Below, piece by piece: positions 1-64,000 of a stretch of 64,000 bases of DNA. Below the pieces are notes generated by a model. The model saw only the letters and a list, made by a program, of their open reading frames with translations. It searched no databases and was not told the origin of the DNA. Source of the DNA: Klebsiella pneumoniae (lineage in GTDB: Bacteria > Pseudomonadota > Gammaproteobacteria > Pseudomonadales > UBA5518). The stretch is taken from contig CAMAXE010000005.1 in the NCBI GenBank assembly GCA_945862145.1, positions 99,314 through 163,313 on the forward strand. The letters run 5' to 3'. Positions within the stretch are counted from its first letter, which is position 1. Each line of letters opens with the position of its first letter. The position numbers and the translations under genes were made by a program.

Positions 1-177
1 GCCGTAAGGGCGGCAAGTGCGACCGCGAGTGCGGTACGGGCAAGGCTGTTATGCGTGTTCATATGTGCTGTTCCCCTGTGGTTGTCCCATGGACGCGGTT
101 GAAGGCTAGGCCAACAACCCTGTGGGCGATTATTCGATCAACGCCTAATGGTTATTCGAAAGCCAGAAATTCCGGGC

Positions 178-660
178 TCAGGGGCTGCCCCCGTTGCTGT
201 TGCCCATGTCGAGAACGATCTTCCAGGTCCCATCGCCCTGACGCTGCCAGATGAACAGGAACTTGCCCTGCTCGACGCCCCAGGGGGACTTGCCATCGGA
301 CTTGTTCACGAACTCGCTGGTGTACTCGCCGCGGGTCCAGGCGATGTTGCCGTCGACCCGCACCTCGGTCACCGTCACGTCGAAGCGCGCGAGACGGAAG
401 TAGCTCTCCACGGCAGCGGCGAATGCGCGGATCGCGGGCTTGCCGGCGTCGGCGGGCCGGCGGTTGTGCATGGCCACGGCGTCGTCGGCGAACACCTCGA
501 GCCAGCGCGCGTAATCCCCGGCCTTGAAGGGAGCTACATAGTCCTCGGCCACCATCCGCCGGAATCCTGCCTCGTCCGGGGCCCGGGGATGGGCGGCGCA
601 GCCCGCGAGCAACAGGAACGGCAGCAGAATCAGCAGCGGGTAAAGGCGCGGGGATTTCAT
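178..660 (-). CDS. Lipoprotein with NTF2-like (SnoaL/DUF4440-type) domain
   Basis: 160-aa ORF. Signal peptide with lipobox LLAGC; the rest looks like a small NTF2-fold protein. Its ATG overlaps the stop of the upstream transporter gene (ATGA, 657-660). Confidence 0.7.
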   Translation of the reverse strand: MKSPRLYPLLILLPFLLLAGCAAHPRAPDEAGFRRMVAEDYVAPFKAGDYARWLEVFADDAVAMHNRRPADAGKPAIRAFAAAVESYFRLARFDVTVTEVRVDGNIAWTRGEYTSEFVNKSDGKSPWGVEQGKFLFIWQRQGDGTWKIVLDMGNSNGGSP

Positions 661-1988
661 GCGGCTTCTCCGGCCTGGCGTTCGGCAAGCTGGCGCCGGA
701 TCTCGGCATGGCGACGCTCGTCGATCGGGTAGTTGAAAAGCACCGCCGCGCCCGGCAGCGCGAGCAGCAGCGGCAGCCCCAGCGCCACGAAGGCGAGCGC
801 CCCGGCGCCTGCTCCCGTGGCGGGCACGAACCCAAGGGCACCGGCGAGCGGCAGTGCGAGACCCACGCCCACTGCCAGCGCCGTTTTCTGCACGAAGAAG
901 TACAGCGCCATGTAGAACGCCGCGTCGTCGCCGGCCCCATGGAGCATGCCGTACTCCACCGCATCGGCCACCAGTGCCGGCGGCATGACCCAGATAAAGG
1001 ACGTGACCGCGCCCATCAGCATGAACACCGCCAGCGCCGCGCCGAAGGCACCCTTGCCCACCAGCAGGAACAGCGGCGCCAGCGCGAAATAGAGAATCGC
1101 CCCGAAAATCAGCGCGCGATGGCGGCCGATGCGATTACCCAGTTGAACCGCCAGCGGCAGGAACGCGATTGCAGCAATGTACTGCCAGAACACGAAGGCA
1201 AGAAACGCCGAGCGCGGCAACTCCAGCGTGAACTGCACCATGAAGAGCACCATCGCGTTCCAGACGGCGCCGCCCAGCCATAACAGGAACACGCCGCCCA
1301 GCAGGCGCAGCAGCGGCGGATTCAACCGCAGATCGGCCACCGCTGTGGCAAGGCTCCGGCGCCCGGTATCGAGGAAAGGGGCCGCCGGCACCGCGTACAG
1401 GGACCACAGCACACCGATCGGCAGAAGCACGCTCGCGGTGATCGAGAACACCCGCAGGATTTCCCGCAGCGGCGGGTCATCGCCCGACAACAGGAGCAGC
1501 GGCAGGCCGGTGGCGAGCAGCGTCCCGATCATGGTGCCCGCCTCGCGCCAACCGTTGATGCGCGTGCGCTCCGCATAGTCACGCGAGAGCTCCGCCCCCC
1601 ACGAAAGGTAGGGGATCTGCACCGCTGCCAGCGCCACGTAGAACAGAAAAGCGGTGACGCCGAGATAAAGCACGCCGGCCCCCGCGGGCGGCTGACAGAA
1701 GGCCCAGATGCCGACCACCAGCAGCGGCATGCCGAGGCCCAGCCAGGGTTTGCGGCGCCCCCAGCGCGAGCGCGTGCGGTCGGAGAGGTTGCCGAAAACC
1801 GGATCGATCACGGCGTCCCAGGCGCGGGCGAGAAAAAACACCAGCCCCACGGTGGCGAGATCAAGGCCTAGCTCCACCGCATAGAGCGCCGGCACGTAGA
1901 CGATCAGTTGCATCATCAACATCGACAAGGGCACCGCTGGCGCCGAGTAGGCCAGCAGCGAAGTGCGCGACGGTCCCGTTCCCTGCAT
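657..1988 (-). CDS. MFS transporter, glycoside-pentoside-hexuronide (GPH/MelB-like) family
   Basis: ORF 657-2027. Polytopic hydrophobic protein with the GPH-type loop 'DPVFGNLSDRTRSRWGRRKPW'. ATG at 1988 has GGGAG 8 nt upstream; GTG at 2027 is the longer alternative. Confidence 0.85.
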   Translation of the reverse strand: MQGTGPSRTSLLAYSAPAVPLSMLMMQLIVYVPALYAVELGLDLATVGLVFFLARAWDAVIDPVFGNLSDRTRSRWGRRKPWLGLGMPLLVVGIWAFCQPPAGAGVLYLGVTAFLFYVALAAVQIPYLSWGAELSRDYAERTRINGWREAGTMIGTLLATGLPLLLLSGDDPPLREILRVFSITASVLLPIGVLWSLYAVPAAPFLDTGRRSLATAVADLRLNPPLLRLLGGVFLLWLGGAVWNAMVLFMVQFTLELPRSAFLAFVFWQYIAAIAFLPLAVQLGNRIGRHRALIFGAILYFALAPLFLLVGKGAFGAALAVFMLMGAVTSFIWVMPPALVADAVEYGMLHGAGDDAAFYMALYFFVQKTALAVGVGLALPLAGALGFVPATGAGAGALAFVALGLPLLLALPGAAVLFNYPIDERRHAEIRRQLAERQAGEAA

Positions 1989-2054
1989 GTTGCGGGCTCC
2001 CTTGGCAGCAATGGGCTGGCGAATCACAGACTAGTGCCAGCGGGCACATCAGCT

Positions 2055-2104
2055 CTTATGCGATACGGAGAGAGCCTTATGCAATGAAACTGCGATCGCA
2101 TAAG
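2055..2104. promoter_or_regulatory. Three CTTATGCRAT half-sites (two direct, 21 bp apart, plus one inverted) in a divergent promoter region
   Basis: CTTATGCGAT at 2055-2064, CTTATGCAAT at 2076-2085, and ATCGCATAAG (exact reverse complement of site 1) at 2095-2104. They lie between the divergent transporter and FAD-oxidase genes. Function is inferred only. Confidence 0.4.
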
Positions 2105-2182
2105 TGCGCCGCGTGCCTGCAAAGGCAGCCCATCGCCAGCCGCACTTATACTCCTCAGGAAGATATCCGCAGGAACCCCGCC

Positions 2183-3670
2183 ATGAGCAGACCAGGCCGG
2201 CAGCAGAAGGATGCGGGCGGCATCACGCGCCGGCAGCTTATGGCGGCGCTGGGACAGCTCGGCATCGGCAGCCTGCTGGGCGCCTGCGCCGCGCCGTCCG
2301 GCAACGCCGCCTGGCGCCTGCCCGGTGCCGGCACGGTGGTGCATCGCGGCGACCCCGACTACGAGACCTGGCGCAGCGCCATGCCCTGGCAGGGCTGGGT
2401 GGCGCCACGCCGACCGGAGTCCATCGTCCGGCCCGCCGACCGCGCGCAACTGCGCGAGGCATTGCAGCAAGCCCGCCGACAGGGACAGCGCGTGGCGATC
2501 AAATCAGGCGGCCACAGCGTGAGCGAAGCCTTCCTGCGTGACGGCGGCATGCTGGTCGACCTGCACGCATTCAGGGGCGTGGACGTCGATGCGGACAGCG
2601 CGATGGCCGCGGTGGAACCCTCTCTTTGGGGGCGGGATCTCGCCCTGCATCTGACCCGGGCGGGACTCGCCTTTCCGGTGGCGCATTGCGCCACCGTGCC
2701 CATGGGCGGCTACCTGCTGGGCGGTGGCGTGGGCATCAACACAGACCAGTGGGGCATTGGCTGCCACGCCGTGACGGGCGCGGAGGTGATGCTCGCCGAT
2801 GGCACCCTCGTGGATGCCGGCTCAGCGGGCCACGAGGACCTGCTGTGGGCCGTACGCGGCGCCGGCACGGGTTTCTTCGGTGTGATCACGCGCTATCGCC
2901 TGCGCTGCGCACCGCTGCCGCGGGACATTCGCGAGAACGTCTTCGTGTTTCCCGCCGCGCGCGCAGCCGAGGTGGTGGAGTGGCTCGAGGCGCTGGTCGA
3001 GCAAGGCATGCCTGATACCGAAGTCATGCTCCTGCTGGCGAACAGCCCGGGGCCCTCGGCCGGAGCGCCGCCGGTGACGCTATGCATCGCGCGGGTGGTG
3101 TTTTTCTGCGCCTCGGAAAACGCGAGCCGCGAGCGACTCGCGCAGGTACTCGCGGGACCCATGGCGTCGCAGGCCCTTTTCAAGGAAACGCTGAAAGCCG
3201 CGACCATCGACAGCCTGATGATCGGCAGCGTCGACGCCGCGCGCGGACTCGGCTTCGGGCGTTCGCATGTGAACACCATCTGGACCGCGCGAACAGCAGA
3301 GGCCGCGACGGCAGCGGCTGCGCAGGTGAGCCGTGCGCCCTCCCCCAAATCACACGCCGTGATTTCCCTGCGCAAGCACACCGCGCTGCGAGATGACGCC
3401 TGCTTCTCGGCGCTGGATCGGGGTTTCGTGGGGTGTTACGGCGTCTGGGACAAGGCGTCCGACGACGCGGCGAACATCGCGTGGTCGGAGGGGTCGCGCG
3501 AGGCCCTGCAGCCCTACGCGAGCGGCAACTACATCAACGAGCTCGATGCCTTCCGGCGCCCCGATCTGTTGGAGCGTGCGTTTTCAGCGCAGGCCTTCGC
3601 CCGCCTGCAGGCGCTGCGCAAGCGCTATGACCCGCAGGGCCTCTTCCACGACTTCCCGGGGCTCAGCTGA
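2183..3670 (+). CDS. Tat-exported FAD-linked oxidase (PCMH FAD-binding domain with BBE-like C-terminus)
   Basis: ORF 2084-3670. ATG at 2183 yields the twin-arginine signal 'GITRRQLMAALGQLGIGSLLGACAA'. 'IKSGGHS' FAD-binding motif; C-terminal 'YINELD...LRKRYDPQGLFH' berberine-bridge-type tail. Confidence 0.85.
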   Translation: MSRPGRQQKDAGGITRRQLMAALGQLGIGSLLGACAAPSGNAAWRLPGAGTVVHRGDPDYETWRSAMPWQGWVAPRRPESIVRPADRAQLREALQQARRQGQRVAIKSGGHSVSEAFLRDGGMLVDLHAFRGVDVDADSAMAAVEPSLWGRDLALHLTRAGLAFPVAHCATVPMGGYLLGGGVGINTDQWGIGCHAVTGAEVMLADGTLVDAGSAGHEDLLWAVRGAGTGFFGVITRYRLRCAPLPRDIRENVFVFPAARAAEVVEWLEALVEQGMPDTEVMLLLANSPGPSAGAPPVTLCIARVVFFCASENASRERLAQVLAGPMASQALFKETLKAATIDSLMIGSVDAARGLGFGRSHVNTIWTARTAEAATAAAAQVSRAPSPKSHAVISLRKHTALRDDACFSALDRGFVGCYGVWDKASDDAANIAWSEGSREALQPYASGNYINELDAFRRPDLLERAFSAQAFARLQALRKRYDPQGLFHDFPGLS

Positions 3671-5189
3671 GGGCAGGCCAGGCGAACTCCACGGCCTGCT
3701 GGCGGGTGTAGCTCTCGAGGCCGCGCATGCCGCCCTCGATGCCGTAGCCCGACTGCCCCGCGGGCTCCGCGCTGTGCGCGAACCCTGCGGCAGGCACGGG
3801 CGGCACGGGGGCACAACACACGCGCACCTTGCCGGCACGCAGCTGCGACGACACGCGGTGGCCCCGCGCGAGATCGCGCGTCCAGACGCTGGCGGCCAGC
3901 CCGTAGCGGCTGTGGTTGGCGAGCGCCACGGCTTCCTGCTCGCTGCGGAAGGGAAACACCGTGATCACGGGACCGAAGATTTCCTCCTGCGCCAGCGAGC
4001 TATCGGCATCGGCGCCTGCAAAGACCGTGGGCCCGACATAACAGCTGCCAGCCCCGCCCGGGGCACCGACAGGAGCGCGACCATCGAGCAACAGGTCTGC
4101 ACCCTCGCCGATGCCCGCCTCGATGAAACCGCGCACGCGCGCGGCCTGCGCGGGACTGGCAAGCGGGCCGAAGCCCGTCGCAGGATCGCGCGGATGACCA
4201 ACCCGCACCGCGCCCGTCTGCGCCAGCAGGTAGCCGAGGACACGATCGAAGATCGAGGCCTCCACCAGAAAGCGTGTACGCGCGACGCAGACCTGCCCCT
4301 GGTTCCACAGCGCGCCACCGGCGATCTGCGCCACCACCATCTCGAGCTCCGGCCCGTCCATGTCCGCGAAAAGTAGTTCCGGCGATTTGCCGCCGCACTC
4401 CAGCAACAGCGGCTTGATCGTGCTCTCGCCAGTGGCGCGCAGCAGTGCGCGGCCGGTGGCCGTGGAGCCGGTGAAAGTCAGCATGTCGACCGCGGCGCTG
4501 CGCGCGAGCAACTCACCGGTCAGGCCATCGCCCGGCAGCACGTTCAGCACACCCGGCGGCAGCCCTGCCTCCAACGCCAGCTGCCCGAGCAGCAGGGCCG
4601 AGGCGGGCGAGAGCTCGGAGGGTTTGAGCACCACGGTGTTGCCCGCCGCAAGCGCGGGGCCAATCTTCAAAGCGGCGTTGATCACGGGGAAGTTCCAGGG
4701 CGTGATCGCCGCCACCACGCCGCGCGGCCGGCGCAGCTGCAATTCGAGGGCGCCAGGGCCCGTGGGCGCGGTCGCACCGTAGTGCTTGTCGATCGCTTCA
4801 GCGTAATAGCGCACGAAACCCGCGGCCACGTAGGCCTCGCCCATGGCGGCCGATATGGGTTTGCCGACGTCCACGCTGTCGCGCAGCGCGAGCTCCTCGG
4901 CCTGAGCCTCGATCCCCGCGGCAAACGCGAGGAGCATGCCGCGTCGCTCCATCGGCCCGGTGCGACCCCAGGGGCCTGCATCAAAAGCGTCCCTGGCCGT
5001 CCGCAGTGCGGCCACTACGGCTTCATCGCCGGCGGCCTCATACACCGGCAGTGCGCCTTCGCACGCCGGATCCGCGCGCTGCACCAGACGCCCCGAGGAC
5101 GCCTCATGGTGGCGCCCCGCCACCAACGGGCGAAGCTCCGGTGCGAGCGCGGCGGCGCGTTGGTGCCAGTCAGTCGGGAGCTGGTTCAT
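3663..5189 (-). CDS. NAD(P)-dependent aldehyde dehydrogenase
   Basis: ORF 3663-5312. ATG at 5189 overlaps the stop of the upstream GMC gene (ATGA, 5186-5189). Motifs 'FTGSTATGR', catalytic Cys in 'LECGGKSP', and 'EEIFGPV'. Confidence 0.9.
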   Translation of the reverse strand: MNQLPTDWHQRAAALAPELRPLVAGRHHEASSGRLVQRADPACEGALPVYEAAGDEAVVAALRTARDAFDAGPWGRTGPMERRGMLLAFAAGIEAQAEELALRDSVDVGKPISAAMGEAYVAAGFVRYYAEAIDKHYGATAPTGPGALELQLRRPRGVVAAITPWNFPVINAALKIGPALAAGNTVVLKPSELSPASALLLGQLALEAGLPPGVLNVLPGDGLTGELLARSAAVDMLTFTGSTATGRALLRATGESTIKPLLLECGGKSPELLFADMDGPELEMVVAQIAGGALWNQGQVCVARTRFLVEASIFDRVLGYLLAQTGAVRVGHPRDPATGFGPLASPAQAARVRGFIEAGIGEGADLLLDGRAPVGAPGGAGSCYVGPTVFAGADADSSLAQEEIFGPVITVFPFRSEQEAVALANHSRYGLAASVWTRDLARGHRVSSQLRAGKVRVCCAPVPPVPAAGFAHSAEPAGQSGYGIEGGMRGLESYTRQQAVEFAWPALS

Positions 5190-6805
5190 GCCGTGTGTTC
5201 CCCTTGCATGTCTGCCCGCAGGAAATCGGCCGCTCGCTCGCCGATCATGATGCAGGTAGCGTTGATATTGCCCGCGCTGATGGACGGGATCACGGAGGCA
5301 TCCGCCACCCACAGCCCCTGCATCCCACGGACTCGCAGTTGCGGGTCGACCACGGCAAGATCGTCCTGTCCCATGCGCGCGGTGCCGCAGGGGTGGTACA
5401 TCAGGCCAGTGTTGGCGCGCAGGTAGGTCTCCCAGTCGGCATCGGTCTGAACGCCAGAGCCCGGCGCGAGTTCGGTATCCAGCAACCGGGCAAAGGGACC
5501 CGTGTTCACGATCTGCCGCGCAAGGCGGCTGCCCTCGGTGAGATCACGGACATCGTCGGGATGCTCCAGCAGACGGTGCTCGATCACCGGCGGCGCTGCA
5601 GGATCTGCGGAACGCAGGCGCACGCGGCCGCGTGAGCGCGTGCGGCAAAGCCCTACCCCGATGGACACCGTCGGCTCCCGGCAGGGCACGGCACCACGCT
5701 CGGTGAGACGATGGTCGGAAGGTGCAAACAGCAATTGCACATTGGGCTGTGCGAGTTCCGGCCGCGTGCGCACCAGTGCATGTACGTGGGCAATGCTGGT
5801 GGTGAGCGGGCCACGGCGACGGAACAGGAAATCCATGCCGTAACCGAGCGAGACCAGCGGGTTCAGGGCACTGGTGAGCGTGCTGCAACGCAACGAGATA
5901 CCGAAGCGCGCAACTGCGTGCTCCTGCAGGTTGGCACCCACGCCGGGCAACGCATGACGCACATCGATACCGTGCGTTGCCAGTTCCTCGGGCAGGCCAA
6001 TGCCCGAACGGATGAGCAGCAAAGGCGTCGCGAGGGCGCCCGCGCAGAGCACGATCCGGGGCGCACGGAATTCCCGGCGCACGCCGCCCACGACACACTC
6101 GACACCGACTGCACGATCCCCCTCGAGAATGAGGCGCTCCGCGAGGCAGTGATAAAAGACGCGAAGGTTGTCGCGGCCCCGCGCCGGGCGAATGTAAGCC
6201 TGCGCAGTGCTGTGCCGAAGCCCGGCACGCTGCGATGCCTGCACGGGGCCCACGCCCTCCGCAAGTTCGCCGTTGGTGTCAGGGTTGAACGGTATGCCCG
6301 CCTCGATCGCAGACGCGATTAGCGCCTCGTTGGCAGGGTGACGCACGCGTACGAAGGCCACCGACTGCGGGCCACCCGTGCCACGGAAGGCATCCGGCCC
6401 TCCCTCGAAATTCTCCATACGCCGGAACACGGGCAACACCGAGGCGTAGTCCCATCCCGTCGCGCCTTCCCGGGCCCAACGGTCGTAATCGGCCCGGTGA
6501 CCGCGCACGAACATCATGCCGTTGATGGAACTGCCACCGCCCAGCACCTTGCCCGCAGGCCAGATATGCACCTGCCCACCGAGCGTGGGGTCGGGTTCCG
6601 CGTTGTAGAGCCAGTTCATGTCGGGGCGCGTGAAGGCGGGCATCTGCCCGGCCGGCACACGTGTGTAAGGGTGGTTATCCGGGCGTCCTGCATCGAGCAG
6701 CAGGACACGACAGGCGGTATCTTCGGACAGGCGTCCGGCCACTGCGCAGCCGGAAGACCCGCCGCCAACCACGATGCAATCCCACATCTCCGAGGCTTCA
6801 CCCAC
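5186..6805 (-). CDS. GMC-family FAD oxidoreductase (choline/alcohol dehydrogenase-like)
   Basis: 'DCIVVGGGSSGCAVAGRL' dinucleotide fold, 'GKVLGGGSSINGMMFVRG' GMC signature, C-terminal 'YHPCGTARMG'. Start is GTG 6805 or ATG 6787. Confidence 0.9.
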   Translation of the reverse strand: MGEASEMWDCIVVGGGSSGCAVAGRLSEDTACRVLLLDAGRPDNHPYTRVPAGQMPAFTRPDMNWLYNAEPDPTLGGQVHIWPAGKVLGGGSSINGMMFVRGHRADYDRWAREGATGWDYASVLPVFRRMENFEGGPDAFRGTGGPQSVAFVRVRHPANEALIASAIEAGIPFNPDTNGELAEGVGPVQASQRAGLRHSTAQAYIRPARGRDNLRVFYHCLAERLILEGDRAVGVECVVGGVRREFRAPRIVLCAGALATPLLLIRSGIGLPEELATHGIDVRHALPGVGANLQEHAVARFGISLRCSTLTSALNPLVSLGYGMDFLFRRRGPLTTSIAHVHALVRTRPELAQPNVQLLFAPSDHRLTERGAVPCREPTVSIGVGLCRTRSRGRVRLRSADPAAPPVIEHRLLEHPDDVRDLTEGSRLARQIVNTGPFARLLDTELAPGSGVQTDADWETYLRANTGLMYHPCGTARMGQDDLAVVDPQLRVRGMQGLWVADASVIPSISAGNINATCIMIGERAADFLRADMQGEHTA

Positions 6806-6887
6806 TGTTGTCAGACGCCACCTTATCCAGCCGCAGCGCCCCCGTGGCGCGCGTGAGCGACCACTCTATCGAGCGCCTGTTCGAGCG

Positions 6888-6897
6888 CCTATGCGAT
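6888..6897. promoter_or_regulatory. CCTATGCGAT motif copy upstream of the GMC/ALDH operon
   Basis: This 10-mer is identical to the one at 10154-10163 and differs at one base from 2055-2064. It lies in the 148-nt gap upstream of the GMC gene start. Confidence 0.3.
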
Positions 6898-6953
6898 GCG
6901 ATCTATTTGTTTTGCAACTACCTGCGGTGTGGCAGCGTGGACGCGGCGCACCG

Positions 6954-7792
6954 TCACCGTGGCCGGTCACCGAGGATGGTGGCCCGGTGCATCACGCGAC
7001 GGTGCGGCATGTAATCGGCCGTGGCGTAGTGCTGCGTCAGGCGGTTGTCCCAGAACGCGAGATCGAAGGGTTTCCAGCGCCAGCGCACGGTGAACTCCGG
7101 CTTCGCCACGTGGGCAGCCAGGAATTGCAGCAGGGCCGCGCTCTCGGACTTGGAGAGTTCGCAGATCCGTGTGGTAAACGAGGCGTTCACGAAAATGCCC
7201 GGTCTCCCCGTCACCGGGTGCGTGCGGACCACCGGGTGCACGACGGACGGGTTCTTGCGACGCGCCTCGCTCAGTGCTCGCGCGCTTCCGCGGTGCTCCC
7301 GTAATCCTCGTCGGTAAAGGCCGCGCTGATGTCATGGATCGCGGTCAGGCCACGCAGCAGGCCCTGCATCGGCGCCGACAACGCCTCGAAGGCGGCAATG
7401 CAACTGAGCCACAGTGTGTCACCCCCGTGCGGCGGCAACACCCGCGCCGACAGCAGCGCACCCATCGGCGGGGTCTCGATGAACGTGACGTCCGTGTGCC
7501 AGGTGTCCGAGTCGGGCGGATTGCGGTCGCCGGTATCGAGCACGATGATCTCCGGAACCTCCGGCACCGCCCGGTACACGGGGTGGATGTGGAGACGGCC
7601 GAACTGTGCCGCGAGGTCGCGGTGCTGCAGCGGCGTTAGCGGCTGATTCTCAAAAAACAGCACGTGATGGGTGTGTAGTGCGTCGAGCAGAGCCTGCCGC
7701 TGCGCGGCGGAGATGCCGGCGCAGAGGTCGATGCCGCTCACCGTGGCGCCGATGGCGGGAGACAGGGCTTCAAGTTCCACAAACACCGCCAT
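6954..7792 (-). pseudogene. tauD: Taurine/2-oxoglutarate dioxygenase (TauD/TfdA family) split by a single frameshift near 7270
   Basis: Two adjacent ORFs in different frames. The N-terminal part (7271-7792) carries 'LHIHPVY...WHTDVTFIETPP'. The C-terminal part (6954-~7268) carries '[12 protein letters not shown]...[24 protein letters not shown]...RVMHRATI'. Both are collinear with E. coli TauD. The frames meet at 'AEAREH*' / '[15 protein letters not shown]'. Confidence 0.8.
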
Positions 7793-7841
7793 CACCGGCA
7801 GCGCCCGCGCGGCACCCGTCCTCCGGTCGTCCGGACGGGGT

Positions 7842-8945
7842 CTACTGCGTGGCGGCCGGAAGCGGCAGCAAGCCCCAGCCGCCGAAGACCGCGCGGAGCT
7901 CCTCGCCCGACAGGCCTTCGGTGATGAACACAAGGGTGGATGTAGCGGGCACTCGGGCGGCCAGCGGCAGCTCCACGGGCGCGTGCAACTGGTGGTGCAC
8001 CGCGTGGATGGCAACTGCCTGCGGGTGATCCCTCAAGCGCAACACGCCCTTCACGCGCAGGATGTGCTCGCCCTGCAGCGTGAGCAGCGCGAGCAGGCAG
8101 GCATGCAGGCGTTCCCAGTCGGCGGCGGGGCTCAACTCGAGCGCAATGGTCTGTAGCGCGGAGCCGTGCCGCGGCAACGCCTGCGCGGGCGGCACCCGCA
8201 GCCAGCCGAGGGCATCCGGCCCCGCAGCCGACCCGGCCAGCCCCAAGCCGAAGAGCCGCGCAGCCCGCGCCGGCAGACTGCGCCGGTCGAGCACGGGAGC
8301 GCGAGGATTCAACGCCCGCGCGAGCCGCCGTGTGTGCCTTGCCTCGCGCGGCTCCACCAGATCCGTCTTGGTGAGAACCACACGATCCGCGAGCGCGAGT
8401 TGCCGCGCAAACTCCGGGTAGCGCAGGGCCTGGAGACCTGCATGCCCGGCATCAACGGTGACCACCACGCCATCGAGGCGGCAGCGCATGGCAAGGGTGG
8501 GGTCGCCAAGCAGGCTCATCAGCACTGGCCCGGGATCCGCGCGGCCCGAGAGCTCGATCAGTACACGCCGGAATGGCGGACGGCCTGCGGCGATGCGCAG
8601 GGACTCAAGCCGCGCGAAAGCCTCCGGCAAGTCCGTGCGCAGCGCGCAGCACAGGCAGCCGTTGTCGAGCAACGCGAGCGATTCCTCGCGCACATCGATC
8701 AGCAGGTGATCGACACCGACAGCACCGAGTTCGTTCACGATGACGGCTGCGTCACGGCACTCAGGCCGCCCGAGCAGCGTATTCAGCAGGCTGGTCTTGC
8801 CGCTGCCGAGAAAGCCCGCGAGCAGCGTGACGGGTATGCGTGCGGCCGCGCTCAGAAGGGCGCCTCGCCAGCGAGGAATCGCGGCGCTCCGGGCACCGGC
8901 CCCGGGCGCCCCAGGAGGGCGTGGACGTCGTAGCCGTCTTTCCAC
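7842..8945 (-). CDS. COG0523/CobW-family G3E GTPase (putative metallochaperone)
   Basis: Walker A 'GFLGSGKTSLLN' and metal-binding 'GCLCC' motif. The only canonical start is GTG 8945, which overlaps the upstream amidohydrolase gene by 94 nt; the true start is uncertain. Confidence 0.85.
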   Translation of the reverse strand: MERRLRRPRPPGAPGAGARSAAIPRWRGALLSAAARIPVTLLAGFLGSGKTSLLNTLLGRPECRDAAVIVNELGAVGVDHLLIDVREESLALLDNGCLCCALRTDLPEAFARLESLRIAAGRPPFRRVLIELSGRADPGPVLMSLLGDPTLAMRCRLDGVVVTVDAGHAGLQALRYPEFARQLALADRVVLTKTDLVEPREARHTRRLARALNPRAPVLDRRSLPARAARLFGLGLAGSAAGPDALGWLRVPPAQALPRHGSALQTIALELSPAADWERLHACLLALLTLQGEHILRVKGVLRLRDHPQAVAIHAVHHQLHAPVELPLAARVPATSTLVFITEGLSGEELRAVFGGWGLLPLPAATQ

Positions 8946-10099
8946 ACCCCGCGGTGATGCCGCGGATCCGCGGCGGCGGCGATATCCGCCACCGGATCAC
9001 CCTCGACCAGCAGCAGGTCCGCGGCATAGCCCTCACATAACCTGCCGCGATCGGCGAGTCCCAGCAGCTCCGCCGCCGCCGCGGTGGCAGCGTGCAGGGC
9101 CCGTGCGGGAGACATGCCGAGCGCCGTCATCTCGAGCAGTTCCTGAGCATTGCAGCCGTGGAAATTGAACGGTGTCCCGGCATCGGTGCCCATCGCGATG
9201 CGACCGCCCGCGGCGAGGAAACGGCGAAAGGACTCGCGCTGCATATCGCGGAAACGCAGGGATTTCTCGAGGAGATGGGCAGGCATCCGCCCCTCGGCGT
9301 TGTCCAGCGTGCGGGCAATGGCCGATAGCGTAGGCACCAGGAACACGCCACGGGCGACCATCAAGGCAGCCAGTTCGTCGGTGATCTGGAATCCGTGCTC
9401 GATGGAATCCACGCCCGCCTCGACCGCGTTCAGGATGCCGGGCGCGCCCTGCGCGTGAGCCGCGGAGCGGCGCCCGAGCCTGCGCGCTTCCTCCACAGCC
9501 GCCGTGAGTTCCTCGCGCGTGAGGTGGGCCGCGAGCGGGTCGAGGCCGGGCGTGGCCACTCCGCCGGTGGCGATCAGCTTCACCACGTCCGCGCCCCTTT
9601 TGATGTTCTGCCGCACGGCGCTGACGGCCGCAGCAGCGCCGTCGATCTCGATGCTGAGCAGGTAAGCGTGCCCACCGGTCATGGTGATGGATTTCCCGGC
9701 GCAGACCAGCGTGGGCCCGAGTTCACGTCCCTCGCGGAAGGCGTCCCGCACGGGCATCTCGGTGAACTCGAAACCACCGAGGTCGCGCAGGCTGGTGACG
9801 CCGCCACGCAGGCTCTGCCGGGCCGCCTGCAGCACCTGCAGGCTCGCCCGCTCGCGCGGCGTGGAGAGGATGGTGGCGAAGAAACCCGGATCGCTGCTGC
9901 TGCAGAGGTGGACGTGGCAGTCGATCAGACCGGGCATCAGGGTCGCGCCGGTGGTGTCGATGCGCGTGCAGGCCACACCCTCAAAAGCCGCAAGCGGCGC
10001 CACGCGCAGAATGCGTCCATGCTCGGCCAGCAAGCCAAGGCCCGCGTGGGGACCTGATTCGCCGTCGAACAACAACCCGCCGCCGAAAAGTGTCGCCAT
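8852..10099 (-). CDS. Metal-dependent amidohydrolase superfamily protein
   Basis: 'PGLIDCHVHL' HxH motif, then 'AAHAQG', 'SIEHG' and 'GTDAG' ligand regions typical of the imidazolonepropionase/Xaa-Pro-dipeptidase-like group. Confidence 0.85.
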   Translation of the reverse strand: MATLFGGGLLFDGESGPHAGLGLLAEHGRILRVAPLAAFEGVACTRIDTTGATLMPGLIDCHVHLCSSSDPGFFATILSTPRERASLQVLQAARQSLRGGVTSLRDLGGFEFTEMPVRDAFREGRELGPTLVCAGKSITMTGGHAYLLSIEIDGAAAAVSAVRQNIKRGADVVKLIATGGVATPGLDPLAAHLTREELTAAVEEARRLGRRSAAHAQGAPGILNAVEAGVDSIEHGFQITDELAALMVARGVFLVPTLSAIARTLDNAEGRMPAHLLEKSLRFRDMQRESFRRFLAAGGRIAMGTDAGTPFNFHGCNAQELLEMTALGMSPARALHAATAAAAELLGLADRGRLCEGYAADLLLVEGDPVADIAAAADPRHHRGVWKDGYDVHALLGRPGPVPGAPRFLAGEAPF

Positions 10100-10153
10100 G
10101 TACGTGCTCTCCCCGCTTGCATCGCCAGCATAGGGGAGCGCGGCGGCGGCCGC

Positions 10154-10179
10154 CCTATGCGATCCGGAAAATCGCTTAT
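10154..10179. promoter_or_regulatory. CCTATGCGAT-N7-ATCGCTTAT imperfect palindrome in the amidohydrolase/araC divergent region
   Basis: Read directly from the sequence. Same core (TATGCGAT) as the sites at 2055-2104 and 6888-6897. Confidence 0.3.
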
Positions 10180-10292
10180 TCGCCCCCGGCGCGCGTGCAA
10201 GGGGCCGTTTGACAGGCGCGCGGCACGGACGACATCATGCTTGGCCGTCGCGCAACCGCGGCGCCGCCCACAGGCAGACCGCCACTCAGCCG

Positions 10293-11327
10293 ATGAACGC
10301 CGAGCAAGAGCAAACCACGTCGCCGCAGCCGCTCTGCGTGGAACCGCGCTCGGTCTATTCCTACTACCACCTTGCGCCGCCACCTGAAGGCACCGAACCG
10401 CGGCAGAGCCTGCGTTTCGAGCCCAGCTTCGAGGGCGCCGAGGGCTTCCGCGAGCTGATCGAGCTGCGCCCGGGTTTTCAAGTCCTGCTCGGTGACCTGC
10501 ACTACGGCAGCAAGGTCGAGTTCAATCTGCGCGAGAACGCCAGCCTCAAGTTCCACTACCGGCTTTCGGGCGTGAGCGATATCCGCGTCAGCGAAGACGG
10601 ACTGATCCATATCGACGACCATACGGGTGGTGTGCTCCTGCACCCCGACGGCATCGTGAAGCAGGAGTCCTACCGCGCAGGGCAGCACGAGCGCTCGGTC
10701 ACGCTGATCTGCTCGGCCGCATTCCTTGCCGAACGGCTGGCCCGTCTGGGCGCACATCTGCCGGCGGCCATCGCGGCCTATATCGCCGGCGAACCGGCCA
10801 GGCACTACAGCCAGCACGTGCCCCTGCGGGCCGGGATGGCCAGCGCGGCGGCAGCGCTCTTCGGGCTGCCGGCCGCAAGCCCGATCCGGCCGCTGATGGT
10901 CGAGGCGCGGGCACTCGAACTGCTGGCGCTCAGCCTCGAATCCCTTGGTGGCGACGGCCTTGAGGTGGAACGCGCGGATCGGGGCCTCGGCAGCCGCGAC
11001 CTGCAGTGCCTGCAACAGGCACGCCGTATCCTCGAGCAGGAATACCTGTCGCCGCCGACCATCACCGCGCTGGCGCGTGCGGTGGGTATCAACGAAGCCA
11101 AACTGATGCACGCCTTCAAGCAGCTCTTCGGGCAGACGATCTTCGATTTCACCCAGTTGCTCCGGATGGACAAGGCCAAAGGCCTGCTCGAGACCACCGA
11201 CCTCAGCATCACCGAGATCGCTTTTGAGGTGGGCTACGAGTATTCCAGCAATTTCACCACGGCGTTCAAGCGTCACTTCGGCATCACGCCGAGCACCGCG
11301 CGCGATGCCCTGCGCCACAGCGGCTGA
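10293..11327 (+). CDS. AraC/XylS-family transcriptional regulator
   Basis: ORF 10209-11327. C-terminal double HTH 'ITALARAVGINEAKLMHAFKQLFG...ITEIAFEVGYEYSSNFTTAFKRHFGITP'. N-terminal sensor domain of about 240 aa. ATG 10293 chosen; TTG 10209 is the alternative. Confidence 0.85.
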   Translation: MNAEQEQTTSPQPLCVEPRSVYSYYHLAPPPEGTEPRQSLRFEPSFEGAEGFRELIELRPGFQVLLGDLHYGSKVEFNLRENASLKFHYRLSGVSDIRVSEDGLIHIDDHTGGVLLHPDGIVKQESYRAGQHERSVTLICSAAFLAERLARLGAHLPAAIAAYIAGEPARHYSQHVPLRAGMASAAAALFGLPAASPIRPLMVEARALELLALSLESLGGDGLEVERADRGLGSRDLQCLQQARRILEQEYLSPPTITALARAVGINEAKLMHAFKQLFGQTIFDFTQLLRMDKAKGLLETTDLSITEIAFEVGYEYSSNFTTAFKRHFGITPSTARDALRHSG

Positions 11328-11388
11328 GGCGGAATCGCAAAGCAGTTTTTTTCTTTTCAATAAGCCCCGCCATCCGGCCGCTGCTAGC

Positions 11389-11415
11389 CTGCGGATCGCG
11401 ATGCGGGATCCGCAG
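11389..11415. promoter_or_regulatory. 9-bp perfect inverted repeat CTGCGGATC-N9-GATCCGCAG upstream of the operon
   Basis: Read directly. Lies 30 nt upstream of the GTG at 11445 and downstream of a T7-C-T4 run (11346-11357). Could be an operator or an RNA hairpin. Confidence 0.3.
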
Positions 11416-11444
11416 CAACCTGCATCAACGAGGAGTTCCGAACC

Positions 11445-12440
11445 GTGACAGACAATATCCGGGCAATCGTGGCACGCGAGGTCGAGGGCCGCACACGCGG
11501 CAGCGTCGAGGAGATCGACGCGCTCTCGCTGCCCGCCGGCGACGTGGTGGTCGACATCGCCTGCTCCACCCTGAATTACAAGGACGGCCTCGCCATCACC
11601 GGCAAGGGCAAGATCTGCCGCAGCCTGCCCATGGTCTGCGGCATCGACCTCGCGGGCACCGTGCGCGAGAGCCGCAGCCCGGACTGGCAGATCGGCGATC
11701 GCGTGCTGGTGAATGGCTTCGGGCTCTCGGAGCGTTACTGGGGCGGGCTCGCGCAACGTGCGAGCCTGCAGGCGGGTTGGCTGGTGCGCACGCCGGCGGC
11801 CTTCAGCGCCGAGCAGGCCATGGCCCTCGGTACCGCCGGCTACACCGCCATGCTCTGCGTGCAGGCCATCACCGACCACGGCGTCAGTCCCGAGGCCGGC
11901 CCCGTGCTGGTAACGGGCGCAGCCGGTGGCGTGGGCTCCGTCGCCGTGATGCTGCTCTCGGCATTGGGTTACCGCGTGACCGCCGCTACGGGACGGGTTG
12001 AGGAAACCGGGGAATTTCTGCGCGGCCTGGGCGCTGCGGAGTTGATCGGGCGCGAACAACTCGCCCGTGATGCCAAGCCACTCGAAGCCGAGACCTGGGC
12101 TGCAGTGGTCGATACCGTGGGCGACAAGGTGCTGGCCACGGCCATCGCCCAGACGCGCTATGAGGGCATCGTGGCCGCGTGCGGCCTGGCCGGAGGCGTC
12201 GGCCTGCCACTCACCGTGATGCCCTTCATCCTGCGCGGCGTGACGCTGCGGGGCATCGATTCCGTGATGGCCTCGCTGCCGCGGCGCCAGCAAGCGTGGG
12301 ACCGGCTCGCCGAACTCGTCGATCCCGCCATGCTGGCGCGCATTTACCGCGTGGAGCCATTGGCGAAGGCCCCTGAACTCGCTGCGGAACTGTTGGCCGG
12401 ACGAGTGCAGGGCCGCATCGTCATCGACGTGAACGCCTGA
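11445..12440 (+). CDS. YhdH/AcuI-type NADPH-dependent MDR oxidoreductase (acrylyl-CoA reductase-like)
   Basis: 'STLNYKDGLAITGKG' and 'VLVTGAAGGVGS' motifs of the YhdH/YhfP subgroup. GTG start with GAGGAG 9 nt upstream. Confidence 0.85.
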   Translation: MTDNIRAIVAREVEGRTRGSVEEIDALSLPAGDVVVDIACSTLNYKDGLAITGKGKICRSLPMVCGIDLAGTVRESRSPDWQIGDRVLVNGFGLSERYWGGLAQRASLQAGWLVRTPAAFSAEQAMALGTAGYTAMLCVQAITDHGVSPEAGPVLVTGAAGGVGSVAVMLLSALGYRVTAATGRVEETGEFLRGLGAAELIGREQLARDAKPLEAETWAAVVDTVGDKVLATAIAQTRYEGIVAACGLAGGVGLPLTVMPFILRGVTLRGIDSVMASLPRRQQAWDRLAELVDPAMLARIYRVEPLAKAPELAAELLAGRVQGRIVIDVNA

Positions 12441-12450
12441 GGAGGCAGCG

Positions 12451-13998
12451 GTGCCGGAACCCATGCCAATGCGACAGGCTCCCGTCGGGCTGGTGAGCGG
12501 CAACCGCCTGCTTGACCACGCCCGGCTGGGCGCCAATGCACGACGCGCTGCCACCGCGCTGCATCGCGCCGGCATCTGGCAGGGCGATTCCGTGGCGCTG
12601 CTACTGCGCAATGATTTTCCCTGGTTTGAAGCCACTCAGGCGGCCAGCATGCTAGGCGCCTCCACGGTGCCCCTCAACTGGCACCTCACACCGGATGAAC
12701 TCGCCTACATCCTCGACGACTGCGACGCCCGCGCGGTAGTCGCGCACGCTGACCTCCTCACGGAAGCCGTACTCGCCGTGTGCTCGGGCCGCGAGGTGAT
12801 AGCGGTGGAGACACCACCCGAGGTTGCTGCGGCGTATCGCATACCGCCGGAGCGCTGCCGCGCGCCGGGTGCAGTACCGGAGTGGTCTGGCTGGATCGCA
12901 GCGCATGAGGAGTGGAGCGTGGCGCCGCCCGTGATGGCGCAACCCCTGTTCTACACCTCCGGCACCACGGGACGCCCCAAGGGCGTGCGACGCAAATCGG
13001 TAGCCCCCGAGGTTGCCATGACGGCGGTGCGTCGCGGCGCGCTCGCCTTCGGTCTTGAGGGCGAGGATCTGCGCGCGGTGATGACCGGCCCGCTCTACCA
13101 CTCCGCTCCCAACTCCTACGCAATGCGCGTCGTGGCACTGGGCGGCACGCTGGTGCTGCAGCCGCGCTTCGATGCCGCCGAGCTGCTCGCCCTGATCGAG
13201 CGCTGGGGCATCACGCACCTGCATATGGTGCCGACGATGTTCGTGCGGCTACTCGCGCTGCCCCCGGCACTGCGCGCGCAGTACGACATCTCCAGCCTGC
13301 GCTTCGTCTGCCACGGCTCGGCACCCTGTCCGCCCGACATCAAGCGGCAGATGATCGCGTGGTGGGGGCCGGTGATCCACGAGTACTACGCGATGACCGA
13401 GACGGGGATCATCAGCGTCTCCGACAGTGCCGGCTGGACCGCGCATCCGGGCAGCGTGGGGCACGCGGCACCGGGGGTGAAAATCCGCATCATCGCGGAA
13501 GACGCCAGCAGCTGCGCCGAAGGCGTGGCAGGCGAGATACAGGTGAGCTCGGAGACCACCCCGTACTTCGCCTACCACCACGCCGAGGAAAAAACCGCCG
13601 CGGCCCGCGAGGGCGATTTCGTGCGCACCGGCGACATCGGCTACCTGGACGCTGATGGCTACCTTTACATCAGCGACCGCAAATCCGACATGGTCATCTC
13701 GGGCGGCGTGAACATCTATCCCGCCGAGGTGGAACACGAGCTCGTGAATCTCGAGGGCGTGCGCGACTGCGCCGTCTTCGGCATCCCGGACGCCGAGTAC
13801 GGCGAGCGCCTGGTGGCGGTGGTGGAATCCGAATCTGACCTGAGCACCGAGTCGCTGGTGAGCGCGCTGCGCCACCACGTGGCGGGCTACAAGGTGCCGC
13901 GTGAATTCCGCTTCGTGCGGCGGCTCCCGCGGGAAGACTCCGGCAAGATCAAGAAACGCCTGCTGCGCGCCGACTGGCTCGCCGCCCACATCGCGTGA
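12451..13998 (+). CDS. AMP-dependent acyl-CoA synthetase/ligase
   Basis: 'LFYTSGTTGRPKGV' AMP-binding loop, 'TGDIGYLDADGYLYISDRKSDMVISGGVNIYP', C-terminal 'GKIKKRLL'. GTG start 5 nt after AGGAGG. Confidence 0.9.
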   Translation: MPEPMPMRQAPVGLVSGNRLLDHARLGANARRAATALHRAGIWQGDSVALLLRNDFPWFEATQAASMLGASTVPLNWHLTPDELAYILDDCDARAVVAHADLLTEAVLAVCSGREVIAVETPPEVAAAYRIPPERCRAPGAVPEWSGWIAAHEEWSVAPPVMAQPLFYTSGTTGRPKGVRRKSVAPEVAMTAVRRGALAFGLEGEDLRAVMTGPLYHSAPNSYAMRVVALGGTLVLQPRFDAAELLALIERWGITHLHMVPTMFVRLLALPPALRAQYDISSLRFVCHGSAPCPPDIKRQMIAWWGPVIHEYYAMTETGIISVSDSAGWTAHPGSVGHAAPGVKIRIIAEDASSCAEGVAGEIQVSSETTPYFAYHHAEEKTAAAREGDFVRTGDIGYLDADGYLYISDRKSDMVISGGVNIYPAEVEHELVNLEGVRDCAVFGIPDAEYGERLVAVVESESDLSTESLVSALRHHVAGYKVPREFRFVRRLPREDSGKIKKRLLRADWLAAHIA

Positions 13999-15200
13999 CG
14001 CGAAAGACCATGCCCGGCATAGCGATCATTGGCGCGGCTGCAACACCCGTAGGACGCCTCGCACCGCGCGCCGGCGCCATGGCCGAGGGCTTCGATCACG
14101 ACGTGCTCGGCGCCGTGGCGCTGCAAGCCATGAGCGAGGCCGGCATCACGCCGCGTGACATCGACAGCGCGGTCTTCACCGCGCCACCACCGACCACCCG
14201 CCAGCTCGGCTTCGGCAGTTTCATGGCTGCGCAACTGGGCCTGCGCCTGCGCGGCCAGCTCGCGGAAGTGCAGGAAATGGGCATCACCGGCGGCCTCGCT
14301 TTCGACCAGGCGGCGGCGGACGTGATGCTGGGCCGCGCGGATTTCGCACTGGCCTTGGGCGTTGCCATCCAGAGTGGCGCCGACAGCGGCATGGCCATGG
14401 ACCACTCGGTACGCGTGGTCGGTGACGTCGACTTCCAGTCGCCGTTCGGTCTCACGCCCATCGCCTGGTACGCCTTCGACGCCGCACGCTACATGCATGA
14501 GACGGGCGCCACGCGTGCCGATATCGCGCATGTCGCGTTGAAGAGCCGCGGCTTCGCCAGACACAACCCGCTCGCCCAGTTCCGCGAGCCACTCGGCCTA
14601 GACGAAGTCCTGCGACAACCGATGGTGGTGGAGCCGTTGGGTCGACTCGAGGTGCCCGCGCGTGCCGACGGCGCGATCTGCCTGGTGCTGTGCTCACCGG
14701 AACGGGCGCGCGCACTCGGTGTGCCGGCCGTCGAGGTCACGGGGCGCGGATTTGCCAGCGATGGCCACCACCAGATGGGCGATCACCACCACGACATCAC
14801 GGCGTTCCCCGCTGCACATGGTGCGGCAGCAGCAGCACTCACCGAGGCACGCTGCTCGATAAAAGACATTGATATCGCCGAACTCTACGCACCCTGCACC
14901 ATCACCGAGGTGCTGGTGAGCGAGGCGCTCGGCATGTTTCCGCGCGGGCATGGCGCCGCAGCCGCGCGCGAGGGGCGCACCGGCCCCGGTGGCGACCGGC
15001 CGCTGAACACCTCGGGCGGCTGCCTCGCCCGCGGCCATCCGCCCTCACTCACCGCGCTGTACGGTTTGCTGGAGCTGCGCGAGCAATTGCTCGGCAGGGC
15101 GGGAGCGCGCCAGTTGCAGGGCGCACGTCGCGGCCTGCACATCTGCGAACTGGGTAATTACAACGCGGCTCTGGCGCACGTGCTGGAGCGACTCGCATGA
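13995..15200 (+). CDS. Thiolase-like protein, SCP-x/Ltp type
   Basis: Thiolase-fold protein with 'IAIIGAAATPVGR' N-terminus and C-terminal 'NTSGGCLARGHP'. Overlaps both neighbours by 4 nt. ATG 14010 is an alternative start. Confidence 0.8.
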   Translation: MTRKTMPGIAIIGAAATPVGRLAPRAGAMAEGFDHDVLGAVALQAMSEAGITPRDIDSAVFTAPPPTTRQLGFGSFMAAQLGLRLRGQLAEVQEMGITGGLAFDQAAADVMLGRADFALALGVAIQSGADSGMAMDHSVRVVGDVDFQSPFGLTPIAWYAFDAARYMHETGATRADIAHVALKSRGFARHNPLAQFREPLGLDEVLRQPMVVEPLGRLEVPARADGAICLVLCSPERARALGVPAVEVTGRGFASDGHHQMGDHHHDITAFPAAHGAAAAALTEARCSIKDIDIAELYAPCTITEVLVSEALGMFPRGHGAAAAREGRTGPGGDRPLNTSGGCLARGHPPSLTALYGLLELREQLLGRAGARQLQGARRGLHICELGNYNAALAHVLERLA

Positions 15201-15628
15201 GCCTGCCACAGGTAGTGCTCCCGGGCCGGCGCGGCATACCGCCACGCGTGAACACCTTCACCGCGCGGTTCTGGAGCGCACTCGAAGACGGCGCATTGCC
15301 GGGCACCCGCTGCAACGCCTGCGCGCATCTCACATTCCCGCCGCGCCGCATCTGCATTGCCTGCGGCGCGCAGGATCCGGAGTGGATCGAGCTTTCAGGC
15401 GCAGGCACGTTGTATTCGGCCACGGTGATCCACGCCGGACCCTCTCTCTACTGGGCGGGCGGGCCTTACACCGTCGGGATCATCGATCTCGCCGAGGGGC
15501 CGCGCCTGGTGACGCGCGTGCTGGGCGCATTGCCCCCACCGATCGGCAGCCCGATGCAGATGGTCGTGACGCGCCACGACGACGGCTGCCTATTCGCGGC
15601 CACGCTGGCCGCAGCCGCAGACAATTGA
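15197..15628 (+). CDS. DUF35 OB-fold/Zn-ribbon protein (partner of the thiolase-like protein)
   Basis: 'CNACAHLTFPPRRICIACG' CxxC...CxxC ribbon followed by an OB-fold-like region. ATGA overlap with the thiolase-like gene. Confidence 0.8.
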   Translation: MSLPQVVLPGRRGIPPRVNTFTARFWSALEDGALPGTRCNACAHLTFPPRRICIACGAQDPEWIELSGAGTLYSATVIHAGPSLYWAGGPYTVGIIDLAEGPRLVTRVLGALPPPIGSPMQMVVTRHDDGCLFAATLAAAADN

Positions 15629-15642
15629 GGAGAGGACATTCC

Positions 15643-16731
15643 ATGGAGATCGCGGTACTCGGTGGAGGCCACGGCTGCTACGCCGCCGCGGCAGAACTCT
15701 CGGAGGCGGGGCATCGCGTACGGCTCTGGCGCCGCGACCAGGAAGCCTTCGCGCCCGTGCTCGCCGCACGCGCCATCAGCGTGAAGGATTTCGCGGGCGA
15801 GCGTGACGTGCCGATCGCCCTGCCGACCTGCTCGCTGAAGGAGGCCGCGGAAGGCGCCGCACTCATCGTGATCCCGCTTCCCGCCACAACCCACGAATCG
15901 CTCGCCGCGGCCCTGGCGCCCCTGCTGGCCGACGGGCAGGTGGTATTCCTGCCCCCGGGAACTTTTGGCGGCTTCCTGATGGCCAGTGCGATGCACGCAG
16001 CGGGCAACCGCGCCGATGTCTCCTTCGCCGAGACCGGCACCCTGCCCTACCTCGCCCGCAAGCACGGGCCGCGTCACGTGGTGATCAGTGGTTTCGGCAA
16101 GCGGCTGCCCACCGGCGTGTTCCCGCTGCGTAACGCCGCGCACGCACTCGGGGTCATCCGTATGGCCTACCCCGCGGTGGAAGACTGCGGCGACCTGCTA
16201 TCCGGTGCGCTGATGAATGCGGGCCCCATCATCCACCCGCCGCTCATCGTGATGAACGCGGGCCCCCTGGAGCACTTCCCCTCGTGGGACATCCACAACG
16301 AGGGCACCCAGCCGGCGATCCGTCGCGTCACGGACGCACTTGATGCCGAGCGCATCGCGGTGCGCGAGGCACTGGGCTACGGAGCGCCGCACTTTCCGCT
16401 GAAAGACCACTACGCCAAAGAGGGCGAGGAGTGGATGTATGGTCGCGGCGCCCACGACAAGCTCACCGACAGCGGTGACTGGCGCGAGAACATCGTGCTC
16501 ACCGAGCACCGCTACATGCTGGAAGACACGCGCCTGAGCCTGTCATTCATCAGCTCCGTCGGCCGCTGGGCCGGCGTTCCGACACCACTGTGCGACGGCT
16601 TTCTCGCCATCGGCGCGGCCATCACCGGCCGTGACTTCCGCGCCGAGGGTCGCACGCTGGAAAAGCTCGGCCTGCACACACTGACGCGGGCGTCCATGCG
16701 GGAACTGCTCGCCACGGGGCTGCGCGCATGA
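15643..16731 (+). CDS. NAD(P)-dependent octopine/nopaline (opine) dehydrogenase-family protein
   Basis: ORF 15382-16731. ATG 15643 is preceded by GAGGAGAGG. Rossmann 'IAVLGGGHGCYAAAAELSEAGHRV'. The rest is collinear with opine-dehydrogenase-family proteins. Confidence 0.8.
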   Translation: MEIAVLGGGHGCYAAAAELSEAGHRVRLWRRDQEAFAPVLAARAISVKDFAGERDVPIALPTCSLKEAAEGAALIVIPLPATTHESLAAALAPLLADGQVVFLPPGTFGGFLMASAMHAAGNRADVSFAETGTLPYLARKHGPRHVVISGFGKRLPTGVFPLRNAAHALGVIRMAYPAVEDCGDLLSGALMNAGPIIHPPLIVMNAGPLEHFPSWDIHNEGTQPAIRRVTDALDAERIAVREALGYGAPHFPLKDHYAKEGEEWMYGRGAHDKLTDSGDWRENIVLTEHRYMLEDTRLSLSFISSVGRWAGVPTPLCDGFLAIGAAITGRDFRAEGRTLEKLGLHTLTRASMRELLATGLRA

Positions 16732-17720
16732 GCAGCATCGATTGCGTTGCCTCCGTAGGTGCGGGACGCATGGGCCGCGGGATCGCGCTCAGCTTCGCCT
16801 TCGCGGGGCTGCCGGTACGGCTGATCGATCTCAAGCAACGCGCAGCCGACGAGGCAGAACGGCTCTTCGCCGAGGCGCATGCGGAATTGCGCGCAGACCT
16901 CGCGCTGATGCAGCGCCTCGGCCTGCTGGATGCCACACAGGCAGCGCGCGTGGAAGCGCTGGTCGAGTACGTGGGGCATGAGGGCGCAGCCGCCGCGCTG
17001 CAGGCACCGCTGATTTTCGAGGGCGTGCCCGAGCGGATGGACGCCAAGCGCGAGTGCCTCGCCTTCATCGGGGCTCACGCACCCGCGGACGCGATCGTCG
17101 CCTCCACCACCTCCACGTTCCTCGTCACGGAGCTCGCCGGCCTGCTCCCCGGACCCGAGCGATTCCTGAACGCGCACTGGCTGAACCCCGCGCACCTGAT
17201 GCCGCTGGTCGAGATCAGCCGCTCGGCGCTCACGGCAGACGCTGTGGTGGAACGCCTGGCAGATACCTTGCGCGCCATGGGCAAGGTGCCCGTGGTCTGC
17301 GGCCCGGCGCCGGGCTACATCGTGCCCCGCATACAGGCCCTCGCCATGAACGAGGCCGCGCGCATCGTCGAAGAGGGCATCGCCACGGCGGAGGCCGTCG
17401 ACCTCGCAGTGCGCACCGGTTTCGGTCTGCGCTTTGCGGTACTCGGCTTGCTCGAGTTCATCGACTGGGGCGGCGGCGATATCCTCTACTACGCCTCGCG
17501 CTACCTCAGCACCGAACTCGGCGATCGCTACCGCGCACCGGAGATTGTCGAGCGCAACATGCACGAGGGACGCAACGGCCTGCGCGATGGTGCCGGTTTT
17601 TACGACTGGCAGGGTCGTGATGTCGCGGCTTACCGCGAAAAGCGCCTCGGCGACTTCAGCCGCATGCTCACCCATGCAGGCTTGCTGCCGCAGCCGGGCG
17701 CGGCACGCGCACTCGACTGA
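16728..17720 (+). CDS. 3-hydroxyacyl-CoA dehydrogenase family protein
   Basis: 'VASVGAGRMGRGIA' Rossmann, 'HWLNPAHLMPLVEI' and 'PGYIVPRI' family motifs. ATGA overlap with the preceding gene. Confidence 0.85.
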   Translation: MSSIDCVASVGAGRMGRGIALSFAFAGLPVRLIDLKQRAADEAERLFAEAHAELRADLALMQRLGLLDATQAARVEALVEYVGHEGAAAALQAPLIFEGVPERMDAKRECLAFIGAHAPADAIVASTTSTFLVTELAGLLPGPERFLNAHWLNPAHLMPLVEISRSALTADAVVERLADTLRAMGKVPVVCGPAPGYIVPRIQALAMNEAARIVEEGIATAEAVDLAVRTGFGLRFAVLGLLEFIDWGGGDILYYASRYLSTELGDRYRAPEIVERNMHEGRNGLRDGAGFYDWQGRDVAAYREKRLGDFSRMLTHAGLLPQPGAARALD

Positions 17721-17737
17721 GCAAGAGGAAAAGCATC

Positions 17738-18739
17738 ATGCACGCGGAACTCGGGCTGGCTGAACTCGAACGGGTGCGCGCAAGCATCGCTCCTTACATC
17801 GTGGAGACGCCATCGCTGCGCTGGGGGGGCGGCTCGCTAGCCGCGCGTCTCGGTGCAGGCACCGTGGTGGAGGTGAAACTGGAGTTGTTCCAGCGTACGG
17901 GCACCTTCAAGGCCCGCGGCGCGATCAATACCATGCTGCATCTGGACGCGGCGCAGCGTACACGCGGCGTCACGGCCGTGAGCGCCGGCAACCACGCCGT
18001 TGCTACCGCATGGGCGGCACAACAACTCGGCATCGGCGCGAAGATCCTGATGCCGCAGGGCGCCAACCCCTATCGACTCGCACTGGCGCGCTCCTTCGGC
18101 GCCGAGATCGTGATCGCACCCTCGCACCACGCCATGTTCGAGATGGTGAAGGTCCTGCAGGAGCAGGAGGGACGCTACTTCGTGCATCCCTTCGAGGGAC
18201 CGCTGGCGGTGCAAGGCAGCGCTTCCGCGGGGCTCGAGTTCACGGAGCAGACAGAGCCGGTGGACGTCATGATCCTTCCGGTGGGCGGTGGCGGCCTCTG
18301 CGCGGGTTTTGCCGCGGCGATCAGGCAGCGCTGGCCCGATGTGACGATCTACGGGGTAGAGCCAGAAGGCGCCAATGCCATGTACCGCAGCTTCCGCAGT
18401 GGCAAGGCCGAGGTGCTGGAATCGATGAACTCCATCGCCGACAGCCTGTCTCCGCCACGCGCCGAGCCCTGGACCTTCGCGGCCTGTCGTGAACTGGTAG
18501 AAGACATCGTACTGATCGACGACGCCATGTTGCGCGATGCCATGCTCGAGGTTTTTTACGGCCTGAAACTCGCGGTGGAACCCGCGGGCGCCGCCACTAC
18601 CGCGGCACTCCTCGGACCACTGCGCGAGCGCTGTGCGGGCAAGCGCGTGGGCCTGATCGTCTGCGGCGCGAACATGGACGCCGAGGGCTACTGCCGCCAT
18701 ATCACCCAGGCGCTGGCAGACCGTGCCGCCGGCGGTTGA
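17738..18739 (+). CDS. PLP-dependent serine/threonine dehydratase-family enzyme (fold type II)
   Basis: PLP-lysine motif '[11 protein letters not shown]', 'SAGNHA', and glycine loop 'PVGGGGL'. Confidence 0.85.
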
Positions 18740-20045
18740 GGCGCGCGTCCGCGCCTGCCTGGCGCAGACGGAGCACTTCCGCGACCGCGGGGCCTTCATC
18801 ACCGTTGACGCGAAGACTGCGCTGGCTTGCGCGCGCGCGATCGACAGCGCGCCTGGCGACGGCATGCTCGAGGGCATGACGCTCGCCATCAAAGACAATA
18901 TCCATGTAGCCGGTTTGCCGAACACGGCAGGCACACCGGCGCTGCGCAACTTCGTGCCCACGCAGGACGCCACAGTGGTGGCGCGGCTGCGGGCGGCAGG
19001 CGCCGTGATCATCGGCAAGACCAACCTGCATGAGCTCGCCTTCGGCATCACCAGCCACAACGTAGCCTTCGGCGCTGTCCGCAACGCGCTGGATCCGGCG
19101 TGCATCGCCGGTGGCAGCAGCGGCGGCACTGCTGTGGCCGTAGCGCTGGGGATGGCGCGCGCGGGCCTGGGCACCGACACCGCGGGTTCGGTGCGGATTC
19201 CCGCGGCGCTGAACGGCATCGTGGGCCTGCGCCCCACCACCGGTCGCTATCCACACGACGGCATAACGCGCATCACCTGGAGCCGCGATACTGCCGGGCC
19301 CATGGCACAGACCGTGAGTGATGTCGCGCTGCTCGATGCCGTCATCACCGGCGAGGATCCGGTGAGCGAGGCTGCAACGCTGCACGGGCTGCGGCTCGGA
19401 CTGCCCACGGCGCACTTCTTCGATAATCTCGATCCAGCATTGGCCGCACGCGTCGATCACTGCCTGCAATCCCTGCGGGCAGCCGGCGTGGAGCTGATCG
19501 ACGTGGACCTCGCGGAAATACCCGTGCTAGATGCGCGCACCGGCCCGGCCGCACTTTTCGAGACGGCGAGCCTGCTGCCCGCCTATCTGCGCGATAACGG
19601 CATCGACATCAGCCCCGCGGAGTTCGCGTCGCAGATCGCAAGCCTCGATGTGCGTGGCATCGTGGAGGCGGCGTTTGCCGGCGCGGTAAGCGAATCGACG
19701 TTCCGCGAAATCGAGGACGAGGTACGGCCTGCGATGCGACAGCTCTACGCGGAGTGCTTCCGCTCACAGCGGATCGAGGCCCTGCTGTTTCCCACCACGC
19801 CACTGCCCGCACGGCCACTGCTGGACGCGCTCGACGCAGTGCAGCACGGGGGCGAAATAGCCTCTGCATTCCGCAACTACGTGCGCAACACCAACCCCGG
19901 CAGCAACGCGGGCCTGCCAGGCATCAGCCTGCCTGCGGGCTACGCCGAAGGCATGCCCGTGGGTTTGGAGCTCGACGGTCCGGAGGGCTCTGACCGGCGC
20001 TTGCTCGCGATCGCGCTGGCGCTGGAGTCGCTCCTGGCTGCATAG
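18723..20045 (+). CDS. Amidase-signature (AS) family amidase
   Basis: 'AIKDNI' (Lys), 'GGSSGG', '[13 protein letters not shown]'. 17-nt overlap with the preceding gene. Confidence 0.85.
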
Positions 20046-20177
20046 AGCACACGGATCTTCGGGTAGCCCGAACATGCCGATCGAATAAAAACCCGACGCG
20101 GACGCATAAGAGCGGCATCCCGACGCGCCCGTATACTGCGGCGCTCCATGTAATCGTCCCTCTCCGGATCCGACCCC

Positions 20178-21161
20178 ATGAGCACACCGCTACGCATCAT
20201 CGACGCCGCCACCGTGCGCCGGCTCGCGCCTCCGGAAAAATTGATCGCGTGGATGAAACCCGCGATGGTCTCGACCAGTCGGCGCGCAGTGGAATTACCG
20301 CTCCGTCGCGGCATGGTGTTGCCGGGTGGGCTCGGTGTCATCGGGATGATGCCGGGCTACGTGGGCGAGGACACCGCCTCGGCCGGCGTGAAGCTCGTCA
20401 GTCTCGTGCCTCCCGAGCGGCGGCGGGGATCGAGCCATCTCGGATTGATGGTGCTTTACGACGCTGACGGCCTGGTACCTCAAGCCATTCTCTGCGGCGC
20501 GACCGTCACGGCCTTGCGCACGGCGGCCGTGAGCGCGCTCGCCACATCCGTTCTCGCGCGCCCCGAGGCGAGCGTGCTCGCGATACTCGGTGCCGGCGAG
20601 CAGGCCGCCGCACACATCCCGGCGCTGATGGCAGTGCGCCGCTTCAAGAAGATCGTGATCTGGGCCCGCCGACGTGAACAGGCCGATGCGCTCGCCGCCA
20701 GCTTGCAGATTCCTGCGGAGCTCGTGGTCGCCTCCAGCGTGCAGGAGGCCGTGGCAGCGGCAGATGTGGTGTGCACGCTCACCTCATCCAGAGAGCCGAT
20801 CCTGCAAGGCGAATGGCTTGCGCCCGGCGCGCATATCAACCTCGTGGGCTCCAGCAGCGCCGATGCGCGCGAGGCAGACGACGCCGTCGTCCAGCGCAGC
20901 CGTTTCTTCGTCGATTACATCCCCTCGACGCTGGATCAGGCAGGCGAGTTCCTGCACGCGAAAAACGCAGGTCTCGTCGATGACTCCCACATCGTGGCGG
21001 AACTGGGTGCCGTCCTCGAGGGCACCGCAAAGGGTCGTCGACACGCGGAAGAAATCACGGTGTACAAGTCACTCGGCATAGCAGCCCAGGACGTGGTGAC
21101 GGCACGAGAGGTCTACCGCGCCGCCTGTGCAGGAAATCTCGGGGTCATGGCCGCCGTCTGA
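20178..21161 (+). CDS. Ornithine cyclodeaminase/mu-crystallin family protein
   Basis: 327 aa. 'VTALRTAAVSA' and Rossmann 'LAILGAGEQA' typical of the OCD/mu-crystallin family. Confidence 0.85.
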   Translation: MSTPLRIIDAATVRRLAPPEKLIAWMKPAMVSTSRRAVELPLRRGMVLPGGLGVIGMMPGYVGEDTASAGVKLVSLVPPERRRGSSHLGLMVLYDADGLVPQAILCGATVTALRTAAVSALATSVLARPEASVLAILGAGEQAAAHIPALMAVRRFKKIVIWARRREQADALAASLQIPAELVVASSVQEAVAAADVVCTLTSSREPILQGEWLAPGAHINLVGSSSADAREADDAVVQRSRFFVDYIPSTLDQAGEFLHAKNAGLVDDSHIVAELGAVLEGTAKGRRHAEEITVYKSLGIAAQDVVTAREVYRAACAGNLGVMAAV

Positions 21162-21225
21162 GAGGCGGCGCGTCACGCGGGTCCGCGCCACGCCCGGCTC
21201 TGTCTCGTCCATCAGGGAGAGTTGA

Positions 21226-22527
21226 ATGCACCCGTATTGCCGTATGTCCCCGCTGCTTATCCTGCTGCTGACGCCGCCTGCCAGTGCCGCTCCGGCAGAC
21301 CCGGCGCAGACCTGCGCCAGCTACAACCAGCAGTCACACCGCGCAGCCGAGCGACTGGACCGAGAACTGCAGATCGCCAATAGCCCGCTGCTTGCCGCGG
21401 ACCTGGCGGCAGGCCGCAACCCAAAGCTCGCGGCCTACCTGGATCAGTTCGCGGCCGATGTGGCAGTGCATGGTTTGCAGGGGAGACCGGAGCCTGCGCG
21501 CATCCAAGACGTGAAGGCGCACTACCAGCACGTGATGGGAGCTGCCACCCCCGCAATCCGTGATCCGGACAGCGCGCTTCAGGAAGACGTTCGTGTCGTC
21601 GCCGGGCCAATGGCTGCGCACCGCTATCACGCCGCCCTGCACGTGCCGGGCTTTCCGCCTGATTTCGCGTACTACGACACGCAGCTTCCCCTGCAGTTGC
21701 GAGGGCAGACGCTATTCGACTACGGCGGGCCTGAAGGGGCAATTCGGGAACGCTGGTCCAACCACGACAACAAGTTCCGCACCGGGCAGCTCTGGCGATA
21801 CATGCTGAACCATCCGCGTGACGCTGATCCAACGCGCTTCCGAACGGACCTGCGTCCGGGAAGCGATGCCACAGGCGCTGCGATCGATCGCGACGGGGAG
21901 CGGTTGAATGCCGTCTTCAATGGCGAACTCGCGCTGGTGGCGGGAGATTTCACGTTGGTCGACGGCGCCTTCCGATACGGCCCGCCAAGCCTGCCAAAGG
22001 GCGTTGAACGCCCGGTCACGGAGGCCGAGGGCCTGCAGTTCGTGAAACGCTGGTTCAGCCGCGATCAGCTTCCGGTCGATGCCGACTCAGACTTCGGCTG
22101 GCTAGCCGACGATGCCATCCTGCACGGGGCGGGCTGCGACGACGCAGCGGCAGCCAACGCGCCCGCGATCGCAGGAGGTGCGGGATCAGGCCGACTTGCA
22201 GCGCAAACACTGCAGCGCATTCTCATGGAGCGCGTGGGGCCGAAAATCCATCATCGGCCGCTGGAAGCCGTCGCCCCGTCTGCGCCTTATGACCGGCTTC
22301 CTGTCTCCGGCTGGTCGCGCGTCGCGTTCCGGATGCAGCTCGGTGGAACACACCCGACCGGGGGCGCCACGGGCGTTGCCCGGGGCGTGCCCCTTCAGTA
22401 CTGCGCTCAGTGGATCATGAGATTGCGCACGGTATCGCCCACAGATGTCAGGGCGCAGGAAATCTGGCTCGACCTCAGGCCGCTTGAGGCGCCTGCGGCC
22501 GGTTGTGCCGAGTTGCAGGCGCACTGA
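21226..22527 (+). CDS. Hypothetical secreted protein (no family recognised)
   Basis: 433-aa ORF with GGGAGAG 4 nt upstream of the ATG. Signal-like 'LLILLLTPPASAAPA'. Third codon positions look less GC-biased than in the neighbours. No motif I can name. Confidence 0.5.
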   Translation: MHPYCRMSPLLILLLTPPASAAPADPAQTCASYNQQSHRAAERLDRELQIANSPLLAADLAAGRNPKLAAYLDQFAADVAVHGLQGRPEPARIQDVKAHYQHVMGAATPAIRDPDSALQEDVRVVAGPMAAHRYHAALHVPGFPPDFAYYDTQLPLQLRGQTLFDYGGPEGAIRERWSNHDNKFRTGQLWRYMLNHPRDADPTRFRTDLRPGSDATGAAIDRDGERLNAVFNGELALVAGDFTLVDGAFRYGPPSLPKGVERPVTEAEGLQFVKRWFSRDQLPVDADSDFGWLADDAILHGAGCDDAAAANAPAIAGGAGSGRLAAQTLQRILMERVGPKIHHRPLEAVAPSAPYDRLPVSGWSRVAFRMQLGGTHPTGGATGVARGVPLQYCAQWIMRLRTVSPTDVRAQEIWLDLRPLEAPAAGCAELQAH

Positions 22528-22561
22528 CACGCTGAGGGTCACGACGGGAGCTGAGCAGCCC

Positions 22562-23251
22562 CTACGGCAACCCCAACCAGTCCGCCCCCATGTGCCCCTC
22601 CTTCACATACAGAAGCACCCCATCCTCACCTGCACGCGGCGTGTGGCGGCTGCCAGCGGGCAGACGCAACCACGTGAGTGCCGGGTAATCGCCGTCCTCG
22701 TCGTGCAGGGAGCCTTCCAGCACCAGGATCTCCTCGCCCCTCTCGTGCACGTGCTCCATGAACACGGTCCCCGGCGCCGAGCGCGAGAGCCGCGTGCGCA
22801 CGCCGCCGTGCTCGTGCAGCGGCAGGATCCGGTGCCCCGGTACGAAGCCTTCCTGCCACTGCGCCGCACCGGCATCAACGCGCACCGCTTGCGTGTCACC
22901 CTCGGCGAACTGCCAGAGCTTCACGAAGATGGTGCAGCCACCTTCGGAATACGGCGAGTGACCGCTGCCGGGCGGATTGCGCACATAGCTGCCGGGCGGA
23001 TTGTGGCCGTGCTCGTCCGAGAACACGCCTTCCAGCACGAGGTACTCCTCGCCACCGCCGTGCACGTGCCGCGAGAAACGCGAGCCCGGCGCATAGCGCA
23101 CGATGCTGGTGGCGCGCGCCACCTCCCCACCGATGCGGTCCAGCATGCGCCGCTCCACGCCCGCCATGGGCGAGGGTGACCACGGCAGGTCTACTGTATG
23201 CAGCACCACGCGCCGGGAAAAATCGTGATTGATCTCCGTGGCGCCCGACAT
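22562..23251 (-). CDS. ChrR-like bicupin (two cupin domains, no anti-sigma ZAS domain)
   Basis: Two repeats of the cupin core ('SRHVHGGGEEYLVLEG' and 'MEHVHERGEEILVLEG'). The N-terminus resembles the ChrR C-terminal cupin. Confidence 0.7.
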   Translation of the reverse strand: MSGATEINHDFSRRVVLHTVDLPWSPSPMAGVERRMLDRIGGEVARATSIVRYAPGSRFSRHVHGGGEEYLVLEGVFSDEHGHNPPGSYVRNPPGSGHSPYSEGGCTIFVKLWQFAEGDTQAVRVDAGAAQWQEGFVPGHRILPLHEHGGVRTRLSRSAPGTVFMEHVHERGEEILVLEGSLHDEDGDYPALTWLRLPAGSRHTPRAGEDGVLLYVKEGHMGADWLGLP

Positions 23252-23254
23252 GCC

Positions 23255-24385
23255 TCAGTTCCCTGTGCTATCCGCCAAGCCCGCACCGGTGAGGTAATAC
23301 ACCGCGAAACTCGCCAGCCAGTGCTCGCCCTCGTAATGACCCGAGGACACCAGCGGCAGGCCTGCTGCAGCGTGCGCCTGCATCGCAGACTCGAGGTTGC
23401 CGCGCCGGCGGTCGCGCGGATCGAGCGCGCTGGCGATGCCCTGCATCGCCGAGGCGCGGCTCAGATTCAGGCCCACCAGATGCACGATCTGCGGGTCCTC
23501 GAGATCGCTCACCACCGCGGGCGTGGCCCAGGCGCCAAGCCGCGCGCGGCGCAGCCCGGGCGCGAAGCGGTTAAGCCATGAGGAGAACGGCTTCGGCTTC
23601 AGCACGCGGCGCATCAGGTCAGCGACATTAAGCCCGGGCGAGAAGAAATCCTGGCCCGAGGGCTCGAAATTCGTGGGGTAGCCGGCGTCCTTTTCGTAGT
23701 AGTCCCTCGCCCGCTGCACGAGCAGCGCCTCGAATTCCGCGTTTTCGGTAGCGCGGGCGTAATCGATCATCTGCGCGAGCGCCCACGCGGTATCGGGATG
23801 GATGCCGCTGCGTACCGGGTAGGTGAGACGCGGCAGATAACCCTGCGCAAGCGAGACGATGCGCTCCTCGAGCGGCCGCAGGTTCGCGGCCCAGGCGCGG
23901 GCATCAGGGTCATCGAAACCGCGCAACTCCTGCGCGAGACGCAACAGCCAGGCCCAACCGTACATGCGCTCGAAGCTCTGGTTGTGGCGCGGCTCGAAGT
24001 ACGCCGCTTCGGCAAGGAGGTTCGCGGCCGTGAGATGCGCCGCGATGCGCGTGCGGATCGCCGTGGCCTCGGGCAAATCGGGGTGAAGCCGCAGCAGCCG
24101 TGCCAGCATCCAGTGCGCATGCACCGAGGAATGCCAGTCGAAATGCCCCCAGAACGCCGGGTGCAGTTCGCGCGGGGTTTTCAGATCCGCTGGCCCGTTG
24201 AGAAGCTCATTGGGTTTGTTGGGATACTCGCGGTCCAACCCCGCGAGCGACATCCGAGCGAAGTGCGAGGCCTGTTCCATATCAACTCCCAGCGCCAGCG
24301 CCGACTTCGCATCATTGCCCATAAAACTTGCCAGCACGCCCAGTACGAGCGCGGCGAGCCGCGCGACAGCCTTTGTCACTCGCAT
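23255..24385 (-). CDS. DUF2891-family protein, probably exported
   Basis: ORF 23255-24655. ATG 24385 gives a hydrophobic N-terminus 'VARLAALVLGVLASF'. 'HPAFWGHFDWHSSVHAHW' block typical of DUF2891. Confidence 0.7.
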   Translation of the reverse strand: MRVTKAVARLAALVLGVLASFMGNDAKSALALGVDMEQASHFARMSLAGLDREYPNKPNELLNGPADLKTPRELHPAFWGHFDWHSSVHAHWMLARLLRLHPDLPEATAIRTRIAAHLTAANLLAEAAYFEPRHNQSFERMYGWAWLLRLAQELRGFDDPDARAWAANLRPLEERIVSLAQGYLPRLTYPVRSGIHPDTAWALAQMIDYARATENAEFEALLVQRARDYYEKDAGYPTNFEPSGQDFFSPGLNVADLMRRVLKPKPFSSWLNRFAPGLRRARLGAWATPAVVSDLEDPQIVHLVGLNLSRASAMQGIASALDPRDRRRGNLESAMQAHAAAGLPLVSSGHYEGEHWLASFAVYYLTGAGLADSTGN

Positions 24386-24439
24386 CGCCGCCCCCGCGCG
24401 CCTATGATCCTGCCGGGATTCTGGACCGGTACCTCGGGC

Positions 24440-25351
24440 ATGACAACGAAAACGCAATTCAACGGGCGCAGCACGGCCGATCAGGTGCTCGCGGGGCGCG
24501 ATCTTTCCGCCCGCACGGTACTGGTCACCGGCGCGAACGGCGGCATCGGCTTCGACACGGCGCGCGCGCTCGCCGCCGCAGGGGCGCGCGTGTTGCTCGC
24601 TTGCCGCAACCGCGAGGCGGGAGAGAACGCGGTTGCGCGAATTCGCACTCGCCACCCGCAGGCACGCGCAGAATTCTTGCCGCTGGACCTGGCCTCGCTC
24701 GCGAGCGTGCGCGCGGCCTGCGCCACGCTATCCGCGGACGCGCTGGACACCATCATCTGCAACGCCGGGCTCATGGCGCCGTCCTATGCACTGACCGCAG
24801 AGGGCTTCGAGAAAACCGTGGGCGTGTGTCACGTCGGCCACTTCGCGCTCGTGCAGGGGCTGCTGCCGCAGTTGCTCGCCAGCGGCGCGCCACGCGTGGT
24901 GATGGTGGCGAGCGAATCCCATCGCGCACCCGCCACGCTCGACTTCGACAACTTCCCCACTCGCGAGAAGGGCTACTTCGCGATGCGCTCCTACGGGCAA
25001 GCCAAGCTCTGCAATGTACTGATGGCGAACGAACTGCAACGCCGCTACGGCGCGCAGGGCCTGATGTCCTGCTCGCTGCACCCGGGCACCATGGTGACCA
25101 CCAATATCGGCAGCGAATCCGCGCTGGTGCGTTTCGCGATGAAACTGGTGAGCCCCTTCACCAAGGACTGCAATCAGGGTGCGGCCACCTCGGTATGGGC
25201 TGCGGTGCACGAGCCGGCGGTAGAACTCGCGGCGCAGTACCTGCGCGATTGCCGCATCGACCGCGCCACGCCGGAAGGCCGCGATGCGCAGGTGGCGGGC
25301 AAATTGTGGGATCTCTCCGAGCTCTGGCTCGCGGAGCACGCGGCGCGCTGA
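24440..25351 (+). CDS. Short-chain dehydrogenase/reductase (classical SDR, WWOX/retinol-DH-like)
   Basis: ORF 23798-25351; the upstream part is antisense to the DUF2891 gene. 'VLVTGANGGIGFDTA', 'NAGLMA', 'YGQAKL' (YxxxK). ATG 24404 is an alternative start. Confidence 0.85.
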   Translation: MTTKTQFNGRSTADQVLAGRDLSARTVLVTGANGGIGFDTARALAAAGARVLLACRNREAGENAVARIRTRHPQARAEFLPLDLASLASVRAACATLSADALDTIICNAGLMAPSYALTAEGFEKTVGVCHVGHFALVQGLLPQLLASGAPRVVMVASESHRAPATLDFDNFPTREKGYFAMRSYGQAKLCNVLMANELQRRYGAQGLMSCSLHPGTMVTTNIGSESALVRFAMKLVSPFTKDCNQGAATSVWAAVHEPAVELAAQYLRDCRIDRATPEGRDAQVAGKLWDLSELWLAEHAAR

Positions 25352-25360
25352 GCCCGCGTC

Positions 25361-26521
25361 TTACCAGCTGGCCTCGAGCCGCGCGGGTCCGCGCAGCAGC
25401 GCGCCGCGTGGCTCTGCTCCTGTAGCGTCTGCAAGTCGCAGCCCCGGCAAGCGCTCCAGCAGCACATCCAGCGCGACGCTGAGCTGCCGGCGAGCCAGGT
25501 GCATGCCCGGGCAGAGCCGCGGTCCCGGGCCAAAGCTCAGCAGTTTGCGGCTGCTGTCGCGGTGGATATCGAAGCGGTCGCCATCTTCGAAAACCGCAGG
25601 ATCGCGGTTCGCTGCGGCCATCGCGAACAGCGTGAAGGTCGAGGGCGGTATCTGCACGCCGCAGAACTCCACCGCGTGCGGCGCGGATATTCGCGGCAGC
25701 ACAGCAACCGGCGTTTCCCAGCGCAGCAACTCCTCGATGGCATTGGCGCGCAAGCCGGGCTCCGCGCGCAGTTGCTCCCAGAGCGAGGGCTCCCTGAGCA
25801 GCGCCCATAGCAGGTTGCCGAGGGCATCGGTGGTGGTGGAAGCACCCGCGCTGAAGAGCAGCCGGATATGGGCGAGGATTTCCTCGTCATCGAGTTGGTG
25901 ACCTTCGGCGTCTGCCAGCACCAGAGCGGAGATCACGTCATCACGCGGCTCGCGCCTGCGCTCGGCGATGATCGGTGCGAGGTACTCGTTGATCAGCGCG
26001 GCGCAGCGGCGCGAATGCTCCGGGTCGCGCGGGAACTCGAGAAAGCCCACCGCCCAGTCGCGGAACACATCCTCACGCCACGGCGGAATGCCGAGCATGC
26101 GGCTGATCACGAGGAATGCCACGCGGTGCGTGAAGGCCTCGGCAAGGTCGGCGCTGCGCAGTCCCTGCAGGCGGTCTATCAACTCGTGCGCGATCCGCGC
26201 GAGCCCTTCCTGCTCCATCGCCTCGACGGCACTCGAGCGGAAGGCCGGCGTGGCAAGCCTGCGGTAGAGCCGGTGCTGCTCGTCCTCCATGGTCTGGAAG
26301 GTCACGCCCTGCACGGGTTCGATGGTGATGCGGTAGGCATCGGCAGGCGGGAAGCGGTCGTTGTCTTTGAAGGCCTCGGCGAGCGCCGCGTGACCCGTTA
26401 TCACGAAGGCGTCCTGCCCGCCGAAGCGCGCGGGCGCGACGGGGTGCTCGGCACGCATGGCGCCGAGGGTGCGGTGCAGCTCGGCGCCGGGGAGGAGGTC
26501 TAACGCGAAGTCGAGGCTCAT
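25361..26521 (-). CDS. Cytochrome P450
   Basis: Heme-thiolate loop 'FGPGPRLCPGMHLA', ExxR 'ELLRWETP', I-helix 'AGASTT'. ATG 26521 is preceded by GAGGAAG (the track start is TTG 26536). Confidence 0.9.
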   Translation of the reverse strand: MSLDFALDLLPGAELHRTLGAMRAEHPVAPARFGGQDAFVITGHAALAEAFKDNDRFPPADAYRITIEPVQGVTFQTMEDEQHRLYRRLATPAFRSSAVEAMEQEGLARIAHELIDRLQGLRSADLAEAFTHRVAFLVISRMLGIPPWREDVFRDWAVGFLEFPRDPEHSRRCAALINEYLAPIIAERRREPRDDVISALVLADAEGHQLDDEEILAHIRLLFSAGASTTTDALGNLLWALLREPSLWEQLRAEPGLRANAIEELLRWETPVAVLPRISAPHAVEFCGVQIPPSTFTLFAMAAANRDPAVFEDGDRFDIHRDSSRKLLSFGPGPRLCPGMHLARRQLSVALDVLLERLPGLRLADATGAEPRGALLRGPARLEASW

Positions 26522-26545
26522 GGCTTCCTCTTGCAAAGGACAGGA

Positions 26546-26599
26546 ATCGCGGGCATGGCCCGCTCCTACAAAGAAATAGCGGGCATGGCCTGCGACCAG
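26546..26599. repeat. REP-like hairpin pair (REPIN-like doublet)
   Basis: Copy A: ATC-GCGGGC-ATG-GCCCGC-TCCTACA at 26546-26570. Degenerate copy B: GCGGGC-ATG-GCCTGC-GACCAG at 26579-26599, in the opposite orientation. The same element recurs at 58361-58437. Confidence 0.6.
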
Positions 26600-26606
26600 A
26601 AGGGAA

Positions 26607-28442
26607 TCACCACCCGCACTGCTGCCCCTTGTTCTGCTCTTCGAGCCAGGTCTGCAGCGGCGCGAAATAGGCCACCACCGCCTTGCCGCTCATATCGGGC
26701 GATCCGGCGAAGGCCTCAAGCGCCTCGGGCCACGGGCGCGAGCGGCCCATCTCGAGCATCGCGTTCAACTTCGCGCCCACCTCCTTGTTGCCGTAGAAGG
26801 AGCAGCGGTGCAGCGGACCTTGGGAGCCCGCGATCTCGCAGGCCTTCTGATAGAACTGGAACTGCAGCATCCGCGCGAGGAAGTAACGCGTGTAGGGCGT
26901 GTTGCCGGGAATGTGGAACTTTGCGCCCGGATCAAAGTCGTCCTCGCTGCGCGGCACCGGTGAGACGACACCCATGTATTTGAGCCTGAGATCGGTCCAG
27001 CCCTTGTTCATCTCCGAGACGGGAATGCTGCCGTCGAAAACGCCCCAGCGCCATTTGTCGACGAGCAGGGTCCACGGGAGGCCGGGCACTTTCTCGAGCG
27101 CCTGGCGCAGCAGCAGGCCGATATCGCGCGATGCGTCCGGCACCTTCGATTTTTCCAGCAACCCGATCTGCACCAGATATTCCGGCGTCACCGAGAGCGC
27201 GATCATGTCGCCGATCGCCTCGTGGAAACCGTCGTTGGCGCTGCCCAGATACAGATAGGGTTGTTTGTTGTAAGCACGCTGGTAGAAGTTGTGACCGAGC
27301 TCGTGATGCACGGTCACGAAGTCACTCGCGTCCACCAGCGTGCACATCTTGATGCGCAAGTCGTCCTTGTTGTCGAGATCCCAGGCCGAGGCGTGGCAGA
27401 CCACCTCACGGTCACGCGGCTTCACGATCTGCGAGCGGGTCCAGAAAGTCTCCGGCAGCGGCGCGAATCCGAGCGAGTTGAAGAAGTTCTCGCCCGTCTT
27501 CACGATCTTCACCGCGTCGTACTGTTTCTTCACGAGCAGATCGCTGAGGTCGTAGCCGATGTCACCGGCACCAGCGGGCGCGGCAATGTCGTAGATGGAA
27601 TCCCACTGCTGTGCCCACATATTACCCAACAGGTCGGCGCGGATGGGGCCGGTGGCGAGCTGCACGCCATCACCATATTTCTGGTTCAGCTTACGGCGCG
27701 TGTAGCAATGCAGCTGGTCGTAGAGCGGTTTCACCTCACCCCAGAGCGAATCCGTGAGCGCGGCGAATTCCTCGGGCTGCATGTCGTAGTTGGAGCGCCA
27801 CATCGCGCCCAGATCCGCAAAGCCGAGTTCCTTCGCACCCTGGTTGGCGATATCGACCAGTCGCACGTAGTCCGCACGCATGGGCTTTCCTACCGCGTGC
27901 CAGGACGTCCACATCTCCTTCAATATTTCGGGGTCCCGCTCGGCGCCCATCAGCGCTTCGAGTTCAACGCCCGGCGTGGGCGTGCCCTTGTAGGTGCCCT
28001 TGCCCTTGCCATAGGCAGACTGCAGCCCCGTGGCAAGTGTGGCGAGTTCCTCGGCGGCTCCCGGCGTGGCGGGCGCGGGCAGCACGATCATCTGCTTCAG
28101 GGTGTCGAGCTTGCGGCGCGTGTCGAAAGAGAGCCCCGGCACCGCATCGAAACGCGCGGCATCCTTGGCGTAACGCACGGATTTCTGCACGCTCTCTGCG
28201 CCCACACGCGCCGATAGCCAGTCGGTGTCGTCGGTGAGGTAGGTGGCATTGATCCATGCCACCTTGGCCTCGTAGATCGCGAAGTCACCGAGGGATTTTT
28301 CCGCTTCCTGCACGAAGGCGTCGGCCTCGGCTGCGGTGGGCGCCACGGCTGCGGGCGCGGCGGCAACGCTCTCTTGCTTTTTGGCGCAGCCCGCGATGAG
28401 AGAGGCGCAGGCAACGGCGAGCGCAAGGGAGCGGATCTTCAT
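26607..28442 (-). CDS. Peptidase M2 (angiotensin-converting-enzyme-like peptidyl-dipeptidase), lipoprotein
   Basis: 'HHELGHNFY' HEXXH plus 'FHEAIGD' third zinc-ligand region, characteristic of the ACE family. Lipobox 'LIAGC'. Confidence 0.85.
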
Positions 28443-28484
28443 GGCGTATTCCTGTTGTTGCTCTGGAGAAGGGGCTGCGCGGCT

Positions 28485-30185
28485 TCAATAACCCGCCGCC
28501 TGCCCATCGAAACGCGACTCCGACGCGCCAAGGTACACGTCCTCGGCGGCATCGTAACGGATGGCCTGATAGCCGCCGTAGTTGCCGGGTGCGCGGCGGA
28601 TTTGATGGCCGAGTGCGGCAAGCGCTTTCGCCACGTCATCACCATAGCCGCTCTCGAGGAAAACCTCACCGCCATTGCTGATCGGGATGCCCACGCCCGG
28701 ATCGGTGGAACCCTCGTGACGCCAGCGCGGCGCGTCGCCAGCCTCCTGCGCGTTCATGCCGTAGTCGTGCATGTTCACGAGAATCTGCGTGTGCCCCTGC
28801 GGCTGCATGTCGCCACCCATCACGCCATAGCTCATCCACGGCTGGCCGTCCTTGGTGATGAAGGCGGGGATAATGGTGTGGAACGGACGCTTGTGCGGCG
28901 CGAAGGCGTTGGGGTGCGCGGGATCGAGGTTGAACATCTGGCCACGGTCGTGCAGCACGAAGCCAAGCCCATGCGGCGTCATCCCCGAGCCCATACCCTG
29001 GTAGTTGCTCTGGATCAGCGAGACCATGTTGCGCTCGCTGTCTGCGACCGTGAGGTAGACCGTGTCAGCGCCGGGCCTCGGCATGCCCGGTCCGGGGCGC
29101 AGCGCTGCGGAATCCTCCTTGATCAGCGCGCGGCGCTCGGCGGCATATTCCTTGGAGATGAGCCACTCCACCGGCACCTTGGCGAACTCAGGGTCTGCAT
29201 ACCAGCGGCCGCGGTCCTCGTAGGCGAGTTTTTTGGCCTCGAGCATCCAGTGCAGGGCCTTGGGCGAGCCGAAGCCTGCGCCCGCAAGATCGAAGCCCTC
29301 GAGAATGTTCAGGATCTGCAGCGCGGCAATGCCCTGTCCGTTGGGGGGCAACTCCCAAAGATCGAGCCCGCGGTAGTTAGTGGAGACGGGCTCCACCCAT
29401 TCGGCGTGGTGATCAGCGAGATCGCGCATGCCAAGGTAGCCGCCCTGCTCCTTCATATAGGCAGAAATGCGCTCGGCGATCTCGCCCTTGTAAAACACGT
29501 CCCGGCCCCCGCGGGCGATCTTGTCCAGCGTGGCGGCGAGGAAGGGGTTGCGGAAGCGCTCACCCTTGAGCGGCGCTCGCCCCTTGGGCATGAATATAGG
29601 GGCGTAGCCCGGGAAGTCTTTCAACAGCGGGACATCGTCTGCCCAGCCGGCAGCGATCACCTCGCTCAGGTGGAAGCCCTCCGTCGCGTAGGCGATGGCG
29701 GGATCCAGGATATCGGTCATGGGCAGCTTGCCGAAGCGCCCGTGCAACGCGAACCAGCCGTCCACGCAGCCCGGCACCGTGACCGGCAGTGGGCCATAGG
29801 GCGGCATCACCTTCACTTTGCCACGCAACGCGTCGAGCGTGAGCGAATAGGGCGAGCGGCCACTGCCGTTCAGCCCGTGGAGGCGTTTCTCGCGGGCATC
29901 CCACACGATGGCGAAGATATCGCCGCCAATACCCGCGCCGGTGGGCTCGGTCAGGCCCAGTACGGCGTCGGCGGCAATCGCGGCGTCGACCGCAGAGCCA
30001 CCTTTCTGCAGGATGCGCAGCGCAGCCTGCGTAGCGAGCGGCTGGCTGGTGGCTGCCATGCCGTGACGGGCAATGACCTCGGAGCGGGTGGCGAAAGGGC
30101 GGCCCACGTAACGATCGCCGCCGCGGGCGAGCGGTGCGGCCATCAGCGCGAGCGAGCCTTGCATGAAGCGGCGTCGGGTAGGCAT
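28485..30185 (-). CDS. ggt: Gamma-glutamyltransferase family protein
   Basis: Signal 'RRRFMQGSLALMAAPLA'. Autoprocessing-Thr region 'GADTVYLTVAD' and 'GVMGGDMQPQGH' motif of YwrD-type GGTs. Confidence 0.9.
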   Translation of the reverse strand: MPTRRRFMQGSLALMAAPLARGGDRYVGRPFATRSEVIARHGMAATSQPLATQAALRILQKGGSAVDAAIAADAVLGLTEPTGAGIGGDIFAIVWDAREKRLHGLNGSGRSPYSLTLDALRGKVKVMPPYGPLPVTVPGCVDGWFALHGRFGKLPMTDILDPAIAYATEGFHLSEVIAAGWADDVPLLKDFPGYAPIFMPKGRAPLKGERFRNPFLAATLDKIARGGRDVFYKGEIAERISAYMKEQGGYLGMRDLADHHAEWVEPVSTNYRGLDLWELPPNGQGIAALQILNILEGFDLAGAGFGSPKALHWMLEAKKLAYEDRGRWYADPEFAKVPVEWLISKEYAAERRALIKEDSAALRPGPGMPRPGADTVYLTVADSERNMVSLIQSNYQGMGSGMTPHGLGFVLHDRGQMFNLDPAHPNAFAPHKRPFHTIIPAFITKDGQPWMSYGVMGGDMQPQGHTQILVNMHDYGMNAQEAGDAPRWRHEGSTDPGVGIPISNGGEVFLESGYGDDVAKALAALGHQIRRAPGNYGGYQAIRYDAAEDVYLGASESRFDGQAAGY

Positions 30186-30472
30186 GTGGCGGTTCTCCTC
30201 ATATCGGGTTTCCCCGAAGGAACGCTAAGGATCAAGGGCGCTAAGCGCCAACAGCTCAAGCCTAACCGAAGCCAGTCTGCAAGCGCACCACCGGGATGGA
30301 TCCGACCGGGTCGGGTTCCCCCACACCCAGACCCGAACGCAGTAGTCGGAAATCTGCCGCAAAGGACATCCCGGGTATGACACAGCCGCTCGGGAGGGCT
30401 TGTCTTGGTCTATGCTGATATAGATCAATGTTTAACCGCCGATCAACTGCACGATCTGTTGAGGGATTCTGG

Positions 30473-31621
30473 GTGCTGGAGTGGCTCCAACGCAGGCGCA
30501 ACATCCGCCAGCGGCTGTCGGTTTGCCCGACGCCGGGGGGAGTTTCGCTGGCGCTCGCCGATCGCGACGAGAACGATGCGCTGGTGATTCGCTGGGCAGA
30601 GCATCTCACGCTGGAACCGGAGGCCGGTGACTCAGCACCCGGCAGCGCAGCCGCCGCAACGGAGACTGCAGCCACCCCCGACCAGCGCGCAGAGCAGCGC
30701 AGCAGCGACCGGCGCGGCAGCGACCGGCGTGCGACCGATCGCCGTCAGGGCGACCGCCGCCAGATGGACCGCCGCGATGGCGCGCAGGCAACCTCATCCG
30801 CAAGCCAGGCTACCGCGGACCCGCGACTCGTGGATCTTCTGCAGCGCTTTGTCCGCGAACGCAACCTGAAGAACATTCCCTGCACCGGCTTGCTGCGTGC
30901 CGGCGACTACAGCCTCGTCCTCGTCGATTCGCCGGACGTGCCACCCTCCGAAATCCGCTCGGCAATGCGCTGGCAGATCCGGGAGTTGATCGACTTCCAC
31001 ATCGATGACGCCGTGATCGATGTCTTCGACTTGCCCGAGCGAGACGGCCACCGTGCAAGACGCATGTACGCGGTGGCGGCGCGCCGGGAGCGCGTGCTCC
31101 AGCTCATAAGCCTGACGAACCTCTCAGGCCTCAACCTGCAGAGCATCGATATTCCCGAACTGGCGCTGCGCAACATCGCGGCACGCCTCCCGGAGGATGC
31201 GGGGGGAGTGGCACTCATAGCCCTCGATCGTCAGCAGGGCCTGATGACCGTGACGCGGCAGGATGCGCTCTATTTCTCCCGACGAGTCGACTGCAACACC
31301 GAGCGCCTGCTGGCAGCCTCGGAGGGCGAGGACCTCACCCCGGCCCTCGAGAGCCTGCTCGACGGCCTGACCATCGAGATCCAACGCTCACTCGACTTCT
31401 ACGAGCGACACTTCAGCCAGTCCTCGGTGGCGGGCATCGTGATCAGCCCTGTGCCGGGGTTATCCGACAAGGTGTGCGCCTATCTGCAGGCACAGCTCGG
31501 GATACCCACGCGCTGGCTCGATGTGGCCGCCCAATGCGTTGCGCCGGTCCCGGAGGCGGTGCTGGTGGAGGGGATCAGCGTCCTGGGTGGCGCCCTGCGC
31601 GAGGAGCAGGTCGCGCTATGA
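30473..31621 (+). CDS. mshI: MSHA-type pilus biogenesis protein MshI (PilM-like)
   Basis: ORF 30428-31621. GTG 30473 has GAGGGA 6 nt upstream; ATG 30428 has no RBS. The C-terminal ~260 aa resemble PilM/MshI. First gene of the msh-like locus. Confidence 0.7.
   Translation: MLEWLQRRRNIRQRLSVCPTPGGVSLALADRDENDALVIRWAEHLTLEPEAGDSAPGSAAAATETAATPDQRAEQRSSDRRGSDRRATDRRQGDRRQMDRRDGAQATSSASQATADPRLVDLLQRFVRERNLKNIPCTGLLRAGDYSLVLVDSPDVPPSEIRSAMRWQIRELIDFHIDDAVIDVFDLPERDGHRARRMYAVAARRERVLQLISLTNLSGLNLQSIDIPELALRNIAARLPEDAGGVALIALDRQQGLMTVTRQDALYFSRRVDCNTERLLAASEGEDLTPALESLLDGLTIEIQRSLDFYERHFSQSSVAGIVISPVPGLSDKVCAYLQAQLGIPTRWLDVAAQCVAPVPEAVLVEGISVLGGALREEQVAL
30704..30778 (+). repeat. Five degenerate 15-bp tandem repeats inside mshI encoding xDRRx
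   Basis: Codons read SDRRG-SDRRA-TDRRQ-GDRRQ-MDRRD, with the nucleotide unit (NNN)GAYCGNCGN(NNN). Embedded in an Ala/Ser/Gln-rich insertion. Confidence 0.8.
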
Positions 31622-32232
31622 GGCAGCAGATCAATCTCTACGACCCCATCCTGCGCCAGCCGAAACCGGTGTTTTCCGCGGTGGCGACGTTGCAGACTTT
31701 GCTGGTCGTGCTGACGGCACTGATTCTCTTCCACACCTATGCCCAATGGCAGGTGGCGGCACTCGCGGCCAGCGTCAAACAACTGCAGGCGAGCCACACA
31801 CTGGCCGGCCAGCGCTATCAGGAACTGCAGACCCGCAATCCCCGCAAGACTGCCGACACGGGCCTCGAGACCCGCGTCATGGTCCTGGCCACGGAGGTCG
31901 GCCGCGCCCACAAGCTGGCCGATGCGCTGAGCGCGGGGGCCTTCGGGAATGCCGCCGGCATGTCGGATTACCTGGTGGCGCTTGCGCGGCAGCGCATCGA
32001 GGGGCTGTGGCTCACCCGGATCGACATCCTCCAGGGTGGCCAAACCCTGAACCTCTCGGGCAGGAGCCTTGAGGCCGAGCGCGTGCCCCAGTACCTGCAG
32101 GGACTGTCGACGGAACGGGTCTTCAACGGTCGCACCTTTGGTCAATTAAAGCTGCAGCGCGACGATACCGGGCTGGATTTCATACTGGGCACGGCGGCCA
32201 CCAAGCCCGGCCCGGGAGGAAGCGGCGAATGA
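31618..32232 (+). CDS. PilN-like MSHA biogenesis protein (MshI2/PilN family)
   Basis: ORF 31474-32232. ATG 31618 overlaps the mshI stop (ATGA). N-terminus 'MRQQINLYDP' followed by a single TM helix, as in PilN-type proteins. Confidence 0.7.
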   Translation: MRQQINLYDPILRQPKPVFSAVATLQTLLVVLTALILFHTYAQWQVAALAASVKQLQASHTLAGQRYQELQTRNPRKTADTGLETRVMVLATEVGRAHKLADALSAGAFGNAAGMSDYLVALARQRIEGLWLTRIDILQGGQTLNLSGRSLEAERVPQYLQGLSTERVFNGRTFGQLKLQRDDTGLDFILGTAATKPGPGGSGE

Positions 32233-32960
32233 ACCAGATCCTTGCACCGCTGCTGGTTCGGCTGCGTGATCTTGGCAAACGCATCGATGCGCTGACGCTG
32301 AAAGAGCGCCTGCTGCTGGTCGCCGCCGCGCTGCTGCTGATGGTGTATGGCTGGAACCAGTGGTTCCTCGGACCGCTGGAGACCCAGCGCGCCACCCTGG
32401 TGGCCGAGCGCGATGCCGTGTCGCAAGAACTGTCCCGCTTCGATGCCCTCACCATCGAGTGGTCCGCCGCGGCTGCAGTAGACCCGGACGCGGAAAGCAA
32501 GCAGCGCATGGAGACGCTGACGCGCGAACTGAGGGAGATCGCCGCGACGATCGAGCAACGGGCCGGGCGCATGGTACCGCCAGAGCAAATGCCAGAAGTG
32601 CTGCATAAAGTGCTCTCTGGCCTGTCCGACCTGCGCTTCGAGAGCCTCGAGGGCTTGCCCACGCAACCGGTCATCGCCGAGGCCGAGCCCGGCGCCGCGA
32701 CCACCACTGGGGCGACGCAACCCGCCGCAGCCGACACCGCATCGGCCCGGGGCACGGCCCACTCCGCCTACCGCCATGGATTCCGCATACGCTTCAGCGG
32801 AAGCTACCGCGCCGTCACACAGTATCTGCAGCAACTGGAGAAATTGCCCTTCGGGTTTTTCTGGGACGAGTTGAGCCTGGATGCCAAGGAATTCCCCCAA
32901 CTGCGGGGTTCGCTCGTGGTCTACACTGTTAGCTTGGATCAGGGGTGGATCGGTGTCTGA
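32229..32960 (+). CDS. mshJ: MSHA biogenesis protein MshJ (PilO-like)
   Basis: ATGA overlap with the preceding gene. N-terminal TM helix plus coiled-coil, then a PilO-like C-terminal domain. Position matches mshJ. Confidence 0.7.
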   Translation: MNQILAPLLVRLRDLGKRIDALTLKERLLLVAAALLLMVYGWNQWFLGPLETQRATLVAERDAVSQELSRFDALTIEWSAAAAVDPDAESKQRMETLTRELREIAATIEQRAGRMVPPEQMPEVLHKVLSGLSDLRFESLEGLPTQPVIAEAEPGAATTTGATQPAAADTASARGTAHSAYRHGFRIRFSGSYRAVTQYLQQLEKLPFGFFWDELSLDAKEFPQLRGSLVVYTVSLDQGWIGV

Positions 32961-33316
32961 GCAGAGATGCTTGGCCGTAGCTGCGTGTCTGGCGGCCTGT
33001 TTGGCGGGCGGTCATGCACTGCCTGCGTGGTCCCAAGAGCGGCCCACCGAGGAACTGGGAGACCCCATGCGTCCGCCCCAAGTGCAGGCCGCACCCACCG
33101 TGGAGGGCGACGCGGCGCCGCAGGCGCAGGCAGTGCTGCGCCTGCAGGCCATCAAGAGCGAGCGCGGTCGGCGCGTGGCTGTAATCAACGGCAAGGTCGT
33201 CCGCGTGGGCGACGAAGTGGACGGGGCAACGATCACAGGTATCGCTGCCAACAGCGTTGTCATTCTTGCGGAGGGGAAGTCGTCGGTATTGAAGCTGCTG
33301 GGGCAGGACGTAAAGC

Positions 33317-33339
<23 letters not shown>
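32953..33339 (+). CDS. mshK: MshK-like small exported protein
   Basis: In-frame GTG 32953 overlaps the mshJ stop (the track ORF starts at 32881). Signal 'LAVAACLAACLAGGHALPAWS'. C-terminal 'RRVAVINGKVVRVGDEVDGATITGI' resembles MshK. Confidence 0.65.
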
Positions 33340-35089
<1,750 letters not shown>

Positions 35090-35119
35090 GACACGCGGAC
35101 ACAACACCCGGCATCGCTC

Positions 35120-36064
35120 ATGTACCTACAGCATTTCCGGTTGAACGAGCTGCCCTTCACCCTAACGCCGGACACGGCGTTCTTCATGGGCAGCGCAGGC
35201 TATCGCGACGCGCTGAACGTGTTGTTGGTGGCGCTGCGCAGCGGTGAGGGCTTCACCAAGGTGGTCGGCGAAGTCGGCACGGGCAAGACGCTGCTCTGCC
35301 GCACACTCCTGAAAACACTGACACCCGAGTTCCATATCGCCTACCTGCCCAACCCGTATCTGCGACCCTCGAGCCTGCTGCTATCGATCGCCGACGAACT
35401 AGGGATCAAATACCCCAAACGCGCCAGCCAGCACGAATTGCTGAGCCGCATAAACGACGGACTGCTGGCCTCGCACACGGAAGGACGGCGAGTGGCGCTG
35501 TGCATGGACGAAGCCCAAGCGGTGCCCCTGCAGACGCTGGAGACGCTGCGCCTGCTGACCAATCTCGAGACCGAAAAGACCAAGCTGCTGCAGGTGGTTC
35601 TTTTCGGCCAGCCCGAATTGGACAAAGTGCTCGACGACCCCGCCATCCGCCAGCTGCGCCAACGCATCACCTTCAGCTACCAGCTGCAGCCGATGGGCCG
35701 TGAAGGCGTGGAGGAATACCTGCGGCACCGACTCGCCGTGGCCGGCTACGACGGTCCGCGACTCTTTGACTCCCGAGCGGTGGATCTCATCTACCGAGGC
35801 AGCGGTGGCGTTCCGCGCCTGATCAACATCCTGGCGCACAAGTCCCTGATGGCCGCCTTCGGTGAGGGGGAAGCTCGGGTGGGCAAGGTCCACGCGCGTC
35901 GCGCAGTGGAGGATACCGATGATGCCCGCTCGGTCACGAGGACCGGTGTCAGCGTGTTGTCTTGGCTGAAGCGGCTCTGGAGCCGCTTTGCAGGCCTGTT
36001 CGGCGCCATCGCCGCAATCGGGATCGCTCTCGAGCTGCGACACCTCTCAGGGTTGATCGGATGA
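35120..36064 (+). CDS. mshM: MshM, ExeA-like AAA ATPase
   Basis: Walker A 'GEVGTGKT' and Walker B 'VALCMDEAQ'. N-terminus 'FRLNELPFTLTPDTAFF' typical of ExeA/MshM. Confidence 0.85.
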   Translation: MYLQHFRLNELPFTLTPDTAFFMGSAGYRDALNVLLVALRSGEGFTKVVGEVGTGKTLLCRTLLKTLTPEFHIAYLPNPYLRPSSLLLSIADELGIKYPKRASQHELLSRINDGLLASHTEGRRVALCMDEAQAVPLQTLETLRLLTNLETEKTKLLQVVLFGQPELDKVLDDPAIRQLRQRITFSYQLQPMGREGVEEYLRHRLAVAGYDGPRLFDSRAVDLIYRGSGGVPRLINILAHKSLMAAFGEGEARVGKVHARRAVEDTDDARSVTRTGVSVLSWLKRLWSRFAGLFGAIAAIGIALELRHLSGLIG

Positions 36065-37215
36065 GCCTGATCAACCGCATGCTGACCGACCTTGAGGAGC
36101 GTCGGGGCGGCAACCTTCGCAACGTCGATCACGCGCTGGACGGCCTGCGACCCACCTCGGGCGGGCCGCCGAAGTCTCGCCCGCGAAGCCGTCGGGGGAG
36201 CGCGGCCGCCATTGCCGTCATCGCCGTGCTGGCCGCGCTTTCAACCTATATTTTCCTGCGCGTTGATGCCGCCGTTGCCCCCGCGCCGACCGTGACTGAG
36301 ACCGCCGCACGCAGCGACAACGCCGCGGCTCCCGCAACCGCCCAAGCCCCTGCGCAACCGCCTGCCGTTACGCCCCCAGCCGCAGCAACGGGAGAGCAAT
36401 CCGTAGCGGTCGTCCTGAATGATGTTCCCCGTAAAGCCGTGACGGATGAGCCACAACCCGCGGCGCCCGTTACACCAGTGGAGGAGCCGGCGCCGATGCC
36501 CGGGGCCACGCAGGAAACCACAGCAGCCACACCATCACCGCCTGCCGTGGCAACACCGAAACCCATGCTGTCCCAGCCGAACACCGAAGAGCACCGCGAG
36601 CCGCTGGTGAACACCTCACCAAAATCCGACGCCAGGCGCTCGGGTAGTCGCAAGGCGGAGCGCTCCACCGCGACAAACAGCACAAACCCCGCCCCCGCAA
36701 CGCAAGTCGAGAGTGAGGGCAGCTTCTTCCTTGCCGATGCCGCACCGCCGACCGGCGCCGCCGACCGGGCAATTACCATGCTGGAAGAGGGCGACACCGA
36801 AGGCGCCGAAGCAATGCTGCGCGAGGGCCTGGCCACGGCGCCCGGCGACACCTCCATGGCGCGGGTGCTGGGGCATATCCTGCTCGCGCGCAACGATGCG
36901 TCCGGCGCGGTGCAGGCACTGCGCCCCGCGGCGCCCACACTGGAGTCAGATCCCGATTACCACGCGTTGCTGGCAGCGGCCGAGCAGCGCAGCGGCGCAC
37001 ACGGCGCGGCCATCCGCCGCTACCGCGAGCTGCTCCGGCTGCAGCCGGCCAACGGACCGTGGCTCGCAGGACTGGGGATCTCGCTGCAGGCGAGCGGCGA
37101 TGAGCCCGGCGCGGCAGAGGCGTTCCGCAAGGCGCTGGCAGATCCTGCACTGCCGCCACCGCTACACGATTTCGCCATGCAGCAGGCAATGCAGATCAAG
37201 GAGCGGCAGCCGTGA
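36061..37215 (+). CDS. mshN: MshN, TPR-repeat pilus biogenesis protein
   Basis: ORF 35962-37215. ATG 36061 overlaps the mshM stop (ATGA). N-terminus 'MSLINRMLTDLEERR', one TM helix, an Ala/Pro-rich linker and C-terminal TPR-like repeats. Confidence 0.75.
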   Translation: MSLINRMLTDLEERRGGNLRNVDHALDGLRPTSGGPPKSRPRSRRGSAAAIAVIAVLAALSTYIFLRVDAAVAPAPTVTETAARSDNAAAPATAQAPAQPPAVTPPAAATGEQSVAVVLNDVPRKAVTDEPQPAAPVTPVEEPAPMPGATQETTAATPSPPAVATPKPMLSQPNTEEHREPLVNTSPKSDARRSGSRKAERSTATNSTNPAPATQVESEGSFFLADAAPPTGAADRAITMLEEGDTEGAEAMLREGLATAPGDTSMARVLGHILLARNDASGAVQALRPAAPTLESDPDYHALLAAAEQRSGAHGAAIRRYRELLRLQPANGPWLAGLGISLQASGDEPGAAEAFRKALADPALPPPLHDFAMQQAMQIKERQP

Positions 37216-38990
37216 ACATAGCCCGCAAGAAGCTGCGCCTCGGCGATCTTCTGGTCGAAAGCAAGATCATCTCGCAACTCCAACTGGACACCGCACTGGA
37301 GGAACAGCGCAAGCTCGGCCGCAAGCTTGGGCGGATACTGGTCGACAAGGGTTATCTCACCGAGGACGGCCTGCTCTCTTTCCTGTCGCGCCAGCTCGCG
37401 GTGCCCTTCGTCGAGCTGAGCCACTACCAGTTCGAGCCCGCGGTGATTGCCCTGCTGCCCGAGATCTACGCCCGGCGGTTCCGCGCCATCGCCCTGAAAG
37501 ACAAGGGCGACTCGCTGCTGCTCGGGATGTCCGATCCCACCAACCTGTTCGCCTATGACGAGCTAGCGCGCATCATTGGCCGACCGATCGACATAGCCGT
37601 GGTGCGCGAGCAGGAACTGCTCGACATCATCGAGCGCGTCTACAAGCAGACCGATCGTATCAGCGGTATCGCCGAACAATTGAGCGACGAGCTCCGGGAA
37701 GGGGATTTCGACGTCGCGCAGCTCGCGGCGGATGCCGACCTCAGCGAAGCACCGGTGGTGAAGCTGCTGCACACGCTGTTCCAGGCCGCCGTGCAGGCGC
37801 GCGCCTCGGACATACACATCGAGCCCGATGAATCGGTGCTGCGCATCCGTCAGCGCATCGATGGCGTGCTGCTCGAGCAGGTGCTGAACGAACGCCGCAT
37901 CGCGCCGGCGCTGGTGCAGCGGCTGAAGCTGATGTCACAGCTCGATATCGCCGAAAAACGCCTGCCGCAGGATGGCCGTTTCAGCATCAAGGTGGGCGAC
38001 CGCCTGATCGACGTCCGTGTCTCCACCATGCCCCTGCAACACGGCGAATCCGTGGTGATGCGTCTGCTCGACCACCGCGAGGGTGTGAAGGATCTCGATG
38101 CCCTCGGCATGCCGGCCAATATCCTGCGCCGCTTCATGACGTCCATCCGCCGGCCCCACGGCATGGTGGTGGTGACCGGGCCCACCGGCAGCGGCAAGAC
38201 CTCCACGCTCTATTCAGCGCTCAAGCTGCTGAACGAGGCACGCTCGAAGATCGTCACCGTGGAAGACCCCGTGGAATACCGCCTGCCGCGCGTCAACCAG
38301 ATCCAGGTGAACCCGCAGATAGGCCTCACCTTCGCGCGCGTGCTGCGCACCACCTTGCGACAGGATCCCGACATTATCCTGGTGGGCGAAATGCGTGACC
38401 AGGAAACCGTGGAGATAGGTCTGCGGGCTGCCATCACGGGCCACTTGGTGCTCACCACGCTGCACACCAATGACGCCATCAGCACCATCACCCGCCTGCT
38501 CGACATGGGTGCCCCGAACTATCTGCTCGCCTCGGCCCTGCACGCCGTGATCGCGCAACGGCTGGTTCGTAAGGTCTGCGACAACTGCGCGCAACCCGAG
38601 CAGCCTACCGGGGCCGCACTCGGCTGGCTGCGCCTGAAGACCGGTCAGCAGGAACCCACCGGACTGTGGCGGCATGGCACGGGCTGCCACCAGTGCAGCA
38701 ACACCGGCTACAGGGGTCGTGTTGGCATCTACGAGATGCTGGTGGTCAGCCCGGCAATGAGCACCGCGTTGGCGGCCGGCGACTTCGTGGGTTTTGCCGA
38801 ACTCGGACGCTCGAGCCCGGGGTACCGCTCGCTGGAGCTGGCCGCACTGGATCGCGCGGCCGAGGGCGTAACCAGCATAGAAGAAGCCATCCGCGTCGCT
38901 GCCGAAAGTCTGCTGGCCGGCGACGAGGGCGAAGATGAAGACCTGCTTCCCGCACCACACGCCCCGCTCGAGCCGGCTGAATTGACGTGA
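37212..38990 (+). CDS. mshE: MshE, GspE-family pilus extension ATPase with N-terminal MshEN (c-di-GMP-binding) domain
   Basis: Tandem 'RLGDLLV...LEEQ' and 'KLGRILV...LSRQ' motifs, Walker A 'GPTGSGKTST', Walker B 'ILVGEMRD', His box 'GHLVLTTLHTN', and tetracysteine 'CDNC...CHQC'. GTGA overlap with mshN. Confidence 0.9.
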   Translation: MNIARKKLRLGDLLVESKIISQLQLDTALEEQRKLGRKLGRILVDKGYLTEDGLLSFLSRQLAVPFVELSHYQFEPAVIALLPEIYARRFRAIALKDKGDSLLLGMSDPTNLFAYDELARIIGRPIDIAVVREQELLDIIERVYKQTDRISGIAEQLSDELREGDFDVAQLAADADLSEAPVVKLLHTLFQAAVQARASDIHIEPDESVLRIRQRIDGVLLEQVLNERRIAPALVQRLKLMSQLDIAEKRLPQDGRFSIKVGDRLIDVRVSTMPLQHGESVVMRLLDHREGVKDLDALGMPANILRRFMTSIRRPHGMVVVTGPTGSGKTSTLYSALKLLNEARSKIVTVEDPVEYRLPRVNQIQVNPQIGLTFARVLRTTLRQDPDIILVGEMRDQETVEIGLRAAITGHLVLTTLHTNDAISTITRLLDMGAPNYLLASALHAVIAQRLVRKVCDNCAQPEQPTGAALGWLRLKTGQQEPTGLWRHGTGCHQCSNTGYRGRVGIYEMLVVSPAMSTALAAGDFVGFAELGRSSPGYRSLELAALDRAAEGVTSIEEAIRVAAESLLAGDEGEDEDLLPAPHAPLEPAELT

Positions 38991-40213
38991 CCACCTACCA
39001 GTACCGCGGACGCGGTCGCCGCGGCGATCTGCTCGAGGGCGCGCTGGAGGCCGCCTCCACCGAGGCGGTGGCGCGCCAGTTGATGAACAGCGGCATCACC
39101 CCGATCGATATCAGCGAAGCCCGCCCGCGCGCGGACGTCTTTGAATCACTGCGTCGCCGGCGCGACCCGGTGGCGCCGGAACTCTCCGAGCTGGTGCTGC
39201 TCTCGCGGCAGATGTACACACTCATGAAAGCAGGGGTTCCGCTCGCGCAGGCACTGCTCGGTCTGGCCAGGTCAAACCGCAACAATATGCTCCGCGAGGT
39301 ACTGGAGAACGTCAAAGCCACCGTGGAAGGCGGCCGCGAGCTGTCGGCAGCACTCGCCCAGCACCCGAAGATATTCTCGTCGCTCTACGTAAACACGGTG
39401 AAAATCGGCGAGAACACGGGGCGGCTGGACGAGGCGTTCCTGCGGCTCTCGGAGTATCTCGACCGAGATCGTGATACGCGCAGCCGCATCAAGACGGCCC
39501 TGCGCTACCCCTCCTTCGTGCTCGTGGCGATCTCCATCGCCATCGGCGTGATCAACGTGATGGTGATCCCGCAATTTGCCAAGATCTTCGAGCGCGCACA
39601 TGTCGCGCTCCCGCTGCCCACCCGGCTCATCATCGGCACGTCCAATTTCTTCGTGAGCTGGTGGCCGGCGTTGATAGCGCTCGCCATAGGGGCTGCGGTG
39701 GGATTCCAGGTCTGGCGCCGAACTGAGGAAGGCACCTACCGCTGGGACGGGTTCAAGCTGCGGATTCCCATCGTCGGCGACATCATCTACCGGGCCACAC
39801 TGGGCCGCTTTGCGCGGGGGTTTGCGATGGCACTGGCGGCCGGCGTACCCCTCACGCAGGCGCTCTCGATCATGGCGCAGGCAGTGGACAACGAGTACAT
39901 CGGCGAACGGATCCGCAATATCCGCACGGGCGTCGAGCGCGGCGAGTCTCTGACCCGCACTGCTACGGCCACTGGCATGTTCACGCCGCTGGTACTGCAA
40001 ATGCTTGCGGTGGGGGAGGAAGCCGGGGCCATCGACACCCTGCTAACCGAGGTCGCAGGTTTCTACGAGCGGGAAGTAGATTATGACGTCAAGAACCTGA
40101 GTCAGGCGATCGAGCCCATCCTGATCGCGGTGCTGGCGGGTTTTGTGCTGATTTTTGCCTTGGGGGTCTTCCTGCCTTTGTGGGACCTGGCACTGGTGAA
40201 GACGAAGGGCTGA
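38987..40213 (+). CDS. mshG: MshG, GspF/PilC-family platform protein
   Basis: 408 aa, with the duplicated GspF domain architecture and three hydrophobic segments. GTGA overlap with mshE. Confidence 0.9.
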   Translation: MTTYQYRGRGRRGDLLEGALEAASTEAVARQLMNSGITPIDISEARPRADVFESLRRRRDPVAPELSELVLLSRQMYTLMKAGVPLAQALLGLARSNRNNMLREVLENVKATVEGGRELSAALAQHPKIFSSLYVNTVKIGENTGRLDEAFLRLSEYLDRDRDTRSRIKTALRYPSFVLVAISIAIGVINVMVIPQFAKIFERAHVALPLPTRLIIGTSNFFVSWWPALIALAIGAAVGFQVWRRTEEGTYRWDGFKLRIPIVGDIIYRATLGRFARGFAMALAAGVPLTQALSIMAQAVDNEYIGERIRNIRTGVERGESLTRTATATGMFTPLVLQMLAVGEEAGAIDTLLTEVAGFYEREVDYDVKNLSQAIEPILIAVLAGFVLIFALGVFLPLWDLALVKTKG

Positions 40214-40254
40214 GAGATACGCGTGCCGAGGCCGGAAAAAATACCGGCTTGGTG

Positions 40255-40270
40255 CGGCATTCAGCGAGCA
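40255..40270 (+). promoter_or_regulatory. Possible sigma-54 (-24/-12) promoter for the pilin block
   Basis: CGGCAT-TCAGC-GAGCA versus consensus TGGCAC-N5-TTGCA. The GG (40256-57) and GC (40268-69) dinucleotides are at the correct 12-nt offset, about 48 nt upstream of the pilin GTG. Weak match. Confidence 0.25.
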
Positions 40271-40317
40271 CCGTGCTAGTATCAAATCCGGCTCATGAAC
40301 CATGGCGAGGTTTCTGC

Positions 40318-40761
40318 GTGCAACGTCAATCCGGTTTTACCCTGATCGAACTCATCACCGTGATCGTGATCCTCGGCGTACTCGCCGCCTTCGCGGTCCC
40401 GCGGTTCTCCGGTCTGGAGACCCAAGCCCGCATCTCCGCCGTCAACGCACTGGCCGGCAGCGCCCGCAGCGGGGCGGCGTTGGCGCATGCAATCTGGCTC
40501 GCCAACGGCGCGGCGAGCAATGCCTCCGTCACCATGGAAGGTTCGACGGTAGCCATGACCTTCAGCTACCCCTCGGCCCTGTCGACCGGCATAGAAGCAA
40601 CCCTGCAGGACATCACGGGGTTCACTGGCGCGGTGGTCGGCTCTACTTACGTTTTCAGCTTCACCGCGGCACCCACCGCTGCCAATTGCAAGGTCACGTA
40701 TACCCCGGCGGCCTCTCTCACGACCGCGCCAAGCTTTAGCACCACGACCGGCGGGTGCTGA
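40318..40761 (+). CDS. mshA: MshA-like type IVa major pilin, paralogue 1
   Basis: In-frame GTG 40318 inside ORF 40180-40761. Leader MQRQSG|FTLIELITVIVILG with Glu5. Cys pair 'ANC...GGC*' reaches the C-terminus. Confidence 0.85.
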   Translation: MQRQSGFTLIELITVIVILGVLAAFAVPRFSGLETQARISAVNALAGSARSGAALAHAIWLANGAASNASVTMEGSTVAMTFSYPSALSTGIEATLQDITGFTGAVVGSTYVFSFTAAPTAANCKVTYTPAASLTTAPSFSTTTGGC

Positions 40762-40792
40762 TAGGCACACCTCCAAACGACACCCCGCTCCG

Positions 40793-41311
40793 TTGGCAGC
40801 GCAGGTTCGTTTCGAACTGTGCCGCGGCCGCTCGGGTGGCGCGCGTAGCGACGGCGGCTTCACTCTGGTAGAACTGGTCACCGTGATGGTGATTGCAGGT
40901 ATCCTTGCCGCGGTGGCCAGTCCCAGGTTTTTCTCCAACGACAGCTTCAAGATCGCCGGCTTCGCAGGAGAGGTGCGCTCGGGACTGCGCCATGCACAGG
41001 CCGTGGCCATGGCTTCGGGCTGCGATATCCGGGTGTCTCTGGGATCGAGCGACTTCGTGCTGCAGCGCTGGTCGGGGGGCTTGGGCTGCAATGACCACAG
41101 CGGATCGCTGGTCACCCTGACACGCCCTGGCGGAGGGAGTTTCCTGGCCAGCGTGCCCGCGAACGTCTCCATCGGCACCGCAAACGTTTATTTCGACAGC
41201 ATGGGCAAGCCCCACGATGCGGCTTCGGGCGCGCTGCTCGGTTCAGCGCTGTCGCTTGCCATCGGCACCGACACCATCACGGTCAACGCCGAAACGGGCT
41301 TCGTCCAGTGA
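40793..41311 (+). CDS. mshC: GspH/FimT-like minor pilin (MshC-like)
   Basis: 'GG|FTLVELVTVMVIAGILA' prepilin N-terminus followed by a GspH-type 'FAGEVRSGLRHAQAVAMASG' region. TTG start gives an unusually long 22-aa leader, so the start is uncertain. Confidence 0.7.
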   Translation: MAAQVRFELCRGRSGGARSDGGFTLVELVTVMVIAGILAAVASPRFFSNDSFKIAGFAGEVRSGLRHAQAVAMASGCDIRVSLGSSDFVLQRWSGGLGCNDHSGSLVTLTRPGGGSFLASVPANVSIGTANVYFDSMGKPHDAASGALLGSALSLAIGTDTITVNAETGFVQ

Positions 41312-41871
41312 GAGGCCCCGGATCCCAGCGCGGACTCACTTTCATAGAACTGATCGCCAGTATCGTCATCATCTCGGTGGCTACCATCGGGCTCATGGCA
41401 GCCGTATCGGCAGCGGTAGGCCGCAGCGCCGACCCCCTGATCCAGATCCAGGCGACTGCCATTGCCGCAGCCTACCTGGAGGAGGCTACCCTCGCGCCGC
41501 TCTGCGACCCTTCCTATGGTCCCGACGGCAACGCCTCCACCACCTGTCGCGACGAGTGCACCACCAGCCCCTGCAGCGGCGGCTGCGGCGGCGCGATCTT
41601 CGGCGCCGAAACCGGGCGCTCCTCGTTTGACGACGTCTGCGACTACAGCGGCCTGCGCGACAGCGGCGCCAAGGACCGCCAGGGCGCGGCACTGAGCGGC
41701 CTGTCCGGCTACACGGTGAATGTCTCGGTGCTGGACGGCAGCAGCGTCTCGCTGGGCAGCCCGGCCCTTAGCGCCACCGCAGGGCGGGTGGTGCGGCTAG
41801 AGGTTCAGGTGTCTAATCCGGGCCTTAACTCCCCGATCACCCTCGTCGGCTACAAGGCAAACCTCGAGTGA
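41308..41871 (+). CDS. mshD: Minor pilin, MshD-like
   Basis: 'RG|LTFIELIASIVI' prepilin N-terminus. Cys-rich central segment. GTGA overlap. Confidence 0.7.
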   Translation: MRGPGSQRGLTFIELIASIVIISVATIGLMAAVSAAVGRSADPLIQIQATAIAAAYLEEATLAPLCDPSYGPDGNASTTCRDECTTSPCSGGCGGAIFGAETGRSSFDDVCDYSGLRDSGAKDRQGAALSGLSGYTVNVSVLDGSSVSLGSPALSATAGRVVRLEVQVSNPGLNSPITLVGYKANLE

Positions 41872-42764
41872 GGCACGCAGCGGGAAGCACGGCGCGCGGA
41901 TTCACGCTGATCGAACTGGTCACGGTGATCACGCTGAGTGCGATCCTGAGCGTGGTGGTGTGGCGTAACATCAGCCTGCCCATAAGGGCGTTTTCCGATA
42001 TCACACGCCGCGCGGAAACAGTAGCAACCGCCCAACTGGCCATGGAACGAATGGCTCGTGAAATCCGCCTTGCGCTGCCTAACAGTCTGCGGGTATCGGG
42101 AGACGGCTCGGCCATCGAACTGCTGCGCACGTCATCAAGCGGGCGCTATCGCGCCGAGCTGAATCCGAGCGACGCCGCCTCCGACGCGCTTAACCTCAGT
42201 GCCAGCAGCGACACCTTCCAGGTGCTCGGAAGCTGGAGCATGCCAGCCGGCCTGCGCACCGGTAGCGGGCTGCCCCAATGCCTTGCGGGTACGGCCGATT
42301 GCCTCGCGATCTACAACACCGGAAGTCCCGCAACCTGCAGCAGCCAGACAGCGGGCACACGCACCAATGCGTGGTGCGGCGACAATCTGGCTGGCATCCT
42401 GAGCGCCAATTCGACAACCGGCGTGGTATCTGCAAGTCGCGCCTCGGCAGGCACCGCATGGCCGACCGGTTCACCGCAGCAACGCTTTTACGTGGTCGAT
42501 ACGGCGCTCAGCTTCGTCTGCGCCGACGGCATGCTGCGCCGATATTCGGGTTATGCCATTGCCAGCACCCAGCCGGTGCCGCCTGCCGTGACCGGGGCGC
42601 TGCTCGCCGATCACATCGGCGCCTGCACCTTTAGCTACGAGGCTGGCAGTGCATCGCGCGCGGGGCTGTTATCCATCCAGCTGACCCTGTCCTACTCGAC
42701 GCCCGACGAAACCACCGAACAGTTATCCCTGCTCGAACAAGTACACGTGCCCAACTCGCCATGA
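41868..42764 (+). CDS. mshO: Minor pilin/biogenesis protein, MshO-like
   Basis: 'RG|FTLIELVTVITL' prepilin N-terminus. 298 aa; size and position match mshO. GTGA overlap. Confidence 0.7.
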   Translation: MRHAAGSTARGFTLIELVTVITLSAILSVVVWRNISLPIRAFSDITRRAETVATAQLAMERMAREIRLALPNSLRVSGDGSAIELLRTSSSGRYRAELNPSDAASDALNLSASSDTFQVLGSWSMPAGLRTGSGLPQCLAGTADCLAIYNTGSPATCSSQTAGTRTNAWCGDNLAGILSANSTTGVVSASRASAGTAWPTGSPQQRFYVVDTALSFVCADGMLRRYSGYAIASTQPVPPAVTGALLADHIGACTFSYEAGSASRAGLLSIQLTLSYSTPDETTEQLSLLEQVHVPNSP

Positions 42765-43171
42765 ACAGCCCAAAGTACCCGCGGGGATTCTCCCTGGTCT
42801 CGGCCGTATTCCTGCTGGTCGTAGTAGCACTTATCGCGGGCTATGCCGTGTCGATCGGCACCTCGCAGCAGGCGGACAGCTCGCTCGCGCTGCTGGGCAA
42901 GCGAGCAGACTTTGCGGCGCGCAGCGGTCTCGAATGGGCCATCGCCCGGGTCCTGCAGGACAGCAGCTGTCCCCCAAGCGGCACGACGTTCTCCCCTGCG
43001 GGCACCGGAATCGGCAATTTCGTGGTGTCAGTGAGCTGCAGTTCGACGACGGTGTCCGAGGGCGCGAGCACCTACCCTGTTTACAGCCTGGGCGTGACTG
43101 CGACCCTGGGCAGCGAGGGTACCGAGGACTTCGCGAGACGCAGCCTGAGCGCCCAGGTGAGCGGTACCTGA
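42761..43171 (+). CDS. mshP: MshP-like protein (pilin-like N-terminus lacking Glu5)
   Basis: 'PRG|FSLVSAVFLLVVVALIAG'. 136 aa. ATGA overlap with the preceding gene. Confidence 0.6.
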   Translation: MNSPKYPRGFSLVSAVFLLVVVALIAGYAVSIGTSQQADSSLALLGKRADFAARSGLEWAIARVLQDSSCPPSGTTFSPAGTGIGNFVVSVSCSSTTVSEGASTYPVYSLGVTATLGSEGTEDFARRSLSAQVSGT

Positions 43172-43262
43172 AAAAGTCCCTGCGCTTGACGCTGCCGTGG
43201 CTGGCCTTCCCGCAAATCAGTGCTATTCTTCACTTAATCAATCTGCCTAGGAGATCGCTTCC

Positions 43263-43703
43263 GTGCAACGTCAGTCTGGCTTCACGCTCATAGAACTTAT
43301 CACTGTCATCGTCGTACTCGGCATTCTTGCCGCGTTCGCCATCCCGCGATTCGCGGGCCTCGAAACGCAAGCCAGGATAGCAACCGTCAAAGGGATGGCA
43401 GGAGCGGTCAAAAGCGGTGCGGCACTTGCCCATGCACTGTACATCGTTGACGGCAGCAACCCCGCGACCGTCACGATGGAAGGCCAAGCGGTCGCTATCG
43501 TCAATGGCTACCCCTCCGATGCGGTAGCGGGGATCGTGAAAACCATACAGGACACCACAGGCTTTACCTCGGCAGCAAATAGCAACGGCTGGCTCTTGTC
43601 CTTCACGAATGCACCGACCGCGGCCACCTGCTCGGTTGAATACATAGAACCTGCGGCACTCAACACGCCGCCCACGGTTACCATTCTCGACGGCGGCTGC
43701 TAA
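43263..43703 (+). CDS. mshA: MshA-like type IVa major pilin, paralogue 2
   Basis: GTG start 9 nt after AGGAG. Same leader as paralogue 1 (MQRQSG|FTLIELITVIVVLG) and same '...TC...GGC*' Cys pattern. More A/T-ending codons, including four ATA Ile codons. Confidence 0.85.
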   Translation: MQRQSGFTLIELITVIVVLGILAAFAIPRFAGLETQARIATVKGMAGAVKSGAALAHALYIVDGSNPATVTMEGQAVAIVNGYPSDAVAGIVKTIQDTTGFTSAANSNGWLLSFTNAPTAATCSVEYIEPAALNTPPTVTILDGGC

Positions 43704-43996
43704 AGGCTCACTGTCGGAGCTATCCAGCGGCAGCGTTGAGCTGTCGCTGGTGGCGGCCAGACAGGTTTGCACTCGACTCAAGCCAATTCCCTGCCCTCGC
43801 CTTTTGCCCACTACGCGCTTTGAATTGTTGCCGACGCAGGTCTGTTGAGCTGCGCTGCTCGTATTTCCCATCGAAGCCAGAAATCAAGGCGAACGGTTCG
43901 GCAGGAATTCTGGCCGCGCCAGCGGAGCCCCCGCTAAATTGCCCCGCCCCGCCCACGCCCGTATGATTCTCGGCTCGTTAACGGGGATCACCGCAC

Positions 43997-46900
43997 ATGC
44001 TTTCGCTCGCTTTCGGCCTGCAGTTCACCGACCTCTACGCGCGTGACGGCCTGCTGCGAATTGACCAGGCTTTCCTCGAGCACCTGGCGGCCGCGGACGC
44101 ATCCCTCCGGGACACCCTGCGGGGTGCCCGACAGGCGCCTGCAGCGCTCGCCCGCAAGGCCGAATCCGAACTCCTGATCGCGCTCGCCTCGCATTTGGAA
44201 GACTTCATCGCGCGGCTCTTTGGTATCGAGTCCGAAGCACGCGCACTGGCCGCGACTCACCACGCACTCGCCCCGCTCTACACCGTGAAGCGGCTCTTCG
44301 TGCAGCGCTTCGCACTCACGAAAATCAAGGAAGCCGATCTGGCCGGATTTGATCCGGAAGCTACGCGCACGTCGCTCTTTGGTACGGATTTCAGCGAACT
44401 GGGGTTTGCCCATCAGGTGCTCGTCTGGCAACGGGACGAGACGGCCAACGCCGCCGAACTCGGTCTTGCCGCACGCTATGCCGCATGGGCCGCAGGCACG
44501 GCCGCAGGACGTGCCCTGCACGGCCAAGGCGTGCTGTTCAAGGCGCCCAAAAAACTGGATCACCAGCGACTGGTGCCGCTGGTCACCGAGGAAACTCTCG
44601 GCTTCTCCCGTCACAGCCTGGAACACACACGCCGGCGCGAGGGCTTTGCACTCACCGATGAAGGCACGGATCTGGCCGGGGCGCTGGACGAGGCGAACTA
44701 CTGCATCTGGTGCCACGAGCAGGGTCGCGATTCCTGCTCCAGCGGCCTGCGCGAGAAAGCCGCCAAGGGCGCCCCGCCCGAGAGCGCGCCCTTCCGCAAG
44801 AGCCCCTTCGGCGTGACGCTCGCGGGCTGCCCGCTCGAGGAAAAAATCTCCGAATTCCACCTGGTGAAGACCCGCGGCGAACCGCTCGCGGCGCTGGCGA
44901 TGATCGTGGTGGATAACCCGATGGCAGCCGCCACCGGGCACCGCATCTGTAACGACTGCATGAAGTCCTGCATCTACCAGAAACAGGATCCGGTCAACAT
45001 CCCGCAGGCCGAGACCCGCACGCTCAAAGACGTGCTAGAACTGCCCTGGGGCTTCGAGATTTACTCGCTGCTCACACGCTGGAATCCGCTCAATATCCAC
45101 CGCCCCGTGCCGCTGCCAGACAGCGGCCGCAAGGTGCTGGTCGTGGGCCTGGGGCCGGCGGGTTTCACGCTGGCGCATCACCTGATGAACGACGGCCATA
45201 CGGTGCTCGGCATCGACGGTCTGAAGATCGAGCCACTGGAGCCGGAGCTCTCGGGCGTGGGCGGCACGGGGCGCACACCCTTTGTGCCAGTGCATCGCAT
45301 CGAGGACCTGCGCGAACCGCTCGATGCGCGCGTGATGGCGGGTTTCGGCGGCGTTGCCGAATACGGCATCACGGTGCGCTGGGACAAGAACTTCCTGAAG
45401 CTGGTGCGGTTGCTGGTGGAGCGACGCGAGCAGTTCGCGATGTTCGGCGGCGTGCGCTTCGGCGGCACGCTCACCGCAGACGACGCCTGGCGCATGGGCT
45501 TCGACCACATCGCGCTCTGTATCGGCGCGGGCGGTCCCACGGTGCTCGACATACCCAACGGTCTGGCGCGCGGCGTACGCGCGGCATCGGATTTCCTGAT
45601 GGCGCTGCAGCTGACCGGTGCGGCCAAGCAGGATTCCATCGCCAACATGCAACTGCGCCTGCCTGTGGTGGTGATTGGCGGTGGACTCACTGCCATCGAC
45701 ACCGCCACCGAATCGCTCGCCTATTACGTGGTGCAGATCGAGAAATTCTTGGCCCGCTACGAGACGCTGGCACGGGAAAACAGCGAGGAATCCGTGCGCG
45801 CAAGCTGGGATGACTACGAGCGTGAGATCGCCGAGGAATTCCTCGCCCATGCGCGCGCCATCCGCCAGGAACGCGCGCAGGCCGCCACCCAGGGGCGCAA
45901 TGCGCGGGTGGTCGAGATGCTGCGCCACTGGGGTGGGGTGACCATCGCCTACCGGCGGCGTCTGATCGACAGCCCCTCCTACACGCTGAATCACGAGGAA
46001 GTCGAGAAGGCGCTGGAGGAAGGCATCTGGTTCGCCGAGGGGCTGAGTCCCACCGGCGTCGACGTTGACCACTATGGCGCGGCCCGCGGCATACGCCTGA
46101 AGAACGGCCAGACCGGCACCGAGCACTGGTTCCCTGCACGCACGGTATTCGTGGCCGCAGGCACGCAGCCCAACACCGTGCTCGCGCGCGAATTCCCCGG
46201 CAGTTACACGCTGGACAGAAAGTACTTCGCGGCGGTCGACGAAGCGGGTCATCCGGCAAAACCCGAGAAAGGCGCGGCCAAACCTGCCACCCCGCAGGTG
46301 CTCATGAAGCGCGAGCCTGACGGGCGCTTCATCAGCTACTTCGGTGACGTGCACCCCAGCTACTTCGGCAATGTCGTCAAGGCGATGGCTTCCGCCAAAC
46401 AGGGCTATCCGGTGGTCTCACGCGCGCTCGCCGGCCGTACACCGCAGGCAGCCACAGGTGGCGTGGAATTCCTCGCCGCTTTCGGGCCACAGTTGTTGGC
46501 GACGGTGCACCATGTCGAGCGGCTGACGCCCACCATCGTCGAGGTGGTGGTGCACGCACCGCTCGCGGCAGCCCGCTTCCAGCCCGGGCAGTTTTACCGC
46601 CTGCAGAATCTCGAAAACCGGGCGCCGGCAATCGATGGCACCCGCTTGCAGATGGAAGGCCTCGCCATGACCGGCGCCTGGGTCGACCGCGAGCAAGGGC
46701 TGGTGTCGGTGGTCGCGCTGGAGATGGGCGGCTCGAGCAACCTTTGCGCGATGCTCCAGCCCGGTGAGCCGGTGATTCTGATGGGCCCCACCGGAGCGCC
46801 CACCGAGATCGAACCCAACGAGACCGTGCTGCTCTGCGGCGGCGGTCTTGGCAATGCGGTGCTGTTCTCGATCGGCGCGGCATTCCGCGCCGCGGGCTCG

Positions 46901-47473
46901 CGGGTGCTCTACTTCGCCGGCTACAAGAAAGTGCAGGACCGCTACAAGGTGGCCGAGATCGAGGCCGCCGCGGACATCATCGTGTGGTGCTGCGACGAGG
47001 AACCCGGCTTTGCCCCCTCCCGGCCGCGGGACCACAGCTTTGTGGGCAATATCGTGCAGGCCATGGACAGCTATGCCGAGGGCCGCCTCGGCGACATCCC
47101 GATCCGTTTCGAGGACGTCGACCGCATCATCGCCATCGGCTCCGATCGCATGATGGCCGCAGTGGCTCGCGCGCGACACGAGGTGCTGAAACCGCGCCTC
47201 AAGCCCCACCATTTCGCAGTGGGCTCCATCAATTCACCCATGCAGTGCATGATGAAAGAGATCTGCGCACAGTGCCTGCAGCCGCACCGCGACCCGATCA
47301 CCGGCGAGACCAGCTACGTCTTCTCCTGCTTCAACCAGGATCAGGAACTCGACAAGGTCGACTGGAAAGTACTGAACGAGCGGCTGCGGCAGAACTCACT
47401 CGGAGAGAAGCTCACCGTGCAGTGGCTGCGGCACTGCATGCCCGAGGCACGGGCACAGCGGAGTTTCGTGTGA
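43997..47473 (+). CDS. Large multidomain iron-sulfur flavoprotein: unique N-domain + GltD/NfnB-like + PyrK/NfnA-like modules
   Basis: 1158 aa. Cys clusters 'CIWCHEQGRDSC', 'GCP' and 'CNDCMKSC'. Rossmann folds 'VLVVGLGPAGFTLAHHL' and 'VVVIGGGLTAIDTA'. C-terminal 'FQPGQFYRL', 'LLCGGGLGNAVLFSIG' and 2Fe-2S-type 'CMMKEICAQC...FSC'. Confidence 0.85.
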   Translation: MLSLAFGLQFTDLYARDGLLRIDQAFLEHLAAADASLRDTLRGARQAPAALARKAESELLIALASHLEDFIARLFGIESEARALAATHHALAPLYTVKRLFVQRFALTKIKEADLAGFDPEATRTSLFGTDFSELGFAHQVLVWQRDETANAAELGLAARYAAWAAGTAAGRALHGQGVLFKAPKKLDHQRLVPLVTEETLGFSRHSLEHTRRREGFALTDEGTDLAGALDEANYCIWCHEQGRDSCSSGLREKAAKGAPPESAPFRKSPFGVTLAGCPLEEKISEFHLVKTRGEPLAALAMIVVDNPMAAATGHRICNDCMKSCIYQKQDPVNIPQAETRTLKDVLELPWGFEIYSLLTRWNPLNIHRPVPLPDSGRKVLVVGLGPAGFTLAHHLMNDGHTVLGIDGLKIEPLEPELSGVGGTGRTPFVPVHRIEDLREPLDARVMAGFGGVAEYGITVRWDKNFLKLVRLLVERREQFAMFGGVRFGGTLTADDAWRMGFDHIALCIGAGGPTVLDIPNGLARGVRAASDFLMALQLTGAAKQDSIANMQLRLPVVVIGGGLTAIDTATESLAYYVVQIEKFLARYETLARENSEESVRASWDDYEREIAEEFLAHARAIRQERAQAATQGRNARVVEMLRHWGGVTIAYRRRLIDSPSYTLNHEEVEKALEEGIWFAEGLSPTGVDVDHYGAARGIRLKNGQTGTEHWFPARTVFVAAGTQPNTVLAREFPGSYTLDRKYFAAVDEAGHPAKPEKGAAKPATPQVLMKREPDGRFISYFGDVHPSYFGNVVKAMASAKQGYPVVSRALAGRTPQAATGGVEFLAAFGPQLLATVHHVERLTPTIVEVVVHAPLAAARFQPGQFYRLQNLENRAPAIDGTRLQMEGLAMTGAWVDREQGLVSVVALEMGGSSNLCAMLQPGEPVILMGPTGAPTEIEPNETVLLCGGGLGNAVLFSIGAAFRAAGSRVLYFAGYKKVQDRYKVAEIEAAADIIVWCCDEEPGFAPSRPRDHSFVGNIVQAMDSYAEGRLGDIPIRFEDVDRIIAIGSDRMMAAVARARHEVLKPRLKPHHFAVGSINSPMQCMMKEICAQCLQPHRDPITGETSYVFSCFNQDQELDKVDWKVLNERLRQNSLGEKLTVQWLRHCMPEARAQRSFV

Positions 47474-47483
47474 GAAGGCCACG

Positions 47484-47960
47484 CTGATAGCCGGGAAAAC
47501 CCGCAAGGGCGTCCGCGCCGTTGCCCTGCTCGAGCTCACCAAGGGCATCCTCGCGTTGCTGGCGGGCGCAGGGCTGCTCTCGGCACAGCACCCGGGGATG
47601 CGCCGCGCGCTGCTCGACATCGCCCAGCATGCGCACCTCAATCCGGCGCACGAGCATCCCAGCGTCTTCATGCAGGCGGCCAACACGCTCACCGATCGCC
47701 ATCTGCTGATGATGGCAGCAGGCGGACTGCTGTACGCCTCGGTGCGGTTCACCGAGTCCTACGGGCTCTGGTTCGAGCGACGCTGGGCCGAGTGGTTGGC
47801 GGCACTGAGCGGCGCCGTCTACATCCCCTTCGAGATCGTGGAGATCTGGCGCGAGGTGAGCTGGGTGAGCTTGGGCGTTTTGGGCGTGAACGTGCTGATC
47901 GTGGGCTACATGTCCTGGGTGCTCTACCGCTCGCGGGCGCTCGCCGCGGCGCAGGTCTGA
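47484..47960 (+). CDS. DUF2127-family membrane protein
   Basis: The track ORF starts at TTG 47556, but the conserved first helix ('GVRAVALLELTKGILALLAG') lies upstream in the same frame. The only candidate start there is CTG 47484, so the start is uncertain. 'RWAEWLAALSGAVYIPFEI' is typical of the family. Confidence 0.65.
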   Translation: MIAGKTRKGVRAVALLELTKGILALLAGAGLLSAQHPGMRRALLDIAQHAHLNPAHEHPSVFMQAANTLTDRHLLMMAAGGLLYASVRFTESYGLWFERRWAEWLAALSGAVYIPFEIVEIWREVSWVSLGVLGVNVLIVGYMSWVLYRSRALAAAQV

Positions 47961-47976
47961 GCGGTCTCGAACAGGC

Positions 47977-48444
47977 TCAGCCTGAATCTGCAGGACGCCG
48001 CCGCGCCCGCGCGACAAAACCATCCAGCGCGTTGGCGAAAGCCTGGCGGTCACGCTGATCAAGCGCCGCAGGGCCGCCCGTGTGCACCCCGCTCGCGCGC
48101 ATGGTGTCGAGGAAATCCCGCATGTTGAGGCGCTGGCGCACATTCTCGCGGGTGTAGAGCTCGCCGCGCGGATTGAGCGCCGTGGCGCCCTTGTCGATGA
48201 CTTCTGCTGCCAACGGGATGTCGGCGGTGATCACCAGATCGCCGGGCGCACAGCGCCGCACGATCTCGTTGTCGGCGATGTCAAAACCCTGCGCGACCTG
48301 CACCGCCTGCAGGAAGGGGCTGCGCGGCAACGGCACCGGCTGATTGGCCACAAAGCTCACCTGCAACTGCGCACGCTCGGCTACGCGAAAAAGAATCTCC
48401 TTCACCACCTTGGGGCAAGCATCGGCATCGACCCAGATCTGCAC
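47977..48444 (-). CDS. yaiI: YaiI/YqxD-family protein (UPF0178/DUF188)
   Basis: ORF 47977-48582. GTG 48444 gives the family-typical N-terminus '[10 protein letters not shown]'. '[13 protein letters not shown]' motif. Confidence 0.8.
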
Positions 48445-48449
48445 CGCGC

Positions 48450-48968
48450 TCAGGCCTGCCTTGCGGGATCGTCCAGCTCCGCGGGTGCGTTGCGGCCGGC
48501 GAAGATCACCTTGGCGATTCCCGCACACAGGTCCATCACCTCGGTGGATGTGCAATGGAAGGCCGACGCCGAGATTTTCCATTCGCCATCGAGCTTGGTG
48601 TACTCATCGATGTAGAAGCCGCCGAGCTGCGTGACGTTGCGGTCACGCGTGTTGATCATGAAATAGTAGAGACCCCAGGTGGCTTCGGCGCGGGTTGCGT
48701 CCAGCACGCTAACCTGCGGATTCTGCGCGTGGTGCATCTCGACGATGTGCTCCTGGCAGGCGAGCTCGGTGAAAATCGCCACCATGTCGGCGGCGGCGCT
48801 GAATTGTCCGATGCGCCCGTAGTCGAGCCGGATTTCCCCGGGTGCAAAGCACGACAGCACCTCGGCCGGACGCTTCTGGTCGCAGGCGAAGAAGTAGCGG
48901 TGCTTCAGCTGACGGATGGCCTCGATGTCCTCGAGGCGGGTGATGCGGTGTTCCAGCGATGTGGTCAT
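48450..48968 (-). CDS. NTF2-like (SnoaL_4-type) protein
   Basis: 172 aa. '[20 protein letters not shown]' N-terminus typical of SnoaL_4/NTF2-family proteins. Confidence 0.75.
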
Positions 48969-48974
48969 GGTTTG

Positions 48975-49883
48975 TCAGGCCTTCTTGAGAAGTTGTGGCC
49001 CGAGCGCCTGGATCATCTCGCGCATGCCATCCTTCCAGTCGACCTCGGTAGGCCCGGCAATAGCGTCAAGTTTAGTGGTGTCTATCTGCAGGCTGCCGAA
49101 GCCCTTGGGGTTCTCCTTGAACACCGGCTGGAAGCCCGTCAACTCCGCCAGATACGCGCACCATTCCTCGATACTCACCGCCTGCGAGCCACCGAAGTTC
49201 ACGGTGGTGGCATCGGTGGAAGCTGCCGCCAGCAAGGCGGGAATCTTGGCGAGGCAGTCGCTCTCGTGCAACGGGTTGTAGACATTGGGACGGTCCGGGT
49301 GCAGCTCGATTGGCACGCCGTGCTGCATCATCATCACGTGGTACCAGGGCCAGCCCCCGTTGTTGCCGTAGGGCACGCTGAGGCGTGCAATCGTGGTGGG
49401 GATACCGAACTCGCGTGCGGTGAATCGCGCTACCGTCTCGGCGGCGATCTTGGCGATGCTGTAGGTCGGGTACATCGCACGGTGGTTGTCGCCGAGCGGT
49501 GAGTCCTCGCGGCGCGGTTCGTGGCCGGCGTACTCGTATACCGCAGTGGACGAGAAGTGCAGGAAACCCTTCACGCCACGCGTGCGCAGCATCAGGCGGC
49601 CCACGCCCTCGGCGTTGGCGCGCAGGTCGTAGTCGAAATCACCGCTCTTCACCACGGCGAGGTTCAGCACGTAGTCGAGATCCTGCGGCACCTCGGTGAG
49701 CGCATCGGTGGCGAGATCAGCCGCGATGGTATGCGCACCGAGCGCCTCGATCGCCGCACGATCCTCGGCTTTCGAGAAGCGCGCCAACGTGAACACCTCG
49801 TTTGCCGGCGCGAGTGCTGCAACCAGCGGCCGCGCAACCTGCCCCGTAGGCCCCGTGATCAATATCCGCTTGCCAGTCAACAT
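48975..49883 (-). CDS. NAD-dependent epimerase/dehydratase family protein
   Basis: ORF 48975-49970. ATG 49883 is preceded by AGGAGG. 'ILITGPTGQVARPL' Rossmann and 'YSIAK' (YxxxK). Confidence 0.85.
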   Translation of the reverse strand: MLTGKRILITGPTGQVARPLVAALAPANEVFTLARFSKAEDRAAIEALGAHTIAADLATDALTEVPQDLDYVLNLAVVKSGDFDYDLRANAEGVGRLMLRTRGVKGFLHFSSTAVYEYAGHEPRREDSPLGDNHRAMYPTYSIAKIAAETVARFTAREFGIPTTIARLSVPYGNNGGWPWYHVMMMQHGVPIELHPDRPNVYNPLHESDCLAKIPALLAAASTDATTVNFGGSQAVSIEEWCAYLAELTGFQPVFKENPKGFGSLQIDTTKLDAIAGPTEVDWKDGMREMIQALGPQLLKKA

Positions 49884-49941
49884 CAGTAACCCTCCTTTTC
49901 GTGAATACCCTTCCAGCACAGACCCGGTAGACGCCGCCGCA

Positions 49942-50232
49942 TCAGCGGCGTTGCCACCAGGGGCGGGCACACGCAGGCAAAGCGGGCACCACTGCGAGGT
50001 TCTCGTGGTAGAGCACCTCGGTAAAGGCGCTCACCGCGAACTTGCTCGCATTGTAGGCGCCAACACCGAGCATGGGCAGCCAGCCGGCAAGCGAGGAGAA
50101 ACTGATCAAATCACCGGCGCCGCGCGCGACCTTGGCCGGTAACGCCGCCTGTGCGGCCATCATCCGGCAGGCGAGACGCCCCATGCCGCTCCCGGCTCCC
50201 GTCACCAGAACAATACGTCCCCGCATTGCCAT
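49942..50232 (-). pseudogene. Remnant of a classical SDR gene (internal deletion and truncated 3' end)
   Basis: 96-aa ORF. 'IVLVTGAGSGMGR' cofactor motif is followed after only ~35 aa by the active-site region 'SSLAG...YNASK', where intact SDRs have ~130 aa between them. The usual C-terminal third is absent. Confidence 0.6.
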
Positions 50233-50375
50233 CTGCCTGCTGCCCCCCTGCGGTTGCGAGTGCGAGTCTACGCTACCCGCCGCAACCGCGGTGCGGGGCG
50301 CTTTTTCGCCCCGCTGCAGTGCCGCTGTCGTACACTGATCTTGGCTCGCAAACCCGCACCCCGACCGGAGACACG

Positions 50376-51197
50376 ATGAATCTGATGACCTGGATCGCCC
50401 GCCTGCTGCGGAGCGTGATCGGGCTGGCGCTGCTGGCCTTCAGCCTCGTGAGCGCGGTGATCATCGCCGTGGTGGTGTTCATCGGCGGCATCCTGCTCGC
50501 GCTCTCTGTCGGCCGCGGTCGCGGCCCTTGGCGCACGGTGATGCGCGACGCGAGCGCCGCCCGTAAAACCTTCTTCGAGACCGCCTTCCGGCTAATGGGC
50601 CGCATCGCCAAGAGCGATGGGCACATCAGCGAGGAGGAAATCGCGCTCACCGAGCAGCTGATTTCACGGCTTGGGCTGACACCGGACCATCGCCAGGAAG
50701 CCATCGGGCACTTCAAGCGCGGTGCCGACCCTGCCTTCGACATCGACGCCCAGCTCCGCGAGTTCGGCATTCACTGCGGCAAGCACCCGAATCTACGGCA
50801 GATGCTGATGGTGTTTCTGTTCAACACGGCCATTGCTGATGGCAGCATTTCCCCGGACGAACATGCGCTGCTGCGGCGCATCGCACTCGGGATCGGTTTC
50901 GCGGAGCAGCAATTCGAGCAGCTGCTGCGGATGTTCACGGCCCAGGAACAGTTTGCCGGCGGCGGCAGTGGAGCGCCACGCACCAATGCGCTCGCAGAAG
51001 CCTATGCCGCGCTGGGCGTCGAGGCGAGCGTCAGCGATCGCGACGTGAAGCACGCCTACCGCAAGCTGATGAGTCAGTACCATCCCGACAAACTGATCGC
51101 CGAGGGCATGCCCGAGGATATGGTGCGCATGGCGACCGAACGCACGCAGGACATACAGAACGCCTGGGAGCCGGTGCGCAAGGCGCGCGGACTCTGA
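50376..51197 (+). CDS. djlA: Co-chaperone DjlA (TM helix, TerB-like domain, C-terminal J domain)
   Basis: ORF 50151-51197, ATG at 50376. 'GRIAKSDGHISEEEI' TerB-like repeats. J domain 'AYRKLMSQYHPDK'. Confidence 0.85.
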   Translation: MNLMTWIARLLRSVIGLALLAFSLVSAVIIAVVVFIGGILLALSVGRGRGPWRTVMRDASAARKTFFETAFRLMGRIAKSDGHISEEEIALTEQLISRLGLTPDHRQEAIGHFKRGADPAFDIDAQLREFGIHCGKHPNLRQMLMVFLFNTAIADGSISPDEHALLRRIALGIGFAEQQFEQLLRMFTAQEQFAGGGSGAPRTNALAEAYAALGVEASVSDRDVKHAYRKLMSQYHPDKLIAEGMPEDMVRMATERTQDIQNAWEPVRKARGL

Positions 51198-51222
51198 TCA
51201 AAGCACAGGGGAAGCAGCGCGC

Positions 51223-52119
51223 ATGGAGACCGTGATGGCGTGGGGCATCGCCCTCATTCTGGATATCCAGTCGCTGCGCACGCCCGGCATTGATGCCTTC
51301 TTCCGCGCTGTCACCCAGCTCGGTGGCGTCGGCCAGCTGTGGATAGTTCCCGCGCTGGTCTGGTGCCTCAGCTACCGCATGGGCTCGCGGGTACTGCTGG
51401 CGATGCTGGTATCGGCAGGAATCAACTTCGGGCTGAAGGATCTTTTCGCCCAGCCACGGCCTTTCCTGCTGGAGCCGCGTATCGGACCCGACCGGGAGCT
51501 GGGCTACGGCATCCCGAGCGGCCACGCCCAGCACACGGCGCTCGAGTGGGCGCTGGTGGCGGCCTGGTCCGGCCGCCGGTGGTGCTTCGCGGCGGCGGGC
51601 ATCCTGATCGCGCTGATCGGCTTTTCGCGGGTTTATCTGGGGGTGCACTTTCCCAGCGACGTACTCGCCGGCTGGGCTATGGCGGCGTTCCTGGTGTGGC
51701 TGCAACTGCGTCACGGCGACCGGCTGGCCGCATCGTTAGCGCAGCGCGCAATCACCCAGCAGATCCTGCTGGCGGCAGCGGCTTCCGCGCTGTTTGTACT
51801 GGTCTACCTTTTGCTGCCCCGCACGACCTGGCTGGTGGGCACCGGCGGGCTTTTCTTCGGGTCGGCAGCGGGCATGGCGCTTTGCGCCCGCTGGCTGCGC
51901 GCACCAGAAGGCGGCGCCTGGTGGCATCGCCTGCTACGCTATGCAGTGGGCATGGTGCCGCTGGTGCTGTGGGTGAAACAATCAGGGGGCTGGGTTCCCG
52001 ACGCCCACGGAATCGCTTATTTCGTAGTGATCTACGCAAACTGCGCCGTGGGTGGTTTGTGGGTCACCGCAGGAGCGCCGGCGGCTTTCCAGGCCCTCGG
52101 CCTTAGTCCGTCCAACTAG
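51223..52119 (+). CDS. PAP2-family phosphatase (membrane)
   Basis: Tripartite PAP2 motif: 'KDLFAQPRP', 'PSGH', 'SRVYLGVHFPSD'. Confidence 0.85.
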   Translation: METVMAWGIALILDIQSLRTPGIDAFFRAVTQLGGVGQLWIVPALVWCLSYRMGSRVLLAMLVSAGINFGLKDLFAQPRPFLLEPRIGPDRELGYGIPSGHAQHTALEWALVAAWSGRRWCFAAAGILIALIGFSRVYLGVHFPSDVLAGWAMAAFLVWLQLRHGDRLAASLAQRAITQQILLAAAASALFVLVYLLLPRTTWLVGTGGLFFGSAAGMALCARWLRAPEGGAWWHRLLRYAVGMVPLVLWVKQSGGWVPDAHGIAYFVVIYANCAVGGLWVTAGAPAAFQALGLSPSN

Positions 52120-52132
52120 CGGGAGACACGGG

Positions 52133-53659
52133 TTGCGCGACGACGAATACATACGCCACGACGCGACCGCGCTGGCCGAACTGGTACGCAGCGGCGAGAC
52201 CACTGCGGGCGAGTTGCTCGATGCGGCTAACGCGCGGCTGGCGCGCTGGAACCCGTTGATCAATGCGGTGGTGATCCCGCTCGAGGAGCGGGCGCGCGAG
52301 CAGATCCGCCGCGGCGTGCCGCAGGGCCCCTTCGTCGGCGTGCCCTTCCTGATCAAGGACCTGGACGGCTTCCTGGCCGGCGCCGAGTTCACGGCATCGT
52401 CCCGCTCCCTCGCCGGCTTCGTGCCTGAGCGTGACAGCGAACTCTTCCGGCGTTACGAACAAGCGGGACTGCTCATTTTCGGCAAGACGAACACACCGGA
52501 ATTCGGACTGCTGGGCACCACCGAGAGCCGCTTTCGTGGCCCTGCCCGCAACCCCTGGCAGACATCGCACACGCCAGGCGGCAGTTCCGGAGGCTCGGCC
52601 GCAGCGGTAGCCGCGCGCATCGCACCCATGGCGCACGCCGGCGATGGCGGCGGCTCGATCCGCATCCCCGCCTCGGCCTGCGGCCTGTTCGGCCTCAAGC
52701 CCTCGCGCGGGCGCACCCCGATGGGCCCCGACGAGAGCGAGCAATGGAGCGGCCTGGTGCAGCGGCACGCCGTGACCGTGAGCGTGCGCGACAGCGCCCG
52801 CTTACTGGACGCAACGCTGGGGCGCGATATCGGTGCCCCCTACATGGCGCCGCCCCCGGAGCGGCCCTACGCTGAAGAGGTCAAACGCAACCCAGGCGTG
52901 CTGCGGATCGCATTTTCGAAAGGCTCGCTGTTCGGGAACAGCGTGCATCAGGAATGCGCCGATGCCGTGGAAGACACGGCAAAACTGCTCTCGCAACTGG
53001 GCCATGAGGTCGTCGAGGCGGCACCGCCCATCGATCGCGAGGCTCTCAGTCACGCCTTCCTCGTGACCTTGGCGGCATGCACAGCGGCGATCGTCCGCAA
53101 GGTGGAGCGCATGCGTGGCCGCCAGGTTCGCGCCCGCGAGATCGAGCCTGCCACCCAGTTCCTCGCGCGTTTGGGAGAGTCGCTGACGGCGGGCGAATAC
53201 GAGAGCGCCCGGCTCTGCATGCAGGCGGGCTCGCGTGCTATAGCGCCGTTCTTCGAGGAGCATGACGTCTTCCTGGACGCCACCATGACCTACCCCCCGG
53301 CACGGATCGGCGAGTGGGCACTCCCGCGCCCGCTGGAAGCCGCGATCCGCGTGCTGGCACCGGTGGCGCCGCGACGCCTCATGCTCGAGGCCTTGGAGAG
53401 GTTTGCGGCAGATGCGCTAGAGCACACCGCCAACACCATGCTGTTCAATATGAGCGGACAACCCTCGATGAGCGTACCGCTGGCGTGGAGCAAGGCAGGG
53501 CTGCCGGCCGACGTGAAGCGCATCTGGAGTAACGACGGACTTCCGCTCGGGATGCAGTTCACCGCCCGCTACGGCGACGAGGCAACGCTCTTCCGGCTCG
53601 CTGCACAACTCGAGATGGCCCGCCCGTGGCGCGATCGTATACCGCAGGATCCCTCCTGA
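52133..53659 (+). CDS. Amidase-signature (AS) family amidase
   Basis: ORF 52052-53659. TTG 52133 lies 6 nt after GGGAGA and just downstream of the PAP2 stop. 'FLIKDL', 'GGSSGGSAAAVAA', 'GDGGGSIRIPASACG'. Confidence 0.85.
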   Translation: MRDDEYIRHDATALAELVRSGETTAGELLDAANARLARWNPLINAVVIPLEERAREQIRRGVPQGPFVGVPFLIKDLDGFLAGAEFTASSRSLAGFVPERDSELFRRYEQAGLLIFGKTNTPEFGLLGTTESRFRGPARNPWQTSHTPGGSSGGSAAAVAARIAPMAHAGDGGGSIRIPASACGLFGLKPSRGRTPMGPDESEQWSGLVQRHAVTVSVRDSARLLDATLGRDIGAPYMAPPPERPYAEEVKRNPGVLRIAFSKGSLFGNSVHQECADAVEDTAKLLSQLGHEVVEAAPPIDREALSHAFLVTLAACTAAIVRKVERMRGRQVRAREIEPATQFLARLGESLTAGEYESARLCMQAGSRAIAPFFEEHDVFLDATMTYPPARIGEWALPRPLEAAIRVLAPVAPRRLMLEALERFAADALEHTANTMLFNMSGQPSMSVPLAWSKAGLPADVKRIWSNDGLPLGMQFTARYGDEATLFRLAAQLEMARPWRDRIPQDPS

Positions 53660-53662
53660 GAC

Positions 53663-54085
53663 TCAGTCCGCGGCGGCCGCTGCCGCAAGGCGCGCGTACA
53701 GCGCCTTCAGGGCATCGGCATCGCGCTTGATCATCGCCTTGATCTGCAAGCCGCTCTCGAAATGGCCCGGCGCCAGCCCCGGGGAACTCCAACGCACCTG
53801 CACGCCTATGCGAGCGTGGTGAGCGGGATCCTCAGGGGTGGAGCAGTCGATCAGCAGATCGAGGGCCATCCCGTTGCGCAGCGCCCCGGCGCTCTCGAGG
53901 CGCAGTCCTGTCTCCGAGAGATCGAGAATGCGACCGAGCTCATCACGGGTAGTGGTATCGAGAACCTTGGTCCTTGCCCGCGGCCGGCGCCTCGCGCTGC
54001 TGCGCCGCTGCTCGCCGGTGAGGGCGGCGGGCGCCGGCACGGCTGCCGCAACTGTTACCGGCTTCTTGCTCGCACGCTTGGCCAT
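53663..54085 (-). CDS. PilZ-domain protein (putative c-di-GMP receptor)
   Basis: 'RRSSAR' (RxxxR) followed ~24 aa later by 'DLSETG' (DxSxxG), the two PilZ signature motifs. 140 aa. Confidence 0.7.
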   Translation of the reverse strand: MAKRASKKPVTVAAAVPAPAALTGEQRRSSARRRPRARTKVLDTTTRDELGRILDLSETGLRLESAGALRNGMALDLLIDCSTPEDPAHHARIGVQVRWSSPGLAPGHFESGLQIKAMIKRDADALKALYARLAAAAAAD

Positions 54086-54146
54086 CTGACACCCTCCCGA
54101 CGAACGGAGAACATAGCGCAGTAATCGCAGTAGCGCGAGAAAACAC

Positions 54147-54974
54147 TCACGCGCGGTTCAGATAACCAGTGAGGGGATCGCCACCGCGGTAGGACCCCAG
54201 CGCGTCGATGAAAAGATGAAACAGCTCCGCCTGCGAGGAGACATCGAGCTTGGCGTAACTGTGCTTGCGGTGGAGCTTCACAGTCTCCGGAGATATTCCC
54301 AGCCGTGCGGCGATCGACTTGGTGGAATGTCCGCGCAACAGCAGCTGGATCACCTCGGTTTCGCGGTCGGTGAGAAAATCCCGGCCAAAGAACTTGAGTG
54401 CGGAATCGAGCTGCGTGGTGAGCATCCGGTTGCCGCCGGGCTCAGGCGGCGCCCAGTGACGGCGCAGGAGTTCATCGACCAGCGGCTGGAAATCCAGCAG
54501 TAACCGGTAGTCAGCCGCACTGAAGCGTGCGCTTGCGCCACGCACCCCGAGCGAGAGGTGCACGCAACTGCCGCCCGCGTCCGGCACCAGATAGCCGATC
54601 TCGTCGGCGATGCCGGTGCGCGCAAAGTGCAAGCGGAAGTACTCCGAGGAACGGAAAGCGCTCGGCGCCAGCTGCTGCAACCGGTAGCAGCCCGGAGCCA
54701 CGCCATCGGCGAAAGCGCGGTAGAAAGGGTCGAGCAGATAGGCACCCTTCAGGTAGGTCGCCAGGTTGACAGCGGCCTGCGGCCCCGCGCTGAGATCATG
54801 CGCCAGTTCGGGCGCGAGGCCATGGCGGTAGAGCACCACCATCACGTCATCGGCAGGCACCAGCGCCCGCAGCGCCCGCACCAGCCCGCCCACCAGCGCA
54901 GGCGTGCCGGCCTCGCGCACAACACTGGCGAGTGCATCTCCGAGCGCACGGTGATCGGGCTTGGTGTCGCGCAA
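54147..54974 (-). CDS. LuxR/FixJ-type HTH transcriptional regulator with an uncharacterised N-terminal domain
   Basis: ORF 54147-55349. TTG 54974 lies 6 nt after AGAGGG and 12 nt downstream of the OPT stop. C-terminal HTH 'TDRETEVIQLLLRGHSTKSIAARLGISPETVKLHRKHSYAKL'. Confidence 0.75.
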   Translation of the reverse strand: MRDTKPDHRALGDALASVVREAGTPALVGGLVRALRALVPADDVMVVLYRHGLAPELAHDLSAGPQAAVNLATYLKGAYLLDPFYRAFADGVAPGCYRLQQLAPSAFRSSEYFRLHFARTGIADEIGYLVPDAGGSCVHLSLGVRGASARFSAADYRLLLDFQPLVDELLRRHWAPPEPGGNRMLTTQLDSALKFFGRDFLTDRETEVIQLLLRGHSTKSIAARLGISPETVKLHRKHSYAKLDVSSQAELFHLFIDALGSYRGGDPLTGYLNRA

Positions 54975-54985
54975 CTGCGGCCCTC

Positions 54986-56965
54986 TTACACCAGAAGGAC
55001 GTTGACGATGGCGTTGCCGATGCCCACCAGTGCGGCACCCGAAATCAGGCCCGCGCAGATGGGCTCCATGCCATCGACCCACAGATCGTGCGCACGGCTG
55101 CCGGGCGCGGGATTGCGCCGGCCCATCAGCCAGAAAAACAGCGCGCCCAACCACATCGCAAACACCGACTCCGGCGGCAACACCACCCCGAGCCCCACGG
55201 ATACCGCGGAAAGCGGGAAAGCCCCTTTGGTGCGTAAACGCAGGAACTCGAACACCAGCGCCACGGCCGCCGCCAACGCCATCGAGATCACCGCGCTCGG
55301 GGGCAACTGCGACACGCCCTTGGCGATCAGGTCCGCCACACCCTTCCACTGCAGCGCGCTCGGCATGGCGAACTGATCGCTCACCAGCGTGCTCACCGAG
55401 CGATTGCCCGTAGCATCCTTCGGCAACAGCAGCAAGAAGAAAAGCGGCGTGGCAGCGAGCGAGCCGGCGATGATCCCGATCACATGGCCGATCGCCTGCT
55501 GGCGCGGCTTGGCGCCCAGCATGTAGCCCGGCTTGATGTCGGAGAGCAGGTTGGCCGCGTTAGAGGCGATTTCTGCAGTCATTCCAGCGGGAATCAGGTT
55601 GCTGGCGGGATTGACGCGGTCGATGGCACCGATGGAGAACTGCGTGATCTTGCTCAACGCGCCAGTGGGTGTCCACGAGGTGAGCGCCATGGAGTTGGTG
55701 CAAATGATCGTGAGCACGAAAATCAGCGGGAAGGAAATGAACGCGAGCAGCCAGGGCACGCCGAAGAAAAGGTGGGAGATGGTGGCACCTGCCACCATCA
55801 GCACCGGCACACCCACCCACGACACCATGAGTGGCAACTCGATGCCGGCCAGCACGTCGGGCCCTGCGACCGGACGCGGCGCGCGGCGCCCGAAAAGACC
55901 GCGGAAGATCTCGGGTTTGGCAAACAGCCCCGCCAGCGAACCCACCACCATCATCGTCACGGCCCACCACAGCGACCACTGATTGACGATCTCGCCACGC
56001 GACACAGGCACCAGCACACCCGCGGCGTTGGTGTAGGCATGGATCTCGCCGCGCTGGATCATGATCGGGGCCAACACGGCGAAATTGAGCAGCGCTCCGA
56101 GCATGCAGCTGGTGGCCACGCGCATGCCCATCAGGCCACCCACGCCGAGCATGGCCGTATCGAGCGTGAGCCGCAGTCCCAGCGTGCGGATGTCAGTGCC
56201 CAGGATCGTGGGGGTCCACCAGGTGAACCTGGCGGCGAGATCGTAGTAATAGGTGTCCAGCCGGTCCATCAGGTACCAAGGCTCCTTCATGCCGGCCCAG
56301 CCGTCCATGCGCAGCAGCTTGAACTGCAGGAGCCGCTGCCAGCCGTCGCTTACCAGAAACTGCCAAAGGGCCGAGGCGCCGCCGGCAACAGCAAGCAGCC
56401 GCGCCTTGAACATGCCGGTATCAGCATGGCCGTCATAGAGGGAATCCAGCACCACACCGCAGGCGCGGCCCTCGGGAAACGGAAGTTGATCGTCGTTGAT
56501 GAAGCGTCGCTTCAGCGGAAATGCCACCAGCACACCGAGCAGCGAGATGGTGGTTGACCACACCATCATCTGCCACCACGGGGGGATCACCCCGGTAACC
56601 AGCATGTAAGCCGCAAGGCTGGAGACCAGCGGGGTGATCATGTAGCCGGCCGCGGTGGCGATGGACTGGGTGCAGTTGTTCTCGAGGATGCTGAGATCAG
56701 TCACCAGCCCGGCGCTCGCCAGGGCGCGGAAAATCGCGAAGGCAAGGATCACCGAGGTAAGACCGACACCTATCGAAATGCCCGTCTTGGCGCCGATGTA
56801 CAACGCCGTGGCCGCAAGTATGCCGCCGAGCAGGAAACCGGTAAGTCCCGAGCGCAAGGTGAGCTGCGGCATGTCACCGCGATAGACATTGTCGAACCAC
56901 CACTGGTCCTTCTGCGCGCGGCTCCAGCTGCGGATCTCGTCGTCGGTGAGGCTCTTCAGCGCCAT
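54986..56965 (-). CDS. OPT-family oligopeptide transporter
   Basis: 659-aa polytopic protein. N-terminus 'QWWFDNVYRGDMPQLTLRSGLTGFLLGGIL' and overall architecture typical of the OPT superfamily. Confidence 0.9.
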   Translation of the reverse strand: MALKSLTDDEIRSWSRAQKDQWWFDNVYRGDMPQLTLRSGLTGFLLGGILAATALYIGAKTGISIGVGLTSVILAFAIFRALASAGLVTDLSILENNCTQSIATAAGYMITPLVSSLAAYMLVTGVIPPWWQMMVWSTTISLLGVLVAFPLKRRFINDDQLPFPEGRACGVVLDSLYDGHADTGMFKARLLAVAGGASALWQFLVSDGWQRLLQFKLLRMDGWAGMKEPWYLMDRLDTYYYDLAARFTWWTPTILGTDIRTLGLRLTLDTAMLGVGGLMGMRVATSCMLGALLNFAVLAPIMIQRGEIHAYTNAAGVLVPVSRGEIVNQWSLWWAVTMMVVGSLAGLFAKPEIFRGLFGRRAPRPVAGPDVLAGIELPLMVSWVGVPVLMVAGATISHLFFGVPWLLAFISFPLIFVLTIICTNSMALTSWTPTGALSKITQFSIGAIDRVNPASNLIPAGMTAEIASNAANLLSDIKPGYMLGAKPRQQAIGHVIGIIAGSLAATPLFFLLLLPKDATGNRSVSTLVSDQFAMPSALQWKGVADLIAKGVSQLPPSAVISMALAAAVALVFEFLRLRTKGAFPLSAVSVGLGVVLPPESVFAMWLGALFFWLMGRRNPAPGSRAHDLWVDGMEPICAGLISGAALVGIGNAIVNVLLV

Positions 56966-56987
56966 GCCATGGCTCCTGTGGTGTGGA

Positions 56988-58265
56988 TCAACGGACGCGG
57001 CGATCCTTCACCAGCTGGCCGCCCTTGATCACCACCGGAACGGACTCCAGCAGCGTTACATCAGCGGTGGGATCACCCTCGACTGCCACGATATCGGCGA
57101 AGCGCCCGGCCTCGAGCAGACCCACATCGCTCCGGCCCAGCGCTTCGGAGGCCACGATCGTGGCGGCTTGTATCGCCTCCACCGGTGTCATGCCGTAACG
57201 CACCATCCAGGCGAACTGCTTGCCGTTGTAGCCGTGCGGCGAGACGCCGGAATCGGTGCCAAAGACGATTTTCACGCCCGCCTTGTGGGCTTTACGGAAG
57301 CCCTCGCGCTGCGCCTCGGCCACTTCAAGGTCCTTGCGCATGTATTCCTCGAGAACGCCGTTCCTGCGACCCTCGGCCTGCGTGTACTCGGAGTTGTAGA
57401 TATCCATGCTGAGATAAGTGCCGCTCTTCTTCGCGAGCGCGATGCCCTCGTCGTCGACAAGGCTCGCGTGCTCGATGGTATCTATCCCTGCACGGATCGC
57501 GGCCTTGATGCCAGCCGCACCGTGCGCGTGCGCTGCCACCCGCAGGCCCTGCATATGCGCTTCCTCGGCCACGGCACGCATTTCCTCTTCGCTCATCTGC
57601 TGCTGGCCCACGCCGGTGTTGGACGAGAACACGCCGCCCGTGGCGCAGATCTTGATCACCTGCGCGCCGTATTTGCGCAATTCGCGCACGGTGTGACGCG
57701 CCTGGTCAGGGCTGTCGGAGTTGTAGGGCCACTTCTCGCCCATCGAGGGCGGGAACATGTTCTCGTCGCAGTGTCCGCCGGTAGAGCCGAAACTCCATGC
57801 GGCGGTGACGATCCGGGGCCCCGGCACCTTGCCGGCGTCTATGGCCTGTCGCAGGCCGATGTCATCCCAGAAACGCGAGCCCACGTTGCGCACGCTCGTG
57901 AAGCCCGCATCCAGCGTGGCGGCTGCGTTGGGCACCGAGATCACCGACCAGAAACGGTCGCTGAACTGCAGCCCCGTGTAGCCGCCGTAGCTGGGGTCTG
58001 AATCGAGGTGCACGTGCATATCGATCAGGCCGGGCAGAATCGTCATGCCGTCCAGACGGATCTCCTGCGCACCGGCGGCGGCGAGTGGGCGCTTGCCGGC
58101 CGAGCCCACCTCGACGATATGCCCGTCACGCACCAGCAGGACCGGGTCGGGAATGAACTTGCCGGTCCGCACATCGAGCAAGCGCGCGGCGCTCACGAGT
58201 GTGTCGGCGGCAAGTGTGGTGGCGCTCGCAGCGGCGAGCAGAAGTGCGGGGATCAGTCGGTGCAC
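56988..58265 (-). CDS. Periplasmic metal-dependent amidohydrolase (Xaa-Pro-dipeptidase-like)
   Basis: ORF 56988-58535. GTG 58265 lies 8 nt after GGAGG and gives the signal 'HRLIPALLLAAASATTLAA'; ATG 58310 is the alternative. 'PGLIDMHVHL', 'AAHAHG', 'DTIEHA', 'FGTDSG'. Confidence 0.85.
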   Translation of the reverse strand: MHRLIPALLLAAASATTLAADTLVSAARLLDVRTGKFIPDPVLLVRDGHIVEVGSAGKRPLAAAGAQEIRLDGMTILPGLIDMHVHLDSDPSYGGYTGLQFSDRFWSVISVPNAAATLDAGFTSVRNVGSRFWDDIGLRQAIDAGKVPGPRIVTAAWSFGSTGGHCDENMFPPSMGEKWPYNSDSPDQARHTVRELRKYGAQVIKICATGGVFSSNTGVGQQQMSEEEMRAVAEEAHMQGLRVAAHAHGAAGIKAAIRAGIDTIEHASLVDDEGIALAKKSGTYLSMDIYNSEYTQAEGRRNGVLEEYMRKDLEVAEAQREGFRKAHKAGVKIVFGTDSGVSPHGYNGKQFAWMVRYGMTPVEAIQAATIVASEALGRSDVGLLEAGRFADIVAVEGDPTADVTLLESVPVVIKGGQLVKDRRVR

Positions 58266-58360
58266 GGGCGAGGCCTCCGGGACGGTGGGCGCAAAGGTAT
58301 CACGCGTCATCCCCGAGATCGCGCGCTTCCGGAGACGGTCTGGGTAAGCCGCGTGTTCCG

Positions 58361-58437
58361 GTCGGGGGCATGGCCCCCTCCTACACGAAACAGCGCAGAG
58401 GTCCGCCCCCGGTAGGAGCGGGCCATGCCCGCGACCA
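58361..58437. repeat. REP-like hairpin pair in head-to-head orientation (REPIN-like doublet)
   Basis: GGGGGC-ATG-GCCCCC-TCCTACA at 58364-58385, a 26-nt spacer, then GTAGGA-GCGGGC-CAT-GCCCGC-GACC at 58412-58436. Same family as 26546-26599. Confidence 0.6.
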
Positions 58438-58465
58438 TCAGTGGCCTGACGCAGGCGCTGGCCGA

Positions 58466-59809
58466 TCAGAGCTCGAGGTACGCGTCGTACTCGAGCGTGG
58501 AGACACGGGAGTTGAATTCCTCGAGTTCCTGCCACTTCGACATGAGGAGCACACGGCGCATTTCCTCGCCGATGTACTCCCCCACGAAGGCCGAGCCCTC
58601 GAGCGCACGCAGCGCGTCTGGCCAGAAGCGCGGCAGAGTGTGCGGGTAGTGCGAGTAGGCGTCACCTTCCGTGGGCGCAGGCGCCGTCATCCGGCGCTCG
58701 ATGCCCATCAGAGCGCCGGCGAGAATTCCCGCCACTGCAAGGTAGGGGTTGGAGTCGGCGCCGGAAACCCGGTGCTCGAGGCGGATGGCCTTGCGCGAGC
58801 CGCCCGGGATTCGCACGGAGCAGGTGCGGTTCTCGTAGCCCCAGCACGGCGCATGCGGTGCGTGCGAGCCGAGCCGAAAGCGGCGGAAGGAGTTCAGGTT
58901 GGGCGCGAAGAGCGCCATCGATTCGGCCATGGTGGCAAGGCAGCCGGCCACCGCGTGACGCAGCATCGCGGAGCCTTCATCGGTACCGTTGTCGAAGACG
59001 TTGTTGCCCTCGGCGTCGAGCAGGCTGAAGTGCACGTGCATGCCGTTGCCCGCGGAGTCCCCGAAGGGCTTGGCCATGAACGTGGCATGCCGGCCGTGCT
59101 GGCGCGACACGCCCTTGATGGCGCGCTTCAGCATCATCGCCTGGTCGCAGGCGAGCACCGCATCGGGCTGGTGGTAGAGGTTGATCTCGTACTGCGAGGG
59201 TGCGTTCTCGGTGATGAGCGTATCGACCGGGATGCGCTGCGCGATGCAAGCTTCGCGGATGCCATGCATCAGCGGGGCCACGTCCTGCATGGCCTCGATG
59301 CCGTAGGTCTGGCCACCGACCATCGCGCGCCCGCCGGGTGCGACCTGGCTGTGGCGGGGTGAACCGTCGGCGTTGCGCTCGCGCTCGAAGAGATAGAACT
59401 CGAGTTCGGTGGCCACCACCGGTGTCAGGCCCAGCGCGGCAAAGCGCTTCACCACGTTCGCGAGGACCGTGCGCGGATCGCCCGCATAGGGGGTGGCGTG
59501 CACGGTACCCATCTGCACCATCACCTGACCGGTGGGGTGATCGAGCCATGGCACCGGCGCGAGCGAGGCGGCATCCGGCAGGCAGATGCCATCGGCGTCA
59601 CCGTCGTCGAACACCGTGGCCATGATGTCGCGGCCCCAGATATCGAAGGCCACCGTGGACACCGGCAGCTTGTAGCCGTGCTCGAAGACTTTGATGAGGT
59701 TGTCGCGGCTCACCCATTTTCCGCGCCACTGCCCGTTGATGTCGGGCAACAGGACCTCGAAGGTCTCAAGCGTGGGATGCGCCGCCAGGAAAGTCTCGAG
59801 TTCAGTCAT
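58466..59809 (-). CDS. Glutamine-synthetase-family gamma-glutamylpolyamine synthetase (PuuA/SpuB-like)
   Basis: 'KPFGDSAGNGMHVHFSL' and 'NRTCSVRIP' GS catalytic motifs. 447 aa. Lies next to PuuD-like and SpuC-like genes. Confidence 0.85.
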   Translation of the reverse strand: MTELETFLAAHPTLETFEVLLPDINGQWRGKWVSRDNLIKVFEHGYKLPVSTVAFDIWGRDIMATVFDDGDADGICLPDAASLAPVPWLDHPTGQVMVQMGTVHATPYAGDPRTVLANVVKRFAALGLTPVVATELEFYLFERERNADGSPRHSQVAPGGRAMVGGQTYGIEAMQDVAPLMHGIREACIAQRIPVDTLITENAPSQYEINLYHQPDAVLACDQAMMLKRAIKGVSRQHGRHATFMAKPFGDSAGNGMHVHFSLLDAEGNNVFDNGTDEGSAMLRHAVAGCLATMAESMALFAPNLNSFRRFRLGSHAPHAPCWGYENRTCSVRIPGGSRKAIRLEHRVSGADSNPYLAVAGILAGALMGIERRMTAPAPTEGDAYSHYPHTLPRFWPDALRALEGSAFVGEYIGEEMRRVLLMSKWQELEEFNSRVSTLEYDAYLEL

Positions 59810-59844
59810 GTTCGCTCACGCATCCCGCAAAGATCAGCCTCGGT

Positions 59845-59907
59845 GGGAATAAATGGGGTCAGACCCCATTTATCAGGAGTAAATGGGGTCTGACCCCATT
59901 TATTCCC
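59845..59907. repeat. Perfect 63-bp nested palindrome (two 28-nt arms, each containing its own AAATGGGGTC-N-GACCCCATTT hairpin)
   Basis: GGGAATAAATGGGGTCAGACCCCATTTA (59845-59872), spacer tcaggag, then TAAATGGGGTCTGACCCCATTTATTCCC (59880-59907). Located between the TonB-receptor stop and the PuuA-like start. Possible bidirectional terminator or operator. Confidence 0.75.
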
Positions 59908-59921
59908 GACCCCGGTTTCTC

Positions 59922-62255
59922 TCAGAACTTCATCGTGGCGCTGACACCGAAGCTGCGCGGCTTGGCGGGCCACACCAGGGTGTTGGTGATGCCGTAGCCG
60001 TACTCGCCTGCCGCATCGGCGTTAGCCCAACCGCGCTCGAAATGCTCCTCGTCGAAGGCATTCTGGACATAGGCGCTCACGCTCCACGTCTCGGCATCGT
60101 AACCGGCACGGAAGTTCCACTCGTCCCATTCGTTCACCGCGATGGTGCTGATGTTGTCGAGATCACTGAACATCCGGTCCTGATAGTGGTACTCGGCCTT
60201 GGCGTAGAGCTCGCCGCCGGCAAGCTCGGTGTACCACTTGAGGTGCACCGTGCCACTTGCATCAGGCGCGAAAGGCAGACGGTTGCCGCCGCAATCGGTG
60301 CTGCAGACGCCGATATCCACCATGTCCGCGGCATCGGTTATCTCGGAGTCCATCACCGAGGCCGCTACGAAGAGATCCCAGTGCTCGCCGATCAGCCAGT
60401 GGGCGTCGAGCTCGAGGCCCTGATTCTCCGCCTCGCCGAGATTCTGCACCTGCGAGGAACCCTGATCGAAGTACAGGAGCTGCAGGTCCTCGTAGGTGTA
60501 GAAGAAATACGAGGCGTTCAGCTGCAGCGTGTCATCGAGCAGGCGGGATTTCATACCCACCTCGTAACTGGTGGAGGTCTCGGGATCAAAGGAGATGGGC
60601 TTGCTGTCGGCCGATGCCTGCCCGCTCGGCGAGACCGAGGGCGTGCTGATGCCGAAGGTGCCGTAGCCACCCGACTTGTAACCACTGGACACGTTGCCGT
60701 AGAACGAGATCGACTCGTTCAGCGTGTAGTTCACGGCAAGGCGGGGCGTCAGTTCGCTCCAGTTCTCCTTGTCACCCACGTAGCCACGGGTATGGAACTC
60801 CCAGTTGAAGTTGTTGCCCAGCGCCCCGGGGCTTTTCGCGACGCGGGTGCGCATGTCTTTCTCGTCGTAGGTGAAACGCGCGCCCAAGGTGACGTCGAGC
60901 TGGTCAGTGATGGACCAGGTCACATCGCCGAAGACAGCGTAGCCGCGGCTTTCCATGTCGTTGTAGCTGTTCTCCGCGGTACGCCCGAGGATGCTGCCCG
61001 GGGCGAAGCTGTCGTCGGCGATGCCGTCGCCGTCCTCGTCGCCAAACCAGTAGAGCTCGAAGTTCGGATCCCTGCAGCCACCGGTTACCGGACCGGCGAA
61101 ATCACCGCTGTCGGTGCGGCCGAGAGCGTTGCAGAGATCGTTCTCGTTGTAGTCGTAGACGAACTTGCCATCGATGACTTCATCATAGACAGCAGCGCCC
61201 AGAAACCAGTTCACCGCGTCGCCGCTGAAGTTCAGCCGCACTTCCTGGCTGAAGTAGTCGATGTCGTTGTACTGCCCGTAGTGGTTGATGCGCTCGGGGC
61301 GTGCGTCGTAGTCCTCGAGGTAGTCGAACTTGTAGGTCTTGTAGCCGGTTATCGAGTGCAGCGAGTAGGCGTCGCTGATATCCCAGTCCAGCGTGGCGTT
61401 GATGTTCAGGATTTCGGAGCGGTCATAGCCTTTGTCGCCAAGGTCGGTGTCCACCTCGTCCTTGTCGAGGCCAAGCTGCGGATCCCAGTACACCGAGGCG
61501 TCCTGCTGGCGGTCCTCGTAGATCAGCTCGATCAGGCCCTTCACATCGTCGCCGACGTAGCCCAGTTGCTGGCGCGTCGAGTATTGCTTGTGGTACCCGA
61601 GATCATCGCCGCCGGCCAGGTTGTTCAGCCAGCCGTCATCGAGATTGGCGTAGACGTTGCCGCGGTAGGCCCACCCATTGCCGAGCGGGATGTTCACCAT
61701 GCCGTGCAGGTCGTAGTGGCCGTAGTTGCCAACGCCGGCGCTCACTTCGCCTTCGAATTCATCAATGGGTTTGTTCGAGATGATGCTCACTGCACCGGCG
61801 ATGGCGTTGCGCCCGAAGAGCGTGGCCTGCGGACCCTTGACCACCTCGACGCGCTCAATGTCATAGAAATTCATCTGCACGCCGCCGTTGCGACCCTGCC
61901 ACACGCCATCGAAGAAGATCGGGATCGAGGGGTCACCGCCGATGCCGAAGTCGTTGGTCACGATGCCGCGGATCGCTAGGGCATCGATGAAGCTGTCCTC
62001 GGTGCGCCCGGTGAAGCCGGGGGTGAGATCGACCAGGCCGCGGATATCACCGATGCGCGCCTCGGCGATGAATTTTCCGGTGAAGGCCGACACCGCCACC
62101 GGCACATCCTGCAGCGATTGCTCGCGCTTTTGCGCGGTGACCATGATCTCTTCGATTTGCGGCTGGGCCATCGAGGCGGCGGATCCCGAGAGCAGGATCG
62201 CTGCGATGGCGGCAGGCAACATGCGGCGGCAAGCCGGGCTGGACCGAGTGTTCAT
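59922..62255 (-). CDS. TonB-dependent outer-membrane receptor
   Basis: ORF 59922-62300. ATG 62255 lies 9 nt after AGGAG. Signal 'AAILLSGSAASMA', plug region 'EEIMVTAQKREQSLQDVPVAVSAF', beta-barrel repeats, C-terminal '...ATMKF'. Confidence 0.9.
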   Translation of the reverse strand: MNTRSSPACRRMLPAAIAAILLSGSAASMAQPQIEEIMVTAQKREQSLQDVPVAVSAFTGKFIAEARIGDIRGLVDLTPGFTGRTEDSFIDALAIRGIVTNDFGIGGDPSIPIFFDGVWQGRNGGVQMNFYDIERVEVVKGPQATLFGRNAIAGAVSIISNKPIDEFEGEVSAGVGNYGHYDLHGMVNIPLGNGWAYRGNVYANLDDGWLNNLAGGDDLGYHKQYSTRQQLGYVGDDVKGLIELIYEDRQQDASVYWDPQLGLDKDEVDTDLGDKGYDRSEILNINATLDWDISDAYSLHSITGYKTYKFDYLEDYDARPERINHYGQYNDIDYFSQEVRLNFSGDAVNWFLGAAVYDEVIDGKFVYDYNENDLCNALGRTDSGDFAGPVTGGCRDPNFELYWFGDEDGDGIADDSFAPGSILGRTAENSYNDMESRGYAVFGDVTWSITDQLDVTLGARFTYDEKDMRTRVAKSPGALGNNFNWEFHTRGYVGDKENWSELTPRLAVNYTLNESISFYGNVSSGYKSGGYGTFGISTPSVSPSGQASADSKPISFDPETSTSYEVGMKSRLLDDTLQLNASYFFYTYEDLQLLYFDQGSSQVQNLGEAENQGLELDAHWLIGEHWDLFVAASVMDSEITDAADMVDIGVCSTDCGGNRLPFAPDASGTVHLKWYTELAGGELYAKAEYHYQDRMFSDLDNISTIAVNEWDEWNFRAGYDAETWSVSAYVQNAFDEEHFERGWANADAAGEYGYGITNTLVWPAKPRSFGVSATMKF

Positions 62256-62406
62256 CAGTGGGCTCCTTTTAAAGCTGTTGTTGATCCAGACACACTGCAT
62301 CCGGGGGGTTTCAGGTCAGTTGCGCGACGCGCAGCGGCACGCATCAGACAAGGGTAAAAAGAGTCTTGTACTCAAATCCGCGAGACGAAACTCTGATGTT
62401 GGGTAC

Positions 62407-63201
62407 TTATACCGCCGCACGCGCCGCGTACCGTTTACGCACTGCCGCACCGAAGGCTGCAAACATGGCCACTGACAAAGCGTTCTCGCGGAACCGCCAC
62501 TCGGGGTGCCACTGGACCCCGAGCGCAAAGGCCCGGCTGTTCGCCACACTCACCGCCTCGATGAGGCCATCAGGGGCGCGGGCCTCGACCCGCAGGGCCG
62601 GCGCCAGCAGGTTTATGCCCTGCCCGTGCAGGGAATTGACGCGCGGGCGGCGGTCAGCGATCAACTCCGCCAGTATCCCGCCCTCCTCGACCAGGATCTC
62701 GTGAGCGAGGGCGTATTGCAGCTCGCGCGGATCGTTGTCGTCGTCGCGGTGATCGAGCATGCCGGGGACTTCATGGACCCGCTGGTGAAGGGTGCCGCCG
62801 AGAGCGACGTTCAGCTCCTGCAGGCCACGGCACACGCAGAACAACGGCACCCCGCACGCGATCGCCAGCCGCAGCAGCGGCAAGGTGGTGGCATCGCGCT
62901 GCGGGTCATGGAGGGTGCCGGGCGCGCTCGGCTCACCACCATAAAGACTCGGCTCCAGGTTCGAGGGGCTGCCGGTAAAGAACAACCCGTCCAGCGACAG
63001 CACCAGCCGCTCGGGATCCACGAGGCCGGCCAGCGCCCGCAGATCCCGGCCCTCGGCGAGCGTGGGCAGCAGCACCGGCATCACGCCCGCGCCGTGCGCC
63101 ACGGCGTCGATGTACTTTTCCCCCACGCCGTGGAACGGGTAGGGACCACGCTCGAAGGCGTCACAGGGAATTCCGACCACCGGCAGACCGAGTGCGTGCA
63201 T
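62407..63201 (-). CDS. Gamma-glutamyl-GABA hydrolase-like class I amidotransferase (PuuD/SpuA, peptidase C26)
   Basis: Nucleophile motif 'CVCRGLQELNVALGG' and 'LGVQWHPEW' His region. Confidence 0.85.
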   Translation of the reverse strand: MHALGLPVVGIPCDAFERGPYPFHGVGEKYIDAVAHGAGVMPVLLPTLAEGRDLRALAGLVDPERLVLSLDGLFFTGSPSNLEPSLYGGEPSAPGTLHDPQRDATTLPLLRLAIACGVPLFCVCRGLQELNVALGGTLHQRVHEVPGMLDHRDDDNDPRELQYALAHEILVEEGGILAELIADRRPRVNSLHGQGINLLAPALRVEARAPDGLIEAVSVANSRAFALGVQWHPEWRFRENALSVAMFAAFGAAVRKRYAARAAV

Positions 63202-63364
63202 GCGGATGCTCCGGATTACGGGCGCGTACCCCTCGGGGGGTAGCAGCGTTGACCACGCGATTGTAGAGGTCCCATTCTAGGGATCACCGGAGCATTTCCG
63301 ACATACCACCCGCGGGTTAGGCGCCATAGCTGCCGCGGTTCCCGATGTGCAGCAGGAACAAGCC

Positions 63365-64000
63365 ATGAACACGAGCGCGACCAAACAGCATCTGCAGGCA
63401 CTCGACCGCGCGCACCACCTGCATCCATTCACGGATTTCCATGACCTTGCCGACCGCGGCACCCGGGTGATCAGCCGCGCCGAGCACATTTACATCCACG
63501 ATTTCGAGGGCAAGGCCTACCTCGATGGCATGTCGGGGCTCTGGTGCTGCAACCTCGGCTACAGCCAGCCGGCCATCGTCGAGGCCGTCGCGCGCCAGTT
63601 GGGCGAGCTGCCCTTCTACAACAACTTTTTCCAGTGCGCGCACCCGCCGTCGATCGAACTCGCACGCACGCTGGCGGAGATTGCACCGCCGCACATGCAG
63701 CACGTGTTCTTCACCAACTCGGGCTCCGAGGGCAACGACACGGTGCTGCGCATGGTGCGCCGCTACTGGGACCTAAAAGACCGGCCCGCCAAGCGCATGG
63801 TCATCAGCCGGGTGAACGGCTACCACGGCAGCACCATCGGCGCCGCGAGCCTGAGTGGCATGAGTTTCATGCACAAGCAATTCGAAACACTCCCCTACAT
63901 CACCCACATCCGCCAACCGCACTGGTACGGCGAGGGCCGGGCGCACTCGCGCGAGGACTTCGGCCTGATCGCGGCGCGTGCGCTGGAGGACAAGATCCTC
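63365..64000 (+). CDS. Class III (omega) aminotransferase, SpuC/putrescine-pyruvate aminotransferase-like; 3' end outside the window
   Basis: Not in the ORF track because there is no stop inside the window. My translation from ATG 63365 (AGGAA 7 nt upstream) reads 'MNTSATKQHLQALDRAHHLHPFTDF...GMSGLWCCNLGY...FFTNSGSEGNDT...NGYHGST'. Confidence 0.85.
   Translation, partial: MNTSATKQHLQALDRAHHLHPFTDFHDLADRGTRVISRAEHIYIHDFEGKAYLDGMSGLWCCNLGYSQPAIVEAVARQLGELPFYNNFFQCAHPPSIELARTLAEIAPPHMQHVFFTNSGSEGNDTVLRMVRRYWDLKDRPAKRMVISRVNGYHGSTIGAASLSGMSFMHKQFETLPYITHIRQPHWYGEGRAHSREDFGLIAARALEDKIL

Follow-up and report, generated by a model that had tools for sequence, protein, structure and literature searches.

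Closest described systems

In the standard class II layout of AraC/XylS activators, the proximal of two direct-repeat units sits where the -35 of the promoter, itself poor, should be. Direct repeats with a 21-bp spacing that border the -35 are a signature of the family (AraC, RhaS, XylS and MelR). The locus described here lies in a 64 kb window (the whole stretch of DNA that was analysed) and resembles araI1-I2 at pBAD, RhaS at rhaBAD, XylS at Pm and MelR site 2' in having two co-oriented units on one DNA face, approximately 21 bp apart, with the proximal unit predicted to lie over the -35 position of a promoter whose -35 is poor. As in other AraC/XylS systems, a protein combining a cupin-like sensor domain with a double helix-turn-helix (HTH) is encoded divergently from, or adjacent to, its putative targets. 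Unlike the described class II sites, the arrangement recurs at seven promoters in one locus, and the N-terminal domain of the regulator has no Pfam family. The repeated unit, ATYGCAWAAGC, matched no recognition sequence in the literature searched, where the motif words gave chance primer matches only; we know of no AraC/XylS recognition sequence of this kind.

With respect to gene functions, the cluster can be compared with the peg (polyethylene glycol) operon of Sphingopyxis, which encodes a TonB-dependent receptor, a GMC flavoprotein dehydrogenase, an aldehyde dehydrogenase, a permease, an acyl-CoA synthetase, and the AraC-type positive regulator PegR (PMC11644497). The same set of functions appears to be present here, the comparison being one of functions rather than of PegR sequence or binding site. 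Gene order differs, however, and the present cluster additionally encodes AcuI, a FAD/BBE oxidase, a SnoaL-like protein and a thiolase; unlike in peg, no GalR-type second regulator was seen in it. Relatives in Novosphingobium also have the present cluster.

The regulator and its candidate target genes

The regulator gene is flanked by two blocks of genes:

10293..11327, plus strand: AraC-family regulator gene (344 aa; N-terminal cupin-like domain and double HTH)
10209..10238, plus strand: predicted sigma70-type promoter of the regulator gene (TTGACA-18-CATCAT), the sole consensus promoter in 1-12000
178-660, minus strand: SnoaL-like protein (first block)
657-1988, minus strand: MFS_2/GPH transporter (first block)
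2183-3670, plus strand: FAD/BBE oxidase (first block)
3663-5312, minus strand: aldehyde dehydrogenase, ALDH (first block)
5186-6805, minus strand: GMC oxidoreductase (first block)
6954-8014, minus strand: tauD, frameshifted (first block)
7842-8945, minus strand: COG0523/CobW (first block)
8852-10099, minus strand: amidohydrolase (first block)
11445..21161, plus strand: second block, encoding acrylyl-CoA reductase AcuI, acyl-CoA synthetase, an SCP-x-type thiolase, an octopine-DH-family protein, 3-hydroxyacyl-CoA DH, a PLP enzyme, an amidase and an ornithine-cyclodeaminase (OCD)-family protein

Genes of the second block from 11445 to 20045 are predicted to form one operon, since these same-strand genes abut or overlap. 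At the window edge, a leftward gene starts with ATG at 62..60, and its N-terminus resembles a signal peptide; it probably encodes a TonB-dependent receptor. In the orthologous locus L016, the matching operator position precedes a TonB receptor.

The regulator carries a C-terminal double-HTH domain of about 100 residues, within a C-terminal part that extends from approximately residue 230 to 344 (Pfam HTH_18, 1e-23; HTH_AraC, 3e-13), and a profile search of the PDB returned the DNA-binding domains of AraC, XylR, SoxS, MarA and Rob. Its AF2 model (pLDDT 88.3) places strands at residues 39-140 and helices at 142-223, a cupin-like N-terminal barrel followed by helices. The best Foldseek matches to this model, covering both domains, were full-length Rns, ToxT, CsvR and CuxR (E 1e-9 to 1e-6), and the ExsA regulatory domain was also retrieved. 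Identity to the four full-length proteins is 10-17%, and whole-chain TM-scores of 0.27-0.38 are consistent with a different domain arrangement; these proteins are virulence or c-di-GMP regulators, whose ligands and targets differ from those of the present regulator. No Pfam family matched the N-terminal domain, NCBIfam yielded nothing above a cut-off, and a search of 5.8 billion proteins recovered only unnamed AraC-like proteins. No characterised homologue was found in these searches, a tblastn search of a plasmid collection giving HTH-domain matches only.

A repeated word in intergenic DNA

The initial annotation had drawn attention to a word, YTATGCGAT, in three promoter regions of the first block, and the strings are indeed found where it had placed them: CTTATGCGAT at 2055-2064, CTTATGCAAT at 2076-2085, ATCGCATAAG at 2095-2104, CCTATGCGAT at 6888-6897, and CCTATGCGAT-N7-ATCGCTTAT at 10154-10179. 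An exhaustive count on both strands of the window bore out the suspected enrichment, with four matches to YTATGCGAT against 0.46 expected, a count reached in 0 of 100 whole-window shuffles, in which the AT-richer composition of intergenic DNA is not modelled; TATGCRAT has six matches against 1.41 expected. All four copies of the 9-mer are intergenic, with coding status assigned by hand from Pfam-supported ORFs. The 8-mer core, which a non-exhaustive visual skim had shown in these intergenic regions only, is not confined to them, one copy (12836-12843, minus strand) lying within the acyl-CoA synthetase gene. Scans covered the 64 kb window and the retrieved loci.

Read on the strand of the gene served, the word becomes ATYGCAWAAGC and forms half of a tandem direct repeat whose units are spaced 21-22 bp. 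This reading changes the interpretation of several strings. The inverse copy at 2076-2104 is real as sequence, but its apparent palindrome represents two divergent promoters back to back. Similarly, ATCGCTTAT lies at 10171-10179 as reported, but rather than an inverted half-site it is the minus-strand ATAAGC end of the distal repeat GGCGAATAAGC, located exactly 21 bp upstream of ATCGCATAGGG. A palindromic operator was rejected: the spacings of CTTATGCAAT-N9-ATCGCATAAG and CCTATGCGAT-N7-ATCGCTTAT differ (9 versus 7), and orthologous loci display back-to-back divergent promoters and the 21-bp direct repeat. GCATAGG at 10129-10135, considered as an inverted partner, coincides with TATGCT, the -10-like hexamer of the amidohydrolase promoter, which is conserved in L002, L004, L013 and L014. 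Of two strings described as weaker look-alikes, TTATGCGTG at 49-57 is coding (codons 2-5 of the minus-strand gene starting at 62) and is not a site, the true sites nearby being at 127-161; GCATAAG near 20105 was correctly located (20104-20110) and is a genuine proximal half-site.

Seven composite sites

In 50 non-redundant intergenic regions taken from distant loci, TTGCATAA, ATCGCAAA, TGCATAAG and GCATAAGC ranked highest in an unbiased count of 8-mers. A weight matrix was trained on distant orthologous loci only (regulator 36-65% identical), leaving out the window and close relatives, and was fitted by one-site-per-region hard EM; this procedure replaced a mixture-model EM with free site frequency, which drifted to a weak AT-rich motif. 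Single-unit matches at 10-12 bits showed no enrichment in the window (12 observed versus 10.2 expected at 10 bits). Only strong or paired matches carry the signal, and the composite site was tested instead. Above 12 bits, the window contains seven distinct composite sites, where simulated sequences average 0.69 and never exceed 4; above 15 bits, there are five against 0.17. Every one of the seven is intergenic and co-oriented with the downstream gene, with its units 21-22 bp apart. The predicted operators and their -10-like hexamers are as follows:

127..161, minus strand: leftward-promoter operator; distal TTTCGAATAACCA (161..149), proximal GATCGAATAATCG (139..127), 22 bp apart; 33.9 bits, the top composite match
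103..108, minus strand: -10-like TAGCCT of the leftward promoter, 18 nt past the proximal repeat, fitting the unselected TA...T signal of other loci
2053..2086, minus strand: MFS-SnoaL operator; distal CATTGCATAAGGC (2086..2074), proximal TATCGCATAAGAG (2065..2053), 21 bp apart; 28.1 bits
2028..2033, minus strand: -10-like TAGTCT of the MFS-SnoaL promoter, predicted from sequence
2094..2127, plus strand: FAD/BBE-oxidase operator; distal GATCGCATAAGTG (2094-2106), weak proximal GCCTGCAAAGGCA (2115-2127), 21 bp apart; 12.8 bits
2147..2152, plus strand: -10-like TATACT of the FAD oxidase, 19 nt past the proximal repeat; ATG at 2183
6886..6919, minus strand: GMC oxidoreductase-ALDH operator; distal AGTTGCAAAACAA (6919..6907), proximal CATCGCATAGGCG (6898..6886); 15.1 bits
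6863..6868, minus strand: -10-like TAGAGT of GMC, 17 nt past the proximal repeat; GMC start GTG 6805
10152..10185, minus strand: amidohydrolase-COG0523-tauD operator; distal GGGCGAATAAGCG (10185..10173), proximal GATCGCATAGGGC (10164..10152); 14.2 bits
10127..10132, minus strand: -10-like TATGCT of the amidohydrolase, 19 nt past the proximal repeat; ATG 10099
11333..11366, plus strand: acuI-acyl-CoA synthetase operator; distal AATCGCAAAGCAG, proximal TTTTCAATAAGCC; 20.2 bits; missed by the initial annotation
11385..11390, plus strand: -10-like TAGCCT of acuI, 18 nt past the proximal repeat; acuI start 11445
20079..20112, plus strand: operator of the ornithine-cyclodeaminase/mu-crystallin-family gene (family by Pfam); distal GATCGAATAAAAA, proximal GGACGCATAAGAG; 20.8 bits
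20132..20137, plus strand: -10-like TATACT of the ornithine-cyclodeaminase-family gene, 19 nt past the proximal repeat; ATG 20178

Five of these sites fall in the three regions already recognized and in the araC-acuI gap, and two (127-161 and 20079-20112) are new. The MFS-SnoaL operator includes the words at 2055-2064 and 2076-2085. By the matrix, three units are weak (acuI distal, 0.6 bits; GMC distal, 2.9 bits; FAD oxidase proximal, -2.6 bits), and the FAD-oxidase and amidohydrolase composites (12.8 and 14.2 bits) are not significant singly, the null maximum being 21.8. The regulon proposed earlier (transporter, oxidoreductases, and the amidohydrolase/COG0523/tauD operon) is retained with four promoters in the three regions instead of three. 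On the basis of the composite sites, it would also take in the acuI-acyl-CoA synthetase-to-amidase genes (11445-20045), the ornithine-cyclodeaminase-family gene (20178 onward) and the leftward edge gene.

The TAnnnT hexamer begins 17-19 nt past the proximal unit, and no usable -35 is present. A search for sigma70 consensus promoters in 1-12000 found none at the target promoters. Taken together with tandem, co-oriented units about two helical turns apart at 7/7 window sites, the layout suggests that all seven promoters are of the activator-dependent AraC/XylS class II type, with the -10 and start positions predicted from sequence. Because TAGTCT runs into the GTG at 2027, ATG 1988, with AGGGAG ahead of it, is the more likely start of the MFS gene. 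A candidate sigma54 promoter near 6900-6940 was set aside for want of a GG-N10-GC match, and an Rfam search of 1-23000 for an RNA element gave no match.

Conservation beside regulator orthologues

In Gammaproteobacteria and in Novosphingobium, synteny links the gene set to the regulator. In about 30 syntenic loci from these groups, the operator architecture adjoins regulator orthologues, while paralogue loci lack it. Using a matrix built from the 14 units of the window, a site adjoining araC was detected in about 31 of 34 orthologous loci, versus at most one of about 40 loci with paralogous AraC genes. Aligned promoters and the locus scan agree in showing an operator conserved beside orthologous genes and otherwise absent, the pattern of a single regulon. 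A lack of conservation beside the orthologous genes of relatives, which would have spoken against a regulon, is contradicted by some 30 loci in two proteobacterial classes. Among orthologues just 40-50% identical overall, the double-HTH region scarcely varies. In the operator, the A-T-A-A of the core GCATAAG is invariant.

Among 67 non-redundant sites from other loci, the units are mostly 21 bp (44 sites) or 22 bp (21 sites) apart, with 20 bp at the remaining 2; a TA...T signal, not used in the search, appears 18 nt past the proximal 13-mer (T 0.68, A 0.72, T 0.52). Individual promoters show the same pattern. The MFS-SnoaL layout is common to L021, L016 and L004, and the FAD/BBE-oxidase operator has an orthologous arrangement in L021 and L016. 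Sixteen orthologous GMC promoters share the GMC-ALDH layout, and TAGAGT is found again in L016, L027 and L030. At the amidohydrolase promoter, the proximal repeat and -10 are conserved in L002, L013, L014, L004 and L015 with a diverged spacer, L004 having just one recognisable unit. The acuI operator is conserved in nearly every orthologous locus, and the TTGACA of the regulator promoter in L002, L013 and L014.

Proposed mechanism and alternatives

Word enrichment, strand consistency, a fixed -10 distance, and conservation beside orthologues rather than paralogues all support the earlier proposal that one regulator, probably the adjacent AraC protein, acts through a shared 21-bp direct-repeat operator. 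The motif is thus probably the recognition unit (~ATYGCAWAAGC) of a dimeric activator, most likely the AraC protein of 10293-11327, at seven predicted promoters; the binding protein, activation and transcription starts are deduced from the site and conservation patterns. With 21-22 bp between unit starts, equal to two helical turns, both units would face the same side of the DNA and point toward the gene. If TAnnnT is the -10, the proximal unit would span approximately -42 to -32, overlapping the place expected for a -35 hexamer, where none is present, and the distal unit would span approximately -63 to -53. An effector held in the cupin-like N-terminal domain may lead the regulator to occupy both units, and the subunit beside the -35 region would recruit sigma70 RNA polymerase (class II activation). 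The genes switched on together would be those for the receptor of the outer membrane and the transporter of the inner membrane, for the FAD oxidase and SnoaL protein of the periplasm and for the GMC-alcohol/aldehyde dehydrogenase pair, along with two operons, that of the amidohydrolase and that for acyl-CoA/beta-oxidation. With its ordinary TTGACA promoter, the regulator gene would be expressed independently of the operator.

It is unlikely that the repeat, as a true operator, is bound by another factor encoded elsewhere while the AraC protein has a different target. Only part of the genome is visible and the binding protein is deduced, which leaves room for such a factor; yet in two proteobacterial classes the motif travels with regulator orthologues and does not occur next to paralogues, 21-bp direct repeats abutting the -35 are the family hallmark, and among genes 178-25351 no DNA-binding domain was found outside the AraC protein. 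Slightly less likely still is that the AraC protein binds the repeats but mainly represses, or has a dual role with looping as at araO2/I1. Members of the family are able to repress, the divergent region 2053-2127 contains four units, and 25 bp separate the distal amidohydrolase unit from the araC -35, making autoregulation or cross-talk conceivable. However, the sites are upstream of the -10 box rather than over it or the start site, and the target promoters lack the -35 consensus that araC's own promoter has, as expected of activator-dependent promoters.

The fixed distance between the proximal unit and the -10-like hexamer could also be explained by an alternative sigma factor reading the word directly as an unusual -35. 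This is very improbable: the conserved distal copy 21-22 bp further upstream would be superfluous for a sigma factor, the gap from ATAAGC to the hexamer (approximately 19-21 nt) exceeds the usual -35/-10 spacer, the -10 is sigma70-like (TAnnnT), and the cluster has no conserved sigma factor gene. The idea that an AT-rich word simply recurs by chance or composition where intergenic DNA is GC-poor has almost nothing left to recommend it, for although intergenic DNA is AT-richer than coding DNA, a bias that whole-window shuffles leave unmodelled, and low-threshold single matches are not enriched, no shuffle reached the observed count, and the comparative data already contradict it, with register, strand, 21-bp pairing and -10 distance conserved in loci of 55-68% G+C whose flanks have fully diverged.

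Implications for a putative pathway

Activation by the AraC protein would itself be textbook AraC-type regulation; the extended regulon prediction is a solid one. We lean, by a modest margin, toward regarding the operator as the first operator and regulon definition for an uncharacterised, widespread AraC subfamily (with a sensor domain outside Pfam) that controls a conserved uptake-and-oxidation pathway, the substrate possibly being a polyether, glycoside or PEG-related alcohol. Such a pathway would comprise the TonB receptor, GPH-type transporter, secreted FAD oxidase, GMC and aldehyde dehydrogenases, acyl-CoA ligase, AcuI and thiolase. If so, the operator could serve to mark out the pathway in any genome, and it points to the regulator to purify for finding the inducing compound. 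A shared operator joins loosely adjacent catabolic genes into one testable unit of approximately 20 kb and at least seven transcription units. The corresponding sequence rule asks for two ATYGCAWAAGC units 21-22 bp apart, followed after 17-19 nt by TAnnnT; it retrieves additional members from Novosphingobium and from uncultured bacteria of freshwater and marine origin. The regulator subfamily itself has representatives in Steroidobacteraceae, in sphingomonads and in Gammaproteobacteria from freshwater and marine habitats.

Organization and conservation of the locus

Genes were assigned from Pfam and NCBIfam matches.

Genes of the locus (coordinates in the window, strand, assignment)
178-660, minus, SnoaL-like
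657-2027, minus, MFS_2/GPH transporter (longest ORF, GTG 2027)
2183-3670, plus, FAD/BBE-type oxidase
3663-5312, minus, ALDH
5186-6805, minus, GMC oxidoreductase
6954-8014, minus, TauD, in two frames
7842-8945, minus, COG0523/CobW
8852-10099, minus, amidohydrolase
10293-11327, plus, AraC-family regulator
11445-12440, plus, AcuI-type acrylyl-CoA reductase
12451-13998, plus, acyl-CoA synthetase
to 20045, plus, thiolase, octopine-DH-family, 3-hydroxyacyl-CoA DH, PLP enzyme, amidase
20178-21161, plus, ornithine-cyclodeaminase (OCD)-family gene

Scanning of species-representative genomes with the regulator recovered a near-identical contig (L001, 99%) from a Gammaproteobacteria metagenome-assembled genome (MAG) and two further relatives at ~91%; more distant syntenic loci (44-50% identity) came from other Gammaproteobacteria/Pseudomonadales MAGs and from Novosphingobium. 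A second scan, of metagenomes and with five aligned orthologues as the query, yielded ~30 additional syntenic loci. The conserved core reads [TonB receptor, MFS, SnoaL] ← → FAD oxidase, ← ALDH ← GMC, → AraC → AcuI → acyl-CoA synthetase (→ thiolase). Insertion of amidohydrolase-COG0523-tauD is confined to close relatives of the window, to L004 (a lower-GC MAG, regulator 50% identical) and to L015.

A predicted shared operator at seven promoters

The initial annotation had noted YTATGCGAT in three promoter regions of the 178-10099 block, and every listed string was present at its coordinates. An exhaustive count on both strands of the 64-kb window found four matches (2056+, 2095-, 6889+ and 10155+), versus a mean of 0.46 in 100 dinucleotide-preserving shuffles, none of which reached four. 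The core had been seen only in intergenic DNA; this holds for five of the six copies of the looser form TATGCRAT (1.41 expected), the sixth lying within the acyl-CoA synthetase gene (12836-12843, minus strand). The word is thus genuine and rare, and lies almost exclusively in promoter regions.

When every intergenic region was read toward the gene served across all loci, a recurrent layout emerged: a distal unit (~ATYGCAAAR) and, 21-22 bp on, a proximal unit (~WTYGCATAAGC), followed after 17-20 nt by a TAnnnT hexamer. The originally listed CTTATGCGAT is the reverse complement of the repeat unit. The layout recurs upstream of orthologous genes in relatives. In L004, units occupy positions matching those of the window: the SnoaL/FAD-oxidase divergent region holds two with 21-bp spacing, and another lies 55 nt upstream of the amidohydrolase ATG, a distance equal to the window's. 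In almost all loci the araC-acuI gap, initially unflagged, contains AATCGCAAAG-N-TCAATAAGC.

In an unbiased presence count of 8-mers over 50 intergenic regions, non-redundant and drawn solely from distant loci (the window and relatives at ≥87% identity excluded), the most frequent were TTGCATAA (16 regions), ATCGCAAA (12), TGCATAAG (10) and GCATAAGC (9). These regions served to train a 13-column matrix (12.35 bits; consensus TTTCGCATAAGCA), with which the window was searched for pairs of matches on the same strand, 20-22 bp apart. Only seven composite places exceeded 12 bits, all intergenic and each directed at the downstream gene, versus a mean of 0.69 (maximum 4) in first-order Markov simulations; five exceeded 15 bits (simulated 0.17, maximum 2). 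Single-unit matches at 10-12 bits were not enriched in the window, and some units are weak; the signal resides in strong units, pairing and position. The operator proposed for three promoter regions is supported there and extends to seven promoters over ~20 kb.

Predicted promoters (site, strand, score; distal and proximal units; -10 hexamer; start)
P1 (edge gene): 127-161, minus, 33.9 bits; 161..149, 139..127; TAGCCT 108..103; ATG 62..60
P_MFS: 2053-2086, minus, 28.1 bits; 2086..2074, 2065..2053; TAGTCT 2033..2028; ATG 1988
P_FADox: 2094-2127, plus, 12.8 bits; 2094-2106, 2115-2127; TATACT 2147-2152; ATG 2183
P_GMC: 6886-6919, minus, 15.1 bits; 6919..6907, 6898..6886; TAGAGT 6868..6863; GTG 6805
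P_amido: 10152-10185, minus, 14.2 bits; 10185..10173, 10164..10152; TATGCT 10132..10127; ATG 10099
P_acuI: 11333-11366, plus, 20.2 bits; 11333-11345, 11354-11366; TAGCCT 11385-11390; 11445
P_ocd: 20079-20112, plus, 20.8 bits; 20079-20091, 20100-20112; TATACT 20132-20137; ATG 20178

Two apparent inverted repeats were rejected: the palindrome at 2076-2104 is formed by the back-to-back distal units of two divergent promoters, P_MFS and P_FADox, and ATCGCTTAT at 10171-10179 is a wrong-strand reading of the 3' end of P_amido's distal unit. GTG 2027 was likewise rejected as the MFS start because it overlaps the proposed P_MFS -10 box; ATG 1988, preceded by an AGGGAG ribosome-binding site, is more likely.

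The strongest operator precedes the edge gene (1-62, minus strand), which has a signal-peptide-like N-terminus (MNTHNSLARTALAVALAALT...) and is truncated by the window edge. Receptors at the syntenic positions in two relatives (L016, 2183-4462; L006, 15959-18307) suggest that it is probably a TonB-dependent receptor; the corresponding L016 site and the strongest L006 site each lie 5' of such a receptor gene.

The AraC-family regulator

Pfam places HTH_18/HTH_AraC at residues ~260-340 of the regulator; for its N-terminal 250 residues (10293-11050) there was no Pfam hit, even with a cut-off as loose as E<1. An AlphaFold2 model built with 42 homologues is confident (mean pLDDT 88.3) and comprises a domain rich in beta strands (39-140), helices that form a linker or dimerization region, and a double HTH. 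The sensor domain is confidently predicted to be a cupin-like beta domain and represents an undescribed sensor-domain subfamily of AraC proteins. In the PDB, Foldseek matched the model to the full-length proteins Rns, ToxT, CsvR and CuxR and to the regulatory domain of ExsA (E 8e-10 to 1e-4); TM-scores over the whole chain were low. None of the 149 homologues at E≤1e-20 has a name beyond 'AraC-like', and most come from MAGs. Orthologues with only 40-50% overall identity hardly differ in the HTH region, which fits a conserved DNA target.

A simple scan of 1-12000 for sigma70 consensus promoters matched only TTGACA-18-CATCAT at 10209-10238, just upstream of araC, and found no -35 element at the target promoters; the TTGACA also occurs in three relatives (L002, L013, L014). 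Expression of the regulator thus appears independent of that of its targets.

In a reverse test with a matrix built solely from the window's 14 units, ~31 of 34 orthologue loci had a composite site immediately next to the regulator gene, versus at most one of ~40 loci with only a paralogous AraC domain. This supports the earlier prediction that one regulator, possibly the adjacent AraC protein, co-controls the locus through a shared operator. Binding of the repeats by a different transcription factor is unlikely; no other DNA-binding protein was found among the genes lying at 178-25351. Sites, statistics, orientation, spacing, conservation and fold are established here.

Proposed mechanism and related systems

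When 67 non-redundant sites of other loci were aligned at their proximal unit, an unselected TA...T signal emerged 18 nt after the proximal 13-mer (T 0.68, A 0.72, T 0.52), a putative sigma70-type -10 box at fixed distance. Taking the hexamers as -10 boxes would place the proximal unit at ~-42 to -32 and the distal unit at ~-63 to -53. Two co-oriented units in a class II activator layout characterize araI1-I2, RhaS, XylS-Pm and MelR, and the layout predicted for the window's sites is the same. Which protein binds, whether it activates, where transcription begins and which effector acts are inferred. As the best explanation, an effector-bound dimer of the AraC protein would sit on the two units, on one helix face, with its promoter-proximal subunit substituting for the missing -35 contact in class II activation. 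Repression or dual control is slightly less probable still than another binding factor, the sites lying upstream of the -10-like hexamers rather than over them. That the conserved word is a sigma-factor element is very improbable for a repeat with a conserved second, distal copy, and chance recurrence is negligible given the shuffles and the conservation across loci.

The predicted regulon is another instance of a well-known kind of regulatory system, with no novel mechanism; its value is practical, since it delimits a regulon, and a regulator amenable to experiments, in a widely conserved catabolic cluster without an assigned role. The recognition sequence appeared in no relevant paper of the literature searched. 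Among described systems, the nearest in gene content is the polyethylene-glycol (peg) operon of Sphingopyxis, which encodes the TonB receptor PegB, GMC dehydrogenase PegA, aldehyde dehydrogenase PegC, permease PegD, acyl-CoA synthetase PegE and AraC-type activator PegR (PMC11644497); the likeness is in composition, and kinship is offered as a lead, not a claim of membership.

Additional features of the locus

With the regulator, a set comprising TonB receptor, GPH-type MFS transporter, FAD/BBE oxidase, SnoaL-like protein, GMC dehydrogenase, ALDH, AcuI, acyl-CoA synthetase and SCP-x thiolase is conserved (window 178-21161; loci L004-L045 and L070) in many freshwater/marine Gammaproteobacteria and Novosphingobium. 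By eye, the FAD/BBE oxidase N-terminus is Tat-signal-like. The tauD frames are split by a single-base deletion at 7270-7275 (minus strand; window GAGCA-CTGAGC versus GAGCAGCTGAGC in L001, where the frame is intact), reflecting either a recent pseudogene or a sequencing/assembly error. Downstream of the thiolase, 15007-20045 (plus strand) encodes octopine/nopaline-DH-family, 3-hydroxyacyl-CoA DH, PLP-dependent (PALP) and amidase proteins, followed by the OCD-family gene; this opine- or amino-acid-conjugate-like set lies outside the conserved core of the other loci examined. Directly downstream of the operator-controlled OCD-family gene, a 433-aa ORF (21226-22527, plus strand) with high GC3 and no Pfam match may be co-transcribed with it. 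Terminator-like patterns number 15 in 1-12000 (6.2 expected), many inside the MFS gene (700-1900, minus strand), and the excess probably stems from the T-rich codons of a membrane protein, not from true terminators.

Follow-up and report, generated by a model that had tools for sequence, protein, structure and literature searches.

Gene content and transcription

An AraC-family regulator gene and ten co-directional genes occupy positions 10293-22527 of the window, the whole 64 kb stretch of DNA analysed here, which comes from a freshwater-lake genome. The locus raises the question of whether these genes make up one dedicated catabolic pathway, as the initial annotation proposed. Pfam and NCBIfam bore out all of its family assignments, in the order given (Table 1). 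The overlaps at 15197-15200, 16728-16731 and 18723-18739 were seen in the sequence and were reproduced by an independent gene caller in identical metagenome contigs; the first is an ATGA start/stop overlap between the thiolase-like and DUF35 genes. A fourth overlap, at 13995-13998, is uncertain because the choice of start codon differs. It exists only with a GTG start; the gene caller took the ATG at 14010 here and the overlapping start in a relative, L175, whose amidase is 75% identical. The start of the opine-dehydrogenase-like gene, first placed at the ORF start at 15382, was corrected to the ATG at 15643, which is preceded by a GAGGAGAGG ribosome-binding site. No terminator-like sites above chance were found between the genes on the + strand. 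The tightly packed stretch is a real transcription unit, and probably comprises two, one from AcuI to the amidase and another from the OCD gene to the secreted protein.

Table 1. Island features in the window, with the number of core loci (out of 18) that carry each gene
Feature	Position	Strand	Basis or remarks	Core loci
NTF2-like (DUF4440/SnoaL_2) lipoprotein	178..660	-	Pfam; LAGC lipobox at N-terminus	16
MFS_2 / GPH-family transporter	657..1988	-		6
BBE-like FAD oxidoreductase (FAD4), TAT-exported	2183..3670	+	RRQLM signal, KSGGHS motif	15
Aldehyde dehydrogenase	3663..5189	-		15
GMC oxidoreductase, choline-dehydrogenase-like	5186..6805	-	Without signal peptide	16
TauD-family dioxygenase, frameshift-split	6954..7792	-	Fragments 6954-7241 and 7271-7792	
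CobW/COG0523 GTPase, lineage-specific	7842..8738	-		0
Amidohydrolase, Xaa-Pro-dipeptidase-like, lineage-specific	8852..10099	-		0
AraC-family regulator (HTH)	10293..11327	+	Pfam/NCBIfam	
Candidate operator upstream of AcuI	11334..11372	+	ATCGCAAAG, ~15 nt spacer, then CAATAAGC	
YhdH/AcuI-family NADPH enoyl(acrylyl)-CoA reductase (MDR)	11445..12440	+		16
AMP-forming acyl-CoA ligase	12451..13998	+	Pfam/NCBIfam	
SCP-x-type thiolase-fold protein	14010..15200 (alternative start 13995)	+	Without nucleophilic Cys	15
DUF35 partner	15197..15628	+	C4 zinc ribbon and OB fold	14
Opine-dehydrogenase-superfamily enzyme (Octopine_DH)	15643..16731	+	Pfam; uncharacterised subfamily	6
3-hydroxyacyl-CoA-dehydrogenase-family enzyme (3HCDH)	16728..17720	+	PRK08269 498 vs 427	
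Fold-type-II PLP (PALP) Ser/Thr-dehydratase-like enzyme	17738..18739	+	Pfam/NCBIfam	
AS amidase, lineage-specific	18723..20045	+	Pfam/NCBIfam; GGSSGG motif	0
OCD/mu-crystallin-family enzyme	20178..21161	+	Pfam/NCBIfam	
Secreted 433-aa protein	21226..22527	+	Signal peptide; stays beside OCD gene	

The functional unit is larger than first drawn. These genes are part of an approximately 35-kb catabolic island, which reaches upstream to position 178, begins before it and continues past the left window edge. To the left of the window the same genome carries two TonB receptor genes, together with genes for a CN-hydrolase, a cytochrome c, an intact TauD, an amino-acid permease and a PALP protein. The split of the TauD gene in the window recurs in independent assemblies, and TauD is found in the freshwater variants L116, L122 and L125. 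From the TAT signal and the lipobox, the flavoprotein and the lipoprotein of the upstream units are predicted to be periplasmic; in one locus, L092, the lipoprotein is fused to cytochrome c. The best models for the aldehyde dehydrogenase are PuuC, aminobutyraldehyde dehydrogenase and betaine-aldehyde dehydrogenase, with scores under the model cut-offs, and those for the GMC enzyme are choline dehydrogenases.

Conservation of the modules

A metagenome scan anchored on the acyl-CoA ligase gave a set of 18 non-redundant core loci of at least 12 kb, with ligases 56-68% identical. Gene order in these loci matches that of the window, and synteny is lost where ligase identity falls below about 53%. 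The core module, AraC–AcuI–acyl-CoA ligase–thiolase-like–DUF35, keeps its order in most of the 18 aquatic loci and is conserved across aquatic Gamma- and Alphaproteobacteria; its AraC orthologues are 46-65% identical and adjoin AcuI. The core is usually accompanied by a divergent GMC oxidoreductase and aldehyde dehydrogenase, the TAT-exported flavoprotein, the NTF2-like lipoprotein, a TonB receptor (at least 20 loci) and cytochrome c (17 loci). RidA was found in 7 loci.

The opine-dehydrogenase-like and 3HCDH genes form a second, mobile module. In 76 of 78 genome loci, from Pseudomonas, Paraburkholderia, Acinetobacter, sphingomonads and actinomycetes, they lie side by side, at 64-72% identity, and the pair has at least 591 genome matches in Proteobacteria and Actinobacteria. 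It is usually accompanied by nothing more than an MFS or TRAP transporter and a regulator, and in other genomes it also lies on plasmids and beside iac-like auxin genes. Judged by this distribution, the pair is an independent, self-sufficient, horizontally mobile two-enzyme module that has been operon-fused in this lineage. A part for it in a CoA pathway is uncertain because it usually occurs without any CoA ligase; the 3HCDH-family enzyme may use a free acid as its substrate.

The remaining modules, PLP dehydratase–amidase and OCD–secreted protein, are lineage-specific. PLP orthologues 47-55% identical lie near the opine-dehydrogenase-like gene or the core in six loci (L014, L033, L051, L120, L133 and L136). 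The OCD gene accompanies relatives of the secreted protein in L013 (43% identical) and L095 (75% identical), and the PLP gene in L120 and L136. The secreted protein has no match in Pfam, NCBIfam or PDB. Beyond the lineage, the 18 core loci gave no syntenic support for the amidase, CobW or amidohydrolase genes; one amidase homologue, 55% identical, lies in an unrelated context.

The adjacency is beyond chance, since the window order thiolase-like–DUF35–opine-DH-like–3HCDH–PLP–amidase–OCD is retained in L175 and the sub-blocks are found again in many unrelated genomes. The proposal that the genes are functionally linked is thus backed by synteny, as well as by a common upstream motif. A single self-contained pathway unit is not, as broad synteny holds only for the AraC-to-DUF35 block; a synteny check suggested with the initial annotation found the core block and the cassette elsewhere, and for the amidase no syntenic orthologue beyond the lineage. 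By comparison of these loci, the stretch joins separately conserved modules in a fusion specific to this lineage and is not one indivisible operon.

A shared upstream motif

Five copies of the motif ATCGCA(T)ARG lie in the window, each oriented with its gene and 55–103 nt upstream of one island unit. The units are MFS_2 (ATCGCATAAG, 67 nt upstream), FAD4 (79 nt), GMC (83 nt), the amidohydrolase (55 nt) and AcuI. The number of matches is not significant (5 vs 2.5 expected); only their positions are. The form YTATGCGAT occurs 4 times against 0.46 expected. The motif was found again at equivalent promoters in L015, L019, L033, L099 and L109. Upstream of AcuI it takes a bipartite form, whose first half is of the ATCGCAA type in 10 listed loci and a diverged variant in about 7 more. 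A degenerate copy lies about 65 nt upstream of the OCD gene. The island appears to form a single regulon controlled by the linked AraC regulator.

Predicted activities of key enzymes

Among 28 thiolase-like orthologues none has a cysteine at the nucleophile position. An invariant Y293-A-P-C296 occupies the site of the HDCF motif; the histidine of GHP is retained. True thiolase activity was ruled out by the missing nucleophilic cysteine. Sal and Ltp2, all the characterised cysteine-less thiolase-fold aldolases, are retro-aldolases that bind DUF35, have Gly for Cys and Tyr for His, and act on steroid side chains, with an aldehyde dehydrogenase and a CoA ligase acting next (PMC12329534). The window protein, like both, has lost the nucleophilic Cys and has Tyr in place of the HDCF His; its Cys lies at +3 from this Tyr and that of Sal at +2. 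The protein is therefore probably an aldol-lyase catalysing retro-aldol cleavage, and the comparison of this gene pair to Ltp-type/DUF35 systems was apt. Overall sequence similarity, however, places it nearer to true DUF35-associated thiolases, with 157 bits to BbsB and 147-170 bits to archaeal thiolases against 112 bits to Ltp2.

The AcuI-type reductase scores 435.9 against the acrylyl-CoA reductase equivalog NF051456 (cut-off 440) and 403.9 against TIGR02823 (cut-off 297). Matching E. coli YhdH at 347 bits and AcuI (PDB 5gxe) at 315 bits, it is about as near to proven acrylyl-CoA reductases as orthologues are. The characterised YhdH/AcuI enzymes of E. coli, Rhodobacter sphaeroides and Ruegeria pomeroyi reduce acrylyl-CoA and are not known to reduce C16 enoyl-CoA.

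In the opine-dehydrogenase-like enzyme the catalytic His, Arg and Asp align with those of CENDH (PDB 1bg6). The OCD-family enzyme is a probable imine reductase. The proposed dehydratase-OCD pairing recurs beside the core module in L120 and L136, but its likeness to EutB/EutC and SbnA/SbnB is one of analogy only, with NCBIfam scores far under the equivalog cut-offs.

Alternative explanations

Two readings concern the organization of the locus. A dedicated two-branch pathway, essentially within 10293-22527 and acting on one conjugate in which an amide or imine bond joins an amino or imino acid to a carboxylic acid, would agree with the tight packing with start/stop overlaps and the full gene order retained in L175, and the amidase, opine-type dehydrogenase and CoA enzymes could between them break up and metabolize such a compound. 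It is nevertheless doubtful: the amidase is in none of the core loci, the core module of most genomes lacks opine-dehydrogenase, PLP or OCD genes, at least 70 genomes have the opine-dehydrogenase cassette without the core, and the regulon motif draws in units outside these boundaries. Slightly less probable still is that unrelated catabolic cassettes were piled side by side, an operon fusion of no pathway meaning. The mosaic composition, the mobility of the cassette and the confinement of CobW, amidohydrolase and amidase to this lineage would fit. But the same accessory modules recur beside the core in rearranged orders and different families (opine-dehydrogenase-like, 6 of 18; PLP and OCD, OCD and secreted protein, each in two loci; RidA, seven), start/stop overlaps join the modules, and the common motif links the units, including the degenerate copy before OCD.

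The other readings concern the substrate. A sphingoid base or related 2-amino-1,3-diol lipid (sphingosine, phytosphingosine, deacylated ceramide, possibly the sulfonolipid capnine) is unlikely. The first step would be oxidation in the periplasm by a flavocytochrome, as has been proposed for Pseudomonas SphB/SphC, and C1 would be oxidized to give a beta-hydroxy-alpha-amino acid; C2-C3 cleavage would then release a long-chain (2-en)al for the aldehyde dehydrogenase, CoA ligase and enoyl-CoA reductase, as in eukaryotic sphingosine degradation, and the head-group amino acid would go to the PLP dehydratase, RidA and OCD. The SphR regulon of Pseudomonas combines an AraC regulator with a TAT-secreted periplasmic flavin oxidoreductase, a cytochrome c lipoprotein and a threonine-aldolase-like PLP enzyme (PMC11893366, PMC3900636). 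In the island, an AraC regulator likewise accompanies a TAT-exported flavoprotein and a lipoprotein, cytochrome c is found in relatives, and a threonine-aldolase-family gene adjoins DUF35 in L091 and L103. The dehydrogenase, ligase and reductase trio fits the eukaryotic route from hexadecenal through hexadecenoic acid and hexadecenoyl-CoA to an enoyl-CoA reductase (PMC10864336), and the TauD genes, much like taurine dioxygenase, would suit a 2-aminoalkanesulfonate head group. Against this, the reductase is very near enzymes that reduce acrylyl-CoA, a GPH-type transporter with a TonB receptor is atypical for lipids, and the threonine-aldolase-like gene is rare (3 loci).

Less likely again is a substrate with 3-substituted propyl or propionyl units, such as aminopropyl polyamines, 3-aminopropanol/homocholine, beta-alanine derivatives or DMSP/gonyol-type sulfonium compounds. 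It would be oxidized to a 3-substituted propionate and converted to a CoA ester, beta-elimination would give acrylyl-CoA, and AcuI would yield propionyl-CoA. The near-threshold AcuI score and the best models of the aldehyde dehydrogenase and GMC enzyme favour it, and amine chemistry suits RidA, an opine-type secondary-amine dehydrogenase and the CN-hydrolase. For a 5-substituted 3-hydroxypentanoate, the enzymes required would be exactly a ligase, AcuI and one that processes the 3-hydroxyacyl-CoA; no acyl-CoA dehydrogenase or hydratase would be needed. However, no beta-alanyl-CoA ammonia-lyase, DMSP lyase, DddD or DmdA is recognisable; a neighbouring cupin gene is ChrR-like (Cupin_7, 201 bits; DMSP_lyase, 21 bits) and not syntenic; the role of the thiolase-like/DUF35 pair becomes ad hoc; and sulfonium osmolytes are, to our knowledge, not major solutes in freshwater lakes, the habitat of this genome. 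A steroid or bile-acid side chain or an isoprenoid acid (a phytol derivative), with the thiolase-like/DUF35 aldolase cleaving a hindered 3-hydroxyacyl-CoA, is highly improbable. Cholesterol oxidases are found among GMC- and VAO/BBE-type flavoproteins and ketosteroid isomerases among NTF2-like proteins, families present here; Sal and Ltp2 act on such side chains, and the enoyl-CoA could be obtained directly from an allylic alcohol. But the thiolase-like protein is not closely related in sequence to Sal or Ltp2, this reading gives the many nitrogen-handling genes no role, and KstD, Ksh, Hsa and MaoC-hydratase are absent among the annotated genes of the window and left flank, where several ORFs are family-less or unscanned.

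Proposed pathway

The family memberships, signal peptides, cysteine loss, synteny statistics and motif positions are observations; all chemical steps and their order are predicted. The gene content points to an imported substrate that bears both a primary alcohol and an amino or amide function, of the amino-alcohol or hydroxy-amino-acid type. The substrate would be taken up by the TonB-dependent receptor, oxidized in the periplasm by the TAT-exported BBE-type flavoprotein with the NTF2-like lipoprotein and cytochrome c, and imported through the MFS/GPH transporter. In the cytoplasm the GMC oxidoreductase and aldehyde dehydrogenase would convert the primary alcohol to a carboxylate, and the AMP-forming ligase would convert this to a CoA ester. 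The cysteine-less thiolase-fold enzyme with DUF35 would then cleave a 3-hydroxyacyl-CoA to a short acyl-CoA and an aldehyde, by retro-aldol chemistry and not thiolysis. A point against the scheme is that the locus has neither an enoyl-CoA hydratase nor an acyl-CoA dehydrogenase to supply this 3-hydroxyacyl-CoA. The AcuI-type reductase would saturate an enoyl-CoA or acrylyl-CoA derived from the route; the scheme names no acrylyl-CoA source, despite the closeness of AcuI to proven acrylyl-CoA reductases. A beta-hydroxy-alpha-amino-acid or amide-type nitrogen fragment would be handled by the PLP dehydratase, amidase and OCD-type imine reductase, joined in relatives by RidA and the CN-hydrolase.

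Literature searches gave no matching described pathway, in agreement with the initial annotation. The island, which occurs in many lake and sea bacteria, is somewhat more probably than not a composite of core, cassette and lineage modules that would serve the catabolism of an imported nitrogen-containing alcohol.

Gene content of the operon

All gene families that the initial annotation named between 10293 and 22527 are present and in the stated order, as seen in an ORF listing and Pfam and NCBIfam scans. The gene coordinates of the window, which has a G+C content of about 67%, were reproduced by an independent gene caller on identical contigs from other samples. Most of the tight packing described earlier also stands. 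Real overlaps of the ATGA type lie at 15197 and 16728, and one of 17 nt at 18723. At 13995, a 4-nt overlap requires the thiolase-like gene to start at GTG 13995; the gene caller chose ATG 14010 here and the overlapping start in the related locus L175. The opine dehydrogenase (opine-DH)-like gene belongs to the family proposed, but its start was corrected to ATG 15643, behind a GAGGAGAGG site. A promoter and terminator scan found no terminator-like sites above chance interrupting the + strand of the operon, the counts being no higher than in shuffled sequence. L175, whose amidase is 75% identical, keeps the fused order thiolase-like, DUF35, opine-DH-like, 3HCDH, PLP enzyme, amidase and OCD, and a 297-aa protein without a Pfam match occupies the place behind OCD.

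The secreted protein that closes the operon (433 aa) has a signal peptide, and no relatives of it were found in Pfam, NCBIfam or PDB. Its gene adjoins the OCD gene in the window and also in the distant relatives L013 (43%) and L095 (75%). The two may form a functional pair.

Features of the window and of related loci, the number of core loci holding each gene, and the position of the predicted operator motif
Feature	Coordinates	Strand	Core loci (of 18)	Motif upstream of start (nt)
NTF2-like lipoprotein	178-660	-	16	
BBE-type FAD oxidoreductase (FAD4)	2183-3670	+	15	79
Aldehyde dehydrogenase			15	
GMC oxidoreductase	5186-6805	-	16	83
MFS_2				67
CobW			0	
Amidohydrolase			0	55
TauD-family gene, window	6954-8014	-		
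TauD-family gene, L173	14674-15492			
AcuI			16	103
Thiolase-like	14010-15200	+	15	
DUF35	15197-15628	+	14	
Opine-DH-like	15643-16731	+	6	
3HCDH	16728-17720	+	5	
PLP enzyme	17738-18739	+	2	
Amidase	18723-20045	+	0	
OCD	20178-21161	+	2	
Secreted 433-aa protein	21226-22527	+		
OCD with secreted protein, window	20178-22527	+		
OCD with secreted protein, L013	12136-14500			
OCD with secreted protein, L095	11581-13900			
CN-hydrolase, L092	1-1704	-		
CN-hydrolase, L173	13080-14033			
Cupin to P450 group	22562-26536			
Peptidase M2 and gamma-glutamyltranspeptidase	26607-30185	-		
Pilus or secretion cluster	30428-42764			
ORF of 1158 aa	43997-47473	+		
Antisense ORF scanned	45035-46354	-		
Second amidase-signature amidase	52052-53659			
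OPT oligopeptide transporter	54986-56965	-		
Another TonB-dependent receptor	59922-62300	-		

Core module and extent of the island

A metagenome scan anchored on the acyl-CoA ligase gave a counted set of 18 non-redundant loci of at least 12 kb, with ligases 56-68% identical to that of the window. The lipoprotein, FAD4, aldehyde dehydrogenase, GMC, AcuI, thiolase-like and DUF35 genes recur in these loci, usually in the order and spacing seen in the window (Table). Synteny is gone when ligase identity falls below about 53%. Frequent companions are a TonB-dependent receptor (at least 20 loci), a dihaem cytochrome c (17) and RidA (7). The neighbourhood analysis suggested in the initial annotation recovered a syntenic core block, in which the PLP and OCD genes are rare and the amidase gene is absent. 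Loci in which the CoA genes occur together with the opine-DH-like/3HCDH cassette (L011/L087, L015, L019 and L051) have homologues of genes upstream of 10293 as well. A variant (L119, L120, L136) combines the ligase, the cassette and a PLP-OCD pair without AcuI, the thiolase-like protein or DUF35, and a Halieaceae amidase 55% identical to that of the window lies in an unrelated context.

The window's own genome continues past the left edge with a TonB receptor, a CN-hydrolase, cytochrome c, an intact TauD, a second receptor, an amino-acid permease and another PALP. These genes extend the island to about 35 kb, of which 10293-22527 is the right-hand third. That stretch is not a whole unit in itself; synteny and a shared predicted operator tie in genes outside it.

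Two core proteins bear export signals. FAD4 has the twin-arginine signal TRRQLM and a KSGGHS motif, regarded here as the one that carries the FAD-binding (covalent) histidine in BBE/VAO-type flavoproteins. A lipobox marks the NTF2-like lipoprotein, which in L092 forms a fusion with cytochrome c. No signal peptide was found on the GMC enzyme. AcuI passes TIGR02823 (403.9 against 297.25) and falls 4 bits short of the NF051456 cut-off (435.9 against 440); it is similar over its full length to the YhdH and AcuI structures (PDB 1o89 and 5gxe; 347 and 315 bits).

A frameshift divides the TauD-family gene into two fragments. Because the identical split recurs in independent metagenome assemblies, it is probably a real pseudogene. 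The intact paralogue lies directly past the left edge of the window. In the window's own genome (L173, its left flank) the CN-hydrolase, a nitrilase-superfamily amidase, is flanked by the TonB receptor and cytochrome c. In L092 a CN-hydrolase lies behind the opine-DH-like gene, at the usual place of 3HCDH.

To the right of the operon and convergent with it are genes for a ChrR-type double cupin with a weak DMSP_lyase match, DUF2891, an SDR and a cytochrome P450; none of these is syntenic with the island in other lineages. Farther on, a peptidase M2 (angiotensin-converting-enzyme-like, 703 bits) adjoins a gamma-glutamyltranspeptidase. A type IV pilus/MSHA-like or type II secretion cluster follows, with a PilM-like protein, a secretin, an AAA_22 ATPase, T2SSE with an MshEN domain, T2SSF and a pseudopilin with an N-methylation motif. 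The 1158-aa ORF overlaps several antisense ORFs, and the single one scanned has no Pfam match. The second amidase, the OPT transporter and the receptor near the right end represent further peptide and amide uptake capacity nearby.

Predicted operator

A repeated element emerged when the intergenic regions of the island were compared: YTATGCGAT has four copies in 64 kb against 0.46 expected, all of them in island promoter regions. The broader ATCGCA(N0-1)ARG is matched five times in the window, each time upstream of, and oriented with, one transcription unit (Table). This count is not significant by itself (5 against 2.5 expected); the placement is, since the four intergenic regions concerned total about 650 nt. 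In front of the OCD gene is a degenerate copy, GACGCATAAG. In L015, L033 and L099 the motif recurs at the corresponding divergent promoter; in L019 and L109 it precedes AraC. Some further matches in the loci, inside the ligase coding sequence and within the conserved peptide EYYAMTE, were discounted.

The candidate AcuI operator site in the window is ATCGCAAAG-N15-CAATAAGC. Upstream of AcuI the bipartite form AATCGCAAAG, about 15 nt, CAATAAGC has an ATCGCAA-type first half in 10 listed loci and diverged variants in about 7 more. A bipartite layout is that expected for an AraC-type operator, and this predicted site is the best in-silico support for the earlier description of the operon as AraC-linked. 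Sharing of the motif suggests that the unit extends to the genes outside 10293-22527.

The thiolase-like/DUF35 pair

In PDB alignments the window protein reads EMGITGG at the nucleophilic-cysteine site, against ACASGG or SACSAG in thiolases. The nucleophilic Cys is absent from 28 of 28 orthologues collected, all of which show xLG[ILVT][TS]GG. An invariant Y293-A294-P295-C296 takes the place of the HDCF motif, and the GHP histidine is kept in an invariant R341-G342-H343-P344. Pfam Thiolase_N and Thiolase_C_1 are both matched. A true SCP-x/SCP-2 thiolase is therefore rejected: the fold and GHP His are retained without the nucleophile and HDCF. The partner DUF35 gene, which overlaps the thiolase-like gene by ATGA, encodes a free-standing protein of 143 aa with a C4 zinc ribbon (CxxC...CxxC) and an OB fold.

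Sal (YDCY; Tyr302, Cys304) and Ltp2 (YDHF; Tyr294, Tyr344) are DUF35-bound steroid retro-aldolases with Gly for Cys and Tyr for His (2025, PMC12329534). The window pair shares with Sal-Shy(DUF35) and Ltp2-ChsH2(DUF35) the SCP-2-thiolase fold, the adjacent DUF35 partner, a Gly at or next to the lost-Cys site and the Tyr-for-His exchange, and its gene neighbourhood likewise includes an aldehyde dehydrogenase and a CoA ligase. G91 and Y293 are invariant, and were matched to the Sal/Ltp2 exchange sites via a shared thiolase alignment. The earlier analogy to Ltp-type/DUF35 pairs was well drawn. There are also differences. Y-A-P-C stands in place of YDCY or YDHF, with the invariant Cys at +3 from the Tyr rather than at +2 as in Sal. 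The retained His343 occupies the position of Ltp2 Tyr344 and Sal Gln352. DUF35 has no MaoC hydratase fused to it, and the called or annotated island genes (window to about 25.4 kb plus the L173 flank) and the related loci examined include neither a MaoC nor a crotonase gene. The context is non-steroid. In overall sequence the protein is nearer BbsB and archaeal thiolases, with profile scores of 175 bits for 4yzo, 147-170 for archaeal thiolases, about 158 for BbsB, 139 for 9myr ('nonspecific lipid-transfer protein') and 112 for Ltp2 (6ok1). Judged from these sequence features, the protein is probably an independently remodelled lyase-type enzyme; by analogy it may work as Sal and Ltp2 do, yet it is not filed as a member of that family.

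The nucleophilic Cys is missing as well from the best-scoring structure, 4yzo ('putative acyl-CoA acyltransferase'), which reads NTSGSGG there and keeps an HD motif. The diversity of DUF35-type thiolase-fold proteins without this Cys may be greater than the Sal/Ltp2 literature implies.

The opine-DH-like/3HCDH cassette

A second scan, of one genome per species, was anchored on the opine-DH-like protein. At least 591 relatives were found across Gamma-, Beta- and Alphaproteobacteria and actinomycetes, at an unusually high identity of 64-72%; hosts include Pseudomonas, Acinetobacter, Paraburkholderia, Amycolatopsis and Streptomyces. The closest of these proteins cited come from lake genomes (99% on contig L007, 93% in L008). 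When all window proteins were compared by tblastn with 78 of these loci, 3HCDH was directly behind the opine-DH-like gene in 76, and the ligase, AcuI, thiolase-like, DUF35, PLP, OCD and secreted-protein genes were each in 1-7. Clustering of neighbouring ORFs gave an anion-type MFS transporter (53 loci) and an AndR-like AraC regulator (48 loci) as the commonest neighbours; on a Rhodobacterales plasmid the cassette is accompanied by a TRAP transporter and a GntR regulator. Because the pair has its own transporter and regulator partners in other genomes, where the CoA genes are mostly lacking, it is a small mobile cassette that works without a CoA ligase.

The opine-DH-like protein matches PF02317 (101 bits against 30) and consists of an N-terminal Rossmann domain and the Octopine_DH helical domain. 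It aligns end to end with N-(1-D-carboxyethyl)-L-norvaline dehydrogenase (CENDH) and other opine dehydrogenases (profile E = 9e-49), and the His, Arg and Asp are kept: its IIHPP His and HRYMLED Arg/Asp align with AVMHP and TRYFFED of CENDH (PDB 1bg6), presumably the catalytic His202, Arg292 and Asp297, and the Arg/Asp segment aligns also with NRYLTED of octopine dehydrogenase. It differs from opine dehydrogenases as a distinct subfamily conserved across phyla, with a conserved insertion HYAKEGDEWMYG...DSGDWRE, and is paired with a 3HCDH-family gene rather than found in opine (Agrobacterium) or metallophore contexts. 3HCDH has both 3HCDH domains and an H-W-L-N-P motif, and by its score (498 bits against 427) is a member of the 3-hydroxyacyl-CoA dehydrogenase (PRK08269) equivalog.

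The cassette lies next to or inside an iac-like cluster in L022, L023, L038, L039, L046, L047, L049, L054, L061, L065, L080 and L089. In at least 11 genomes of Pseudomonas, Acinetobacter, Paraburkholderia and sphingomonads these clusters comprise MarR, amidase, ACAD, NTF2, Rieske alpha/beta, SDR and reductase genes. Their iac-like nature was confirmed against the Marinomonas iac paper, which does not mention the cassette. Such neighbours hint that the cassette substrate is tied to plant or algal compounds. No iac genes are among the annotated genes of the window. The window amidase matched amidases in 8 of the 78 loci, mostly in iac-like clusters and 31-42% identical; an IacH-type or 'indoleacetamide hydrolase' identity (PRK07488; 529.2 bits against 532) was rejected. 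The Amycolatopsis cassette is in a housekeeping region without a functional hint, the cassette carries only generic annotation in the plasmid database, and a literature search on the pair returned nothing relevant.

Comparison with known systems

The peg operon of Sphingopyxis (pegB, pegC, pegD, pegA, pegE, pegR) converts a terminal alcohol to a CoA-activated carboxylate (PMC11644497). All six of its components (TonB receptor, permease, GMC alcohol dehydrogenase, aldehyde dehydrogenase, acyl-CoA synthetase and AraC regulator) are matched by family in the island, where they correspond to its cytoplasmic front end; the island adds AcuI, the thiolase-like/DUF35 pair, the periplasmic BBE-type flavoprotein, the lipoprotein and nitrogen-handling enzymes. 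A plasmid-database search gave no ligase homologues above 49% identity, no Peg-like ligase and no informative flavoprotein match, and Sphingopyxis was not among the best hits listed.

In the SphR regulon of Pseudomonas aeruginosa (sphA, sphBCD), an AraC regulator is accompanied by the TAT-secreted flavin oxidoreductase SphC, the lipoprotein cytochrome SphB and SphD, which resembles threonine aldolases (PMC3900636, PMC11893366). The island parallels it in layout: AraC, outer-membrane uptake, TAT periplasmic flavoprotein, lipoprotein and cytochrome c, with a PLP threonine-aldolase-like gene in a few related loci. In contrast to sphBCD, its lipoprotein is NTF2-like, its cytochrome c is a separate gene and it has a large cytoplasmic CoA-dependent part. 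For SphC homology, a representative search and cluster-name look-up matched only environmental 'FAD/FMN-containing dehydrogenase' entries.

The fold-type-II PLP dehydratase with an OCD-family enzyme is shared with BhcB/BhcD and EutB/EutC. The two genes are adjacent in L120 and L136, whereas the amidase gene separates them in the window. Membership of EutBC (hydroxyectoine) or BhcBD (beta-hydroxyaspartate) was rejected, with scores of 196/413 for EutB, 153/472 for EutC, 205/550 for BhcB and 162/500 for BhcD. All four are below half of the NCBIfam cut-offs, and the EutB/EutC likeness drawn earlier stays an analogy. A literature search on the full gene set found nothing relevant.

Proposed route and substrate

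Alongside the observed family memberships, export signals, loss of the thiolase nucleophile, synteny frequencies and motif positions, we infer a route from uptake to enoyl-CoA reduction. The substrate would be taken up by the TonB receptor, oxidized by the periplasmic flavoprotein and cytochrome, and then imported into the cytoplasm. There the GMC enzyme and aldehyde dehydrogenase would convert an alcohol to a carboxylate, which the ligase would activate as a CoA ester. Retro-aldol cleavage by the thiolase-like/DUF35 pair would follow, and AcuI would reduce an enoyl-CoA or acrylyl-CoA. The route leaves gaps, since there is no hydratase or acyl-CoA dehydrogenase and the cassette works elsewhere without CoA enzymes. 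Canonical beta-oxidation was rejected on the same lack of these two enzymes and of the thiolase nucleophile.

The accessory modules comprise an opine-type dehydrogenase, a 3-hydroxyacyl dehydrogenase, a PLP dehydratase, an amidase, an OCD-type imine reductase, RidA and a CN-hydrolase. As these are all enzymes of amine, imine, amide or beta-hydroxy chemistry, the favoured substrate is a primary alcohol with an amino or amide function. Two candidates are the most coherent, and each leaves something over. One is a long-chain, sphingoid-type amino-diol: eukaryotic sphingosine degradation proceeds through aldehyde dehydrogenase, acyl-CoA synthetase and enoyl-CoA reductase (PMC10864336), resembling part of the island layout, but AcuI scores very close to proven acrylyl-CoA reductases, which speaks against a long chain. 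The other is an aminopropyl or 3-substituted-propionate compound. The island context of AcuI differs from that of AcuI/YhdH acrylyl-CoA reductases by the lack of dddD, dddP, prpE and dmd, and a DMSP lyase next door was rejected, the cupin gene being ChrR-like and non-syntenic.

Significance

Every part of the island comes from a known enzyme family, and its overall design is similar to that of the peg, sph and Sal systems; the island is not categorically new. The conserved gene combination, a third cysteine-less thiolase-fold variant and the widespread opine-DH/3HCDH cassette appear undescribed in the literature searched. A bolder reading is tentative and rather unlikely to hold in full: that the island is an undescribed, widespread aquatic route for an abundant amino-alcohol-type compound (sphingoid bases, sulfonolipids or polyamine-derived alcohols), with a periplasmic flavocytochrome start and a third, independently evolved class of cysteine-less thiolase-fold/DUF35 C-C lyase, and, separately, that the opine-DH-like/3HCDH pair is a new catabolic cassette spreading horizontally between Proteobacteria and Actinobacteria.

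The cassette, generically annotated and present in tractable hosts, is a cheap target for transposon-fitness or enzyme screens, and the predicted operator offers a direct handle for reporter-based inducer searches. The cysteine-less thiolase-fold enzyme would extend Sal/Ltp2-type aldolase chemistry beyond steroids. If the core module is as it appears, a dedicated and regulated route that is off current pathway maps is common to many lake and ocean Proteobacteria, among them Halieaceae (Luminiphilus), Woeseiaceae and Steroidobacteraceae, and its target would be a dissolved organic nitrogen or carbon compound.

Follow-up and report, generated by a model that had tools for sequence, protein, structure and literature searches.

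The 64-kb window (the whole stretch of DNA analysed, 64,000 nucleotides) carries between positions 30428 and 43703 a run of 15 co-directional genes, all on the + strand, as delineated by ORF listing and GC3 frame analysis. An independent gene caller gave the same 15 genes on identical metagenome contigs, placing only the starts of gene 1 (30473) and gene 4 (about 33067) later, and none of the 15 ORFs is disrupted in any of four independent assemblies. The eight 4-nt overlaps reported in the first-pass annotation are all present, four of ATGA type (31618, 32229, 36061, 42761) and four of GTGA type (37212, 38987, 41308, 41868). The remaining six junctions are two overlaps (8 and 23 nt, both dependent on start choice) and four gaps (30, 104, 31 and 91 nt). 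The genes, with the evidence for each, are:

30428-31621, + strand: mshI, cytoplasmic PilM-like actin-fold protein (Pfam PilM_2, AF2 model, phmmer)
31618-32232, + strand: PilN-like gene, equivalent to Aeromonas mshI1 (Pfam PilN; ATGA overlap with mshI)
32229-32960, + strand: mshJ, putative PilO/GspM-like bitopic inner-membrane protein (phmmer; weak T2SSM match)
32953-33339, + strand: mshK, putative small periplasmic PilP/GspC-HR-like protein (phmmer; weak GspC_delta, T2SSC and T2SSB matches)
33317-35089, + strand: mshL, outer-membrane secretin (TIGR02519, Pfam Secretin and Secretin_N_2)
35120-36064, + strand: mshM, ExeA-like AAA ATPase (Pfam AAA_22, phmmer)
36061-37215, + strand: mshN, protein with a C-terminal TPR domain after a Pro/Ala-rich linker (TPR_19 and related Pfam models)
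37212-38990, + strand: mshE, extension ATPase with N-terminal c-di-GMP-binding MshEN domain (NF053729, MshEN, T2SSE)
38987-40213, + strand: mshG, polytopic inner-membrane platform protein (Pfam T2SSF, twice)
40318-40761, + strand: major pilin paralogue A1, MshA/MshB-type (N_methyl, TIGR02532)
40793-41311, + strand: GspH/FimU-like minor pilin in the mshC position (N_methyl; weak GspH, ComGD)
41308-41871, + strand: minor pilin in the presumed mshD/GspI position (N_methyl at threshold, its sole family match)
41868-42764, + strand: mshO, GspJ/PilW-like minor pilin (NCBIfam gspJ, 3.9e-5; phmmer)
42761-43171, + strand: mshP, GspK/PilX-like minor pilin without Glu5 (weak GspK, 0.0028; phmmer)
43263-43703, + strand: major pilin paralogue A2 (59% identical to A1)

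The likely true start of mshI, 30473, gives a product of 382 aa, which contains a disordered DRR-repeat insertion. It narrowly passes Pfam PilM_2 (27.6 bits, cut-off 27), and its AF2 model (pLDDT 83.9) has the PilM structures 5EQ6, 5EOU and 2YCH as best PDB matches (Foldseek, E about 1e-16); it matches Aeromonas MshI (phmmer 1e-11), and its homologues carry the JGI name MshI. The next product passes Pfam PilN (26.6, cut-off 22.8), matches the PilN-like protein of Aeromonas (phmmer 1e-9), and begins MRQQINLY, which we take to resemble the PilM-binding INLL motif of PilN. MshJ matches its Aeromonas namesake (phmmer 3e-19), which itself passes the Pfam PilO cut-off; directly, there is a weak sub-threshold T2SSM match (E=0.004, 17.7 bits vs 27.8), and no PilO structure was matched significantly in a profile search of PDB. 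The start of mshK is uncertain (GTG at 32953, or about 33067); its product weakly matches GspC_delta (9e-6), T2SSC and T2SSB, and matches Aeromonas MshK (phmmer 1e-10). MshI, MshJ and MshK, the alignment proteins of the canonical MSHA set of Vibrio, Aeromonas and Shewanella, are all represented; direct PilO and PilP signal is weak, and weak matches, transitive homology and gene order together suggest the identities of MshJ and MshK. The PilM-like and PilN-like genes had been read as an MshI function split in two; two genes are indeed there, but the arrangement is not peculiar to this locus: Aeromonas has it, as do 34 of 36 related loci, and none showed a fused form. The Aeromonas gene list accordingly has mshI and mshI1 (PMC11688387), and fusion is suggested for V. 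cholerae by the published description, rather than the sequence, of its MshI as GspL-like plus PilN superfamily (PMC4624765).

The central genes are more strongly marked. MshL reaches 272.1 bits with the NCBIfam equivalog TIGR02519 pilus_MshL (cut-off 250.2), and has a lipoprotein-type LLAAC in its N-terminus and a Gly-rich linker. MshM matches Pfam AAA_22 (5e-30) and Aeromonas MshM (phmmer 6e-86), and members of its cluster carry the JGI name MshM, while the Aeromonas match of MshN is at 4e-8 (phmmer). MshE exceeds the cut-offs of the c-di-GMP motif model NF053729 (69.3, cut-off 38) and of PF05157 MshEN (64.3, cut-off 23.1), also matches Pfam T2SSE, and aligns over residues 3-144 with the N-domain of V. 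cholerae MshE (5HTL, E=6e-29); two 24-residue motifs (R9-Q32, K38-Q61), a Walker A GPTGSGKT and a CxxC...CxxC cluster can be read in it directly. MshG has two T2SSF matches (3e-57) and matches Aeromonas MshG at 3e-128 (phmmer).

The pilin N-termini are as originally described, five of G/FTLIE type and an MshP-like one without Glu5 (leader and mature part are divided here by a slash): MQRQSG/FTLIEL in both A1 and A2, ...DGG/FTLVEL in the mshC position, QRG/LTFIEL in the mshD position, ARG/FTLIEL in MshO and PRG/FSLVS in MshP (136 aa), which has Ser at position +5. A1, with a leader of 6 residues and a C-terminal Cys pair, matches Aeromonas pilins at up to 7e-23 (phmmer). Aeromonas counterparts were likewise matched by the mshC-position pilin (2e-10), MshO (9e-12) and MshP (2e-7), whereas the mshD-position assignment is inferred from gene order and conservation in relatives. 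Homologues of MshO are so named by JGI; its AF2 model (pLDDT 93.2) has a weak best PDB match to EpsJ (2RET_B, E=0.045). A1 and A2 do bracket the minor-pilin block, as first noted, and A2 has a lower GC3 (0.67). An A2-type second major pilin after mshP occurs in this species only, and is absent from that place in all other related loci.

The locus encodes an adhesive type IV pilus system of MSHA class (MSH, mannose-sensitive haemagglutinin), a reduced variant of a known system. All five mandatory genes of the MacSyFinder/TXSScan MSH model (Denise et al. 2019, PMC6668835) are present, namely mshA, E, G, L and M, with mshG, mshM and mshA judged by Pfam T2SSF, AAA_22 and N_methyl plus phmmer to Aeromonas instead of the MacSyFinder profiles. 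All MSH loci are single loci without a prepilin peptidase (PMC6668835); the 15 genes here are contiguous, and neither Peptidase_A24 (PilD) nor PilT was found among the annotated ORFs of the window. Thirteen products match their positional counterparts in Aeromonas caviae, with E from 1e-7 to 1e-204 (phmmer), and each gene identity first proposed, from the PilM-like MshI through MshG to the pilins, held after family-model testing.

Three genes of the Vibrio list are missing, as the first-pass annotation had it: no mshH, mshF or mshQ was found in the locus or elsewhere in the window. Upstream, a divergent gamma-glutamyltranspeptidase gene stands in place of a CsrD-like mshH; in the mshF position, between mshG and the first pilin gene, there is a gap of only 104 nt. 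MshQ was sought with a custom HMM, with four MshQ sequences as tblastn queries and with a scan for C-terminal motifs; none of these gave a match in the window or in the relatives lacking mshQ, and neither a mini-MshQ nor a compensating C-terminal extension of MshP was found, MshP being no longer here than in loci with MshQ. A 1158-aa ORF downstream of the locus was considered as MshQ and rejected, as it is a GltD/PyrK-type oxidoreductase.

The host is an uncultured, GC-rich freshwater gammaproteobacterium known from metagenomes only, and at least eight uncultured Gammaproteobacteria form a clade defined by the lack of mshF and mshQ. A neighbour-joining tree (MshE, MshG and MshL), built within MSH-like loci and with the model cut-offs as the proxy for placement in the MSH clade of the TFF tree, groups the window with L010-L013, L007, L017 and L014; L016 has the same gene content as the group lacking mshQ. 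Within the clade lacking mshF, mshQ is kept only by L014 and its relative L091. These two share the downstream SpoU-DHOdh-NtrXY flank with L007, L011, L012, L016 and L017, which lack mshQ, and this points to removal of mshQ by clean deletion. Since the conserved clade shares the absence of mshH, mshF and mshQ, 'streamlined MSHA variant', as the locus had been called, is a fair description.

Perhaps, instead, mshQ lies at another genomic site and its product joins the tip complex in trans, the locus then being a canonical MSHA with a relocated accessory gene; we regard this as a possible but rather unlikely account. The position of mshQ does vary widely among relatives (it may follow mshP, precede mshI, separate mshA from the minor pilins or diverge from mshP), MshP has no compensating extension, and the MshQ search covered 64 kb. 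However, all MshQ homologues with examined context adjoin msh genes (about 27 census loci, plus L090, L091, L094 and L095), a search with the closest MshQ (from L014) gave no candidate from this species, and the same flanks in relatives with and without mshQ fit deletion rather than translocation.

That the locus is not MSHA at all, but a T2SS or a canonical PilMNOPQ type IVa pilus, is very improbable. MshI does have a PilM fold, the minor pilins weakly match GspH, GspJ and GspK models, and matches to GspE, GspF, GspD, PilB and PilQ are strong, but they are sub-threshold: a search of the products against NCBIfam/TIGRFAM and Pfam upheld MSHA, with MshL passing its own cut-off and every alternative model falling below. 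For T2SS, GspD scored 180 (cut-off 351), GspE 538 (630) and GspF 325 (424), no product matched GspC or GspL above threshold, and the sole GspM signal is the T2SSM match of MshJ. For the type IVa pilus, PilQ scored 128 (cut-off 284) and PilB 558 (676), PilD and PilT are missing from the window, and the genes are not dispersed; the Tad models were also below their cut-offs. The MshEN domain, the pairing of an ExeA-like with a TPR protein, and the organisation in one locus are traits of MSH systems.

A reading of the locus as a remnant in decay, with loss of mshF and mshQ marking inactivation and the rest heading to pseudogenes, is already largely refuted and hardly credible, for although two accessory genes of canonical systems are missing and deletion of mshQ lowers piliation in V. 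cholerae (PMC7096442), the 15 intact ORFs have coupled starts, at least eight species-level genomes keep the same gene set, and dN/dS is 0.08-0.38 at a dS of about 0.8-1.3. These values hold for every gene compared with L010 and L013 (A2, which the relatives lack, was compared with their major pilin); by this sequence measure the remaining genes of the locus are under purifying selection.

We therefore return to a functional MSHA-class pilus machine, in a clade from which the pilin-like gene of the mshF position was lost first and MshQ, a DUF6701 protein of roughly 1000 aa, afterwards, as very probably the correct reading, with the steps of the machine inferred from protein families. MshE would be the extension ATPase, switched on when c-di-GMP binds its MshEN domain and driving the platform protein MshG. 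An alignment subcomplex of MshI (PilM-like), the PilN-like protein, MshJ (PilO-like) and MshK (PilP-like) would link the inner membrane to MshL. Genes mshM and mshN sit between those for the secretin and the ATPase; deletion of one or the other left surface pili undiminished in V. cholerae (PMC4624765). The fibre may be primed by the four minor pilins of H-, I-, J- and K-like type and built from A1, A2 or both, with prepilin peptidase and any retraction ATPase presumably encoded elsewhere, as in all MSH loci.

With mshQ lost in the clade, the pilus probably assembles with a tip of minor pilins only; a V. cholerae mshQ deletion mutant continues to produce retractile pili, though at a lower level (PMC7096442). 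A 2026 preprint predicts that MshQ is a PilY1-like licensing factor; by its model a C-terminal beta-strand must be donated to the tip complex, whether by MshQ or by a PilK-type pilin with an extension (10.64898/2026.02.14.705861). Because MshP is not extended relative to loci with MshQ, a minor-pilin-only tip is not explained by the beta-strand-donor model. The earlier suggestion that MshQ loss implies another arrangement of the tip or adhesin, though plausible, is overstated, as MshP is unextended, no substitute adhesin gene was found inside the locus, and mshQ may lie unlinked beyond the 64 kb searched.

MSHA pili drive attachment to surfaces and the onset of biofilm formation, and serve as a model of how c-di-GMP controls pilus dynamics. 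No candidate for the tip adhesin is known other than MshQ, and a lineage without it raises the question of what carries adhesion. Clean loss of mshQ with purifying selection elsewhere also offers a natural genetic background for asking whether MshQ is needed for assembly. A bolder proposition, which we advance as doubtful, is that members of the clade assemble a functional MSHA pilus although their genomes encode no MshQ at all and their MshP lacks an extra C-terminal strand. If so, it would be a natural counter-example to beta-strand licensing by a PilY1/MshQ-type protein or a GspK-type extension: the H-I-J-K-like minor pilins would self-license, or another partner would give the strand, a candidate being the extra pilin A2 at the exact former mshQ site. 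Apart from the mshQ loss, the locus is routine annotation, its closest homologues having already been named MshI, MshM and MshO by pipelines.

Set against known systems, the 'non-Vibrio architecture' proposed at first stands as to the absent mshH, mshF and mshQ and the two bracketing pilins, but is less unusual than implied, the MshI/PilN split being common; the textbook Vibrio gene list does not stand for MSH architecture in general. The V. cholerae locus (mshI-F and mshB-Q operons, 16.7 kb; PMC4624765) has a like core order, I-J-K-L-M-N-E-G then pilins A, C, D, O, P, with an MshL-type secretin, ExeA-like MshM, TPR protein MshN and c-di-GMP-binding MshEN domain, in which Leu10, Leu54 and Leu58, mutated in V. 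cholerae mshE L10A/L54A/L58A, are kept here; prepilin peptidase and retraction ATPase are in neither locus. It differs in having a CsrD-like mshH neighbour, mshF and mshQ, while MshI here is only PilM-like with a separate PilN-like gene next, and the pilins run A1-C-D-O-P-A2 rather than B-A-C-D-O-P-Q. The Aeromonas caviae msh locus (alias Bfp, L092; gene list in PMC11688387) shares the separate PilM-like (291 aa) and PilN-like (197 aa) proteins, but has a CsrD-like MshH, a 152-aa mshF-position gene, MshQ after MshP, and two tandem major pilins (B, A) ahead of the minor pilins. L014 and L091 (groundwater and other MAG loci) group with the window in the tree of MshE, MshG and MshL, with the same 14-gene order, no mshF-position gene and, in L014, an MshG 73% identical to that of the window; they have a single major pilin and, right after mshP, a DUF6701 MshQ of 990-1015 aa (canonical MshQ being a DUF6701 protein of about 1000-1600 aa), where the window has its second pilin gene. 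The T2SS pseudopilus tip (GspH-I-J-K) is alike in its four minor pilins in H-, I-, J-, K-like order, the last without Glu5, and in having no large tip protein; but GspK has its own extra beta-strand (10.64898/2026.02.14.705861) whereas the 136-aa MshP has no extension, and the rest of the machine here is of MSH type.

Fifteen plus-strand ORFs with the high GC3 of real genes lie at positions 30428-43703 of the window (GC content ~66%), as seen in an ORF listing and a GC3 frame analysis. The first-pass annotation claimed eight 4-nt start/stop overlaps, and all eight are there (31618, 32229, 36061, 37212, 38987, 41308, 41868 and 42761); elsewhere, neighboring genes overlap by more than this at two junctions and are separated by gaps of 30, 104, 31 and 91 nt at four. 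The locus recurs, identical or almost so, in the MAG GCA_947446145.1 and several metagenome contigs, and an independent gene caller found the same 15 genes in these copies, with later starts only for gene 1 (30473) and gene 4. In four assemblies, every ORF of the locus is intact. Scans of locus and window for promoters and terminators, Rfam families and tRNAs gave no signal above background, with no Rfam match and no tRNA. The flanks bear no relation to pili:

26607-28442, minus strand: ACE-like (angiotensin-converting-enzyme-like) peptidase M2 (703 bits), upstream flank
43997-47473, plus strand: GltD/PyrK-type oxidoreductase of 1158 aa (PRK06567, 780 bits), downstream flank

The other upstream neighbor is a divergent gamma-glutamyltranspeptidase gene, and the downstream ORF is a fusion of glutamate-synthase-beta-like and PyrK-like modules. 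Metabolic enzymes and transporters make up the remaining ORFs; no prepilin peptidase, PilT or DUF6701 protein (the domain of MshQ, the large putative tip protein) is encoded in the rest of the 64-kb window. A working system of this kind requires PilD, the prepilin peptidase.

Assignment of the locus to the mannose-sensitive-haemagglutinin type (MSHA, or MSH) is confirmed by its secretin, its ATPase and its complement of mandatory genes. The secretin passes the NCBIfam MshL equivalog cut-off (272.1 vs 250.2) while falling below those for GspD, PilQ and other secretins. The ATPase carries the Pfam MshEN domain and the NCBIfam 'MshE-related c-di-GMP motif' domain (69.3 vs a cut-off of 38), and its residues 3-144 match the structure of the Vibrio cholerae MshE N-domain (5HTL, E=6e-29). 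Its sequence contains two 24-residue motifs, R9-Q32 and K38-Q61, five residues apart, as well as Leu10, Leu54 and Leu58, the positions changed in V. cholerae mshE L10A/L54A/L58A (PMC7096442). Between secretin and ATPase are an ExeA-like protein (AAA_22) and one with TPRs, and a T2SSF platform protein follows the ATPase. The mandatory MSH genes of Denise et al. are mshA, E, G, L and M, and all MSH loci in that survey form one locus without a prepilin peptidase (PMC6668835); the window has all five genes in one such locus, and these points together rule out a T2SS, a canonical T4aP or a Tad system. The locus is recognizable already to standard annotation.

Gene 1 (mshI) barely reaches the PilM_2 threshold (27.6 vs 27), and the best PDB matches to its AlphaFold2 model (120 homologues; pLDDT 83.9) are the PilM structures 5EQ6, 5EOU and 2YCH (E ~1e-16). 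Gene 2 has a PilN domain scoring above threshold. Genes 3 and 4, whose only family matches (GspM and GspC/GspB) are weak, are homologous to Aeromonas MshJ (3e-19) and MshK (1e-10), respectively; in Aeromonas, MshJ scores above the Pfam PilO cut-off. Profiles from MshJ and MshK ortholog alignments returned from the PDB only coiled-coil noise and GspB/GspC matches at E>0.1, so that the PilO/PilP-like assignment of these two proteins derives from the Aeromonas homology. MshL is the sole MSHA-specific model in NCBIfam, and even the Aeromonas MshI, J, K, F and Q proteins have no MSHA-specific match there; the missing matches for genes 1-4 are therefore uninformative. Six pilin-like genes follow the platform gene, five of them with a G|(F/L)T(L/F)(I/V)E prepilin motif; the exception, gene 14 (mshP), carries Ser at +5 and matches GspK weakly. 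Gene 13 (mshO) matches gspJ (3.9e-5), and the top PDB match that Foldseek found for its model (pLDDT 93.2) is EpsJ, a weak one (E=0.045).

Among species-representative genomes, 80 related loci were retrieved by MshG alignment and annotated by phmmer against the window proteins together with a custom MshQ HMM; this HMM, built from 11 sequences, replaced a single-MshQ phmmer screen that had missed the MshQ of one relative, L014. Nearly all of these loci belong to uncultured Gammaproteobacteria of lakes, groundwater and sediments. A neighbor-joining tree of MshE+MshG+MshL groups the window with loci L010, L013, L011, L012, L007, L017 and L014, and L016 shares the gene content of this group. Most distant loci have a pilin-like ORF of ~180-210 aa after mshG, which all members of the window clade lack. 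This ORF is seen in 57 loci (e.g. L009 4804-5385); its N-terminal hydrophobic helix is degenerate (e.g. NLSRLELAL...), and it has no Pfam match. An HMM of these ORFs missed the mshF-position gene of Aeromonas and cross-matched pilins instead, leaving their orthology to Vibrio mshF unproven.

We note some peculiarities of the census: (i) In ~15 loci, the major pilin is followed directly by a 610-680-aa ORF (e.g. L008 7028-8968) with Wzy_C and TPR domains, O-antigen-ligase-like and a candidate pilin glycosylase, which is absent from the window and its clade. (ii) Three environmental loci (L011, L016 and L066), whose MshG shares up to 80% identity with that of the window, come from MAG records titled 'Klebsiella pneumoniae' or 'Klebsiella sp.', evidently a taxonomic mislabelling. 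(iii) The 365-kb MOBH plasmid NZ_LR134433.1 of Legionella adelaidensis has an msh-like cluster (L093, 257543-268967) in the order four pilin-like genes, PilM-like, PilN, J, K, mshL, AAA, TPR and GspE-family ATPase, with no platform gene after the ATPase.

The earlier claim that mshF and mshQ are missing from the locus is borne out, and no member of the clade has a gene in the mshF position. MshQ is usually present in the census loci, and within the window clade it is kept only by L014 and the related L091. Neither the MshQ HMM nor tblastn with four MshQ queries (all matches E>1) nor a six-frame scan for the conserved C-terminal motif FG[IV][FY]..G...IY.RE found any trace in the window or its Q-less relatives, and no mini-MshQ or remnant turned up. 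The 1158-aa downstream ORF was ruled out as MshQ, being the oxidoreductase listed above. An unlinked copy is less likely, because a search with the nearest MshQ, that of L014, gave no candidate from the window species and all MshQ homologues whose context was examined adjoin msh genes; for this genome the search covered the 64 kb. The SpoU-DHOdh-TPR-NtrX-NtrY downstream flank is common to L014/L091 and the Q-less L007, L011, L012, L016 and L017; this is most simply explained if mshQ was cleanly deleted, perhaps on more than one occasion. The position of mshQ varies widely across the census: after mshP, directly upstream of mshI, between major and minor pilins, or divergent from mshP. Its placement or orientation with respect to the rest of the msh genes takes at least four forms (L009, L014, L024, L039, L068, L090 and others), an unusual mobility for part of a system encoded in one locus.

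The mshQ site of L014 and L091 is occupied in the window by gene 15, a second major pilin found only in the window species, 59% identical to the first (gene 10) and lower in GC3 (0.67). L010 also has two pilins, placed in tandem upstream of the minor pilins, unlike gene 15. Every gene compared with L010 and L013 has dN/dS of 0.08-0.38 at dS of ~0.8-1.3 (gene 15 being paired with the relatives' major pilin), and the remaining genes are not decaying. A pilus without MshQ is plausible, since mshQ deletion in V. cholerae reduces surface pili without eliminating them and leaves them able to retract (PMC7096442).

The tip complex is the sole point where this locus touches an open question, and the locus is useful chiefly as a natural test case free of MshQ. 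In a 2026 preprint, the C-terminal strand of MshQ is predicted to complement the PilK-like MshP, and PilK is described as having an extra strand in systems without a PilY1-type protein (10.64898/2026.02.14.705861). When MshP proteins of Q-positive and Q-less loci were aligned, lengths and C-termini were indistinguishable, so the compensating extension expected on that basis was not found, nor does any other product of the locus end in the MshQ motif. MshQ may work in trans, the tip may assemble by itself, or another protein may take the place of MshQ.

Some features vary among strains or close homologues. MshI has an insertion of ~58 aa (30629-30802), disordered in the AlphaFold2 model (pLDDT below 50), with five tandem [STGM]DRR[GAQD] pentapeptides (30704-30778); it recurs with 4-8 copies in ~25 close homologues and is absent from the 315-aa MshI of distant relatives. 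The repeat junctions (RGSD, RATD, RQGD, RQMD) read RxxD and resemble the c-di-GMP I-site motif, though any link to an I-site would be speculative. Within mshK, 250 nt (33000-33250) hold 27 mismatches between otherwise near-identical strain contigs (L002, L003), with MshK 93% identical and neighboring genes 99-100%, which suggests either a patch of recombination or local hypervariability. In mshL, a perfect GGTGGC x6.3 tandem repeat (33905-33942) encodes the poly-Gly linker of the secretin, whose length varies by strain (588 vs 590 aa).

As the canonical comparison we used the locus on the Aeromonas caviae chromosome (a record filed among plasmids), where a CsrD-like MshH, a 291-aa MshI, a separate 197-aa PilN-domain gene, J, K, L, M, N, E and G are followed by a 152-aa gene in the mshF position, two major pilins, C, O, P and MshQ. 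Thirteen window products match positional counterparts there. The 16.7-kb V. cholerae locus comprises two operons, mshI-F and mshB-Q, and its MshI is described as a GspL-like protein that includes a PilN superfamily domain (PMC4624765); the fused MshI is attributed to Vibrio from the literature rather than from sequence. A separate PilN-like gene is present in 34 of the 36 loci with full-length mshI (median 321 aa) and a fusion in none, so the 'split MshI' is the general state. The architecture described as non-Vibrio is mostly normal outside that genus; what really sets the locus apart is that it belongs to a small clade without mshF and mshQ, both lost, and has an extra pilin specific to the species.
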